Source of the DNA: Octopus sinensis
Taxonomy: Eukaryota
Assembly: GCF_006345805.1 (NCBI RefSeq)
Contig: NC_043001.1
Coordinates: 59,210,001 to 59,274,000 of the forward strand
DNA length: 64,000 nucleotides
Reading direction: 5' to 3'
Below the pieces are notes generated by a model. That model searched no databases. It worked only from the letters and a program-made list of their open reading frames with translations, and was not told the DNA's origin. The position numbers were made by a program, and so were the translations under genes. Position 1 is the first letter of the stretch. Each line of letters begins with the position of its first letter. This document shows, one piece after another, positions 1 through 64,000 of the stretch.

Positions 1-65
<65 letters not shown>

Positions 66-70
66 ACACA
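1..70. repeat. (CA)n microsatellite
   Basis: Near-pure CA dinucleotide run at the window start. Confidence 0.95.
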
Positions 71-74
71 TATA

Positions 75-230
75 TGTGTTACTCCCTTCTTACTCCACTT
101 GCAAAGCCTTTGCCGGGCCGTGACTATGGTACAAGACATTGGAAAACGTGCCATGCAGTAGATCTGAGCCCGGAACCATTTCGCTGAGAGGCAAGCTTCC
201 TGCTACACAGCTGCGGCACACTTCTGCACT
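75..230 (-). mobile_element. Decayed tRNA-derived SINE fragment
   Basis: Shares the motif cacttgcaaagcctttg / cactcacaaggctttg with fragments at ~55340-55385 and ~56420-56455. The segment gatctgagcccggaacc resembles a reversed B-box-containing head. Confidence 0.5.
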
Positions 231-437
231 AAATTTAAATGTATAGAAAGCAAAAGACAGAGGCAGCTCATGGTACAACAACAAAGGTGTATTAGTTGGA
301 CGTTCAGGAAAAATTGAAAAGTCGTTGACGTTTCCAGCCTATGCTCTTCAACAGAAAAGCAAAAAGAAAAGAAACAGGAAACGTAGAATGAAAACAAAGC
401 GCATCTGAATTGATAGCTACATAGTAATATATTTATA

Positions 438-624
<187 letters not shown>

Positions 625-855
625 GCAATAAAAATGGTAAATAACCAACAATTATTTACCGGTAAATTTCGGTATGTAAATACGACAAATTAATTGTCAG
701 GACCTTTGTAAGGTTCACTATATAGTAAAGTAAATAAGATGGCTAGCAGCAGGCTGTTTCGCCTCGTACCGAAGGAATTAGAAATGGCAGTCAAAGACCG
801 TTTTTTTTCCATTTTCTATAAGTGGAGATTCCAAAAACGAAGGCCCTTGCGGCTC

Positions 856-2100
856 ACATACACACATACATACATACACACACATACACACACATATACG
901 CACATACACATATACATACACACATGCACACACACACACACACATACATACGCACATTCATGCATACATGCATACATACACACACATACACACATACACG
1001 CATGTACACATACATACATACACACACACACACACGCATGCACACATACATACATACACACACACACATACATACATACATACATACATACATACATACA
1101 CACACACACTTCCACACATACACACATACATACATACACACACACACATACATACACACATACATACATACATACATACATACACACATACATATACACA
1201 TATACACATACACATACTTACATACACTCATACGTACACACATACACGCAGACATACACACATACACACTCACACATACATACATACACACACACATACC
1301 TACACACACTCTCGCATGCACGCGCACACACATGCATGCGCGCGCGCTCACATACATACATGCATGCACGCATGCCTGTGGGTTCTGGCTTTATCTCGGG
1401 TTCGTCTCTGGGCCGGCGCATTGTGCCTGGGGTTTCTCTTGCGCCTATCACCGCAGGAGTTTTTTCCATCATCCCTTCAGTTGCGAAGTGTGTCCTTGCA
1501 TGCATATATATACACACATATAAACATATAAACACACAAATAATACCCCTACATTTTGTACACAGACGCACATACATACATACATTTACTCCCACGCACT
1601 TACACACACACATTTACATATATATATACAATACACGGACACACACTTACACACGTACAAACACACACGAATTCACATACACACCGACACATATACATAC
1701 ACACAACATATACCTCCACGCGCACGCACACATGCACATACGTACACACATATAAGCACAGACACACACATACATACGCACACCAAAACATGCGCACACA
1801 TACGCACGCACATATACATACATGCACACAATTATACATATACGCACATATAAGCACACACACACACATACACTTAGTTAAGCACAATTACTCGCCATAC
1901 ACACCAAAAAACGCACACGTACACAGACACCTACTACAACAAAACACACACACGAGACATATACACGCACACACACATTCCTCCCTGTTTTCTGACCTGC
2001 CTTCCTGACTGCCTTCCTGACTCGCTACTGCTGCTTGCCACTAGCCTTCGCCCACCATATACACACATACACACACACGCACACAATCACACACACCCTT
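856..2100. repeat. Degenerate CA/TACA-rich low-complexity tract
   Basis: Interrupted (CA)n/(TACA)n; it produces the spurious His/Thr/Tyr and Val/Cys/Met ORFs in the track. Confidence 0.9.
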
Positions 2101-2269
2101 GTCATCTCGCACACCGTTGTTTACCATTCCTTCTTTGATTCCGCTCTCCTGTTTTTGAAAACCTGCTCCTTCTTGTTTACCCCTTCCGCCTTTCAGTATG
2201 TGACCTCGTGAAGACCACTTGCATTTTTTTCCCTCTGTCCTCCCACCTCGGGATCTTTCTTTCTCCTAT

Positions 2270-2304
2270 GTTTCCGACGAAGAGCTCCGCTCGAAACGTC
2301 ATAC
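2270..2304 (+). ncRNA. Decayed minimal type I hammerhead-like motif (Penelope-like element relic)
   Basis: gttt-CCGACGA-a-GAGC tcc GCTC-GAAAC-GTC-atac. Stem II is perfect, stem III is the palindromic ACGT type, the core has U4->C and stem I has one mismatch. Confidence 0.4.
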
Positions 2305-2396
2305 CCTCCTTCTTCCCTTCTTTCCTGAGCGCCCAATAATACTTTATTTGTTCCACATCCTCGCGTTGTTGTCTTTTTGTTTTCGTGTTTGGATTA

Positions 2397-2400
<4 letters not shown>

Positions 2401-2479
<79 letters not shown>

Positions 2480-2520
2480 TATACATATATTTATATATAT
2501 ACATATATATATATATATAC

Positions 2521-2597
<77 letters not shown>

Positions 2598-2632
2598 TAC
2601 AATATACATACACATATACATACATACATATA
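2401..2632. repeat. (TA)n microsatellite with TACA interruptions
   Basis: Direct reading. Confidence 0.95.
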
Positions 2633-3659
2633 TCTCTATATATATAAAAGGCAGTTTGTCTGTCTGTGTGTATGTCAGGTTGTACCCTCACCCTGACCAC
2701 GGCTTTCAACCGATTCTGATGAAACTTGACACACACATAGCCCAATGTTATAATTCAAAACTAACGCAGCAAAAATTTTGAAATGTTCTCCCAGTTCTGA
2801 AAAAAATTGGTAAATTCGACATGGCTCGAGAATCTAAGCTTATCACATGCAACACATTTTCCGTTGTAGTTTTCGCAACTTGCAATCGATTTTCACCAAA
2901 CACATGGTGAAGCTTAATGTTTCCCTAAGGAACGTAATTCTGACGCTAGTTTTCCATGCAATATCTTACCATCAGAAGAAATCGATAAAATCATGCCATT
3001 TTGGGAAATCGCGTTCAAATTCAAGATGACATATTTTCGATAATATCTTTAACAAATTGGCAGGAATTTTTTTTGAAATTCACAGCGAGCATCATGTCTG
3101 CTCCAAGGAGCTATATGGCCCTTTTGATTCCAATAGTATTCGTTATTACTGGAAAAAATCGGTTAATTACATCATATGTGGCACACATAGCAAACCGATT
3201 TTTCTGCGATATTTTTTGAAAGTTCACATAGATTTTCCCTACACCGATTTTGGACATCAAGTTTGCATTAAATATCAAACTAATGACCTTTTGTCAATGC
3301 AGTTAACAAGTATTGGGAGAAATCGACAAAACCATATCACTTTGAGACCGACCATGCGAACCTTACAAAACTGACTTTTGTTAAATAGCTGGCGGATTTC
3401 AGGCAATTTAGTCGATTTTTGCCGCTTTAATCATAAGGTTACTAGAAATGACATATGTTTTCCTTTTGCTTCAAATCCGAGCAATGCTGGGCCTTAGTCA
3501 GGCATGCAAGGGAACGGTGCCTTGAATGCCTTAATGCCTTTTAGGCTTCATTTTACAAAATAACGGTTCAATGAGTACAAAAAAGGGTAAAAAGGTAAAG
3601 GGCATTGCTTATCAACAAAGTTTCTTACATACCAGGGCAACGCCGGGCTATGCTGCTAG
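2633..3659 (+). mobile_element. Non-autonomous Helitron-like element
   Basis: 5' A|TCTCTATATATATAAAAG; 3' subterminal hairpin ccagggcaacgccggg, then CTAG|T; no TSD; inserted in (TA)n. Both termini match the element at 54789-55287. Confidence 0.75.
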
Positions 3660-3673
3660 TATATACATATATC

Positions 3674-4010
3674 TTAGAAATGCATCCCGGCGTTGCCCGA
3701 GGCACATTGTATTACTTTCTCCTTTCATATGGGCAGAATCGGCATAATGGAAGTTTTTGTTTGTTTAAAAGTGAAGGGGATGTTACAATTTGCATGAGTG
3801 TTTTCTGTTCTTAAGAATGATCACATGTATTGTTTCATCGCATAATAGGGGGTTAATACGATTTTGTCTAGAAATCACGTTTTCAAAATTATAATTACCC
3901 CCTCCCCCATCCTCACCGCAATTTCTTAATTTGTAACCTTTTTTTTCTTTTTTATCTATGTAGAAAAATACAGAGATAACGAATCTAGGAAATACATGTA
4001 TCTTTTATAG
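3674..4010 (-). mobile_element. Second Helitron-like 3' end, tail-to-tail with the previous element
   Basis: Minus strand reads ctcgggcaacgccggg-atgcattt-CTAA (hairpin + CTRR). The 5' boundary is uncertain. Confidence 0.5.
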
Positions 4011-5039
4011 TTTAATTTTTCTTAAAGAAACACTCAATACACCTTCCCCTACCTCACCCACCCATCACCTACTTGCTTTCACTTTTGTCTGATATTTACC
4101 GCATGCATAGAATTCTGCTGAAATAGCAAACTTAAAAGATACTAGACCACCACCAGAAAACCTGACACGCTAGAAATAACAGGTAAACTTCCTCGCTTTC
4201 AAAAAAGTTTAAAGTGAGACATTGGAAGTGTGTAGTTTTTTGAAAGTGGTGAGGTGAGGGATAAAATTCTTTAAGATTCGTACTCTCTGTTTTTCTCCAT
4301 AGATTACCAAGAAAGTATATTTGAAAAAAGTAAAAAATGAATTTGGTTTGGAGAAGGAGATAATTAAAATATTGAGCACGTGTTTTGTGGAGTGAAATGC
4401 TAATGTCCAGTATCGCAAGTATAGGAGTTGGAAGAAATTTAGGAAAGAAATAAGCCTATGGAGCGGAAATGTCACCTCGGACATGCTAGAGAGAAGAGAT
4501 AAAGGACAAGATTTCTGGTAAAATTTTCTTTTAAGTTTATATCGAAGATCAGGATTTTAAATACGCTCATAACATTACAAAAAAGTAAAAGATCATTTTA
4601 ATTGGATGTGATCTTTAAATTTGCTCTGAAATAAATAACATAATTCACTCAGTAATTCTTACACTCTGTAAGAAATAACATAGTTCGGACGGAAGTTTTA
4701 CCTAGAGTGTTTGTATGTGCGTGTGTGGGCATGTGTGTATGTGTGTGGAAGAAAATTATTTTATGGCATTCTTTCGTTTGAAGAAGCAAAGTTGGCAACA
4801 CGACATATAAGGGATCATAGGATGGTTCGATAATTCCTGTAAAATTCTTTTATTTATTTATGCTTTGAAAAGAGCAGAAATTGAAAGAGAGGTTAAAGTG
4901 ATAAAAACGACATTTGCTTAGAAATCAGAGAAGAAAGTAAAAGAGAGGAGAAAGTGAATGATGTACATGCTATGAAATAGACGTGTGTGTGTGAGAGAGA
5001 GAGAGAGAGAGAATAGAGACGAAGTGCGCGAGAGAGGGT

Positions 5040-6530
5040 GTCAAGATCACGCCAGCCATCTACGAACTCTGCTACGTCCGTAGCAGAGCTCACAAAGGCT
5101 ATTGACTCCCGGGAAAAGACGGCATCCCCTCAGACATCATCAAAGCCGGCAAAAACACCGCCCTGCTTCAGCACCTTCATGAGCTTCTGTGTCAATGCTG
5201 GGAAGAGGGTATCATCCCTCAGGATATGTGCGATGCTAACATCATTACGCTTTACAAAAACAAAGGTGAGTTAGTGATTGCAACAATTACCGTGGAATAT
5301 CTCTTCTCAGCACTGTTGGAAAGGCCCTTTGCCCGCGTAACCCTGTCCAGGCTACAACTGCTTACTTCTCGAATTTATCCAGAATCGCAGTGTGGCTTTA
5401 GAAGAATCAGATCAACTATTGACATTATATCTCCATAAGCCAACTTCAGGAGAAGTCCAGAGAGCAAAAAATGCCGTTATAAGCGGACTTCATTGATCTG
5501 ACTAAGACCTTTGACTTGGTCAGTAGAAAAGGCGTCTTCATCCTGCTTCAGAAAACCGTATGTCCACCAAAGCTGCTGAGGATCATTGAATCTTTCCATG
5601 ATGATATGCAAGGAACCATACAGCACAATGGTTCAAAATCAGCCGCCTTCTAAATAAAGAAGGGGGTAAAACAAGGCTGTGTTTTGACGTTATTTGGCAT
5701 TTTATCGCTGCTGCTATCACATGACTTTGAGACATCAGATGATGGAGCGTTTCTGCACAATATAAGTGGTGGGAAACCGTTCAATCTGTCGCATCTGCGT
5801 GCCAAGACCAAAATCAGAAGCGTCTTGATCAAGGAGATGCTCTTCGCTGATGATGCTGTTCTGGTATCACACTCAGAATAAGCCTTGTAAAGGTTCATCA
5901 AATGCTTTGAGCAGGAATTTAGAGACTTTGGCTTAGATATCAGCCTCAAGAACACTAACATCATGAGTCAGGTTACATCGGGCATCCCAAACATACATAT
6001 TGGAAACCATAGACTACAGGAGGGGGAGAAGTTTACTTGTCTTGACACTACCGTCACCTACAACCTATCCCTTGATGCCGAGCTCAATATACGCATTGGC
6101 AAGCCAGCTGCTGGGATGGTCCAAATCTCCAAACGGGCATGGGACAACAACAAGCTGATCAAGAGTTAACAAATGAAGACTTACCAGGCATGCGTACTTA
6201 GCACTCTATTGTATGGCAGTGAAACCTGGACGCCATACACACGCCAGGAGCGTCGTCTAAGTATATTTCACCTGCGCTGCCTCCGCAAAATACTTGGCAT
6301 CAAATGGCAGAATCTTGTCCCAAGGGACATGAAAGCCTGTGACATCAGTATTAGCAACTGGGGAGCGGTTGCCAGCAACCGTGGAGATTGGCGACACACC
6401 ACAGAAGAGGGAAAACAAAGGCGTGACAGAGAGAGGAGAAATGGAAAGGCAACGTTTTCGCTACATCTGCGTCACCTACCAGAGGGAGTGTTTGTCCGGG
6501 ATAGGATTACACAGCTACAGCAGCAGATGT
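5040..6530 (+). mobile_element. 5'-truncated, decayed RTE-clade LINE (reverse transcriptase pseudogene)
   Basis: Translated fragments PESQCGFRRIRST, FIDLTKTFDLVSR, KQGCVL, LFADD, and YQACVLSTLLYGSETWT...FHLRCLRKILGIKWQ are typical of RTE/BovB-type RT. Multiple stops and frameshifts. Confidence 0.88.
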
Positions 6531-6673
6531 AAATGATATGAAATGTAAAAACCAGACTGGATTATTTCATGCGCAAGTGTCAATAGCCAGCTGGATTGGA
6601 TGTCTAAATGGGGCTAACGTTGAGGGTTAGCCACATTTAGGTGGCAAATATACTTAACGATGTATAATATATA

Positions 6674-6749
<76 letters not shown>

Positions 6750-6755
<6 letters not shown>

Positions 6756-8080
6756 ATATTTCGGAATGGTCATATTGCCAGTTTAGCCAATAAAAACACA
6801 CGCACTATATATTTGGTGTTATTTTAGTTAGTTAGTTAGTTAGTTAATTTGGCTCAAAAGCAAATAGCAAGGCCATGTAGGGAGACGTGGAGTTAAGTAC
6901 AGGGTGGTGTTCATGTAAAGAGTTCAGGCCACTTGAGGTCCAGGGAGGCTTTGAACAAAGCGGTCGTCGGCATCTTCACCATCTCGTCTGGCAGCTTGTT
7001 CCACGGATCTGCAACCCGGACGGAGAAAGCTCCTCTCCTTCGATTGAGATGAAATCGTCGCAGGTAGAGCTTTTCGGAATGACCCCGCAGCCGACGCTCT
7101 GGAGCAGGAGTGAAGAACAGCTCTTTCGAGAGGTTACACTTTCCGCTTATGATGTTGTGGGCGAGAATGAGATCACTACGGCGGCGGCGTTTTTCAAGAG
7201 AATAAAGGTCGAGCGTCCTCAGCCTTTCTTCGTAGGACAGATTTTTGAGACCATGAACCATGCGGGTAGCCAGCTTCTGGACTCTTTCGAGATGCTATAT
7301 GTCTTTGAGGAGATAAGGAGAAGAGGCTTGAATCCCATACTCCAATATGGGTCTCACCAGCGTGACATAGAGTGGTTGGAATATGGCTGCTGTGAGCATT
7401 CCGAATGACCGTCGAATCAAGAACAGAATTCCGCGTGCTTTGTTGGCAGTATGGACGCACTGGGCCGAAGGCGAAAAGGAGGAATCCACCAAGATACCTA
7501 GGTCCTTTACCTGATCGGTCCTCTCCAGCAGCAGACGACCCGGCTCGAAATCAAGTTTAGTTGCAGGAGTAGAGCCGACAGGCAGATGACAGCACTTTGA
7601 CACGTTCAGACATAGGTCCCAATCGTTAGACCACTTCCAAATTTGGTGGAGGCATCGACGAAGATCCTCTATATTACCGCGAGGAGCGACCGGTTTGATA
7701 TCGTCGGCAAATAGAAGGGTGTGTTGCGTGAGGTCGTCGGGCAAGTCATTTATGAAGACTAAGAACAACAAGGGCCCAAGCACTGAACCTTGAGGCACGC
7801 CACTGCTCGCACGTATTTTGCTTCAGTGTTATTTATTTTTTACATTAATCTTAATCTTATTTAGGCCAGAGTTCTTTCGTTACACTCCTCTGACCACATC
7901 AGTGGTCCTTTGTTTTCTTCTTACTTATTTGTGTCTCTCCTTACTAACCGTCAGCCATTTTGTATTTCTATTGTATGTCTTCATTTGCGCATGATTATAT
8001 CTCTATGTGCGTCTATGTTTATTTAGTGTGTTTGTGGGGGGATGCCTGTAATAAAAAATCTTGCACAACAAATATTTAAA
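6750..8080 (-). mobile_element. Probable Penelope-like element terminal fragment, split by the CR1-like insertion
   Basis: The flanks 6750-6825 and 7814-8080 join across a TATTTT duplication. The minus strand at 7863-7908 carries a decayed hammerhead-like motif ggacca-CTGATGT-ggtca...taac-GAAAG-aa-CTC-tggcct. Confidence 0.4.
6826..7813 (-). mobile_element. 5'-truncated CR1-like LINE (RT C-terminal part, 3'UTR, (TAAC)n tail)
   Basis: GVPQGSVLGPLLFLVFIND...LFADD...DLGILVD...LVRPILEYG...LSYEERL...DPWNKLP, with one in-frame stop at ~7295. (TTAG)n tail on the + strand at 6826-6847. 6-bp TSD TATTTT at 6820-6825 and 7814-7819. Confidence 0.88.
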
Positions 8081-8081
8081 C

Positions 8082-8935
<854 letters not shown>

Positions 8936-9609
8936 CTTAACAACAAAACAACGAGTATATAATTGACAGCAACTATAGAAAGAAAAAAATAGCAAAAACA
9001 GAACAAGTAGAAAAATCAACAAAAAATTTTCAAATAGAGCAACAACTACAAAAAATAAATCAAAGAATAAAATAAACGAAGTAGAATTGCAAGCAAGCAG
9101 ACGATCGAAATTGAAGGCTCTCAAATGTGACACCAATATCTATAGACATAGTCGTTGTTTGACAAGTTGACAATAACAGAAAAGGATTCAGTAGGAACAT
9201 TCTAGCGTTTGAGAGCAACGTCAACATGAAGAGAATAGAAGAACGGGGTAGGGTTGTAAAGGAAAGACTGCCCGACAAGAACAAAAGATGGCCACATTCA
9301 GTAGTGTTGCTTCCGTTTACATCGACATTCCTTAGAAACTAACAGCCAGCCAATATCATCTTTATTTCCTGAACATGTCTGTCTCTCATCATCCTTATTT
9401 CCTCTCTTTTTACTTTTCCTTTTCCAAGAAATACGTCTTTCTTTAATTTTCTATTTCGTTTTTGCATAGTTTCTTCTTGTGTGAGTGTAGATGTGTGATT
9501 ATGTCTACAAATATATGTGTGCATGAATGTTGTGGAGTGTGTGTTTTAATGTATACGCATATATATTTGCTTGTATCATTTTATATTCTTTCATGATGCT
9601 ATATGTGAG

Positions 9610-10049
9610 ATGACAGTCTTCATACACACACACACTAATACTAATATAGGTACGCTCAAGCATACACACTTATAAATATATATACATTCATACAGGTACA
9701 CACACACATATGTATATGCACATACATACGTGCATGCATACATACATACATACGTACATACATATATGCATACATACATACATACATACGTACATACATA
9801 TATGCATGCATACATACATACATATATACATACATACATACGTACATACATATATGCATGCATACATACATACATACACATACATACATACATACTACAT
9901 ACATACATACGTACATACATACATACATACATACATATATACATACATACATACGTACATACATACATACATATATACATACATACATACGTACATACAT
10001 ACATACTACATACATACATACATACTACATACATACATACATACATACA

Positions 10050-10083
<34 letters not shown>

Positions 10084-10135
10084 CATACATACATACATAT
10101 ATACATACATACATATATTCATACATATACATATG
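9610..10135. repeat. (TACA)n tract
   Basis: Direct reading. Confidence 0.9.
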
Positions 10136-11646
10136 CATTTGCACGTACATTTCTATGGATATTTTTCGAAATATATAACTAAGAAGGATATGCGGAAATG
10201 CAGAAAATTTCAAATCTATGGTTCCTCTGTGGTAAAATACAAACCTTGACGCATAATGAATAGATAGGCAGGCATACTGATACATGCAATTTACAGGAAC
10301 ACATTAGAAAGAAATGATATATACTTTGGAAACACACGAAAATATAATTATCAAATGAAGTAAATATAGATCAATTGATGATGTGGATGATGACGATGCT
10401 GATGATGATGATAATGATGATGATGATGATGATGAGGAGGAGGAGGAGGGTGGTGGTGGTGGTGGTGATGGTACTTGAGTGGTATTATATATTATCGACC
10501 TATGAAGGTCGGTAATATTTAGTTGTCCTCGGCGATATTTCAATTCCGGCTAAAGAGAGCTGAAAGAAATATATAGTAATAGTAATAATAATAATAATAA
10601 CAATAATAATAATAATATGACCGAGAAACACTAATATGACCCAGTTTAGCATCGGGGAAAAATAACTCTCAAAGACTGGAACATCTACAATACCTCGTGA
10701 GTATTTAAAATTCTCTTCAAAATAAGTTAAGAAATTTACAAATTTACATATCTACACTTTTCAAACATACATCCGATCAGCTTTAAAAACTTTAATACCC
10801 ACAACGGCCTCTGTAAACACCTTTTTTTTTCTTCTCTCTAAAAACATCACGCTTTTCTTTTTGTGGACTTACAAAACCCTAAAACTTTCTATGAAAATCT
10901 GACTTTTCTTTGCTTCCTCCCTGAATATTCAAATATAAATGTAAACATATACTTTTTATTGCAAAAACACACCTGTTCTTCTAACTGGACATACAAACAT
11001 CTCTAGAAAAGTCAATTTCAACCTCCACAATATTACCTTACACGAAATATACAAACACTTTTTATCGCAATAACACAAACGCACATGGAAAAAAATAATG
11101 ATGCTAAGATTCTCTCTGGTCGAACACAACTTCTCTATTCACAAACAATACAGAACAGCCCTTCCTTAATTTTTCTTAAGGCTAATAGTAGTAAACATTT
11201 GAACTTTTTTTGACCGATAGGACCCCACCTAAAAAAAAATATCACTGATGGTGATGGTGATGATGGTGATGATGGTGATGATAATGATAGTAATAGTGCT
11301 GATAATCTATCTATCTATCTACACACACACTCAAAGAGTTCAACCAACACAAACCTCACCTCGGCTCTATTGTTAACCAAATATGAAAGTATTATTTGAC
11401 AGGCAAGAACTCTGGCGTTGAAGACAGTCAGCCAGCCAATCACCAAGCCAACCAACGAGACAGACAGACACTACTGTGATGGTGATAATGATAAAAAACA
11501 AAAATAACAATAATAAGATACTGTTGTGACTACACATAAAACAATATCATTGATGATGTTGATGATGATGGTGATGGTGATGATGATGATGATGATGGTA
11601 ATGGTGGTGATAGTGATAATAATGGTGATGATAATAACAATAATAA

Positions 11647-14600
11647 GCCGACTACGGCTGCTATAATGGTACGATTATAATTGTAACGGCAATGATGGCC
11701 GTCTCCCCACGAGCCAATCAAAGCTCAAAAATGATAACATTATCGTAGCACCAAAATGTTTTTGGAAACTAAAAGGAAAACTAAATCAGCATACCAAATC
11801 GCTTGACCTATGGTTAATCTGGAAGCGCGTCCCCCAGGGAAGAGCCAGCCTGGGATCGAAAAGTCATCAACTGGCACAAACTCTTCTCCGAATACGGACA
11901 TGGATGGTCACTTGAACGGGAAACCCCCCAACTCGAGCCCTCCAAGTTCACCACCACAACCACCACAGAAAGAAAAATGTAAGCGGAACAAATGGACCCG
12001 AGAAGAGTATAAAGAAGTAATATACACTTATTACTATGCATTAGGTAGGCCATCTCAAGAGAGACACACCGCAAACTCTTACAGTATATGGAGAACACGG
12101 AATCAAGACAGTAGGCCCTATTTGGACGAGAACAAATTAGCAAATGTGAGGAGGGATATCCTTAGAAATAACAGGCTCACAGACAGTGAAATAAACGCGA
12201 TCAAGCACGAAACGGAAAATGACATAAATATAAGACACAAAGGAAATGAAGAATCAGATGAACAGTATAGCCCGACACGAGGCTTAATTGAAAGACTGCC
12301 ATCTGACTAAAGTACGCAAAGGCCTGAAGATACAAGAAATTCTATTGTACCTGTTAAAGATAGCCAGGAAAACGATAAAACAACAGTAACTGAAGATCTC
12401 GCATTTGCTGAAGAACAGAGAGTCTATGGCAGAAATTAGGCAGAAAATCCTGAATACGCTTGAAGTTGTAAGACATACAAGTATGAATGATAGAGAACCA
12501 CTTCATAAACTCTCAAATACAAACCATAATAAAAAAACAAATCCAAATTGGCAACTATGTAACAAATGAAATAATACAAGAATTAAAACCTGATTTTACT
12601 GAGTTAAATGAAATTATTTACGCTTCTGCTAGGGCAATTGAAACCAGCTGTATGCCCCCGAAAAAACAAAGAAAACCAAACCTGGGAAGAAATCAAACCT
12701 GGAGAAGTAAAATTGAAAAAGAGATTGAATTTATGAGAGGGGAAATATCAATATTAAATGAACTAATATGTGGAAATGATGTAAGATCCAGAACAGGAAG
12801 AAAGATGAAAAGAAAATTTGGATCCTTACCAAGAGAAGAACTGATATCAATAAAAGAAACGCTGAAACAAAAAGTCCAAACAAAAGCCTAAAGAATACGA
12901 AGATTTGAGGAGAGAAACAAGTTTTACAAGCAAAATAAGCTGTTCACATCCAATGCCAAAAAATCCTAGAGAAATAGGGAAGGAGAAAGTAACCGTTAAA
13001 GACACCCCTCCCATGGAAGAAGTTCAAAACTTTTGGAAAAGGATTTGGAGTGACAAGAAGACGTACAACATAAATGCAGACTGGATTATACAAACTGAAG
13101 GATCCTACCAAAATTTACAACAAGCATGGAAAGACATCGCAATAGCAAACCTAAGAAAAGCACTCACGAAGGCCCATAATTGGAAATCCCCCGGTAAAGA
13201 TAGGGTGCCGAATTTCTGGCTCGCATCGCTCCCATGCGCACACGGTAAGCTAGTTCAGCTGCTCAATGGAATTACGAGAGACCCAAAGAAAACACCTGAA
13301 TGGTTAGCAATTGGTATTATTTACCTACTCCCAAAGAATAACGAAACCAACCTTCCAAAAAACTATCGGCCTAAAACCTGCCTATCCATCACGTATAAAA
13401 TCCTAAGATCTATCCTGGCGGAGAAAACATATGCATTCATGGAGAAGAACGATATTTTCCCCTTTGAACGAAAAGGGTGCCGCCGAGGCTCTTACGGATG
13501 CAAAGATCAACTGCTAATTAATCGTATGATCCTCGAGAACTGTCACAACAAGCGCAGAAATCTCAGCGCCGCATGGATTGACTATAAAAAGGCATTCGAC
13601 AGTATACTGCATCCATGGATCTTGAGATCGTTGGACATCTTCAAAATTTCCCCTGTGATTTCAAACTTCCTGAAGCACAATATGTCGTTGTGGAATACGA
13701 ATCTCCAATTATACCACTCTAATGGAGTACTTGCCTCAGAAAATATAAACATCAACTGTGGAATTTTTCAAGGTGACTCACTTTCACCTCTAATATTCTG
13801 CATAGCCCTAATACCCCTTACAAGTGAATTAAACAGAACAGGGTATGGGTATAAAATTGCCAATAAAAAAATAAGCCATCTATTTTATATGGACGACTTA
13901 AAACTCTATGGTAAAGACAATAATGAACTTGAAGACCTATTGCGCACTGTGAAAGCATTCAGCGATGACATTGGGATGGAGTTTGGACTTGAGAAGTGTG
14001 CCAAGGCCACTTTCCAGAAAGGGAAAGTGAAGACCACAAATTCAGTCGTGTTAGATGTTGACACAGTCATAAGAGAGCTTGAGCAAGAACAAGCATACAA
14101 ATATTTAGGGATAAATGAAGGCTCTGGTATTCAGCATGCAAGCATGAAAGAGAAAATCAGGAAGAAATGTTATAGGAGAGTTCGTGCAGTCCTGAAATCT
14201 GAACTAAATGCATGTAACAAGGTGTTAGCTATAAATTCTTTAGTAGTTCCAGTTGTTACTTATAGTTACAATGTGTTGAACTGGAATATGAGTAAAGTAA
14301 AGAATATAGATAGGAAAATACGCAAGCTGCTGAGTTGTAATAGGATGCACCACCCAAAGGCAGACGTAGATCGCCTTTACATTCCCAGAGCCCAAGGAGG
14401 TCGAGGCCTGATCCAATTTGAACTAGCTTACAAAACAACCACAAGTGGTCTGGCCAAATATCTCGAAATATCGAATGACTGGATGCTAAAGCTCGTGGAA
14501 AATCACGAGAGACGAAAGAAGCTTCATTCTATCATAAAGGAAAGCAAAAAATTTGCTATTGATCTCGTGCACGATACCAAAACTGAACAACCCGAGGGAA

Positions 14601-15619
14601 GTACGGCAACTATTGCTGCAAAGAAGGCGAAAATAATGGCAACGAAAAAAGCGCACGAGCAATTGGCTGATAGGTGGGAGGAGAAACCTCCGCACGGCAA
14701 ATATGTGGCCCGCAGCAAACAAGCTGATGTTGACCAGAAGCAAACCCATCAGTGGCTACGGAGCTCAGGGCTAAAAGCAGAGAGCGATGGTTTCATCCTG
14801 GCTGCTCAAGATCAAAGCCTATTAACCCGGAACTACCAGGCCAATGTGATGAAAAATGGAGCAGACCCAAAATGCCGATTCTGCAACGACATGATTGAAA
14901 CAGTGGAACACCCAATCTCTGGATGTAAAGTCTTAGCCCCAGTGGAGTATAAATTAAGACATGACAGAGTTGGCCAATATCTACACTGGCTAATAAGTCG
15001 GTATTACAATATCAAAACTGCCGACAAGTGGTATAATCACCACCCTGAGGCTGTAACTGAAGGAGAAAATGTAACGATTCTGCGGGACTTTCCAGTACAT
15101 ACAGACCGAACCATCAAGGCCAATAAACCAGATATCGTTGTGAAAGACCAAAACAATAAAGTTTGCTTATTGATCGACATGAGCATCCCCTGTGATCATA
15201 ATATCTCAGCGAAAGAGTTTGACAAGCTCAGAAAAATATAAAGACCTACTCATTGAAATTGAGAAAATGTGGCATCTCAAGGCGGTTACAATACCAGTGA
15301 TCGTAGGAGCACTAGGAATGATCAAGAAGGGAACCGAAAATTATATGAGAATGATCCCTGGCTTACCATCCCTGCAAGAAGTGCAAAATATTGTCTTAAC
15401 TGGTACATCACACGTATTGAGAAGAGCATTGTCAATGTGAGAACTGTTGCTGCTCATGTATTTTAATTTAACTTAAAAAAAAAGGAAAAAAAAAAAGAAA
15501 GTGAACGAACTATTGAGTTTAGTTTAATGGCCTACCAATGTATACTATGAGTTTCTTTGCCCTAGGAGTCGGGAAGACACTCGGCAAGAAATGGAAGCAA
15601 ATTTGAAAGAAGAAAAAAA
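11647..15619 (+). mobile_element. Near-full-length R4/Dong-like non-LTR retrotransposon with restriction-like endonuclease, inserted in TAA repeats
   Basis: N-terminal Myb-like segment (KRNKWTREEYKEV...LANVRRDILRN), RT (QGDSLSPL, YMDD), CCHC knuckle (CRFC...EH...GC), RLE (KPDIVV...IDMSIP...KYKDL) and the C-terminal VIVGALG motif. TAA repeats flank both sides. The 5' boundary is approximate. Confidence 0.88.
11810..15440 (+). pseudogene. Disrupted single ORF (Myb-like - RT - CCHC - RLE) of the R4/Dong-like element
   Basis: Track ORFs 11810-12310, 12487-12891, 12905-15241 and 15192-15440 are collinear pieces of one protein. They are broken by stops (12308, 12889) and frameshifts (~12420, ~12530, ~12965, ~15237). 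Confidence 0.85.
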
Positions 15620-15674
<55 letters not shown>

Positions 15675-15699
15675 TATTAATAATAATAATAATAATAAT

Positions 15700-15795
<96 letters not shown>

Positions 15796-15813
15796 TAATA
15801 ATAATAATAATAA

Positions 15814-15844
<31 letters not shown>

Positions 15845-15895
15845 AATAAGAAGAAGAAGAAGAAGAAGAATAAGAAGAAGAAGAAGAAGAAGAAT
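15620..15895. repeat. (TAA)n followed by (GAA)n
   Basis: Direct reading; it abuts the 3' end of the R4/Dong-like element. Confidence 0.95.
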
Positions 15896-15899
15896 CATT

Positions 15900-16090
15900 G
15901 TTACTATAAGCACAAAGCTACAAAATTTGGTCAAGAGGCCTAGATGATTGCACCGTGCCTAGAGTTAAAGTGGTACTTATTTAATCGATTCCGAAATGAT
16001 CGAAGGCAAAGTCGACTTCGGCGGCAGACCCTAAAGGTGGGAGAAATGACACTGGACATTTAGTCCGGCGTGCAAACGATTCTGTCAGCT
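15900..16090 (-). mobile_element. Decayed tRNA-derived SINE
   Basis: Shares the core gaaggcaaagtcgacttcggcgg with the well-preserved SINE at 29513-29737. Confidence 0.6.
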
Positions 16091-16314
16091 TGTTGGCGAT
16101 AAATTTGTGGAAAAAACTCATCGATTTTATCGTTGGCAACACTTAATTAAATTTTGATTATTCCACCCGTAAGATCAAATTCAAATTGTTTTTAGCGGGA
16201 TCGGATTGATATTATGGAAACCTAGTTCGACTACTATTTTTTAAGAAATTTAATATGTCTCATTGGAATTAAGTCATAAAGATGAACTCAGTACTAAATC
16301 GTAAATGTACTCAC

Positions 16315-16377
16315 CATCTTGCTAAAGTACAGTTTTCTCCCAATGAAGTTACACTGCAGTTTGTAACTCAGTTTGTT
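16315..16377 (-). CDS. Candidate 63-nt coding exon (phase 0-0) of an unidentified host gene, NKLSYKLQCNFIGRKLYFSKM
   Basis: Acceptor ...caaatacgcag|, consensus donor ATG|gtgagt; only one frame is open. Confidence 0.35.
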
Positions 16378-17099
16378 CTGCGTATTTGAATGTTTAAAAA
16401 TTTGTGTATAAATACACAAATACAGATATACATAAGTACGTACATTCTTACATACATGCCTACATATATACATGTACATGTGTGCATGTGTGCGTGTGCG
16501 TGTACGTGTGTGTGTATGTGTGTATGTATGTACGGATTTTCGTTCTTAGGCATGTATACATGTCGGTACGTATGTATGTATACCAATGTATATGAAAGTG
16601 TGAACGCGCTTGTGCCTATGTCTGCATAGGAATATGTGAGTGTATGTTGTATGCCACATATGTTGTAAACTCAATAAGCTACGTGATGTAAAAGAAAGAT
16701 TTGATATCCATTAGAAACTCTTATTTTTAATACGAATTAGTCAAGACGAAGTGGACAATTGTCACGATTTTTACTGACCATTTGTGATTGGTCAAATTAT
16801 TGTAGTTCATATTCATCTTGATAAAGTGCAAGTTCACGTCTAAAGGTAAAACCTAAAGTAAATGCAATTCTTGGTTGATAAATTCAGGGTTTCAAGAAAT
16901 AGGTTAAATATGTGATGATAATATAGAAGAAATGAAGTCATTGTATAAAAGTGTTTATGAACATGTACAGAGGTGGTATGTAACTATATTTTTCTGAGTA
17001 AGCTATAAGAATGATAATCCAATAGACATCCAAGCAGGCAATACATCTGAGGGCCAAGATATTACGCGTCTATGTTTAAATGTTTGGAAATTAATACAC

Positions 17100-17300
17100 T
17101 GCAGACAAAGTTTAGCACAAGGTCAGCAAATTTTGGGAAAAGGTAATTCAATTACATCAAACTGTTACTTATTTCATCGACTCCGAATGAACGAAAGGCA
17201 AGGTCGACTTCGGAGAAATTTAAACTCAAAACGTAAATATGGACGAAATGCCGCTAAGCATTGCCCTCGGTGTGCAAACAATCCTGCCTGATCGCTGCTC
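17100..17300 (-). mobile_element. Decayed tRNA-derived SINE
   Basis: gaaaggcaaggtcgacttcggagaaatttaaactc core of the same family as 29513-29737. Confidence 0.6.
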
Positions 17301-17529
17301 CACTGTACAAAATATTAATAATAAGAGAAATCAATACAATGTATTCCTTTTGAATGCGTTCCACAATGTTTATAGTAAGACCAATGTCCCAAGTCTGATT
17401 GCATAAACACTGTTAAGAAGCTTTCATAAGCTTCATCAAGAGTGTGTAGTTCATCAGAACTGATGTATATTCTGGACCATAATGTAATATTTACACTGTC
17501 TCTGATGGTGACCAGGTTTTAATATTGAG

Positions 17530-17725
17530 TTCACATTTTAGTACAAGGCCAGCAATTTCGGGAGATTACTTCGACCCCAGTGTTTAACTGGTTCTTGTTT
17601 AATCGACTCAGGAAGGATGAAATACAAATCTGATCTCGGCAGAATCGCAGCTTAGAACGTAAATACAGACAAAATGCCGTTAAATAGTTTGCCTGGCGTG
17701 CTTACAATTCTACCAGCTCACCACC
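17530..17725 (-). mobile_element. Decayed tRNA-derived SINE
   Basis: cgaccccagtgtttaactgg...ggatgaaa...ctcggcagaat...gcctggcgtgcttacaattctaccagctcacc matches the same family. Confidence 0.6.
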
Positions 17726-19097
17726 TTGACCATTTTTAATAATAATATAATTTTTTTGTTAGTATCTACACCGGGATACAATAATTTATCTCCTTTTGTT
17801 TGATAATGACCTGCAATGTTTTGTATGACATATAATGAACACTTTCTAGGATATATTTTCATATGGCTCTCTCTGTCATTGCCCACTTCATATTTATGTA
17901 TGTGTTATTCTCCAAATTTGCTGTGCGAAATATTGTATTGCTTCAGTAAAAGTAAGAGTGTATACTACGCATTAAATGTTTCGATTCACTTTCTTGGTTT
18001 AGTTTTAACATTGCTCCCTGCGTTCAGTAACGTTTGCTAATAAATGATTTGTTTGTCTATAAAACTACTACTTAGCAAAAAATGGTCTAATCTATTGCAA
18101 TTACGCGTGATTTTGGTTACAGATTACAGGTTACTAACTATTGAATATTCATAATCAAGAGAATATTAGTTTTATTCCACACAAGAGATAACTTATGCAT
18201 TATTCGTGGAAATATAACTAGTTGGAAATCTTTAGTGCTAGTAAACTGTAGTAACTTGTAATCTTTGAGCACGCCTTCCAATATGTCCGTGTATTGACGA
18301 TCAATGTGATATCAGCAATTCTATACAGAGTGAAATACAAGTTATCATACACTCTATCAAAACCTCTGTAAACTGTATTTCGATGTAAAACACTAGGTAA
18401 CTATAATCCCAGTCGTATCAACTCTATTTCAATAAATGTACATGTAGATATTTATATATTCATATGCATGTGTGCGTGCATGTATTCGTGCGTAGAGACA
18501 TGGCAATTTACAAATATATTACTTAAGAGATTTTTTAAGAGCAGGCGCATAACTGAGTAGTTATATGCATACGCATATTTTCCAGTGACTGCCTATGTAT
18601 TGCTATATGTACAGAAGTTTTTGCTAGAACATATATATATATGCACGCGTGTATATGTATATATACATATGTATATGTCTGTGTGTGTGTGTGAGTGCGT
18701 GTGTGAGTGCATGTGTGCTCTGTGTGTGAGAGAGAGAGTGTACGTGCGATTTTTATTGTGTGTGTGTATATCTATATTTATACATGCTTTCTAGAATTTA
18801 AATATATCTTAATATTTCTGATTCATGCTGTGTTGTGCTTAAATAAACACTTTCTATTTAATGTCGAAGCGTCCAATGTACAAATGTATTAATTAAATTA
18901 TCCAACACAATTACTGTTTATTCTTCGATGGCTATATATAGAAACAGAACACTATGCTATCGATTAGGATAGATGTTTGGGTACGTATTGTCGGAGGATC
19001 GATTAAGATGATCCGTCAGTGTACCCACAGTCTCTTTTTCTGGTACATCAAAAGCATAGAATGAATAGATTTTCATTTAGCTGAGGTTATTCTAATA

Positions 19098-20279
19098 TTA
19101 GATCGTCAAGTATGAAATTTGTAGAAGAGAAAAAAAAAAGGTTGCTAATGTTTTATAAATACTAGGAATAGTTTTATTCATCAAAGTATGCACCCATATT
19201 GTCAACGCACTTTTGCCATTTCAGCGGTAGTTTGACCAGCCTGGAACTGTAAAAGCCTGGCAATCTAGAGCCCCAAAAATCTTGGAAAGCCTATTTTACA
19301 GCATTGTCGTTTTTTGGGGGTCTTTTTTTTTCTATCAAAGAACTTCCAACTTTTTGCGATGTGTGGTCTGGCGTTGTCTTGCAATAAAATAGGAGTGAAC
19401 GTGTTGACTAATCTAGGCTTTTTTTTTTTGTAAGTTTCTGCATCATTTGGTCAAGCTGGCTGCAGTATACTTCAGCCGTGATTGATGAGCCAGGTTTAAT
19501 GAAATCATAATGGATCACACCTGCGCCAGATCACCAATCACACACCATCAGCTTCTTTTGGTAAATTTTGCATTTTGGACTGTATTTTGGTAGCTCGTCT
19601 TTGCTCAGCCATTGTGCCTGAGCGTTTCTCACCACATGTTACAATTCGATTAAAAAATGACTCATTTTTGTGACAAGAAAGTAGCATAATGCAGTCTTCC
19701 AAACGTTGCTGGTTCTGATTTTCATTGAATTCATGCAGAACCCACTTATCCAACTTTTCATTTTACCAATTTGAACTAGATGAGTCAATATTGTTTGCTT
19801 GGTAACACTAAACGACAACAACAATCCACGGGCACTTTGAGATGGATCTGACTCGACGTTGGCTTTCAGTTCGTCATTATCCACATTTGTTTCTGGTCGA
19901 CCGCGTTGCTCAGTTGTGAGGTCAAAGTTACTAGAACGAAATTTTGCAAGCTAATTTGATACTGTCTGCTCTGTAATAACATTAAAATGAAATACTCCAT
20001 TAATATTCCGAGCTGTCTGTGATGCTGTATTTCCAAGAAAGAACACATAGTTAAAAACTCAACGAATTTCCGACTTATCTATCTCTAAACAAAAACAGCA
20101 AAACACGAATTATAAATACTTTATAAGCGCAAAAGGAGTTAGAATAAAGAAATAGATATGTCAGCTTTCTAACAAAACAAAAAAAGATAATGATTGTCAA
20201 AATATAATAATGGCACAAAATGAGCAGCTCTCAAATTTTACCATATACCTTACTACAAACTTCATTCTTGACAAGCTAA
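19098..20279 (-). mobile_element. Decayed mariner (Tc1/mariner) DNA transposon
   Basis: TIRs ttagatcgtcaagtatgaaatttgtag and ctacaaacttcattcttgacaagctaa (4 mismatches in 27), TA TSD at both ends. Transposase remnants DNDELKANVESDPSQS and KWVLHEF...RIVTCGEK. Confidence 0.82.
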
Positions 20280-21869
20280 TATTTAAATTTATTTCACAAA
20301 TTCAATTCACAGTGGGGTGCAAAACTGTAATACATGATAGTATTAACGGAAAAAAACATGCAGTGTTAATGGCATGAAAGCGTTTAGAAATTAGTTATAT
20401 AGAAGCAAGTACAATTGTAATTAAACAGGCATATATCCGGAGACGTCATACTCTAACCGTACAGGTGAGAGATAGGGAAAAACGGAAATCTTCACAGCTT
20501 TTTCTGAAGTGCGGTGATTCGTAAGTACAGTTTGAATAATATTCTTACATATTTTGCAATAATTTAAGACTTCACAATTTTTTCTCTGACCGTTTATCTG
20601 CGCAGTTACGAGTATCTTGAGAGCGATGAGGTTGTGGCCGAAACATAGAGTGATATACTTAAGAGGACGTCGTGAGGGAGTCGTCCATCTGTTTCTGATA
20701 GGTCAGTTGTGAAACACATGCCTGAAAGTGTTTGCTATCATAAACTTAGTGACACTCCGAACAATCATTCTGTTTGAAGAGCCATAGGATCTGAACAGTT
20801 TGAAAGGGCATTGCGTTCTATATTGACGTATGGGTGATTGTTGCAGTAAAAACTAGTCTGACAATCAGATAGGACTTATGAGGACGATTGTTTGATAGGG
20901 TTTAAACTGAAAGGTGGCAAAATATTAAGGGTTTCTTTGAAGTCGTTGAATCAGGGATGCAAGTGAAGGATGGAACTATTTCCTGTACAGTGTTTAAGTG
21001 TTAATCATTGTGTAAGTTCTGATTTCTGCTCCGCCGGCATCAGTGTGACCTGAGACAAATAAGAGAACCAACGAGGGGTGTGAAGTATTCAATAATAGCT
21101 GTACATAATTTCAGGGAAGAATGAACTGAAATATGACCCTAATGTAGGAAAGCACACTGAAGCAAATACCCCACTCTTTTTCATTCATTCTGAACATTTA
21201 TATGACAAAGATAGACAGAATAAGAAAACTTAATACAAACTATACAGAAAGCTCATATGCTTTCAATGATATTTTAGACTAGTTACACAGTAAAATTAAG
21301 ACAACTCATTTCTTTCTTTATCTAAGAAGTGTGGCACAAGAGAGACATGGCAAATTTAAAATTCTTCACGTACGGTCCGGACACAGATGACACAGAGGAA
21401 CGATGCTCCATCATTTTTCAAATAAATTTTCTTCCTGTTCATTCTCTTCGTTACACTTTCCTCTTGTACCTGATGTTCCCCACCCCGACTCTTTTCTGAC
21501 TTCTCTCCTTCCCTCTCATAATTTACATGCACGGGAATACACACGATACTCGCATTCACGAGAACACACACACACAATCTCCATCTCATTTTCTCTCAAT
21601 TTGTACGTGTGTGTATAACCTCTCTATCCCCCCCACACACACACCATATTTGTATTTTCTATCATGCCATAGCTAAATCCTTTCTTTTCCATCCACCAGT
21701 GTCATCAATAAATGATAGCTTCACCTGTTACAATAGCGTTAAATGTTTTTAAATCACCCAACAAGTAAAAATAAAAACATTGGACAAATACCGGTGAGCT
21801 CGCTTCGCAACCATGTGGTGCCGCACTTAATCCCATTGCGTAGTATTTTTGGTAATCATCTTTTATTAT

Positions 21870-22160
21870 AGCCCCAAGTTGATCAATGTCTTGTGCATGC
21901 ACTTGGTAAACGGAAGCTGTGTTGAGGCCCATCGTGTGCGTGTGTGCATAATCGTGTATGTGTCTTTCTGTGTTTGTCCCCCGGGAGAGTTAGACAGCAG
22001 ATGTTTGTTTCTTTATGCCACCGTAGCTTAGCGATTCGACATAGAATTCGATAGAATAAATGCCAGGCATTAAAAAAATAAGTATTTGTATCTATTTGTT
22101 TCAGTAAGCCCTTCAAAATCGTGCAACAGCATGGCCGCAAGTTCAGTGAATAAAACCAAT
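21870..22160 (+). mobile_element. SINE body and tail (cagcatggccgc-type 3' end)
   Basis: Same architecture as the copies at 41295-41480 and 42197-42382 and the inverted copy at 36280-36450. Confidence 0.55.
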
Positions 22161-23586
22161 AAAAGATAACAGGTAAAATATAAAAGAATAGAGTTCAAGA
22201 TCGACAAACGTGGCTGAACGCCGCTGGAACACTTTGGTCATAAGTATTCTCGATGAGATGTAGTCTGGAGCTAAACAAAGACCATCTCTTGATTTTGATT
22301 TTTCTGTAATTTCTCCCTCCCAAACTATTACCCTTCATATCTATTACCTCCTCTTCGCTATTTCTTTGTCTGTTTCTATCTCTCTCCACTTTTCTCGTGT
22401 TCGCTGTTTAACCTTACCCTGCCATCTGAGTTGTCTCAACCACTTACTGCTCTCTCTCTCTCCGCCCCCTTTCTCCCTCATTTTTTCGCTCTCTCTCACT
22501 CTCTCCCTCTTCCCCCTATCTATTTACTCTATTTTCTCGTCTTCACCAGATCTCTTTTTCTTCTCACAATACTCATTTTCTCACTAACACGATTACTATT
22601 ACTTCTCTGCTCCTCTCTTTTCTACATTTTCTATGCAAAATCACATCTTCCCACGTCCAAATAAAAAACCCATCACCTAGTCACTACTACCTTCTCCCTC
22701 AAAATTAATTCACACCAGCGTGTCTTCTTCGACTTCTACCTCACTTTCCTTTCCCTTCCTACATTCCAATATTTCGGGGCCCAGTGAACCATATCCAATT
22801 CAAATTGAACCTATCACTCCGCCTTTTAAATAAATGCTGAACCAATACACTTTCTTTTCTTTCCTTCGAGTAAATATAGTTCTATTGCTGTGTGTATAAG
22901 CATCAATGTGTACTTAAAACGTGGGTAAGCGTCGAGGAGCTGATTGCAACTGGAATGGGGGAGTATTTAATGAGGTACGTGCTAGATATATATGGTAGTG
23001 GTTGTGGTGGTGACGGTGATGGTGTTGGCTGTTAGTGTTGAGGGATAGGGTAAAGTAAGTAAGTGCTAGTAGTAGGGAGTTGGTGATAATAATCGTAAAC
23101 AAGAGTTGAAAATTGGCAGTGATTATGATTAAATGAGAGCCATGTTCATACTTGTGATTATGATAGTGAATGTTAGAATTAATTCATTAGTTATTTTAGC
23201 AATCATAACCAAGCCCATGATGGAGCAGTATGTTCAGAAGGTAGTTTTTTTAGTTTGGCTGCAGGTCATATTGCATGCAGCAGTGACATGGTCAGTGTCT
23301 CGATTGATGACCCACCAATAGCTATATTTATCTTGCATGTATATATATATTCATTATTTTTTAAATACGTTTTAGCCCGAAGGCTGTTGCCATGCTGGAG
23401 CACCACCAGTATAACTACTTTTTCAATGGCCATTCTTATGTGATTGGGTTTTCCTAAATGAGGGAGTTCGTTACTAGAGTCCTCTTTTAAGTTTCCTGCC
23501 TCGATATAGGTTCATCTGGGACCTTGGATAGCAGGGGATCAAATTGTTTCTTCAAATGTATGTATGTATGTATGTATGTATGTATG

Positions 23587-23617
<31 letters not shown>

Positions 23618-23811
23618 CCACATGTGGACTGTTGACGATTTTTCCCCCACCTTTTTCTTTTGGATTTTCCTGTCTCCTGTTTCTGAAGACGATCTTTGTT
23701 CGAAATGTAAAAAATAAATAAATAATTAATTAAATAAGATTTTCTTTCCTTTTCTGAGCGTCCACGCTTTTTTTTTCTTCCTTGTTGTCCTTTTCCTCTG
23801 TATTTGTTTAA

Positions 23812-23848
<37 letters not shown>

Positions 23849-24273
23849 CATATATATGTGTGCGTGTGTATCTCCGTATTCAGCTGTACGACCAACTGAA
23901 TCACCAGCACATTAAGTTGTTGCAGTAACGTGTATGTAGCAGAGCGTTTATACCGACACGTGTAGCCTGTACATTATCCTTAGATTGAATCTGAATGTAA
24001 CATTCAATAAGTACTCGGAACCTTTGAGCTACAGATACAATCCATTCGACATGGATACTGTCTCCGCCTACCTACTTTTATTAATAAGTTAAGGGTCTAT
24101 ACGAGGCTATGGATAAGTCACTTGCCGAAGGTGTCACGCAGTTGAAAAGAAAGAATATGAGATGATTCGTTTCTGCGACATGAAGTTAATCATTGCGACA
24201 CACACACACAAATACGCATAGATATACACACGCACACACATATATGCACATATGCATAAAGTTTACCAGTCCC

Positions 24274-24308
<35 letters not shown>

Positions 24309-24449
24309 TATAAATATACTCACATACAAATAGACAAAGAGAGAGGGAGAAGAAAGAGAAAAGAAGGAAGAAAGATAGAAAAGAAAGAAAGAAACAAACA
24401 AACAAAGAGTAGGAGAGAATATGGAAGAAAAACAAAGAAAAGAAGCTTA

Positions 24450-25170
24450 CAGTGAAGTGGACAGACTAACATTGACAGAAGTAGAGATTGAAGAAGGAAA
24501 GGCATTACGCGTAAACATTTGGGATGGCAGCAGTCAACCTTAGCTAATTCCATTCAATGTTCAGTGAAATGGCCATTGTCTTGTGCGTGGCTCTTTCTGT
24601 GTCATTTGGGAGCAGTAAGGCTGCCGCTGCTGTAGTTGCTCCTGCTGCTTTTGTGCGGTTGCTCTAATTGTTTATCCCTAGGCATGTCCTCACAGAATAC
24701 ATTGCTGTGTAACCAGATGAAACCCTTAAAAATGGTGTTTTTATATATCAAGTGCTACGCTATACTATGTCCGACCTTTTCTGTAAATGGACAGATCTGA
24801 GTGAGATTTAGATGCTATTTCTAGCATATTAAGCGAATAATTAGGGATTTCTTTATCGAACTAAATAAGCTAGTATATGTGTGGTTGCGGGTGGTAATAT
24901 CATTGTTGTTGATACTTATATTGGTACCCATTGTGGGAGCTTTCTTTACTTGATTAGCGAATTGTTTGATTAGTTGGCAGATTGGTGTGGTAATACTTAT
25001 ATCACTTATATGAGGATATTTTGTTAGGACAAATTATACTGCACTAGATACAATGAATTAAAGTCTCATATTAATTTTTGGTGCAAAATACACTCTCGTC
25101 GCTAATATATTTTTAACAGGTTTGGTGTGAATTTTTCCTTGGTGTTGTCCTTCTCAGCATAGTCAACGGT
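24450..25170 (-). mobile_element. Highly decayed element, possibly Penelope-like
   Basis: Non-microsatellite block with weak Cys/His patterns (HQTC.KYI...C..C) on the minus strand; no clean ORF. Confidence 0.25.
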
Positions 25171-25718
25171 AAGTGATCATGAAATCATTCACTGAATGAT
25201 AGACATTATTAAATTTCTTCCAACCACTTGAAGTTTTTCAAAATTTCACCGGATTATGTTCAAAAATGTAGTTCTTATGTTATTTCGCATTCTGATGACA
25301 AAACGCATGTTCATTTTGTTTTACAAATTAATAACGAAAAAGGTTATAAGCGTTTGAAATTATGCAATTTTAGTCAGTCGAAAAGTTCCATCGCCGATGG
25401 AGATCAACATACACAGCGAAGTTGAAACCCTTACACGGTCTCTTGAACTGCTAAAATAGCAGCCAAATTTTCCTTAAACTATCTCTTAACATCAAAGAAC
25501 AAAAAACTTTAATTTTTGGTTTGCGGTAAAATTTCTACTGACATTTTTCATTCATAATAAGAGAATAAATGCATCACAATATAGTCTTAACTTCACAGCG
25601 ACACTAGAAGTTTTCGTTTTATGCAATCATAAAAACATTGCATGTATTAATAACAAACACGTACTCAGAGTTTGTAGTATTAAATATTATGAAATTGTGC
25701 GCGTCTGTGGGCGAGTGC

Positions 25719-25811
<93 letters not shown>

Positions 25812-28803
25812 GTATGTTTGTCAGCGTGTAGTTCAAGGAATATTTGGTTGCCATTTCTAGCCAGTCAAGTGATGACGTGAAGTTTTCGACTTCGATGTGT
25901 ATGCTGATTTCCATGGAGCTTTCTCATTCGCTAAAATTACAAAGCTTGTAACCTTTGTTTTATTCAGTCATCAGAATGCGGAACTATATCAATTCTTTAT
26001 GGTTATCTAATTGGTCAAATATTCAAGGCTTGTCATTGATGTGATTATGAATCTTGCAAATCAAATACGAGAACGAAGATCTAAAATGATTTCCGTCATA
26101 CCAATTCCGTCTCTTTGCAATCATGTTACTATTAAAGAGTAGATTATGAACTGAGAGCAATTTGGCTGCTATTTCCAACTAGTTGAGCAATAAAGGGTAT
26201 TGGCACAATCGATGGCTGATGGTGATAGAGGCAGCAACGGAATTCATATTTGAAACGTAAGAAGTAGTAGTAGTAGTAGTAGTAATAGTTGTTGTTGGTG
26301 GTGTAGTGAAGGTGCTGTGTATGCGTGTATAAAAACGTTTGTGTTCATTATTATTGCTTGTATTGTTGTCAGTAGGTTAAAGAGTCATTAACAAAGACTT
26401 GGATTTGGTGCTTCCTCAGCATGATTTGATTCGGTGATTGCTATGTATCGCAATTATTGAACAAAAGAAGTACTGAGGGGAAGGAACTTCTAGCATGTTA
26501 GTTGGAGAATCACTAAATATCTGACATCAAGTGTGACGAGCAATGTCTATAAAATGGTGCGAAAAATTTGCTCCACACAAAGTCCTTCTTTCAAAGAAGC
26601 TATTTTCCAACCACCATACGACAGATGATATATGTACATATATTGCTGTGCGTGTGTGTGCGTGAGTAGGTGTGCATGTGTGTGTTTGTGTGTGTGTGTG
26701 TGTGTGTCTATGTGTGCGTGTGTGTATGTATGTATGTATGTATGTATGTATGTATGTATATATGTACATATGTATGTATGTATCTATGCAGATTTGTAGG
26801 TTCTGCTTTATGTATGTATTCTCATGCATATATTTGCATATCTAGACATACTCATATATTTAAATGAGAAACTTCTGGAAAGGTTTACATGTGTGTATGT
26901 ACATACAGGTTCTATGCACAAACGATGTGCAGGGTATTAATATAGAGATGAGCAGCACGGTGAAAGAAATACATACCAACTATATATTCTAAAAGCTAAT
27001 CGGATTTTATATATGTTTACATGCACTAACAGTCACTCCCACAGAGACATATTTGTGTGCGCATGAACACAAATGTGTGTGTATTTGCATATGTATGTAT
27101 ATCTACGCACACGCAGGCACATACGCGCGCGCGATAACGATAATGGTTCAAAGAGAAACATTGACTATATTATACAAAGTAGGCCTCTAAAATTAAGATA
27201 GTTATTTGAGGTAAATGACTGCTCTTTTTAGAAATATCGAGCGAGTATACCCTCATGTTAACTATGATCATAAAGGAATATGATCAAAAATATTCGCCCA
27301 AGCATTCTTGTCTTCTTTTTGAACAGGAAAGTATACTGTGCAACTGTTTTTAAGAGTGAACGTAGCTTGAAACGAAGCTGTTATTTTCAGCAAGACATGC
27401 GGTCACATAGACGCACTTTCGCTGTTTCGGCAGCTACAATGTTGATAGCAGCGGCACGGAATTGTCGTGTTTAAAGATTGACAGAAATTAAAATCAAAGG
27501 AGGAGACACAAAGCATGCTGAAGTGTATTTCGGTTGGTGGTGTGTGTTGAGAGGCATAATTTAGAGAAAAGCTGTGCCAAAGAAGATGGACAGCTGAGAA
27601 ACTAATGCCAACGGACCAGAGAAGAAATTAGGCTGATAGAGACAAAAGCAGTTTCATAATTAGAGAGTGGTGAAGGGGAAATCAGAGAACGCGTTACTCA
27701 GCCAGCTAGTCAAGTAGCCAGGCAGATTGTTAGGAAGGGTGGACGGATAGTTTGTTGTTTGTTGAGAGTGTTAAGGCGGTCAAGCAATCAAAACAAGAGT
27801 AGAGACAATGCTGAAAGTGGTGGCAGTGGGAGAGTTGGTTATAAGGAAGTCAACGGATTGCGCATGCTAGGGTTTTGCTAGCAACAAGGGTAATTACACA
27901 CACAAAAACACACACACGCAAGCACGTGCACACATATAGACATACATAAATGTGAGTGTATACATACATACATATACATACGCGCGTGCAAACACACATA
28001 TATTTATATATACATATATATATAATGCAAAAGTGAGACAAGAACGCAGAACATATATACACACATATATGTACGCACAAAATATACATGCGTACATGCA
28101 AATGCATAGACGTGTATGTGACTGATCATGCGAGTGTTAAAATGACTGAGCCATGAGGTCGACGATTAATGAACAAATATTTCGTGATCAAGTTAGTCAG
28201 CGTTTCCTTTTTGTTTGTTTTTTGTTTACTTTTATTTTAGTTTACTGTTGTTTATTTTTGTTTTAGCATCTCCGGAATACTTTTCTCCTGACCTACTCTC
28301 CACGTTACTTCCTGTCTCAAATAATATACACCCATAAGTATATATATACCTATATATCTATAGATAGATATGGATAAGCAGATGTTTTATCTTTTATTTC
28401 TTTAGGTCACTTTAACTGAGCCATACTGGGGCTCTCTTTCACACACACAGATACAGACACACATATACACGTGTGTGTGTGTGTATGTATGGATATAAAT
28501 TTTTCTGAGAGTGAGATAAAAATCTATGGCTGTGAAAGATTTTAGAACGTTTATAAATAGAAAGTCTTACACCTGTTTCCGGAATATATTATACATACCG
28601 TCATCGGAGACGGTGTGAAGAAATGGTTAAGCAATGGTTATTTTAGATAAGATATAAAATAGAGATTGAAGTGGAGGAATGAAAATAGACGTGATATATG
28701 CAAGGATATTGCATTTATAGATCCATTATTTAGGCAGAATGGTATACATATAAGATTCCAGTACCCTTTTCTTCTAGAACTTCATCCAAGAAAAATTACT
28801 CAC

Positions 28804-28835
28804 CTTTTTTCCATTGGGGGGTTAGTGGCCCGTAG
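28804..28835 (-). CDS. Candidate 32-nt micro-exon (LRATNPPMEK or YGPLTPQWKK)
   Basis: Acceptor caattttcatag|, consensus donor AAG|gtgagt. Confidence 0.35.
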
Positions 28836-29116
28836 CTATGAAAATTGAATGCTCACAAATTTGATCTTAGCTACAGTGGCCAGTCTAAATTTAAGCTGCA
28901 TCTTATGCGCTGAAAATGAGGATGAAATACTCGGAGATTCACATTTTTTTGTGATCAGGTACCTAAGCACTTCACACTTGAAATTTCGAGTTGTAAATCC
29001 TCCAGTCTAATCTCTAAATATGCATTATGTTATTCTATTCTACAAAAAAGGAGTGAGTAATATTTTCGTCTAATTGCGACCCCCAGCTTAACGTTTTCGT
29101 TCTCTCACTCCTCCTT

Positions 29117-29154
<38 letters not shown>

Positions 29155-29252
29155 CGTGTGTATGTGATGTTCTCTGTGAATTTTGCATAGAAACAAACAG
29201 ATTGTATATAGAACATACAATTTAATATAATATACTTGCATGGAAACAGATA

Positions 29253-29312
<60 letters not shown>

Positions 29313-29430
29313 GGTGCCCCAGCATGGCCACAGCTCATAGGCTGGAACTGGAATCAATCAATCAATCATATAAACATTACACACACATGTACATATAGAT
29401 AGATACTGAAATCGTTCGATCGATCGATAT

Positions 29431-29512
<82 letters not shown>

Positions 29513-29513
<1 letters not shown>

Positions 29514-29737
29514 TATTTCTTTATTACTCACAAGGGGCTAAACATAGAGGGGACAAACTAGGACAGACAAAGGGATTAAGTCGATTATATCGACTCCAGT
29601 GCGAAACTGGTAATTTATTTATCGACCCCGAAAGGATGAAAGGCAAAGTCGACCTCGGCGGAATTTGAACTCAGAACGTAACGGCAGACGAAATACAGCT
29701 AAGAATTTCGCCCGGCGCGCTAACGTTTCTGCCAGCT
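29513..29737 (-). mobile_element. Well-preserved tRNA-derived SINE with (TCTA)n tail
   Basis: A-box-like TGGCAGAAACGTTA (29721-29734) and B-box GAGTTCAAATTCC (29660-29672). The 3' end TAATAAAGAAATA runs into the (TCTA)n tract at 29430-29512. Confidence 0.85.
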
Positions 29738-30737
29738 AGATAGATAAGACAGACAGATATTTGATGAAATACGAATAAATATAAATCACACATTGTATAA
29801 AAGCAAAGGCAACGCACACATTCAGAGTGTGGGGGGAGGGGAAAAACGAGATAGAAGAGATTTATGTATCTGGTTTGTATACAAATACATATATATTCAA
29901 TCCATGTATACATTCGCTAAAATAAATATATACACATACACACACACACATTCCCTTGTGCATGTGTATGCATATACAGACATATGTACGAATGTATGTA
30001 AAAGTTTATGCAATATTCGTACGCATTTATTCATGTGTACAAATGCCTAATGTTTCGCCCATTGAGGCAGAAAGGTAAATAGAGAGGATATTACGTTGTA
30101 ATGCCGAAATTTCATTGCAAAATAACCGTAAATTCTCTTGAAAATATTCTTGTCGTTTGCACAATTTCGTTCGACATTTCTTGGCAAATCATTGAACGAT
30201 TAAGCACATCAAGGTGGAAAATATACATAAATTTGGTGTAATACGTGTATATAATTCCCTATATAGATTTTTTTCCCCGCTCTCTAGTACTTTGAAACTC
30301 GAAAAATACACATATACAGTCACTCACACAGAATAATATATTACATTTACTTATATATAAAACCCACAAAACTTAGAAATATATATATAAGATCGTGTGT
30401 GATTGTGTGTAAGTATGCTGTAGGAAGAAGTAATAGCTTCGGTGCTGAGTCTACTACCAATAGGTTATGGTTTCAATTCATGGGCGGAACAATATATTGT
30501 CCTCTTCTTTCCACTCAGCTAAAACTGATTTATGCGATATTTGGGTTTGGTGTAAAATCTACTATGGGGGCTAATCTGATGAAGAGCTTCCTGTAATTAT
30601 AATTTTTTCTATATACTATGGACATTTAGATTGACCTGGGTTGAATGGGCCTGTAGGCTCGAATGAGAATGAAACATCTTAAATGTATATATGTATATTT
30701 ACATATGTGTCTGTGTGTGTATGTGATATATATATAC

Positions 30738-30791
<54 letters not shown>

Positions 30792-30924
30792 AGCAGTTGT
30801 AGTAACCGACTAAGGGATAAAATATCCGTATGTAGTATCCGTATCCGTATCCGGGTAAAGGGTCTGCAGAGACACCCTATACATCTAGCGCAGGGGACAA
30901 TAGGATAAGCAAAAGTTTATCACG

Positions 30925-31842
30925 AACCAATGCAAATAATTAGAAAATGGAGAAACGAATAGATTAACCAGTACATCGATAAGACCTCATTTAAAGTTTG
31001 TTTATTAATGCAAAGCAAGACATAACAAAGCTAATAGCTGTTTCTGACCAAAGTTCCCGGAATGCAGTCTATAAATAAATGCGAGAATAAAATTCTTCAT
31101 CTTCATAGGGTATTCGAATTAAGGCTACCGATCATCACCAGAGTGAAAAACAAGAGCATACAATATAAACAAAAGGGTGAAGCAAGTGTTAAGAAAACAT
31201 GGCTTAGACAAATAGTCTAAAAGCCCAATATGTTAAATGCACATAATTATTTACCATCCGAGCTCAAAGAACGTAGATGAGAGAATGAGCAATTAATGGA
31301 CTAGGGAATACTACAAGTTGTTAACGGAAGGGTGCAGTTATGAGGTGGGAGTCAGGGTGTAAAGGAAGAAGTTATCCAGAATCTCTGTGTAAATAAGATA
31401 CTGATATAATTCTCAAAGGTGAAGCCTATGTTAAACGGAGTAAACTTAAGTAAAGTTTAAAAACATTGTCGTAGGTAACTAAATAAAAAAAATTTTCTCA
31501 CAGGAAATTAAAACCAAGAATCCCCCCTATGGTACACAATGGAGTAAGTCTAAGTCCAGTGGTCTCTACATTGGTCAGTAACATCTTAAAACAATTCACA
31601 AGTTAAAACCGTTGCAAAAGTTTTCTTTATAGATAAATATGAAAAAGAAAGGAAGAAAAAAGGTACAGGGATAAGACAATGAGTAGAAATTAAGAGCCGC
31701 TTATATTCATCAGTCTCTCAACAGAATAATATATGAGAGGGGAACGTAGAGACCAACAATTAAGTGCTTAAGAGGAAGCAACAGGTCACAATGTACTGGT
31801 TAATCAATGCGTTTCTTCGTTTTCTAATTATTTGCATTGGTT
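30925..31842. repeat. 918-bp segment bounded by 54-bp inverted repeats (unclassified element)
   Basis: 30925-30978 matches the reverse complement of 31789-31842 at 49/54 positions. Confidence 0.7.
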
Positions 31843-31864
31843 AATCAGGTTTTTCTCCAATTTC

Positions 31865-31903
<39 letters not shown>

Positions 31904-32092
31904 GAGACAGAGAGGGAGAGAGAATAATATGTACCTAAATACATATCTGCATACAAACAAATGTGCGTGTGTGTGTGTGTTCGTATGTATGTATAACACA
32001 TAAATACATTACATACTGTGTACTTTACATTAACAGTTCCCTGAAGAAGGCTTTCTGAACGCTGTCACCATCGCTCGCTTCAGTTCACGTGC

Positions 32093-32119
32093 CTCCTTCA
32101 GTATAAAGCTTTTCCACAT
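32093..32119 (-). CDS. Candidate 27-nt micro-exon DVESFILKE (GC donor); alternatively a 90-nt terminal exon 32030-32119
   Basis: Acceptor tttccttttactccag|, possible donor GAG|gcacgt; the frame stays open to TAA at 32030. Confidence 0.3.
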
Positions 32120-33764
32120 CCTGGAGTAAAAGGAAATCATAAAATATATTACCACAATTGTTTCATTTCATTGTTCTTCAGCTACACATTTCAGAAACAT
32201 AGAATGTGTCGTGAGAGATAGGTGCCTTATATTTCTCAAAATACTATGGTACAGGATGAACTGAGGATGAGACTATATATTTATACATACCGACTTACAG
32301 ACACACATATGTACACTCACTTACTCACTCACTTACTCACTCACTCACTCACTCACTCACTCACGCACCCCGCCACACACACACACATGGTTTCCTGGGG
32401 TTTCTATTTGTTGTTTTTGAATATATATACGGAAAAAAAATGCACGCACACGTTGCACATATGTACGGTGAGGTTGTGTCTATCTCTTTATATATGCATA
32501 TAGATACATACGTAATCCTTACAGCGATTTGCTTTATTACAGAATGTTTTACCTATCAAGTTAATAAGTGTAGCTAACAGTCAGATCGTGTACCAAGAGT
32601 AGCTTAAAGACGAAGGACGGTTAACTTCTATAAATTCCCGGTAAAATAATGCCAAAAGATCTATGCAATAGCTTTCTTTCAACATAAATTTCCAAAAGAG
32701 AATTCAACTTGATTTTCCAATTTGCTTACAAATATTAGCAATGGGAAAAACATAGAAATAACCATGGGAACTGATATGGTTTAAATTAGTTTGTCAGTTT
32801 GTTTTCACTCAATTTTCTTTGTTCTCTTTCGTTCAGTTTTTTCTATTTTAAATTTTTGTTGGTAACAAAACATGTTCATTGAGAACCATACGAGGAAACT
32901 ACCGTCAAAGTGCATTACAAACTATCCTGTTTTTCTATGGAACCATTACTATCGTTTACATCAAAATTGCCATCATCACCATCTTTAGAGTCGGCAGCAG
33001 CTGGAGTAGCAACCACTATAGCAGCAGTAACGCTGTCGTACTCATTGTTGATGTTTCCTTCCCAGATCATTTTTCGAGGTGAGAAATTATTTCGAACCTA
33101 AACAACAGCTACCTATACAGCTCATCATCAATAAATCATTGTTAAAACATCTGTGATAATACAGCTGCTATAATACAATTACATTATGTTAAACTGAAAG
33201 GGACCAACGACTGGCTATGGAACAATGATTAGAGCCATTGTTACAATTACTACATTAAGTTGTTTTTGTTTCTTTTTTTCTTCGACGCTTCTACTGTGCT
33301 CTTTTCTTCTAATCTATTCTACCAAATTCAGCAGCGTGTATACGTGAGCCTGCTCGATGCATCAACTTCTCATCCAGCTTTCATCTTACGTAACCCATCA
33401 CGTTAAACCCGCACAGAATTTTTTTTTTTCGTTTCATTCGTTTCTCCACAGAATTTCATCTCACTTGCACACTTAGCCTTTTCCTCATTTTCAACCGTGC
33501 ATCACTTTATTGAAGTTTTCACTGAGCATCAAACACATAATTCTAAATACCTTAAATATCGAATTTACTTTCTATTTCTGCGGTGAGTTCCCTGGAATAA
33601 AGAACGATCTCCCGTTGTGTGAATTATTTCCTAGTTCCGGTTAATATGGGCGAAATAAAAGGTAACTTATAAGGCTACAGACAATGGTGAGCTACTTTTG
33701 ATTTTTCACTGCTTCGCTGGCTTGCAGTGCCGTTCTTAAATTTACTTTACATGAACATACATAC

Positions 33765-33781
33765 CAGCAGGGGAGTAAATT
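33765..33781 (-). CDS. Candidate 17-nt micro-exon AATTTACTCCCCTGCTG
   Basis: Strong acceptor ttttccctgctttgttgcag|, donor CTG|gtatgt. Confidence 0.35.
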
Positions 33782-33923
33782 CTGCAACAAAGCAGGGAAA
33801 ATGAAGCAGCAATATGAATACTAGCCCTATCACAATCAGATACATTAAAGTCGCAATCAGCAGTAGCAGCAGTACCAGAAGTCTCAGCAGCAGTAGCAGG
33901 AGCAACAAGAACAGCGATGTTTG

Positions 33924-33957
<34 letters not shown>

Positions 33958-34899
33958 TGCAGCAAAAGCAAGAATTACAACAAACGAAGCAGTAGGAACA
34001 TGACAACAAAAATAACAATAACCACAATACTTTTAATATAAAGTAAAATGTGAAGAAAATATTTGAACAAAACTAATATGAAGCTCCCAGAAAATTACGC
34101 TGATATATAGGTAGAAAGAAAATGGAAAGTACGTAAGAAGATACACAAGAAACTGGCGCAGAAGGAAAACACACGCGCGCACAAACACACACAGTCACAC
34201 ATACAAACACGTACAAGCACACACACACGCACACCACACACATGCATTATATGCACGCGCGCGTGTGTCCACACACATATCGTACAATGTAGTAACGAAT
34301 CCAGTTCATTCTAGAACCTGATTCAGAATTTCAAAAAATTGTTCCCACATTAACTGTATTTAACGACTATGAGCACAAGAATCTATTTCTTAAAAATTGA
34401 GAATTAAAAGACTATTAAAAACCGTATGAGAAGCAATCTTTCGAGAGTTATTAAAATGACGCACAATAATATAATATACTCCAGAACACAAACAAGGGGA
34501 AAGTATTAATAAATAAATATATCAATAACTATTTAAAGTGTGCACTTATGGAATATGTATATAACTAAAGGATATTATAATTAACATTTATATAATAAAT
34601 AGATATAAAATGATAAATATCATTTTTTTTAAACTGTAATACAAAAAGTTTATTGAAATTAATCTTTTAATCAAGTTCATTCTAATTTTCAATATGTGAG
34701 ATATGTGAAGGAAAGGAATTAACAGAACATTCAAAACAAATATTCAAAATTAGCAATCGAAATATTAGATAGATTCTTGCTTACGTTCGGTTGGTTGAAA
34801 GACAACAGGCTTTTGGGAGGGAAGAAGAAAATTAATCGCGTCTATTTTAAAAGGAATAATTGCTTCTCCATAAAACAAGCTTCTAACCTTATTTAGGAC

Positions 34900-35560
34900 T
34901 AATTTTTTAGAAAAATGATGTCGGTCTGTTCTCAGTAGAAAAACAGAAATCAGCAAACGGAGATGTTTTTGAAAAAAAATCATCTAGATTTTAATGCATA
35001 CTCTATACTTCTCGACACTCCAAGTCTTCTGAAATATCTTACTAGGAAAATAGTTCACAACTGAATCGTGTAGATATGTTCTCTCAAAACCAATGAACTC
35101 TTTCCAGGGACAAAATACCCGCCTCGGCTTTTTCATGCTATAGTCCTTTTTTTTTTGTCATTTGAGATCCCTTCATCTAATTTTACTTCTTGCTGCAAAG
35201 ATTCACTCTGTTCCCTATGTAGATTCTTCAGGTCCTCGATGTTCAGTTCTATTGTCTATTTATCAGATAATATTTCTTCATCAATAAGTTTCATATTCTT
35301 AGAACTGCCTAAAACATACGATTTCATCACTTACATATTTCAAACTGATGTGCAGGGAAACATTAAGCTATAATGTTCTTCTAGACAACTTCAAACACTT
35401 TGAAGAAAGCTCTCTTCTATGACTTCACAGTTAAACACATGGCAACAGCATAAGTGGAGTATTTTTTTCCAAATGTCTTTTAGTGTTACTTCAATAGAGG
35501 AAGATGCTTCAAAACGGATTCAATGTATGCTGTTTACGCACTAAAATCACGTATCTTTAT
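34900..35560 (-). mobile_element. Decayed pogo/Tigger-like transposase relic
   Basis: Remnant peptides EVTLKDIWKKYS and ELNIEDLKNLHREQ...HDSVVNYF resemble the pogo/Tigger C-terminal region; many stops; no TIRs found. Confidence 0.4.
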
Positions 35561-36163
35561 CTCGAAACTTATAATCGGACGGTGAAACAGAATACGAAAA
35601 TCCTATCTTTGAAATGTTAGCATATTGTTTTAAATATCACAAAAGGTACAAAATATCCATTCTTTCATTCTTTCTCATTTACACTTATGCGCTCTAGTCT
35701 AAGTGAAGCAAAACCAGTTCTCTATTATATTTCATATAAAAAAAAAGCCAAAAACAAAACAAAAAATGAGTGATTGCTTAATGAATACCTCCACTCCAAT
35801 TGAAAGCTCAATGACGTATATTTAAAATGTACAATAAGCGAATTCGTAGGCCATTATATCTGAATATTTTAGAAATATAATTAAGTGATAGTAAGTATTC
35901 TTAATATTTTAATGTTATTTTGTTCTCTGGAATTGTTAAGAATCGAAAGATGAAACACGAAATACATAAAATTGATTGGCAGGAATGCGCTTCTTATTAA
36001 TTCAAGCCTTAAACATTTTAAATGATACTTTAAATAAGAAGGAATATAGGGAGATACCAAACAATATAATTTTTTTTTACTGTAGTCAAATTAAATTTGT
36101 AAATATTTATATCAATAGTCTACAGCATCTATAGTATTACGACAGAAGTATCGTATCTCACTC

Positions 36164-36197
<34 letters not shown>

Positions 36198-36279
36198 TTC
36201 TCTCTCTCTCACTCTCTCTCTCTTTCTCATTCTCTCTCTCCCTCACACTCACATACACATATATTTGAATGCGGCATAG

Positions 36280-36450
36280 TGGAGCACCGCCTGAAATGGA
36301 TTTGGTCGAAGAAATCGACTCCAGGACTTATTCTTTGTTAACCTAGTACTTATTCTATAGCTCTCTTTTGCCGAATCGCTAAGTACGGGGAGATAAACAC
36401 ACCATCATCGGTTGTGAAGTGATGGTGGGGGACAAACACAGACAAACACA
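36280..36450 (-). mobile_element. SINE fragment
   Basis: Inverted copy of the gtttgtcccccaccatc...ccgatg...ttagcgattcggcaaaag...ggtgctcca body. Confidence 0.6.
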
Positions 36451-36789
36451 CACACACACGAATATACATACATACATACATATATGTATATATATACATA
36501 CATACATATATGTATATATATATATATATTCCCTCAAATAATTATTGTATATATATATATGAAATACTGTTATCATTAAGTTTGCAAACGGAGAGATCCA
36601 ATGGTACAAATTAATTTATTAATCGATTTAACATCTTCACCTACAATTATTTCATTTCGCATCCAATTTAAACTACAAATCATATATAAATATATAAGCT
36701 TGCATTTCAAAATAACTTGGCTGGAAAATCATCAGAGCATGCAAATTGACAATACATTATGATCTGTTAAAATACTCCAATAGACTCCA

Positions 36790-36820
<31 letters not shown>

Positions 36821-36849
36821 GATATATACATATATATATATGACGCATG

Positions 36850-37010
36850 AAGGGGCTTTGCTCAGTGATTAGATCGTTGGTCTCAAAATCATGAGGAAGA
36901 GAGTTCGATTCTTGGAACGAGCTCTATGTTGTGTTCTTTAGCAAGACACTTTATTTTACGTTACTCCAGTCCACTCAACTGTAGAAATGAGTTACGACGT
37001 CACTGGTCAA
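36850..37010 (+). mobile_element. tRNA-derived SINE 5' part
   Basis: A-box-like gctcagtgattag, B-box gagttcgattc, then the gcaagacacttt...ccactcaactg body. Confidence 0.6.
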
Positions 37011-37354
37011 AAAATATAAGTTTTCTGGAGGCAGAATAACGACACAGTTATTTTGCAAGCCCAAAATTAAATGACATGAAGAACTCTGAGACAAGGCGAG
37101 TAAGTACCGTGGGTGGGAAGAAAAAGAAAGAACTACTACTCGATCCTTCTCGAACTCCCTGAATGAAAATGTAAACACCTGAAAGACTTTTACTTTATTC
37201 ATTACTAAATGTCTTTCCCTCTTCTTCATTGTTAAAAGTAAAGAAGCTAGAAAAGATCGATGGTATTTCAGTCTAATTGTCGTTGTAAATGACTAGGCTT
37301 TCCTTTCTCTGTCTCTATCACATCACTCCTTTTCTCTGCGGTTAAGAAAGTGAA

Positions 37355-37670
37355 GGTTTGTGGCTCAGTAGTTAGAGGCATTCGGCCCACAATCGTAAAG
37401 TCATGAGTACGATTCTCGGCGGCGCGATGTGCTTTTGAGCAATTTACTCTACTTCACTTTGCTGCAGTCCACTCAGCTAGCAAACATGAGTTGTAGCTGT
37501 AATTCAAATGGGGCCAGCCTTGTCACACTCTGTGTGAGGCTGAATCTCCCTGATAACTACCCTATGGTATGGAAGTCTGTGGAGTACTCAGCCACTTGCG
37601 CGTTAATTTTACGAGTAGACTGTTTGATTGATAAGATAAACAGGAACCTTGTCGTCTTTACCGACGGATT
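37355..37670 (+). mobile_element. tRNA-derived SINE
   Basis: tggctcagtagttag head and body gccagccttgtcacactctgtg...ctgtggagtactcagccacttg; a second partial copy lies at ~37975-38125. Confidence 0.6.
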
Positions 37671-39019
37671 ACCATTTTTAAAAAGATTGAAAGAAAAAGT
37701 TCCAAATCGTAATGCAAAAATGTCATGTGTTTAGGATAAGCAATGAAAGCTAAGACAAAATAATTGCTATTCCGTCATGTAGCGACTTTGTCTTCGACTC
37801 ACGCTGAGTTTGATAACAACAGCCTGCGCATCAGTTTTTATCTGGTGGCTTGGCCTCCAGATCTGTGAGACCCATGAATGCCGCTGTTAGGACCGCATGA
37901 ATACCCATAGTGACCATAACGACTAAAAAAATTTCCTTCCCTTATATAGAATCGTTTTTTCGTTCTTTTTCCAACCACCTGCTCCAGTCTACTCAGCTGG
38001 TCAGAATGAATTGTAGATATAATTCAAAGGAGCCAGCCTTGTCATATTCTGTGTAAGGTTGAACTTATCGGAGAACTACATTAATGGTGTGCATGTCTGT
38101 GGAGTAGTCAGCCAGTTGTGGTAATGAAAAATGAAAGTGACAACTAATATTTGCTGTAGTTTTTTGTCTTTGATTTAAAAATGTGTCTGTGTATCTATGT
38201 ATCAATTTTTCTTTGGATCTATGTATCTACATTTCTTGCGATGCAGGTACAGGTCTACTCTGAAAATACTGATAAACATTGAAAAACACAAAAGGAACGC
38301 CACTTTCTTTTCAGTCACCACTCACTGTCTCTCTCACTCTCTCTCTTTCTGTGTATGCATCTATGTGTATGTGTATATGTGTGTATGTATTTATGTGTAT
38401 GTATATGTGTGTGTTTTTCTTTCGATGTATACATCAGTCTACTCTCAACATACTGATAAACATGTAACCCACACCTTCCTTTCAGTCAACACTTACTTCT
38501 CTTACACTGTTTTTCTTTCACTCTCCCTTCCTCTATGTCCTCCTCTCCCGCTTTGCCACTCACTTCAAGTATACCCCTTCTGCTTAACACCTATTATTTC
38601 TCTTTTATTTGTACTTTTCCCTTCAACATTCTATCCCTGTCTTTGAAGTAAGTGTGGCACACACCACATGTACGTACGTACAAAAACAAAAAGATAGCGT
38701 ATTAATATTATTGAATATTATTTAATTTCCAAATGCATGGTTGTTACAGATAAGAGATGTTAAAGCATGACTGAAATTTTGGGGAGGGTAAGTGACAGGG
38801 ACAGTTGCGAAATATGTTCCTGTAAAAAAACACATATATTTAAATTTATAGGGCCTTTTCTCAGGATGTGGGCAGTACTTGTCAGCAAAATCTTTTGAAT
38901 TTCTCTGAGACATGGTTCTCCTCATAGTACCAGCGCACAATTTACAGTTACTTACATTTTTTATATTTTCCGTGAAGTTTTCACGGTTCCAGCTAGTAAT
39001 AATTTTAATAAAAATAATA

Positions 39020-39620
<601 letters not shown>

Positions 39621-40125
39621 TGTTATGATTCAGTGCGATCGTGAGATTGAGAATAGGAAGCCGGACAGATGTTATGATTCAGTGCGATCGTGAGATTGAG
39701 AATAGGAAGCCGGACAGATGTTATGATTCAGTGCGACCATGAGATTGAAAATAGGAAGCCGGACAGTCATACTTGAAAAACAAAACAATGCTGGATCATA
39801 GATATAGCATGCCCAGCTGACAACAAGATATGCGATAAGGAAGATAGAAAAGTCAAGAGATATGACAGGCTAGCTTGTGAAGTTAAGCAGTTGTGGTCGA
39901 TGAAAAAGGTAGCAGTAGTACCAATAATTGTCGGAGCCCTGGGAACAGTGAGCAAAAATTTCGAGAAGTACGTGGAACAAATAGGGGTTGCAATAAGGGT
40001 GGAGCATTTGCAGAAAATTGCACTGTTTGGAACTGCTTGAATACTCCGGAAGGTGCTCGAAAAATGAGAGGTAGTGAACAGCTGACACTGTAGTACATCT
40101 TCAGCGTTAGATGCGCAAAAGCAAT
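39621..40125 (+). mobile_element. 3' stub of an R4/Dong-like element (RLE C-terminus) with a 49-bp triplication at its 5' end
   Basis: QCDHEIENRKPD...WIIDIACP...RYDRLACEVKQLW.MKKVAVVPIIVGALGTVSK; followed by aataaa and (CAA)n/(TAA)n. Confidence 0.8.
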
Positions 40126-40234
40126 AAATAACAACAACAACAACAACAACAACAACAATAATAATAATAGTTTTCATCATCATCTCCATCATCATCACCA
40201 TCATCATCATCATCATAATCATTATTATTCTGAA

Positions 40235-40570
40235 AGACTCAGATAGTTCTTAATTACTAGTTATTCTTTACTTGAAAGCGAGCATTAACAAATCACTAAA
40301 CGTTTCAAGTAGTGCCATCTCCTGTAACTGAAAGAGACAATGCTCTCCTGCTCTCCTTAGAATGCAAGCTGTACCCAACAATGCTATCTTCTGGATCACC
40401 TCGAGCCTAACAGTAGCTCTAATATTCTTAATTTGTTTTTTAAATCCCTTGGAAACTGTTCCTAATGCTCTAATTACCACCGATATCGCCATTGCTTTCC
40501 TCATACCCCATAACTTTCCTATTTCGTCCCGCAGCGGCTGGTATTTCGCAATTTTTTTCTTTTTCCTTAC
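40235..40570 (-). mobile_element. 3' stub of another R4/Dong-like element, tail-to-tail with the previous stub
   Basis: KIAKYQPLRDEIGKLWGMRKAMAISVVIRALGTVSKGF...LQ/IQKIALLGTACILRR; flanked by ATT/TAA repeats. Confidence 0.78.
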
Positions 40571-40668
40571 ATTTCACCCTCGAATCGCCTTGTATTGCCA
40601 CGTCTGTTATCTTTACCTATTATTTTTGTTGTTGTTATTACTATTATTATTATTATTATCATTATCAA

Positions 40669-40717
<49 letters not shown>

Positions 40718-40718
40718 T

Positions 40719-40794
<76 letters not shown>

Positions 40795-41294
40795 AATAAA
40801 TAAACAAATGAATATTCGAGTCGAAAATTTGTCGGTGACAGACTCGAATCTTTAAATGGATACCTCCGAAATTGCACAAAATAAAAGGAGACTACACGTC
40901 TCACTCCAAACCTATGTTCACTCTACAGTGGTAGTCGTTCTTTGAACTCTATGCACACGTTATATCGGTAGCATATAGATGAAATAACTATTATACAAAG
41001 ATGAGGCACATCAATGAGCCGAGATTGTGGTCATTAGGATATACTCTGGTGTATAATGAAGCATTGCATTTTTAGACAAGTGTAAGATGATACGGATACG
41101 GCGATGGTGATTTTAGAGACGCGAGAGAAAAGTTCTTTTGTATTTATAAAGTGTATCCTTTGATGCCAGGCTGACTAACCATTGTGATTATCGCTCAAAC
41201 ACGCACACACACTTACGCGCACACAGATATATGCACATATGTGTGCGTGTGTGTGTGTTTGTATGTGTGTATAAACATTTATATATACATGTGT

Positions 41295-41968
41295 GAGTGT
41301 GTGTGTGTGTCTTTGTCTTTGTGCTTCATCACTGCTTGACAGCAGTGTTGGTTTACTACGTCCCCGTAACGTAACAGTTCGGCAAAAAAGAAGCGATAGA
41401 AGATATATATCAGGATTGATCTATTTAACTAAATATTTCAAGGCGGTACCCCAGCATGACCACAGCCGAATGACTGAATGAAATATGAAAGATAATGATT
41501 CTTCTATCTACGCTGGTTTACACACGCAGACATCACACATATGTATGTCTACATATCTGTGTGTGGATGTGTGGATGTGTGAGTTCATGTTTGTATATCT
41601 ATTTGTATACTTCGGAATATTGTTATCAACGTGTTTTTGATACAGAAACAGAGTCTGTCCTTAACATCCTCAAATGATAACAATAATCGGTACACGCACA
41701 TATAAATGGATTCATTCATACGTACATACGAAACATACATACATATAAAAAGAGATAGACAGAGAGAAAGGGAGAGGGAGAGAGTAAGCTTTAAGTGGAT
41801 AGCAGTACGAATCGTAATACAGTGTACAATATGAAAGAGAAATAGAATAGTAAAGAACGAGTTTCATTGCTACTGTTTCCATTATAAATCCCCTTCCAAT
41901 CTCACCACTGTTTCTTTTCATCATGTGACTTACTATTTAAAGTTTTATAATATCTCTTTCCTTCCTCA

Positions 41969-42001
<33 letters not shown>

Positions 42002-42057
42002 TTCTTTTTCTCTCCCTTTCTCTGTCTTCTCTCTCAGTCTCTCTATCTATCTATCTA

Positions 42058-42103
<46 letters not shown>

Positions 42104-42162
42104 CTCACACATATGCATACACACACAAACACACACACACATATATATATGCATATATATGT

Positions 42163-42198
<36 letters not shown>

Positions 42199-42887
42199 GT
42201 GTGTGTGTGTGTCTTTGTCTTTGTGCTTCATCACTGCTTGACAGCAGTGTTGGTTTACTACGTCCCCGTAACGTAACAGTTCGGCAAAAAAGAAGCGATA
42301 GAAGATATATATCAGGATTGATCTATTTAACTAAATATTTCAAGGCGGTACCCCAGCATGACCACAGCCGAATGACTGAATGAAATATGAAAGATAATGA
42401 TTCTTCTATCTACGCTGGTTTACACACGCAGACATCACACATATGTATGTCTACATATCTGTGTGTGGATGTGTGGATGTGTGAGTTCATGTTTGTATAT
42501 CTATTTGTATACTTCGGAATATTGTTATCAACGTGTTTTTGATACAGAAACAGAGTCTGTCCTTAACATCCTCAAATGATAACAATAATCGGTACACGCA
42601 CATATAAATGGATTCATTCATACGTACATACGAAACATACATACATATAAAAAGAGATAGACAGAGAGAAAGGGAGAGGGAGAGAGTAAGCTTTAAGTGG
42701 ATAGCAGTACGAATCGTAATACAGTGTACAATATGAAAGAGAAATAGAATAGTAAAGAACGAGTTTCATTGCTACTGTTTCCATTATAAATCCCCTTCCA
42801 ATCTCACCACTGTTTCTTTTCATCATGTGACTTACTATTTAAAGTTTTATAATATCTCTTTCCTTCCTCATCTCTCTCTCTCTCTCA
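41295..42887. repeat. Tandem duplication of a ~690-bp block (period 902 bp)
   Basis: 41295-41985 and 42197-42887 appear identical; three track ORFs recur at offset 902. Boundaries fall in (GT)n and (CT)n tracts. Confidence 0.92.
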
Positions 42888-44943
42888 GTCTCTCACAATT
42901 TCTCTCTCTCTCTCTCTTTCTCTCTCTCTCACACTCTGTAGCAAACCCTTTTTCATTCTTTATTTTGTAACGCATGTGTTAGTCTATCACACCGTTTTAC
43001 TAATGTACATATGTAAATTTTTCCCTTCTTTTTTTTTCTACCTCTTTCTTTCTACACATACACGTTTATGTTCATACTTACTCGTGTATTTGTATAATGC
43101 ACCTCATCGTTTTTTCAATTCAAATTATATACATTTCTCCTTTTCTTTCCCTCTGTAACTCTCTCTATCCCCCTCCCTTTCTCTCTTTCCTTTTATTTTG
43201 TTTCTGTGTGTCACTCAGTCTCGTTCTTTCTCTTTATGTTTCTGCAGGCTTCCGAATGTCGTATGAGAGAAAGAGGAAATATTTCAATCCATCTGTGAGG
43301 CGTAACTAATAAATGTTCTTTTTGGTTACTTCCAGCCTCTGTAGCATCATTAGATTTCAGCAAGTGAAGCGTAGCAAAAATAAGAAAAATTCCTCAATTT
43401 TGCCTTCGTAATTACCATTAGAAGAATAAATGTATAGTGGGTGGGTGAAGAATCAAAAGACTGCTGAATAGAGAAATATAATAACACACAATGGCAACGT
43501 ATAATGGCGGCGTTACGTCGTACTTTTCGTGAGGGTGGTGGCGTTACAGTGGTGGTGTTCATTTCAGGAGATGATGATGGAGCTGTGGTGTTTTTGATTA
43601 TAATGATGTTAGCGATAGCGGTACAATACTGGTGCCGTTAATGTATTGTTCTTGTTATTGTAAATGCTATCGTTGTTGTTGCCAATGGTTTTAATGCTGA
43701 TTGTTCGAATGGGTGGAAGCCTGGAAGAGAATAAAGAAAATGAAGGTAAATTTAACAATACAAGTTGGTTCTGCTTCGTTACAGGCGAATATAGAGAAAT
43801 TTATGTAGATATATGTACATAGCAACACGCGCATGGACACATCTAGACATACACACACGCGTGAGTTCGCGCGTAAACACATCCTTTTCTCTTTATATAT
43901 GTATGCGTCTGTGTGTCTACGTAAACGGACGACAGACACGAGCAGCCAATATATTGCATAGAGATAATCGTTAGAAGTAAAACATTTATGATTCACTTGT
44001 GTCTGAAACTTTGTTTCACAGGTTTTAAAATGCATGCCTCATCATTCAGATGACATTTAAAAATGGCATGGGGACATAACACCAAGTTGCAAATAAAGCA
44101 ACAAATTATTTTACCGTGAGTTTAGGCGGTTTTTATTCAACACATACAGCAGTCACATGGTAAAAGATATTCAAGACTACTTTTTAACAACATTTTGTCC
44201 GCTCAATTCTTGCCTCTGTAAAAGAGATATACGACTAGAATCCAAGAGCCAAATTAACGGTATCGAGCGATACATTGTCCTATTGCTAACTACTTTAATG
44301 TCTATAAATATGTGTGTGCGGGCATGAAAGTATGTATGTATATGTGTATGTATGTATGTAAGTATGTATGTATGTATGTATGTATGTATGTATCTATGTA
44401 TATATGTATGTAATGTATGTATGTTTCTTCCTGCGCTCGTGAAAAATGTTTTCCTCGTCTAGGCTTATAGGCCCTCATTATTTGTTTTCCTGTCCTGTTT
44501 CTATTCCTTCTTGTACTGTATTTTTTGTAATTGTATTTTTATTTTGTATTTGTTTTTAATCGTATTGTTTTTACGTCCTGTTTTTGTCACATTTTTTTCC
44601 TTGGTTTTACCCCTCTGCAAAGGAATTTTATTTAATTCTTTCGCAGGGAGGATTAGTTCGGCGAGACGTGTTCTGTCCTCACCTTCGAAACAGCTAGGGA
44701 CAGCTGATGAAGGGGATTTTTCCTTGTGTAGTTGTCTTGTACTCTGTTTTTTTTCGTTGTTAAAAAAATGGTCCGTTCCATGTTGTTTTTACTTTTTCGT
44801 TTCTCGTTGAGTTCTACGTCTATTTGTAGTGTCCGTACACACGTATATATATTTATATATGCATGTATATATACATGTAGATGTAGGTACGTACATATAT
44901 GTTTGTATGTATGCATATATTTTATTTATTACACTATATATAT

Positions 44944-44999
<56 letters not shown>

Positions 45000-45020
45000 T
45001 ATATATTTAGAGAGAGAGAG

Positions 45021-45190
<170 letters not shown>

Positions 45191-45603
45191 TGTTTCTTTA
45201 TTAGCCACACAGGGCTGCACACAGATAGAACAAATTACAAGGTAGAGCTTTTCTTTTGAAGGTTTAAAAAAAAAAATAATAATAATAATAATAATAATAA
45301 AATAAAAATAAAATAAAATAAAAAAGGGGGGGTCGATCAAAAGGGATCGTAAAAGGAGAGAAAGAGGACAAAAAAAGGGGGGGGGTTAAAAAAAAAGGGG
45401 GAGAGGAAAAAAAATTGATCAATAGGGATCGTTATCACAGAAATGTCAATATGAAGTGTAAAGGGGAGGACAGGTGAGGTTTACCCGTGGAAAGAAAAGC
45501 CTACGGAAAAGACCACGGTAACCTCGGTCAATGAAGTCACATGTTATATTTCTTTTTTTTTTTTTTTTGCAAATAAGCAACTCTCTGTATTAATTTTTAC
45601 GGT

Positions 45604-48600
45604 TCATAGAATCATAGTCAAGGTGGCTTCGTCATTCATACGTGCCATCCTTGCTACATTCACCCATCTTTTTTTAAAACATTCACTAGACAAAACTTGC
45701 CTCTCTACTCTCACTTTTTTCTTCAAGTGATACTTGAAGAAGTTGATGAGAGATTGACCAGAGAGGAAAGTGTTTGTCTCTAATCCTTTCAGACGCGTCC
45801 ACCAGATACATTCTTTCGCCATAGCCACAAGTATGATAAAAATAGCTCTTCCTTCCCGTTTGAAGGAAGGAGGCGTGACGATATTAACGATAGACTCGGC
45901 TGATAAACCGACACGTCCCACACGTGACAGCAGTCGTTCGACATAAGCCCACAGGTGGGAAATTGCTGGACACTGCACGATTGCGTGCAGAGCGGTTTCG
46001 TCGCTCTGCCCGCATCTCGGGCAGGTCGGCCCCGTGTTTCTCGAGCCATGCCTATAGAGCTTATCCCGAACGGGTAGCGCTTCTCGGTAGCACCGCCAGG
46101 CCAGGGATCTCTGGAAGTTGTCCATAGGTCCCGGGCCGAAAGTTGTTTGAAACAGGCGGGTCAGGTATTCCTCGTCGACGCCCAGGTTTGCCCCGAGCTC
46201 GTCGTCGTACCTCCCCTCCACTAATCCCCTATAGAGTGCTTTGGTTGTGTTGAAGTCACTCAAGGTCGACCCGGGACGGCAGAGTTGCTTGAGAGCAACG
46301 TGACACTCGCGGTGCCATTCGCCCTTCTTCGGCCTCTTTTTGATCCACGACTGTAGTTCGGTCATGGAGACGAGTTGCGGGAATGCGTGCCTCACAAACG
46401 GCGACCACACCTGTTCACCGTCGTCTACATAGAGCCGGAGATGTCGCAGTCTCAGCGCGTGTCTGCGCATCATCAACCACGGCATGCCCAGCCCTCCTTT
46501 TAACGGGTGTTGACAGCAAATGGATCGCCTGACCATCGGGACGCATCCATTCCACAAGAAGCGGAAGAGGATGCGTTCTAGTTTGGTGATGGTAGGGTCG
46601 GGACAAGGTACGACGGTCAGGCGGTAGTAGATGATGGACGCGATGTACGCGTTCACCACCTCCGCCCGACCTTTTAGGGACAGTTTCCTCTCGGCCCATT
46701 GCTGGGCGAGAGTGACCACCCTACTCGTTATCTCGTTCCAGTTCTTCTCCATTTGGAGGTCCGGACCGAACCAGACCCCGAGCAACTCAACCGGGCCGTC
46801 TGTCCAGCGTCCCACGACGGAGGTACTGGTGGACGGCATGGGTTTGCTTCTCCAGGTGCCGAGCCGCAAGCCCACTGACTTTTCCCGGTTGATTTTTGCT
46901 CCTGTCACCGCTTCGTAGTCTTTCAGTGTCTCGCCGACCCGCTCGATGTGCTCGTGGCTTGACACTATGACGGTGACGTCGTCCGCGTATGCAGACACGC
47001 TCGTCCCGCATCCTAATTCTCGCGGGATGCCCCTCAGAGTCGCCAGCTTCCGCAGTAGTGGCTCAAGAGTCAATACGTATAGAAGCGCCGAGAGGGGGCA
47101 TCCCTGACGGACCGAACGTGCAATGTCGAAGGGTCTCGATAGATGTCCATTTACGCGAATTACCGAACGGATGCCTCTGTACAAGGCAGCTATCCAGCCG
47201 CGGAAGACGGGACCGAAACCAGCCGCTCTCAGGACTGCCTCCAAGTATCGATGGTCTACCCTATCAAAGGCTTTCGATTGATCCAAGTTGATCAGGGCCC
47301 CACCCATGCCAGGTTCGTTAACTACCCTGTCTATGATGTAGCGCATCAGATGGAGGTTGTCATGGATGCTCCGGCCCGGCACGGCGCACGTTTGTGCGTT
47401 GTCGACCAGTTTCTCCATGACAAGCGCCAACCTCTTGGCTAACACCTTTGTCAAAATTTTCAGGTCTGCATTGAGCAGAGTGATTGGCCTAAAGTTATCT
47501 ATAATGTTTCCCTTGTTTGGATCTTTCTTCAGCAGAGTTACAGCTCCTCGACTCACAAAACGGGTATGCTCCCGTTTTGCTGCCAGTTGCAGTATACCGC
47601 TGCCGAGACGTCTCCAAACAAGTCTGGCATACAATAGTAAAATTCGTAGGGTAGACCATCCAAACCCGGTGATTTGTCCCTCGAGCATTCTGCCATCGCT
47701 TCCCGCACTTCCGCCGCCGTGATGGCACCTTCGCAGCACCCTGCCTTTCTTGTCGAGAGTCGTGGCAGGCTATGTAGGTAGGCACTGAAGTCTACCCTAC
47801 GTTCTTGCCCTCCACTCGTCCCGAACAGTCGGGCAAAGTGCTGCTGAAAGGCCTCACACATTTTACTTGGCTCGAGCAATTCGCGCCCCTGTTCATCTAC
47901 CAGTGACCGAATGGTGGCTTTGTTGCCCTGTTGCGCCTCTGCCACCCGGGCCTCTCTCGCGGCTCCAACACCTTCGTTCCTTAGAGCACGCATCCTAGCT
48001 CTGACAGCACATCCTTCGTGTTTGGCGTTGAAGTGTTGGTCGAGGGCCAACCTCGCCGCCAAAACGTAGGATGCGATGCCGCTTCTAATTGCCTCTTCTA
48101 GCTTCTTAACTAGCTCACCCTCTACTCTATTTCTATCTATGGCTAGTGCTTTGCTGTACCTAATCGCTTCTGCTTTTACTGCTCTCTTGAGGGCAAACCA
48201 CCATTTGTTGTTGATGATGGCTCCCGTCAAAGCCCTCTTTACTAGTGTGCTAATCCGGTCTCTGAAAACTTGTCTGGACGGGAATGATGCGTTCAGTTTC
48301 CAGTACCCAGGACCCTGTCTATGTGCCTTATCTAAGTCTAGCGTACACGTCACCAATTTGTGATCCGTGTAGCTGACTGTGTGGAATTGTGGACATCCTA
48401 AGTTATCCTTGTCTACTGTCCTACACAGTATCCTATCTAGATACGATCTCGACGACCCACTGCGGTTGCTCCATGTCCACGTTGGTGCATTTGGGTGGTC
48501 GAGTCGGTACCTGTCAGACAGTTGGAATCGTCTGAGCAGGTCTCTGAGGCATTTGCATCCCCTTCTGTTTCTGTCTCTACCCACGTAGTCTACATGCGTG

Positions 48601-49040
48601 TCCAAGGTAGCATTCCAATCCCCCACTAAGAGTAAAGGACGAGACGTTCCCAAGAATACTTCTAGACGTCGAAAGAAATCCGCCCGACCTGTTAAGGGCG
48701 GTGCGTAGACTGATACGAGTCGAAAAGCGCACCCATTGCTGCCGTCAACATCCAGAACGATCAGTCTACCCTCCGGGTCTACGAATATCGTCTTGACTTC
48801 GAGATCCAGGCTCTTGTGAAAAAGTACCGCGGTGCCACTACCGCCCATCCTCGGCAGACAGGGAGCGAAATAAATGTTAAACTGTCCGCCAAACATGGAC
48901 TTTAGGGCCCGTGGCTCGTGGAGTCTGGTCTCACTTATGGCTATGATTCCCAAATCATGTGACTTGATGTCATTTAGGAGGTATCCTTGTTTCCAAGGAG
49001 ACCCCAAGCCACGCGCATTCACACAACCAATCTTGACCAT
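45604..49040 (-). CDS. ORF2: APE endonuclease - reverse transcriptase - C-terminal zinc knuckle, one frameshift at ~47563
   Basis: APE motifs NARGL, ISET, YAP, GDWN and TDH; PGYWKLN; RT motifs KSPGLDG, FRPITLLN, DQSKAFD, RQGCPLS and YADD; CPRC...H...C knuckle. Restoring one C gives IPRFVSRG and a 1145-aa ORF. Confidence 0.9.
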
Positions 49041-49090
49041 GATTCTATTGGGGTGTGTGCTTTAAAACACACAAATGAAAGTACAGAGAG

Positions 49091-50808
49091 TTACTTACTT
49101 GTGTCGAAAGTTTTGGCTTCCTCGTTCTTTGATGTGTCTTCGAGGAGGTTTCTATATAGTTTTTGGGACAGATATTTCTGGAAACCCCCTACAGCATTTG
49201 GGAAGAGGGCTTTGAGTTTGTGGTGTTGTGTTTGTGTGATGTGTAGTATTTTGATGTGTTTGGGTGGTGTAGTGCGTGGATGATTGCTATTTTTAAAGTC
49301 ATCTTCACAAATGTTTGTGTATCCTGTGATGTACTCCATTAGTTTGGAGTCTTTTGTGTCTATCGCTGATAGCATTGTTTTTGTGGTGTTGGTGCTTGTT
49401 TTGTTGTGTATGGAGTTTTCAGGGTTCAGGTATCTCCCTGCTTTGGTTGCGATTTCTTGTTTGGTTTTTCTTGATCTTTTTCTTTTACCCCCTGTGGCTA
49501 TTTGCCATTCTGTCGAACTTTCATCGTTAGATGAAAAGTCTGACGAATCAGCAGGGGGCAAGGGTAAAGCGTCTGGGTGTGTTTGTGCGGTTGTAGATAT
49601 TGTTGTGGTGCGCGGGGAGGGTGTTGCTGGGGGGTTTGTTGTGGTTATTGTCTCTCCTACATCCTTGGTGCTTGTCTTCTTCGTTGTTATTCTTGGTGTT
49701 GGAATTGGTTTATTTGTTGTTGGTGGTGATGATTCTGTTCTTGGCGCTGGTGTTGGTGTTGTTTGGTTGGGTTGGTTTGTTCTTTGTTGTTTTTCCTGCA
49801 TTTCCGCATACAGCTTCTTGACTAGCTGTCCATATTGTGGTGTGGGCAATAATCCTGGCTTTTGTGATTTTTCCTGTGGCTGTTGTTGTTGTAATTTTGC
49901 GGCAGATTTGCACTCCTTTTTGAGGTGTGCCTCACTGCCACATGTATAGCATCGTGGCCTTCTGCCCTCGACTACTACGTATAACTTGCGGCCATCCTCA
50001 AGATGTACGTGGGTGGGGATTTTATTTATGTCCTCTTGACTTATGTGGAAGAGGAACTCTATTCTCTTTCCCAGCCAGTCCTTGTTTTCCGAAACACCGA
50101 TATCTAGGATGTTTATGTCCTCCATTTCGGATGTTACGGCGGATGTAATCCACAGTGTTGTAGTCACTTGGGGGACACCACTGATAATGACTTTCGTCAC
50201 CTTCTGGCCGAGGTAACTCGGTGTCAACGTTAGTTCATCAGAATGAAGGGTTATCGTTGAGAATTTCTTCGCCAACTCTTCATTCTGAAAAACCACCTGT
50301 ACGTGTGCGAACTTGTTCGCCCAAGTCACACAATCCTTGTATCCCCAGATGGGGCGTAAGCACTTTTCGACTTTGTCTGTGCTTGCCTTTTCTGGACTTT
50401 TTGTTTTTTTATTTGTGATTTTATATACAATTGTCTTTTTTTTCTCCTCATTCAGTATGTGCTGAGGTATGTGTAAGAGTATTTTTCCGTTTTGATTTGT
50501 AATAAGGTTTCTGCAATCTTAATCTGTTGTGTAGTAAACGAAACTTTTGTTACCTTTTCTTTTATCGCCTCGGCGAAGTTGTTGTTGTTTTGTTATTGTT
50601 GTTACTGTTGATGTTGATGGCAGGGGTGTGGGTTGTAGGTTTGTGGTTGCTGATTATGCAACTAGCAAGGGGTGGAAAATTGCCTGCGTAATTTAGTCCT
50701 GCATTAGCGCAAATTTCGGCATTTCGTTTGCTTGTCGTCGTTATTTTTTCACTTGTTGGTGATGGAGTGAGCAGTGGTTGAAGGGAATTGTTGTTGTCGT
50801 CGTCGTCG

Positions 50809-50852
<44 letters not shown>

Positions 50853-51203
50853 CTTGGTGACGGCGGTGGTGTTAGTAGTATTAGTAGCATTGACGGCACG
50901 GTCTTTGGTGGCGGTGATGGTGATGTTGGTATTGTTATTGGTGGCGACGTCTTTAGTAGGGATAGCAGTTTTAGTAGCAGATTCTGCCATGGTGTTGTTG
51001 TCGGTGTTGGTGGTGGTGGTGGTGGACTCACTGATGGTGTTGACGGTGCTTGGCCTTGCGACCTTTGTTTTGTATTTGTTGCTGTTGTCGATGTTGATGG
51101 TGGCGGAGTTGTCAGGTTCAGCGTAAGGTAACAGAGCATCCTGTTTTTCTGCCTCTGCGTCACGGTTGACTTGCACCTCAGCCTCGTGGTGACCAGTGGC
51201 CAT
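49091..51203 (-). CDS. ORF1: gag-like protein (low-complexity N-terminus, RRM-like region, CCHC zinc knuckle), two frameshifts
   Basis: CYTCGSEAHLKKEC knuckle. ORFs 50562-51233 and 49091-50329 join into one 704-aa frame after restoring single bases at ~50590 and ~50484. Confidence 0.75.
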
Positions 51204-51428
51204 TTTGGAAATAAAATGGCTAAATGAAACCACGAAGGCTATGAGAATTTTTTCTTTTAAATTTTGCCCACAAGGGGCAAAATTTTGTGGAGATATTTAT
51301 CAAAGGTTTACAGTGGATGTTGTTACACAACTTTTAAACACAAAATATTTCACAATAAATAATTTTCAAAGTACAAAATGACCAACTTACGTGGAGCCCA
51401 TTTGACTAGCGTCCGTCCGTCCGTCCAG

Positions 51429-51501
<73 letters not shown>

Positions 51502-51585
51502 TGTTTCTTTATTAGCCACACAGGGCTGCACACAGATAGAACAAATTACAAGGTAGAGCTTTTCTTTTGAAGGTTTAAAAAAAAT
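51502..51585 (-). mobile_element. ~85-bp 5'-truncated copy of the same Tx1-like 3' end, in the same (GATA)n tract
   Basis: Identical to 45191-45274; (GATA)n at 51429-51501 and 51588-51612. Confidence 0.9.
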
Positions 51586-52279
51586 ATAGATAGATAAATA
51601 GATAGATAGATATAGCATCCGTCTATTTAATTCAGATAGTCGCTTGTAAGATATTGAGAAGCGACAAATCCAACAAAGTACCCACATCTCTTTTTAATTC
51701 TTTCGTTAATTTATAACTTCTAAATTACATTTCTTACATTCACCCCGCCCTCTCTCTTTCTAGTGTGAAACATCAGGCTTACTTCAGATGTATCTATTAA
51801 GCAATGATAAAGATAAAGAATTCCTCGTCAGTATTATGTATTAGGTGGTATGTTAGTTTGGTTCCGACTTGAACGTACTTACTACGATTATTATCATAAA
51901 ATCTCAGAGAATTAATAATTATCAGTAGAGAACATTACTAAAATCATAATAAAAGGTCTGAGTAATAACAACAGTAAGTTCATTTCACATACTATTTCAT
52001 TGAAGAGTAAACAACATGTAGGCCACACATTTTCATCTCTTCCTCTTTTAATGTACATCTCTCTACACTATTTTCGCAATTTGCACACCCGAATCTGCCC
52101 TCTCCACCCTTTCTGCACTGCTGTTTCTGTCTATTTCACCCCACCCTTCCCTACTGAGATTTACCAATAATGATATCTCTACATTCGTTTATCATTCTTT
52201 ACATTCATCTCCGTACCATCCCTAACTACATGTCCATTTACTCCCATAATATTATTATGAACTTACTTACTCTTTCCTC

Positions 52280-52600
52280 CTGAGATCATCTATTCTCAAC
52301 AGGGTCTGTTTTCAACTGCCTTGCGAACAGACTCTGGTGACTTGTCACCAATATATGCATCTCCTCAATAGCAAGATGTTTGCGTGCTTGTCCCTCTATC
52401 ACGTTTAGCCTTTCAACACCTGGCATAAAACTACCTATCTTTCTTTCAAATACACTCCATTCAGTTACGTAGGGATTTTTCATTTTTTTATCTTTGACAT
52501 GCGACTTGGTGATTACACTAGTGCTAGTGACCAGAAAAAGCATTCAATGCACTATGTGAACTAATTGGCCTCCTGTCAAAGAAACGATGGGACGCTGATA
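52280..52600 (-). mobile_element. Possible highly decayed RTE-like LINE 3' relic
   Basis: Weak resemblance (YVTEWSVFERK...GVERLNVI) to the post-RT region of RTE elements. Confidence 0.25.
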
Positions 52601-52787
52601 TTGATGTCCGAAGCAGCCTTGCGGTTTCTGCGATCCGACTAACATATAAAATCAACCCAAAACCAGCATTGAAAACTAACGTTAAATAATACATAGATAC
52701 ATGCGCGCGCGCGTGTGTAAATTAACAACTTATATATACGTAGATATATTAAGTATGTATATGAACATTCATAATCATGCGTATATA

Positions 52788-54049
52788 TTGGGTTGGCAAC
52801 GAAGTTCCCGCCGTTTTTAAAAAAAAATTTTAAAAGGTTTAATAAAAAATAACAACTAATTAATCAATAATGTATTCACCCTTGTTGTTTACAACTTCTT
52901 CCCAACGTTCAACAAGATTTTCAGTAGCTCTTTCTTACAAATCACTCGATTTCGACTCGAAAAATTGATCAAACCAAGCTCTCAGTTCTGCATCAATATT
53001 GAACGAAACTCCACGCATAGCATTTGAAAGAGATCGAAAGAAGTGAAAATCCGTTGGTGCCAAATCTGGGGAGTACGTCGGGTGTGGCAGCACTTCCCAG
53101 TCATTCCTTGGTCATATTGCAGATATGAGGGCGGGTGTTGTGCATCATAAGAAATCCATGCTGCCGATTAGGTCTTTTCTGTTGAATAGCCATATTAAGT
53201 TCAACATAGAGCTCTGCGTTGACCGTTCGTTTGGTTCCGTTCAAGCAATTCGTAATGGATAATCCCTTCCCAGTCCCGCCATACGCACAGCATCGTTTTA
53301 CGCAGATGAAGATCTTGTTTCACGCGCAGTGTCGCTTGTTTACCGGAGCTAAGCCGTTCCTTACACTGCTTCATATTGATGTACAGGCACCATTTTTCGT
53401 CGTCAGTAACGATTTGGTAAATAAATCGTTGCTTGTGTAACATGAGTTGAGCGGTGACGAGCAAGCAAACCAGCGGAGATTGTGGTTCGTTGATTTTTGT
53501 TGTTGTCACATAAAGGATGCGAAACTCATGCTCCATACTTCTGAACCTTCCCTATCGAGTGAAGATGCTTCTCTATAGCAGTGTGGGAGCATTCCATTTT
53601 CTCTGCCAGTTATCTTGTCGTTTGACGAGGGTTTTCGTGCAAAAGTTGGTTTAATCGCTTTTCATCGAACTCAACTGGACAGCCAGAATCAGGTGCATCT
53701 ATTAGGTCAAAATGTCTATTTTTGAACTTGGCATACCAATGAGGAGCGGTTCTTTCAGCTATGGCACCCTCTCCATACACACCACAAATGTCACGTACAG
53801 TTTTTGCGGCCTTAGAACCTTGATTAAAAGCAAAAAGTAGGAGGTGCCGAAAATGCTCGTTTTTCTTAACATGACATTCCATTTTAATGATCTGAAAATA
53901 AACAAAAATTATCTAAAATTAACTAAAAAAAAAAATAGATTCCAAAATGATTCAAAAATAGAATTCTCGTAAAAAATAGATTCCAAAATTTAAAAACGCA
54001 ATAAATTCTAAAATTTAGATAAACGGCGCGAACTTAGTTACCAACCCAA
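52788..54049 (-). mobile_element. Full-length decayed mariner DNA transposon (1262 bp)
   Basis: TIRs ttgggttggcaacgaagttcccgccgttt and aaacggcgcgaacttagttaccaacccaa (26/29 match), TA TSDs. Transposase motifs HFRHLLLFAF, IVTDDEKW, MLCVW and HPTYSPDLAPTDFHFF; frameshifted. Confidence 0.92.
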
Positions 54050-54484
54050 TATATCAACACACAAACATCCGCATGTGTGTGTGTGTAAACATACTCACTC
54101 ACACACACATACACACACACACACATACACACACAAACACGTATATATATATGTGTATGTATGTATGTATGTACATATATATTGATAGCGCATATTTAAA
54201 GCTGGTAGAGGACAAAATGGTCTAAGATTACATCAATAACGACCGGTGATAAGGAAAAAAACCTCCGGAAATGCATTGGAACTGGTGACCGGCGACATAA
54301 TTATATCAGAAATAATATGTATATTTAATTTAAGCAAACAAGCATCTAGTGATGTTTACCGTGGGAGAATATGTGTTATGTGAATCTGATATTTCTATTT
54401 CCTCCAGAGAAATATGTGACCTAATACAATATTCATATGCAATGTATATGAATATTGTGTATGCATATGGTTCACAATGAACTG

Positions 54485-54517
<33 letters not shown>

Positions 54518-54539
54518 TGCAAACATACAGACATAGATG

Positions 54540-54595
<56 letters not shown>

Positions 54596-54745
54596 GTGTG
54601 TGTGTGTGTGTATGTATGTATGTATATGTATGTATATATATATAAATATATCTATATATATGTATATATATATATATAATTATATATATGTATATGTATA
54701 CATATAAATATATATATACACACGCACACACTCTCATATATATAT

Positions 54746-54788
<43 letters not shown>

Positions 54789-55287
54789 CTAGCAGTATCG
54801 CCCGGCGTTGCTCGGGTTTGTAAGGGAAATAACTATATAAGCATTTTTAAAGAGTTATACCCAAAAAATAGCAAAAAAATGCATTAAAAATGGAAAAAAA
54901 ATTATGGTAAATTTTTTTTAAATCGTTGACTTATCGTAGACATTTTTAGAGAGTTACTTCCCTTATATAATAGCGAAAAAATGTAATAAAATGGAAAAAA
55001 AATTATGGTAAATTTTTTTTAAATCGTTGACTTATCGTAGACATTTTTAGAGAGTTACTTCCCTTATATAATAGCGAAAAAATGTAATAAAATGGAAAAA
55101 ATTGATAGTAAATTTCTTTTAAAATCGTAGATTCATCGTAGACGCGCGCTAATACCCAGAAGGGCTCGATATGAATCACGACTATAAGATACCCGGTTTT
55201 GGGTAAACTGCACCGCAAAATGTGGAGGAGTTAGGAATCTAAATCGTAGGGGACAGACACACAGCTTCTCTTTTATATATATAAAGA
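54789..55287 (-). mobile_element. Non-autonomous Helitron-like element (499 bp) with an internal ~101-bp tandem repeat
   Basis: Minus strand A|TCTTTATATATATAAAAG...cccgagcaacgccggg-cgatactg-CTAG|T; internal repeat at 54921 and 55022 plus a partial copy; inserted in (TA)n. Confidence 0.8.
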
Positions 55288-55836
55288 TATATATATATAT
55301 ACACACGATGGTCTTCTTTCAGTTTCCTCTACCAGTTTCAGTCTACCAAATCCACTCACAAGGCTTTGCTTGGCCTGAGGCTATATTTGAAAGCGAACGG
55401 AGCCTGAGAGATGGTAACTTTCCAAACGAAGTGTGTACCGTAGGCTTTTTTTAGGCTAAGGGTATTTTGATTAAATGAAGTTTACATTGCCGTGTGTTAC
55501 TATGTACCTCATTACGATAATTTAATCAACATAACTCTAGTCTGAATATTATTACATCTGAAGTACCTCTCGCTTTGAAACATATGTAGACTGGATCTTA
55601 TCTGCTTCATTTCTTAACTCTTGTATTTTTATTCGCATACCTGGCAAACCTGGCTGCACATCGTGAAATACAACATATTGTACTCCGATAAGAAAAATTA
55701 CACATCCTGTCCCAATAAACCACTATTGTTCCTGAAAGTTTTTTCTTTTATATATTTCCTACGCATTGCTTGAAACTCACCTTCTTCCTACACCTTGATC
55801 CTTGGATCTTACATTTATGTGTGAGTGTGTGTGTGT

Positions 55837-55868
<32 letters not shown>

Positions 55869-55885
55869 GTAGATAGAGAGATAGG

Positions 55886-55951
<66 letters not shown>

Positions 55952-56573
55952 CAGAAATAGATAGAAAGGAAATAAATAGCCATTAAGACTTTAAAGTCAA
56001 GGCCGTCGCTAAGCCCCTGCAACTTCTGCGGTCGCAGGGGTACTCCGCGGTTGAAGGGCTTCATGTTAAGATCAAACTACATAGATGAGCCATCTATTTA
56101 CTTTGGTTAACACGTTAAATAAAAATTTCAAGTCAGACAAGGAAAAAAATACGGGGATGTACCGTAAATAAATTTTAAATAAATGAAAAAGGTAAATGAA
56201 AAAAAGCTTGTCATCGAATTCCCTAGGGAGATAAGAGAAAGACGAAAGAAATCCCAAACAATGAAAATAAGAACAACCTCAACAGAAAAGACAAGAAAAA
56301 GAAGCAATAGTGACGAAAGGTGGGGATGTATACGTATACATACATACAGATATACACATAGGCATGCATACACATATTCATACATACACACACATATACG
56401 TCTGGCTTTTATCTCTTTCGGTCTACCAAGTCCATTCACAAGACTTTGGCCAGCGGAGAGAGGGAGAGAAAGAGAGAGAGAGAGAGAGGGAGAGAGAGAG
56501 GGAGAAAGAGAGAGAGAGAGAGAGAGTGAGAGAGAGAGAATGTACACGTCTCTTAATCTCCCTCTTTCTCTAT

Positions 56574-56614
<41 letters not shown>

Positions 56615-56906
56615 TCTATCGGAGTAATTGCGCTAAGCAGTGTTTACGTATAATCACAGTTTAGGTTAGTTATATATGTTTGTCACATATTTCAACCGCT
56701 AAAGGCAAATACACTGCAGTTACCATAGAGAAAAAATACCTCTTTTGGTAAAAAGGTGTGAAAACACACCGTTCGTTCAATGTCTCCCTCTGTCGGCTAT
56801 CTCAAACATCGACGTTTCGAATTTATTGACTCTTGTCGATGAGATATATCGAAGAGAGACAACCCTGAAGTTACTGATAAAGCTTATAGCTATATATATA
56901 ATTCAT

Positions 56907-56946
<40 letters not shown>

Positions 56947-57162
56947 TCAATATAGGGTGGCAAAAAATTTTGTAGAATTTTTTGCCACCAGCGGCCTAGT
57001 GGGAAAAATTAAATAGTCATAGACCATTTTTAAGTTCAACATCACAATCAAGGAACGGCCATAATAGGCCATTCACCCACTAGAAATAACAGCCAAAGCT
57101 TCAACCGCAAATAAACATCAATTCCGTAAACCAGGAGAAAATTAAAAAACATTTACCCTGTA

Positions 57163-57269
57163 ATTTCTTATACGATGCACCGTTTCATCTACTGTTTAAT
57201 GGTAAACTAACCTGATTAAATTAAATCAAGCCAATCTTCCATAGGCCCTTAGAATCATCAGTAAGAAAT
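57163..57269 (-). ncRNA. Type I hammerhead ribozyme motif in the inverted arm of array 1
   Basis: Reverse complement of the motif described for 57990-58096. Confidence 0.78.
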
Positions 57270-57503
57270 AGCCAAGTCGGAACAGATATTTTCACGAGGC
57301 ATTTCCGGCCATGTCCGACCCTGCCTCGGCAATATCTGACCTAAAATTTTCAAATCGTCGCACTCGCGCCAAATTTATCGGCGGCTTATATTTATTTGCT
57401 GCCGATAAATTTGGCGCGAGTGCGATGATTTGAAAATTTTAGGTCAGATATTGCCGAGGCAGGGTCGGAAATGCCTCGTGAAAATATCTGTTCCGACTTG
57501 GCT

Positions 57504-57609
57504 ATTTCTTACTGATGATTCTAAGGGCCTATGGAAGATTGGCTTGATTTAATTTAATCAGGTTAGTTTACCATTAACAGTAGATGAAACGGTGCATCGT
57601 ATAAGAAAT
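57504..57609 (+). ncRNA. Type I hammerhead ribozyme motif, array 1 unit 1 (predicted cleavage after 57601)
   Basis: ATTTCTTA-CTGATGA-tTCTA...TAGAt-GAAA-CGG tgca TCG-TA-TAAGAAAT. Confidence 0.8.
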
Positions 57610-57989
57610 TACAGGGTAAATGTTTTTTAATTTTCTTCTGGTTTACGGAATTGATGTTTATTTGCGGTTGAAGCTTTGGCTGTTATTTCTAGTGGGTGAA
57701 TGGCCTATTATGGCCGTTCCTTGATTGTGATGTTGAACTTAAAAATGGTCTATGACTATTTAATTTTTTCCCACTAGGCCGCTGGTGGCAAAAAAATTCT
57801 ACAAAATTTTTTGCCACACTATATTGATTAATTATGAATTTTCTGGTTAGTTCCGTAATGGAATCGGCGGCTTATATTTATTTGCTGCCGATAAATTTGG
57901 CGCGAGTGCGATGATTTGAAAATTTTAGGTCAGATATTGCCGAGGCAGGGTGGGAAATGCCTCGTGAAAATATCTGTTCCGACTTGGCT

Positions 57990-58096
57990 ATTTCTTACTG
58001 ATGATTCTAAGGGCCTATGGAAGATTGGCTTGATTTAATTTAATCAGGTTAGTTTACCATTAAACAGTAGATGAAACGGTGCATCGTATAAGAAAT
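57990..58096 (+). ncRNA. Type I hammerhead ribozyme motif, array 1 unit 2 (predicted cleavage after 58088)
   Basis: Stem I ATTTCTTA/TAAGAAAT (8 bp); core CUGAUGA 57998-58004; 68-nt stem II domain closed by U.U then TCTA/TAGA; GAAA 58073-58076; stem III ACGG/TCGT with TGCA loop; GUA triplet. Confidence 0.8.
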
Positions 58097-58475
58097 TACA
58101 GGGTAAATGTTTTTTAATTTTCTCCTGGTTTACGGAATTGATGTTTATTTGCGGTTGAAGCTTTGGCTGTTATTTCTAGTGGGTGAATGGCCTATTATGG
58201 CCGTTCCTGATTGTGATGTTGAACTTAAAAATGGTCTATGACTATTAATTTTTTTCCCACTAGGCCGCTGGTGGCAAAAAAATTCTACAAAATTTTTTGC
58301 CACCCTATATTGATTAATTATGAATTTTCTGGTTAGTTCCGTAATGGAATCGGCGGCTTATATTTATTTGCTGCCGATAAATTTGGCGCGAGTGCGATGA
58401 TTTGAAAATTTTATGTCAGATATTGCCGAGGCAGGGTCGGAAATGCCTCGTGAAAATATCTGTTCCGACTTGGCT

Positions 58476-59552
58476 ATTTCTTACTGATGATTCTAAGGGC
58501 CTATGGAAGATTGGCTTGATTTATTTAATCAGGTTAGTTTACCATTAAACAGTAGATGAAACGGTGCATCGTATAAGAAATTACAGGGTAAATGTTTTTT
58601 AATTTTCTCCTGGTTTACGGAATTGATGTTTATTTGCGGTTGAAGCTTTGGCTGTTATTTCTAGTGGGTGAATGGCCTATTATGGCCGTTCCTTGATTGT
58701 GATGTTGAACTTAAAAATGGTCTATGACTATTTAATTTTTTCCCACTAGGCCGCTGGTGGCAAAAAAATTCTACAAAATTTTTTGCCACCCTATATTGAT
58801 TAATTATGAATTTTCTGGTTAGTTCCGTAATGGAATCGGCGGCTTATATTTATTTGCTGCCGATAAATTTGGCGCGAGTGCGATGATTTGAAAATTTTAG
58901 GTCAGATATTGCCGAGGCAGGGTGGGAAATGCCTCGTGAAAATATCTGTTCCGACTTGGCTATTTCTTACTGATGATTCTAGGGCCTATGGAAGATTGGC
59001 TTGATTTAATTTAATCAGGTTAGTTTACCATTAAACAGTAGATGAAACGGTGCATCGTATAAGAAATTACAGGGTAAATGTTTTTTAATTTTCTCCTGGT
59101 TTACGGAATTGATGTTTATTTGCGGTTGAAGCTTTGGCTGTTATTTCTAGTGGGTGAATGGCCTATTATGGCCGTTCCTTGATTGTGATGTTGAACTTAA
59201 AAATGGTCTATGACTATTTAATTTTTTCCCACTAGGCCGCTGGTGGCAAAAAAATTCTACAAAATTTTTTGCCACCCTATATTGATTAATTATGATTTTC
59301 TGGTTAGTTCCGTAATGGAATCGGCGGCTTATATTTATTTGCTGCCGATAATTTGGCGCGAGTGCGATGATTTGAAAATTTTAGGTCAGATATTGCCGAG
59401 GCAGGGTGGGAAATGCCTCGTGAAAATATCTGTTCCGACTTGGCTATTTCTTACTGATGATTCTAAGGGCCTATGGAAGATTGGCTTGATTTAATTTAAT
59501 CAGGTTAGTTTACCATTAAACAGTAGATGAAACGGTGCATCGTATAAGAAAT
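58476..59552 (+). ncRNA. Three further hammerhead motifs in array 1 (58476-58581, 58962-59067, 59446-59552)
   Basis: Same core and stems; predicted cleavage after 58573, 59059 and 59544. Confidence 0.8.
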
Positions 59553-59671
59553 TACAGGGTAAATGTTTTTTAATTTTCTCCTGGTTTACGGAATTGATGT
59601 TTATTTGCGGTGAAGCTTTGGCTGTTATTTCTAGTGGGTGAATGGCCTATTATGGCCGTTCCTTGATTGTG

Positions 59672-59714
59672 ATATATATATATATATATATATATACACT
59701 CACACTCACACACA

Positions 59715-59761
<47 letters not shown>

Positions 59762-59788
59762 ATATATATATATATAATATATATATAT

Positions 59789-59866
<78 letters not shown>

Positions 59867-60166
59867 TAGATAAAAATTTCTGGGAAATGGACGCGTAGCA
59901 TTCAATCATATATTAATATAAATTATATGTATATGCATACATATATATATATATGCATGTATACATACATATAAGTACATTCTTACATATATATGCATAT
60001 ACACATGCATATATGGTTATAGGACGTCATAGAATGTAAGCAAAATGAAATACGAATATGAAAACATGGAATATGAACTTGTTTTGCGAACGAAAGAATC
60101 AAATGGAAAACAAGATAAGCAACATAAAGAACGACCCTTCATCAGTTGCCGGCTGTTTTATCTACT

Positions 60167-60228
<62 letters not shown>
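59672..60228. repeat. Inter-array spacer: (TA)(CACT)(CA)(TA)(GATA) microsatellites, ~300 bp unique sequence, (CA)(TA)
   Basis: Direct reading; the opening (TA)n-cactcacactcac motif recurs after array 2 at 63924-64000. Confidence 0.85.
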
Positions 60229-60234
<6 letters not shown>

Positions 60235-60450
60235 TCAATATAGGGTGGCAAAAAATTTTGTAGAATTTTTTGCCACCAGCGGCCTAGTGGGAAAAATTAA
60301 ATAGTCATAGACCATTTTTAAGTTCAACATCACAATCAAGGAACGGCCATAATAGGCCATTCACCCACTAGAAATAACAGCCAAAGCTTCAACCGCAAAT
60401 AAACATCAATTCCGTAAACCAGGAGAAAATTAAAAAACATTTACCCTGTA

Positions 60451-60557
60451 ATTTCTTATACGATGCACCGTTTCATCTACTGTTTAATGGTAAACTAACC
60501 TGATTAAATTAAATCAAGCCAATCTTCCATAGGCCCTTAGAATCATCAGTAAGAAAT
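60451..60557 (-). ncRNA. Type I hammerhead ribozyme motif in the inverted arm of array 2
   Basis: Reverse complement of the unit motif. Confidence 0.78.
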
Positions 60558-60781
60558 AGCCAAGTCGGAACAGATATTTTCACGAGGCATTTCCGACCCT
60601 GCCTCGGCAATATCTGACCTAAAATTTTCAAATCGTCGCACTCGCGCCAAATTTATCGGCGGCTTATATTTATTTGCTGCCGATAAATTTGGCGCGAGTG
60701 CGATGATTTGAAAATTTTAGGTCAGATATTGCCGAGGCAGGGTCGGAAATGCCTCGTGAAAATATCTGTTCCGACTTGGCT

Positions 60782-63700
60782 ATTTCTTACTGATGATTCT
60801 AAGGGCCTATGAAGATTGGCTTGATTTAATTTAATCAGGTTAGTTTACCATTAAACAGTAGATGAAACGGTGCATCGTATAAGAAATTACAGGGTAATGT
60901 TTTTTAATTTTCTTCTGGTTTACGGAATTGATGTTTATTTGCGGTTGAAGCTTTGGCTGTTATTTCTAGTGGGTGAATGGCCTATTATGGCCGTTCCTTG
61001 ATTGTGATGTTGAACTTAAAAATGGTCTATGACTATTTAATTTTTTCCCACTAGGCCGCTGGTGGCAAAAAAATTCTACAAAATTTTTTGCCACACTATA
61101 TTGATTAATTATGAATTTTCTGGTTAGTTCCGTAATGGAATCGGCGGCTTATATTTATTTGCTGCCGATAATTTGGCGCGAGTGCGATGATTTGAAAATT
61201 TTAGGTCAGATATTGCCGAGGCAGGGTGGGAAATGCCTCGTGAAAATATCTGTTCCGACTTGGCTATTTCTTACTGATGATTCTAAGGGCCTATGGAAGA
61301 TTGGCTTGATTTAATTTAATCAGGTTAGTTTACCATTAAACAGTAGATGAAACGGTGCATCGTATAAGAAATTACAGGGTAAATGTTTTTTAATTTTCTC
61401 CTGGTTTACGGAATTGATGTTTATTTGCGGTTGAAGCTTTGGCTGTTATTTCTAGTGGGTGAATGGCCTATTATGGCCGTTCCTTGATTGTGATGTTGAA
61501 CTTAAAAATGGTCTATGACTATTTAATTTTTTCCCACTAGGCCGCTGGTGGCAAAAAAATTCTACAAAATTTTTTGCCACCCTATATTGATTAATTATGA
61601 TTTTCTGGTTAGTTCCGTAATGGAATCGGCGGCTTATATTTATTTGCTGCCGATAAATTTGGCGCGAGTGCGATGATTTGAAAATTTTATGTCAGATATT
61701 GCCGAGGCAGGGTCGGAAATGCCTCGTGAAAATATCTGTTCCGACTTGGCTATTTCTTACTGATGATTCTAAGGGCCTATGGAAGATTGGCTTGATTTAA
61801 TTTAATCAGGTTAGTTTACCATTAAACAGTAGATGAAACGGTGCATCGTATAAGAAATTACAGGGTAAATGTTTTTTAATTTTCTCCTGGTTTACGGAAT
61901 TGATGTTTATTTGCGGTTGAAGCTTTGGCTGTTATTTCTAGTGGGTGAATGGCCTATTATGGCCGTTCCTTGATTGTGATGTTGAACTTAAAAATGGTCT
62001 ATGACTATTTAATTTTTTCCACTAGGCCGCTGGTGGCAAAAAAATTCTACAAAATTTTTTGCCACACTATATTGATTAATTATGAATTTTCTGGTTAGTT
62101 CCGTAATGGAATCGGCGGCTTATATTTATTTGCTGCCGATAAATTTGGCGCGAGTGCGATGATTTGAAAATTTTAGGTCAGATATTGCCGAGGCAGGGTG
62201 GGAAATGCTCGTGAAAATATCTGTTCCGACTTGGCTATTTCTTACTGATGATTCTAAGGGCCTATGGAAGATTGGCTTGATTTAATTTAATCAGGTTAGT
62301 TTACCATTAAACAGTAGATGAAACGGTGCATCGTATAAGAAATTACAGGGTAAATGTTTTTTAATTTTCTCCTGGTTTACGGAATTGATGTTTATTTGCG
62401 GTTGAAGCTTTGGCTGTTATTTCTAGTGGGTGAATGGCCTATTATGGCCGTTCCTTGATTGTGATGTTGAACTTAAAAATGGTCTATGACTATTTAATTT
62501 TTTCCCACTAGGCCGCTGGTGGCAAAAAAATTCTACAAAATTTTTTGCCACCCTATATTGATTAATTATGAATTTTCTGGTTAGTTCCGTAATGGAATCG
62601 GCGGCTTATATTTATTTGCTGCCGATAAATTTGGCGCGAGTGCGATGATTTGAAAATTTTATGTCAGATATTGCCGAGGCAGGGTCGGAAATGCCTCGTG
62701 AAAATATCTGTTCCGACTTGGCTATTTCTTACTGATGATTCTAAGGGCCTATGGAAGATTGGCTTGATTTAATTTAATCAGGTTAGTTTACCATTAAACA
62801 GTAGATGAAACGGTGCATCGTATAAGAAATTACAGGGTAAATGTTTTTTAATTTTCTCCTGGTTTACGGAATTGATGTTTATTTGCGGTTGAAGCTTTGG
62901 CTGTTATTTCTAGTGGGTGAATGGCCTATTATGGCCGTTCCTTGATTGTGATGTTGAACTTAAAAATGGTCTATGACTATTTAATTTTTTCCCACTAGGC
63001 CGCTGGTGGCAAAAAAATTCTACAAAATTTTTTGCCACCCTATATTGATTAATTATGAATTTTCTGGTTAGTTCCGTAATGGAATCGGCGGCTTATATTT
63101 ATTTGCTGCCGATAAATTTGGCGCGAGTGCGATGATTTGAAAATTTTAGGTCAGATATTGCCGAGGCAGGGTGGGAAATGCCTCGTGAAAATATCTGTTC
63201 CGACTTGGCTATTTCTTACTGATGATTCTAAGGGCCTATGGAAGATTGGCTTGATTTAATTTAATCAGGTTAGTTTACCATTAAACAGTAGATGAAACGG
63301 TGCATCGTATAAGAAATTACAGGGTAAATGTTTTTTAATTTTCTCCTGGTTTACGGAATTGATGTTTATTTGCGGTTGAAGCTTTGGCTGTTATTTCTAG
63401 TGGGTGAATGGCCTATTATGGCCGTTCCTTGATTGTGATGTTGAACTTAAAAATGGTCTATGACTATTTAATTTTTTCCCACTAGGCCGCTGGTGGCAAA
63501 AAAATTCTACAAAATTTTTTGCCACCCTATATTGATTAATTATGAATTTTCTGGTTAGTTCCGTAATGGAATCGGCGGCTTATATTTATTTGCTGCCGAT
63601 AAATTTGGCGCGAGTGCGATGATTTGAAAATTTTAGGTCAGATATTGCCGAGGCAGGGTGGGAAATGCCTCGTGAAAATATCTGTTCCGACTTGGCTATT

Positions 63701-63803
63701 TCTACTGATGATTCTAAGGGCCTATGGAAGATTGGCTTGATTTAATTTAATCAGGTTAGTTTACCATTAAACAGTAGATGAAACGGTGCATCGTATAAGA
63801 AAT
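60782..63803 (+). ncRNA. Seven hammerhead motifs in array 2 (starts 60782, 61266, 61752, 62237, 62724, 63211, 63698)
   Basis: Same core and stems; predicted cleavage after 60879, 61364, 61850, 62335, 62822, 63309 and 63795. The last copy has a 1-nt deletion in stem I. Confidence 0.8.
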
Positions 63804-63953
63804 TACAGGGTAATGTTTTTTAATTTTCTCCTGGTTTACGGAATTGATGTTTATTTGCGGTTGAAGCTTTGGCTGTTATTTCTAGTGGGTGAATGGCCTA
63901 TTATGGCCGTTCCTTGATTGTGATATATATATATATATATATATACACTCACA

Positions 63954-64000
<47 letters not shown>

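What the first reader, a model, noticed from the sequence alone, without database searches (positions are those of the whole stretch)
56941..63923. Tandem ~487-nt repeats each carrying a complete type I hammerhead ribozyme: a retrozyme-like circular-RNA element
Seen: every unit contains ATTTCTTA-CUGAUGA-[68-nt stem II domain closed by U.U + UCUA/UAGA]-GAAA-CGG(UGCA)UCG-UA-UAAGAAAU. That gives the full hammerhead core (C3-A9, G12-A14, A15.1-U16.1, H17=A), a perfect 8-bp stem I and a short stem III with a palindromic loop. There are 14 copies (12 on +, 2 on -), and predicted GUA cleavage sites are 485-487 nt apart. The unit has no stable ORF. Established: tandem non-coding repeats with type I hammerheads (non-LTR retrozymes; newt, schistosome and cricket satellite RNAs) are transcribed as multimers, self-cleave to monomers and can circularise. 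Short stem III hammerheads with palindromic loops work as dimers in Penelope-like elements. Inference: this is a cephalopod retrozyme family with an unusually long monomer and an unusually large, branched stem II. I do not recognise it as a described family, but I cannot search databases. The U10.1.U11.1 pair in place of the usual G-C may reduce activity.
Basis: partly seen in the sequence, partly recalled or inferred. Interest (0 to 1): 0.95.

Follow-up and report, generated by a model that had tools for sequence, protein, structure and literature searches.

The report
Tandem repeat carrying hammerhead ribozyme motifs
A 487-base non-coding repeat, present 14 times at the end of this animal (probably octopus-like) genome window, carries in every copy the full signature of a self-cutting "hammerhead" RNA; it looks like a new member of the known retrozyme family of small circular-RNA mobile elements, not a new kind of element.

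Summary
There are two tandem arrays (57377-59673 and 60655-63924; unit 485-487 nt), each preceded by an inverted 439-nt partial copy. They carry 14 copies (12 on +, 2 on -) of a motif with every conserved hammerhead core nucleotide, an 8-bp stem I, a 68-nt stem II arm and a short stem III with a palindromic loop. A relaxed descriptor is rare in random sequence (5 hits in 40 Mb, none with an 8-bp stem I). The unconstrained minimum-energy fold of a transcript spanning two units is a textbook double hammerhead. All genome-level retrozyme features that I could test are met: 37% GC, no ORF, a highly self-paired monomer.

The monomer length is ordinary (published range 51-972 bp). Stem II is predicted unbranched. 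U10.1.U11.1 is a documented natural variant that still cleaves.

Against the interpretation: no Rfam hammerhead model matches, no homologues were found, so there is no covariation, and cleavage and circular RNA are untested.

The locus is one insertion that was later duplicated. It sits in (TA)n with an inverted 5'-truncated copy, the architecture typical of Penelope-like element insertions.

Verdict: a new member of a known kind, of moderate interest.

The parts
56891..56941 (.). (TA)n microsatellite directly abutting the left end of macro-copy 1 (putative target)
56941..57376 (-). Inverted 5'-truncated unit of macro-copy 1 (consensus positions 283..487..234, about 439 nt, holds one complete hammerhead motif); carries a private 10-nt insertion near 57305-57316
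57163..57269 (-). Hammerhead motif in inverted copy 1 (A17 at 57171)
57377..57406 (+). Unit hairpin ATCGGCGGC-N12-GCTGCCGAT whose stem holds the inversion junction of macro-copy 1
   Evidence: spurious miRNA-like Rfam hits on the resulting long palindrome
57377..59673 (+). Direct tandem array 1, 4.7 units of 485-487 nt, five hammerhead motifs
57504..57609 (+). Hammerhead motif (1-nt deletion in stem II arm)
57990..58096 (+). Representative hammerhead: stem I 5' strand 57990-57997; C3-A9 CUGAUGA 57998-58004; stem II arm 58005-58072 (U10.1 58005, U11.1 58072); G12 A13 A14 58073-58075; stem III A15.1-CGG 58076-58079, loop UGCA 58080-58083, UCG-U16.1 58084-58087; A17 58088; predicted cleavage 58088|58089; stem I 3' strand 58089-58096
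58476..58581 (+). Hammerhead motif (1-nt deletion in stem II loop)
58962..59067 (+). Hammerhead motif (1-nt deletion in stem II internal loop)
59446..59552 (+). Hammerhead motif
59672..59745 (.). Right flank of macro-copy 1: (AT)n ACACTCACACTCACA (CA)n; the same sequence follows macro-copy 2
60201..60229 (.). (TA)n abutting the left end of macro-copy 2; homology between the macro-copies starts inside it
60230..60654 (-). Inverted 5'-truncated unit of macro-copy 2, same junction and same private A>G variant as copy 1
60451..60557 (-). Hammerhead motif in inverted copy 2 (A17 at 60459)
60655..63924 (+). Direct tandem array 2, 6.7 units, seven hammerhead motifs; the order of unit variants equals array 1 plus two extra units
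60782..60887 (+). Hammerhead motif (1-nt deletion in stem II arm)
61266..61372 (+). Hammerhead motif
61752..61858 (+). Hammerhead motif
62237..62343 (+). Hammerhead motif
62724..62830 (+). Hammerhead motif
63211..63317 (+). Hammerhead motif
63698..63803 (+). Hammerhead motif with a 1-nt deletion in the stem I 5' strand (ATTTCTA)
63923..64000 (.). Right flank of macro-copy 2, (AT)n ACACTCACACTCACA (CA)n, running to the window end

Best explanation
The locus is a non-LTR retrozyme-type element: a non-coding 487-nt unit repeated head to tail, each unit encoding a type I hammerhead ribozyme on the + strand. Inferred mechanism: the array is transcribed as a multimer. Neighbouring ribozymes pair through the self-complementary 12-nt segment ACGGUGCAUCGU to form a long shared helix III. 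Each stem I forms between the 5' strand of one unit and the 3' strand of the neighbour. [quoted passage not shown] In a monomer or a circle only a marginal stem III hairpin can form, which would protect the circle from re-cleavage. The genomic structure is (TA)n, an inverted 5'-truncated unit, 4.7 or 6.7 direct units, then (TA)n. That is the footprint expected from target-primed reverse transcription of a circular or multimeric template by a Penelope-like (or LINE twin-priming) machinery. This single insertion was later duplicated as a block of about 3.3 kb, and one array gained or lost two units. Shown here: the sequence anatomy, its improbability by chance, the predicted folds and the history of the locus. 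Inferred: transcription, cleavage, circularisation and the mode of integration.
For: There are 14 copies of the complete core (C3-A9, G12-A14, A15.1-U16.1, A17) with an 8-bp stem I, against 0 in shuffles. In 40 Mb of random sequence with the unit's composition, a relaxed descriptor gave 5 hits, none with stem I of 8 bp or more; with the window's composition it gave 0. Real-world matches to the core plus the stem II base in about 10^12 bases of metagenomes and viral contigs all lack stems I and III. The unconstrained MFE of the monomer forms stem I and the stem II arm. The unconstrained MFE of a 594-nt two-ribozyme transcript (-189.0 kcal/mol) is exactly a double hammerhead with the core nucleotides unpaired, against -178.1 with two single stem III hairpins. 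The stem III hairpin gives -1.2 and the dimer duplex -19.5 kcal/mol. Retrozyme features are met: tandem units, 37% GC, no ORF above 67 aa, 64% of bases paired, z = -4.8 linear and -6.2 circular. These match the definition in PMC7229834. The U.U pair at the base of helix II occurs in axolotl HHR_Amex2, which cleaves 22% per hour as a monomer and efficiently as a dimer; it is also the best-tolerated mismatch. Inverted 5'-truncated copies, partial tandems and a (TA)n target preference are described for PLE insertions, and dual hammerheads 100-700 bp apart on opposite strands are reported at PLE sites.
Against: No Rfam hammerhead model (types I, II, III, HH9, HH10) matches at gathering score or at E <= 10. 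The 68-nt insertion in helix II plausibly explains this, but that could not be tested. The most conserved helix-closing pair, G10.1-C11.1, is replaced by U.U. Stem I has no loop 1 and no recognisable helix I-II tertiary motif. Copies are 98-99% identical and variable sites are not depleted in the ribozyme (about 3 of 15), so there is no sign of selection and no covariation. No related sequence was found elsewhere in the window or in the public collections. Only one locus, itself duplicated, is seen, so mobility is not shown. No PLE lies in the window. The isolated 107-nt segment has an alternative fold 3.4 kcal/mol more stable than the single-hammerhead fold.
Confidence: 0.72

Rival explanations
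1. The hammerhead is genuine by descent (for example derived from a Penelope-like element's terminal repeat or an old retrozyme), but this locus is now an inert minisatellite. It was amplified only at the DNA level by unequal crossing-over and segmental duplication. The ribozyme is crippled by U10.1.U11.1, the 68-nt helix II and the missing loop 1, and no circular RNA is made.
For: The two arrays are duplicates of one structure and differ by a two-unit step, which is DNA-level dynamics. The inversion junction lies in the stem of the unit's own short inverted repeat, as expected for fold-back priming or template switching during DNA repair. No variation pattern indicates selection on the ribozyme. 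Rfam models do not recognise it. PLE-type minimal hammerheads show low activity in vitro.
Against: All 14 copies keep an intact core. The dimer fold is the global MFE and leaves the core free. U.U variants are active in axolotl. The mussel ribozymes lack the canonical tertiary motifs yet still cleave and yield abundant circles.
Confidence: 0.2
2. Chance resemblance: an ordinary AT-rich satellite whose unit happens to contain CUGAUGA and GAAA with flanking complementarity. There is no ribozyme ancestry or activity.
For: The hammerhead consensus is short and chance matches are expected in large genomes (Perreault et al. 2011, discussion). My descriptor was relaxed after the fact to allow a 90-nt helix II and any 10.1/11.1 pair. 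Rfam finds nothing. Matches to the core plus the stem II base do occur by chance in large collections.
Against: The expected number of chance matches in a 487-nt unit on both strands is about 1e-4 or less, and below about 7e-5 for an 8-bp stem I. The chance hits in the collections lack stems I and III. Three features not required by the descriptor also fit metazoan retrozyme hammerheads: a palindromic loop III giving a 12-bp dimer helix, the tandem context that yields unit-length products, and U.U as the specific mismatch.
Confidence: 0.08

Closest known systems
Axolotl non-LTR retrozymes with HHR_Amex2 (Cervera & de la Pena 2020, PMC7229834)
   Same: Tandem AT-rich non-coding units, each with a type I hammerhead. 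U.U mismatch at the base of helix II. Short helix III capped by a tetraloop. Far better predicted (here) or measured (axolotl) performance as a dimer. Highly self-paired monomer.
   Different: The unit is 487 nt against 350 nt. Helix II is a 68-nt imperfect hairpin rather than a short stem-loop. Stem I is a plain 8-bp helix with no loop 1. No sequence similarity was tested. Activity and circles are shown for axolotl but not here.
Mytilus galloprovincialis retrozymes (same paper)
   Same: Probably the same phylum (Mollusca). Repeats of 350-390 bp with type I hammerheads that lack the archetypal loop 1-loop 2 nucleotides yet still cleave and give abundant circular RNA.
   Different: Different unit length and helix II. 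About 5000 copies are documented genome-wide in the mussel, whereas only one duplicated locus is visible here.
Newt satellite 2 / HHR_Amex1 and the double-hammerhead model (Forster et al. 1988, cited)
   Same: Weak helix III with a palindromic loop, so that two tandem ribozymes share an extended helix III. This is exactly what the MFE of a two-unit transcript gives here.
   Different: The newt motifs have a 1-bp helix III, G10.1-C11.1 and conserved loop-loop contacts. Here helix III has 3-4 potential pairs and helix II is very long.
pDo500 satellite of Dolichopoda cave crickets (PMC2837043, listed)
   Same: A satellite DNA family carrying a hammerhead ribozyme in its unit (title and abstract start). 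The unit length of about 500 bp is from my memory and the family name, not from a text I read here; if right, a 487-nt monomer has a precedent.
   Different: Arthropod family, with no known sequence relation. I did not compare its hammerhead with this one.
Penelope-like element insertions and their pLTR hammerheads (PMC4209133, PMC8557442; bioRxiv 10.64898/2026.07.22.740005)
   Same: Insertion architecture: partial tandems, an inverted 5'-truncated copy at the upstream end, insertion into (TA)n, and hammerheads on opposite strands a few hundred bp apart. Retrozymes are proposed to be non-autonomous PLE derivatives.
   Different: No RT/GIY-YIG ORF in or near the array. The ribozyme is not the PLE 'min-HHR' type, which has no helix III, a bulged base between 9 and 10.1, G10.1-C11.1, a helix II of 6-8 bp and a helix I of 4-5 bp. 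No 30-40-bp 'tail' is seen.

Membership tests
Hammerhead ribozyme, type I | Conserved core: C3 U4 G5 A6 N7 G8 A9, G12 A13 A14, A15.1-U16.1, H17 | tested here: met
   CUGAUGA ... GAAA ... U-A present and unchanged in all 14 copies
Hammerhead ribozyme, type I | Three helices around the core, open end at helix I | tested here: met
   8-bp stem I, stem II (U.U plus 4 bp, then an extended arm), stem III of 3-4 bp plus tetraloop. The descriptor finds them and the stems appear in unconstrained MFE folds
Hammerhead ribozyme, type I | G10.1-C11.1 pair closing helix II | tested here: not met
   U10.1.U11.1 in every copy. This is a documented natural exception and the best-tolerated mismatch
Hammerhead ribozyme, type I | Tertiary contacts between helix I (loop 1) and helix II (loop 2) | tested here: inconclusive
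   No internal loop in the 8-bp stem I. Helix II has internal loops 5-7 pairs from the core that might substitute. The mussel ribozymes also lack the canonical nucleotides. These tools cannot evaluate 3D contacts
Hammerhead ribozyme, type I | Match to a curated covariance model (Rfam Hammerhead_1, _3, _II, HH9, HH10) | tested here: not met
   No hit at gathering score over the window or at E <= 10 over 56900-59700. The 68-nt helix II is a likely cause, but this was not tested
Hammerhead ribozyme, type I | Covariation in the helices among homologues | tested here: inconclusive
   Copies are 98-99% identical. No diverged copy in the window and none in the public collections
Hammerhead ribozyme, type I | Mg2+-dependent self-cleavage 3' of H17 | not testable with these tools
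   Needs in vitro transcription of monomer and dimer constructs
Non-LTR retrozyme (metazoan) | Head-to-tail repeats of a few hundred bp, each with a type I hammerhead | tested here: met
   4.7 and 6.7 units of 485-487 nt, one motif per unit. Published range is 150-450 bp and 51-972 bp
Non-LTR retrozyme (metazoan) | Low GC (below 45-50%) | tested here: met
   37% GC
Non-LTR retrozyme (metazoan) | Non-coding, without LTRs | tested here: met
   ORFs of at most 67 aa with inconsistent frames. The longest has no homologue. The array has no terminal direct repeats other than the unit itself
Non-LTR retrozyme (metazoan) | Monomer or circular RNA predicted to be stable and highly self-paired, with the hammerhead free to fold | tested here: met
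   -149 kcal/mol, 64% paired, z -4.8 (linear) and -6.2 (circular). Stems I and II are present and the core is unpaired
Non-LTR retrozyme (metazoan) | Expressed as monomeric linear and circular RNA | not testable with these tools
   No transcriptome access
Non-LTR retrozyme (metazoan) | Many dispersed arrays in the genome, co-existing with Penelope-like elements | tested here: inconclusive
   Only one locus, duplicated in place, in 64 kb. No PLE ORF in the window, only APE-type LINEs. The insertion architecture is PLE-like
PLE minimal hammerhead (min-HHR) | No helix III or only palindromic 15.2-16.2; extra base between 9 and 10.1; G10.1-C11.1; helix II 6-8 bp; helix I 4-5 bp; located in the pLTR of an RT/GIY-YIG element | tested here: not met
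   Helix III hairpin present, U.U at 10.1/11.1, 68-nt helix II, 8-bp helix I, no adjacent PLE ORF

The most novel reading that the evidence does not exclude
This locus may preserve, unusually cleanly, the integration footprint of a non-LTR retrozyme. The footprint has four parts: insertion into (TA)n; two outward-facing ends that both fall 11-12 nt after the start of a TTGATT motif; an inverted 5'-truncated copy joined to the direct array by the microhomology of the unit's own 9-bp inverted repeat; and several rounds of the unit. Together these would be direct structural evidence that retrozyme circles or multimers are copied by twin-primed (PLE-type or LINE-type) target-primed reverse transcription. 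The element's ribozyme would also be an obligate double hammerhead with a 68-nt helix II arm, a helix II far longer than the 4 bp (canonical) to 7-8 bp (PLE type) described for metazoan hammerheads in the papers I read.
Probability: 0.3. Interest if true: 0.55.

Novelty: new member of a known kind. Interest (0 to 1): 0.4.

Why it matters
If active, this would add a probable cephalopod lineage to the animals that make ribozyme-processed small circular RNAs. I found no paper in the searched library linking hammerheads or retrozymes to a cephalopod element. It would also be a natural hammerhead that tolerates U10.1.U11.1 together with a 68-nt helix II, which is useful for defining how much peripheral variation the motif accepts and why covariance-model searches miss such copies. 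The locus architecture offers a testable clue about which retrotransposon machinery integrates retrozymes. None of this changes the current picture of retrozymes; it extends it.

Tried and rejected
1. Rfam at gathering score and at E <= 10 gave no ribozyme family. The only strong hits (mir-8515, MIR5070 and others at 57325-57458, both strands) are artefacts of the long perfect palindrome made by the inversion junction.
2. Exact look-ups of window ORFs, to find the source genome or other copies, found nothing on record: LINE endonuclease ORF, 42-aa and 34-aa repeat ORFs.
3. A protein search with the 67-aa ORF read through the repeat, used as a handle for related repeats, gave no candidate.
4. 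A metagenome scan for the 27-mer spanning stem III and stem I gave 0 hits. Scans for core plus stem II base with free stems I and III gave 6 metagenome and 4 viral loci. These are three unrelated coding or phage sequences without stems I and III, so I rejected them as relatives and kept them as an empirical null.
5. blastn and nhmmer of the consensus against window 1-56890 found no diverged copies.
6. Organism identification: the first LINE gave only 64% hits, with shrimp and coral names; the second gave Argonauta hians at 65% and cuttlefish at 37%. The closest hit (72%) lies in assembly GCA_024449705.1, whose organism I could not resolve.
7. I considered a penaeid shrimp origin because of the microsatellite load. 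About 10% of the window is in repeats of period 6 or less. This is not decisive, and the second LINE favours a cephalopod.
8. I rejected two independent insertions as the origin of the two arrays: they share the same junction, a private variant, the same unit-variant order and the same downstream flank.
9. The minus strand of the direct units carries no hammerhead, so this is not a viroid-like element with ribozymes in both polarities.

Full report
**Observation.** The last 7 kb of the window hold two tandem arrays of the same unit: 57377-59673 (period 486, 4.7 copies, 98% matches) and 60655-63924 (period 487, 6.7 copies, 99%). The motif CTGATGA-N67/68-GAAACGGTGCATCGTA occurs 14 times, 12 on the + strand and 2 on the - strand, and never in shuffled sequence. 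The predicted cleavage sites (after the A of GTA) are 485-487 nt apart. The 487-nt consensus is 37% GC. Ten full monomers differ at only 15 alignment columns. Most of these are single-base indels, largely in short base runs, that look like assembly noise; none touches the core. ORFs in the unit are at most 67 aa and shift frame between units.

**Anatomy of the motif** (representative copy 57990-58096):
- Stem I 5' strand: AUUUCUUA.
- C3-A9: CUGAUGA.
- Helix II domain: 68 nt, starting with U10.1 and ending with U11.1.
- G12 A13 A14.
- Helix III: A15.1-C-G-G, loop UGCA, U-C-G-U16.1.
- A17, with predicted cleavage at 58088|58089.
- Stem I 3' strand: UAAGAAAU.

All conserved core positions are present in all 14 copies. 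One copy (63698-63803) has lost a U from stem I. The helix II domain folds (-22.1 kcal/mol) as an unbranched, imperfect hairpin. From the core outwards it has 4 bp, an AG/AG loop, a G-C pair, a 4x4 loop, 4 bp, an A.A mismatch, and 14 bp including five G.U pairs, closed by a hexaloop. "Branched" is not supported. The + strand is 60% G+T and its monomer MFE contains 24 G.U pairs. The + strand RNA folds to -149 kcal/mol and the - strand to -107. Both are well below their shuffles, with z about -5.

**Is it more than chance?** I wrote a deliberately relaxed type I descriptor: any 10.1/11.1 pair, helix II domain up to 90 nt, helix II of at least 3 bp, helix III of at least 2 bp, stem I of at least 4 bp with G.U allowed. 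In the window it finds only these copies. In 40 Mb of random sequence with the unit's dinucleotide composition it found 5 matches, none with a stem I of 8 bp or more. In 40 Mb with the window's composition it found none. That is about 1e-4 or less per 487-nt unit on both strands. As a real-world control, the pattern "core plus stem II base" (CTGATGATTCTA-N50-75-TAGATGAAAC) does occur in about 10^12 bases of metagenomic and viral contigs. Those hits are three unrelated sequences, and none has the stem III hairpin or the stem I complement. A chance motif in an ordinary satellite is therefore unlikely, though not impossible given that a whole genome was screened.

**Fold predictions.**
- The unconstrained MFE of the monomer (cleavage to cleavage), linear or circular, forms the 8-bp stem I as the helix that closes the whole molecule, and it forms the helix II arm. 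64% of bases are paired.
- The helix III hairpin alone is marginal (-1.2 kcal/mol). The 12-nt segment ACGGUGCAUCGU is self-complementary and gives a -19.5 kcal/mol duplex between two copies.
- Most tellingly, the unconstrained MFE (-189.0 kcal/mol) of a 594-nt transcript running from one ribozyme to the next is exactly the "double hammerhead". It has a 12-bp helix III between the two units, stems I formed crosswise between the units, and both helix II arms. CUGAUGA, GAA and A17 are left single-stranded. Forcing two separate helix III hairpins costs 11 kcal/mol.
- This is the arrangement described for newt and other metazoan type I hammerheads with short helix III and palindromic loops. It is thought to allow cleavage in multimers while sparing monomeric circles.
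- These are thermodynamic predictions, not demonstrations.

**Evidence against.**
- No Rfam hammerhead model matches, at gathering score or at E <= 10 on a 2.8-kb slice. A 68-nt insertion in helix II, U.U at 10.1/11.1 and a weak helix III would all cost score, but I could not test a trimmed copy.
- G10.1-C11.1 is the most conserved helix pair, and it is absent here. Perreault et al. report natural hammerheads that start helix II with U10.1.U11.1 and note it is the best-tolerated mismatch. The axolotl retrozyme motif HHR_Amex2, with about 60,000 copies, has the same mismatch; it cleaves 22% per hour as a monomer and efficiently as a dimer.
- Stem I has no loop 1, so the usual loop-loop contacts are not recognisable. 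The mussel retrozyme ribozymes also lack them and still work.
- The copies are too similar to show selection or covariation.
- I found no relative anywhere: not in the rest of the window, not by exact ORF look-ups, not by a protein search with the repeat's longest ORF, and not in metagenome or viral scans.

**Comparison with retrozymes.** Cervera & de la Pena define metazoan non-LTR retrozymes as follows:
- short tandem repeats (150-450 bp, from dimers to large multimers);
- low GC;
- a type I hammerhead in each unit;
- no LTR, PBS or PPT;
- expression as highly self-paired linear and circular RNAs;
- co-existence with Penelope-like elements.

A 2026 preprint reports consensus lengths of 51-972 bp, with 75% of families having at most seven units per array. 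The present element meets every feature that can be read from DNA. Its 487-nt unit and 4.7 or 6.7 copies are ordinary for the class. Expression, cleavage, circularisation and dispersal cannot be tested here.

**History of the locus.**
- Each array is headed by an inverted copy covering consensus positions 283-487-234 (about 439 nt, including a whole ribozyme).
- The switch from inverted to direct orientation lies in the stem of the unit's own hairpin, ATCGGCGGC-N12-GCTGCCGAT.
- The two "macro-copies" share this junction, a private A>G change next to it, and the same outer ends. They also share the downstream flank, (AT)n ACACTCACACTCACA (CA)n, as far as the window end, but nothing upstream of the (TA)n tract.
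- The order of unit variants in array 2 equals that of array 1 plus two extra units.
- The simplest history is one original structure, a segmental duplication of about 3.3 kb probably mediated by the flanking (TA)n tracts, and one two-unit unequal exchange.

**Architecture of the original structure.** It is (TA)n, an inverted 5'-truncated unit, direct units, then (TA)n. Partial tandems, an inverted 5'-truncated copy at the upstream end and a preference for (TA)n are the hallmarks described for Penelope-like element insertions. Hammerheads 100-700 bp apart on opposite strands were noted at such sites. Both outer ends lie 11-12 nt after the start of a TTGATT motif (TTGATTGTGAT| and TTGATTAATTAT|), with 2-3 nt of microhomology to TA. 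About 1.6% of comparable position pairs in the unit would share such a motif. This fits twin-primed reverse transcription of a circular or multimeric RNA, with the two cDNAs joined through the hairpin's microhomology. A DNA-level fold-back at the same short inverted repeat would give the same junction, and a single ancestral event cannot tell the two apart. The window contains no PLE. Its reverse transcriptases are APE-type LINEs, which are also capable of twin priming (my knowledge of L1 biology, not tested here).

**Organism.**
- One LINE (12905-15241) has only 64% relatives, with shrimp and coral among the few named ones.
- The other LINE (45604-47739) has its best named relative in the octopod Argonauta hians (65% over 91%), plus a cuttlefish hit.

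A cephalopod, probably an octopod, is the best guess. In the searched library no paper connects hammerheads or retrozymes with a cephalopod element. The only co-occurrence is a PLE survey that mentions cephalopod Naiad remnants.

**Verdict.** This is a real, well-formed hammerhead-bearing tandem repeat that fits the known class of metazoan non-LTR retrozymes. It most likely works as a double hammerhead in multimeric transcripts. It is a new member of a known kind. Its individual traits are the 68-nt helix II arm combined with U10.1.U11.1, and a cleanly preserved insertion architecture. The class is widespread and species-specific variants are expected. The "unusual" length is not unusual. Activity, circular RNA and mobility remain untested.

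Noticed in passing
window 45604-50329 (- strand): Apparently full-length LINE. ORF1 (49091-50329, weak zf-CCHC hit), APE-type endonuclease ORF (47553-49040) and RT plus zf-RVT ORF (45604-47739), the last two overlapping in different frames. The best named relative is in the octopod Argonauta hians (65%).
   Followed up: partly
window 11810-15241 (+ strand): Second LINE-type element with a 778-aa RT ORF (12905-15241) preceded by two short ORFs. The closest database relatives are only 64% identical, and the named ones are from Penaeus shrimps and a coral.
   Followed up: partly
window 7295-7798 (- strand): Fragment of a third reverse transcriptase (RVT_1, E = 2e-11).
   Followed up: no
window 57325-57458 and the equivalent junction near 60610-60730: The inversion junction creates a long near-perfect palindrome that draws sub-threshold Rfam 'miRNA precursor' hits on both strands (mir-8515 at 69.8 bits, MIR5070 and others). 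These are hairpin artefacts, not miRNA genes.
   Followed up: yes
window 57305-57316: A 10-nt insertion (around TCCGGCCATG) is present in inverted copy 1 and absent from inverted copy 2. Apart from a one-base offset at the arbitrary start of the slice compared, it is the only difference between the two inverted copies.
   Followed up: partly
consensus positions 120-130 and 223-234; window ends 59662-59672, 63913-63923, 56942-56953, 60231-60242: Both outward-facing ends of the insertion fall 11-12 nt after the start of a TTGATT motif and abut (TA)n with 2-3 nt of microhomology. About 1.6% of comparable position pairs would do this by chance. It may be a preferred cDNA initiation site.
   Followed up: partly
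window 57602-63795: Unit variants at four columns follow the same order in both arrays (TAGG, CCTC, [CAGG, CCTC,] CCGG, CCGG). Array 2 is therefore array 1 plus two units. Many single-base indels in short base runs suggest long-read assembly noise.
   Followed up: yes
whole window: Very heavy simple-repeat load: 21% of the window lies in TRF repeats and about 10% in repeats of period 6 or less. Examples are (TGA)n of about 390 bp at 39137-39529, (ACAT)n at 9720-10127 and (TA)n at 2401-2646.
   Followed up: partly
window 54842-55143 and 39621-39766: Two other minisatellites: a 101-bp unit in 3 copies (90% matches) and a 49-bp unit in 3 copies (96%). Neither is related to the 487-nt unit.
   Followed up: no
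L005, L006, L009-L013 (metagenome and IMG/VR contigs): A conserved 81-nt stretch in several related phage-like contigs happens to contain CTGATGATTCTA...TAGATGAAAC. It has no stem I or stem III complement and is not a hammerhead.
   Followed up: yes
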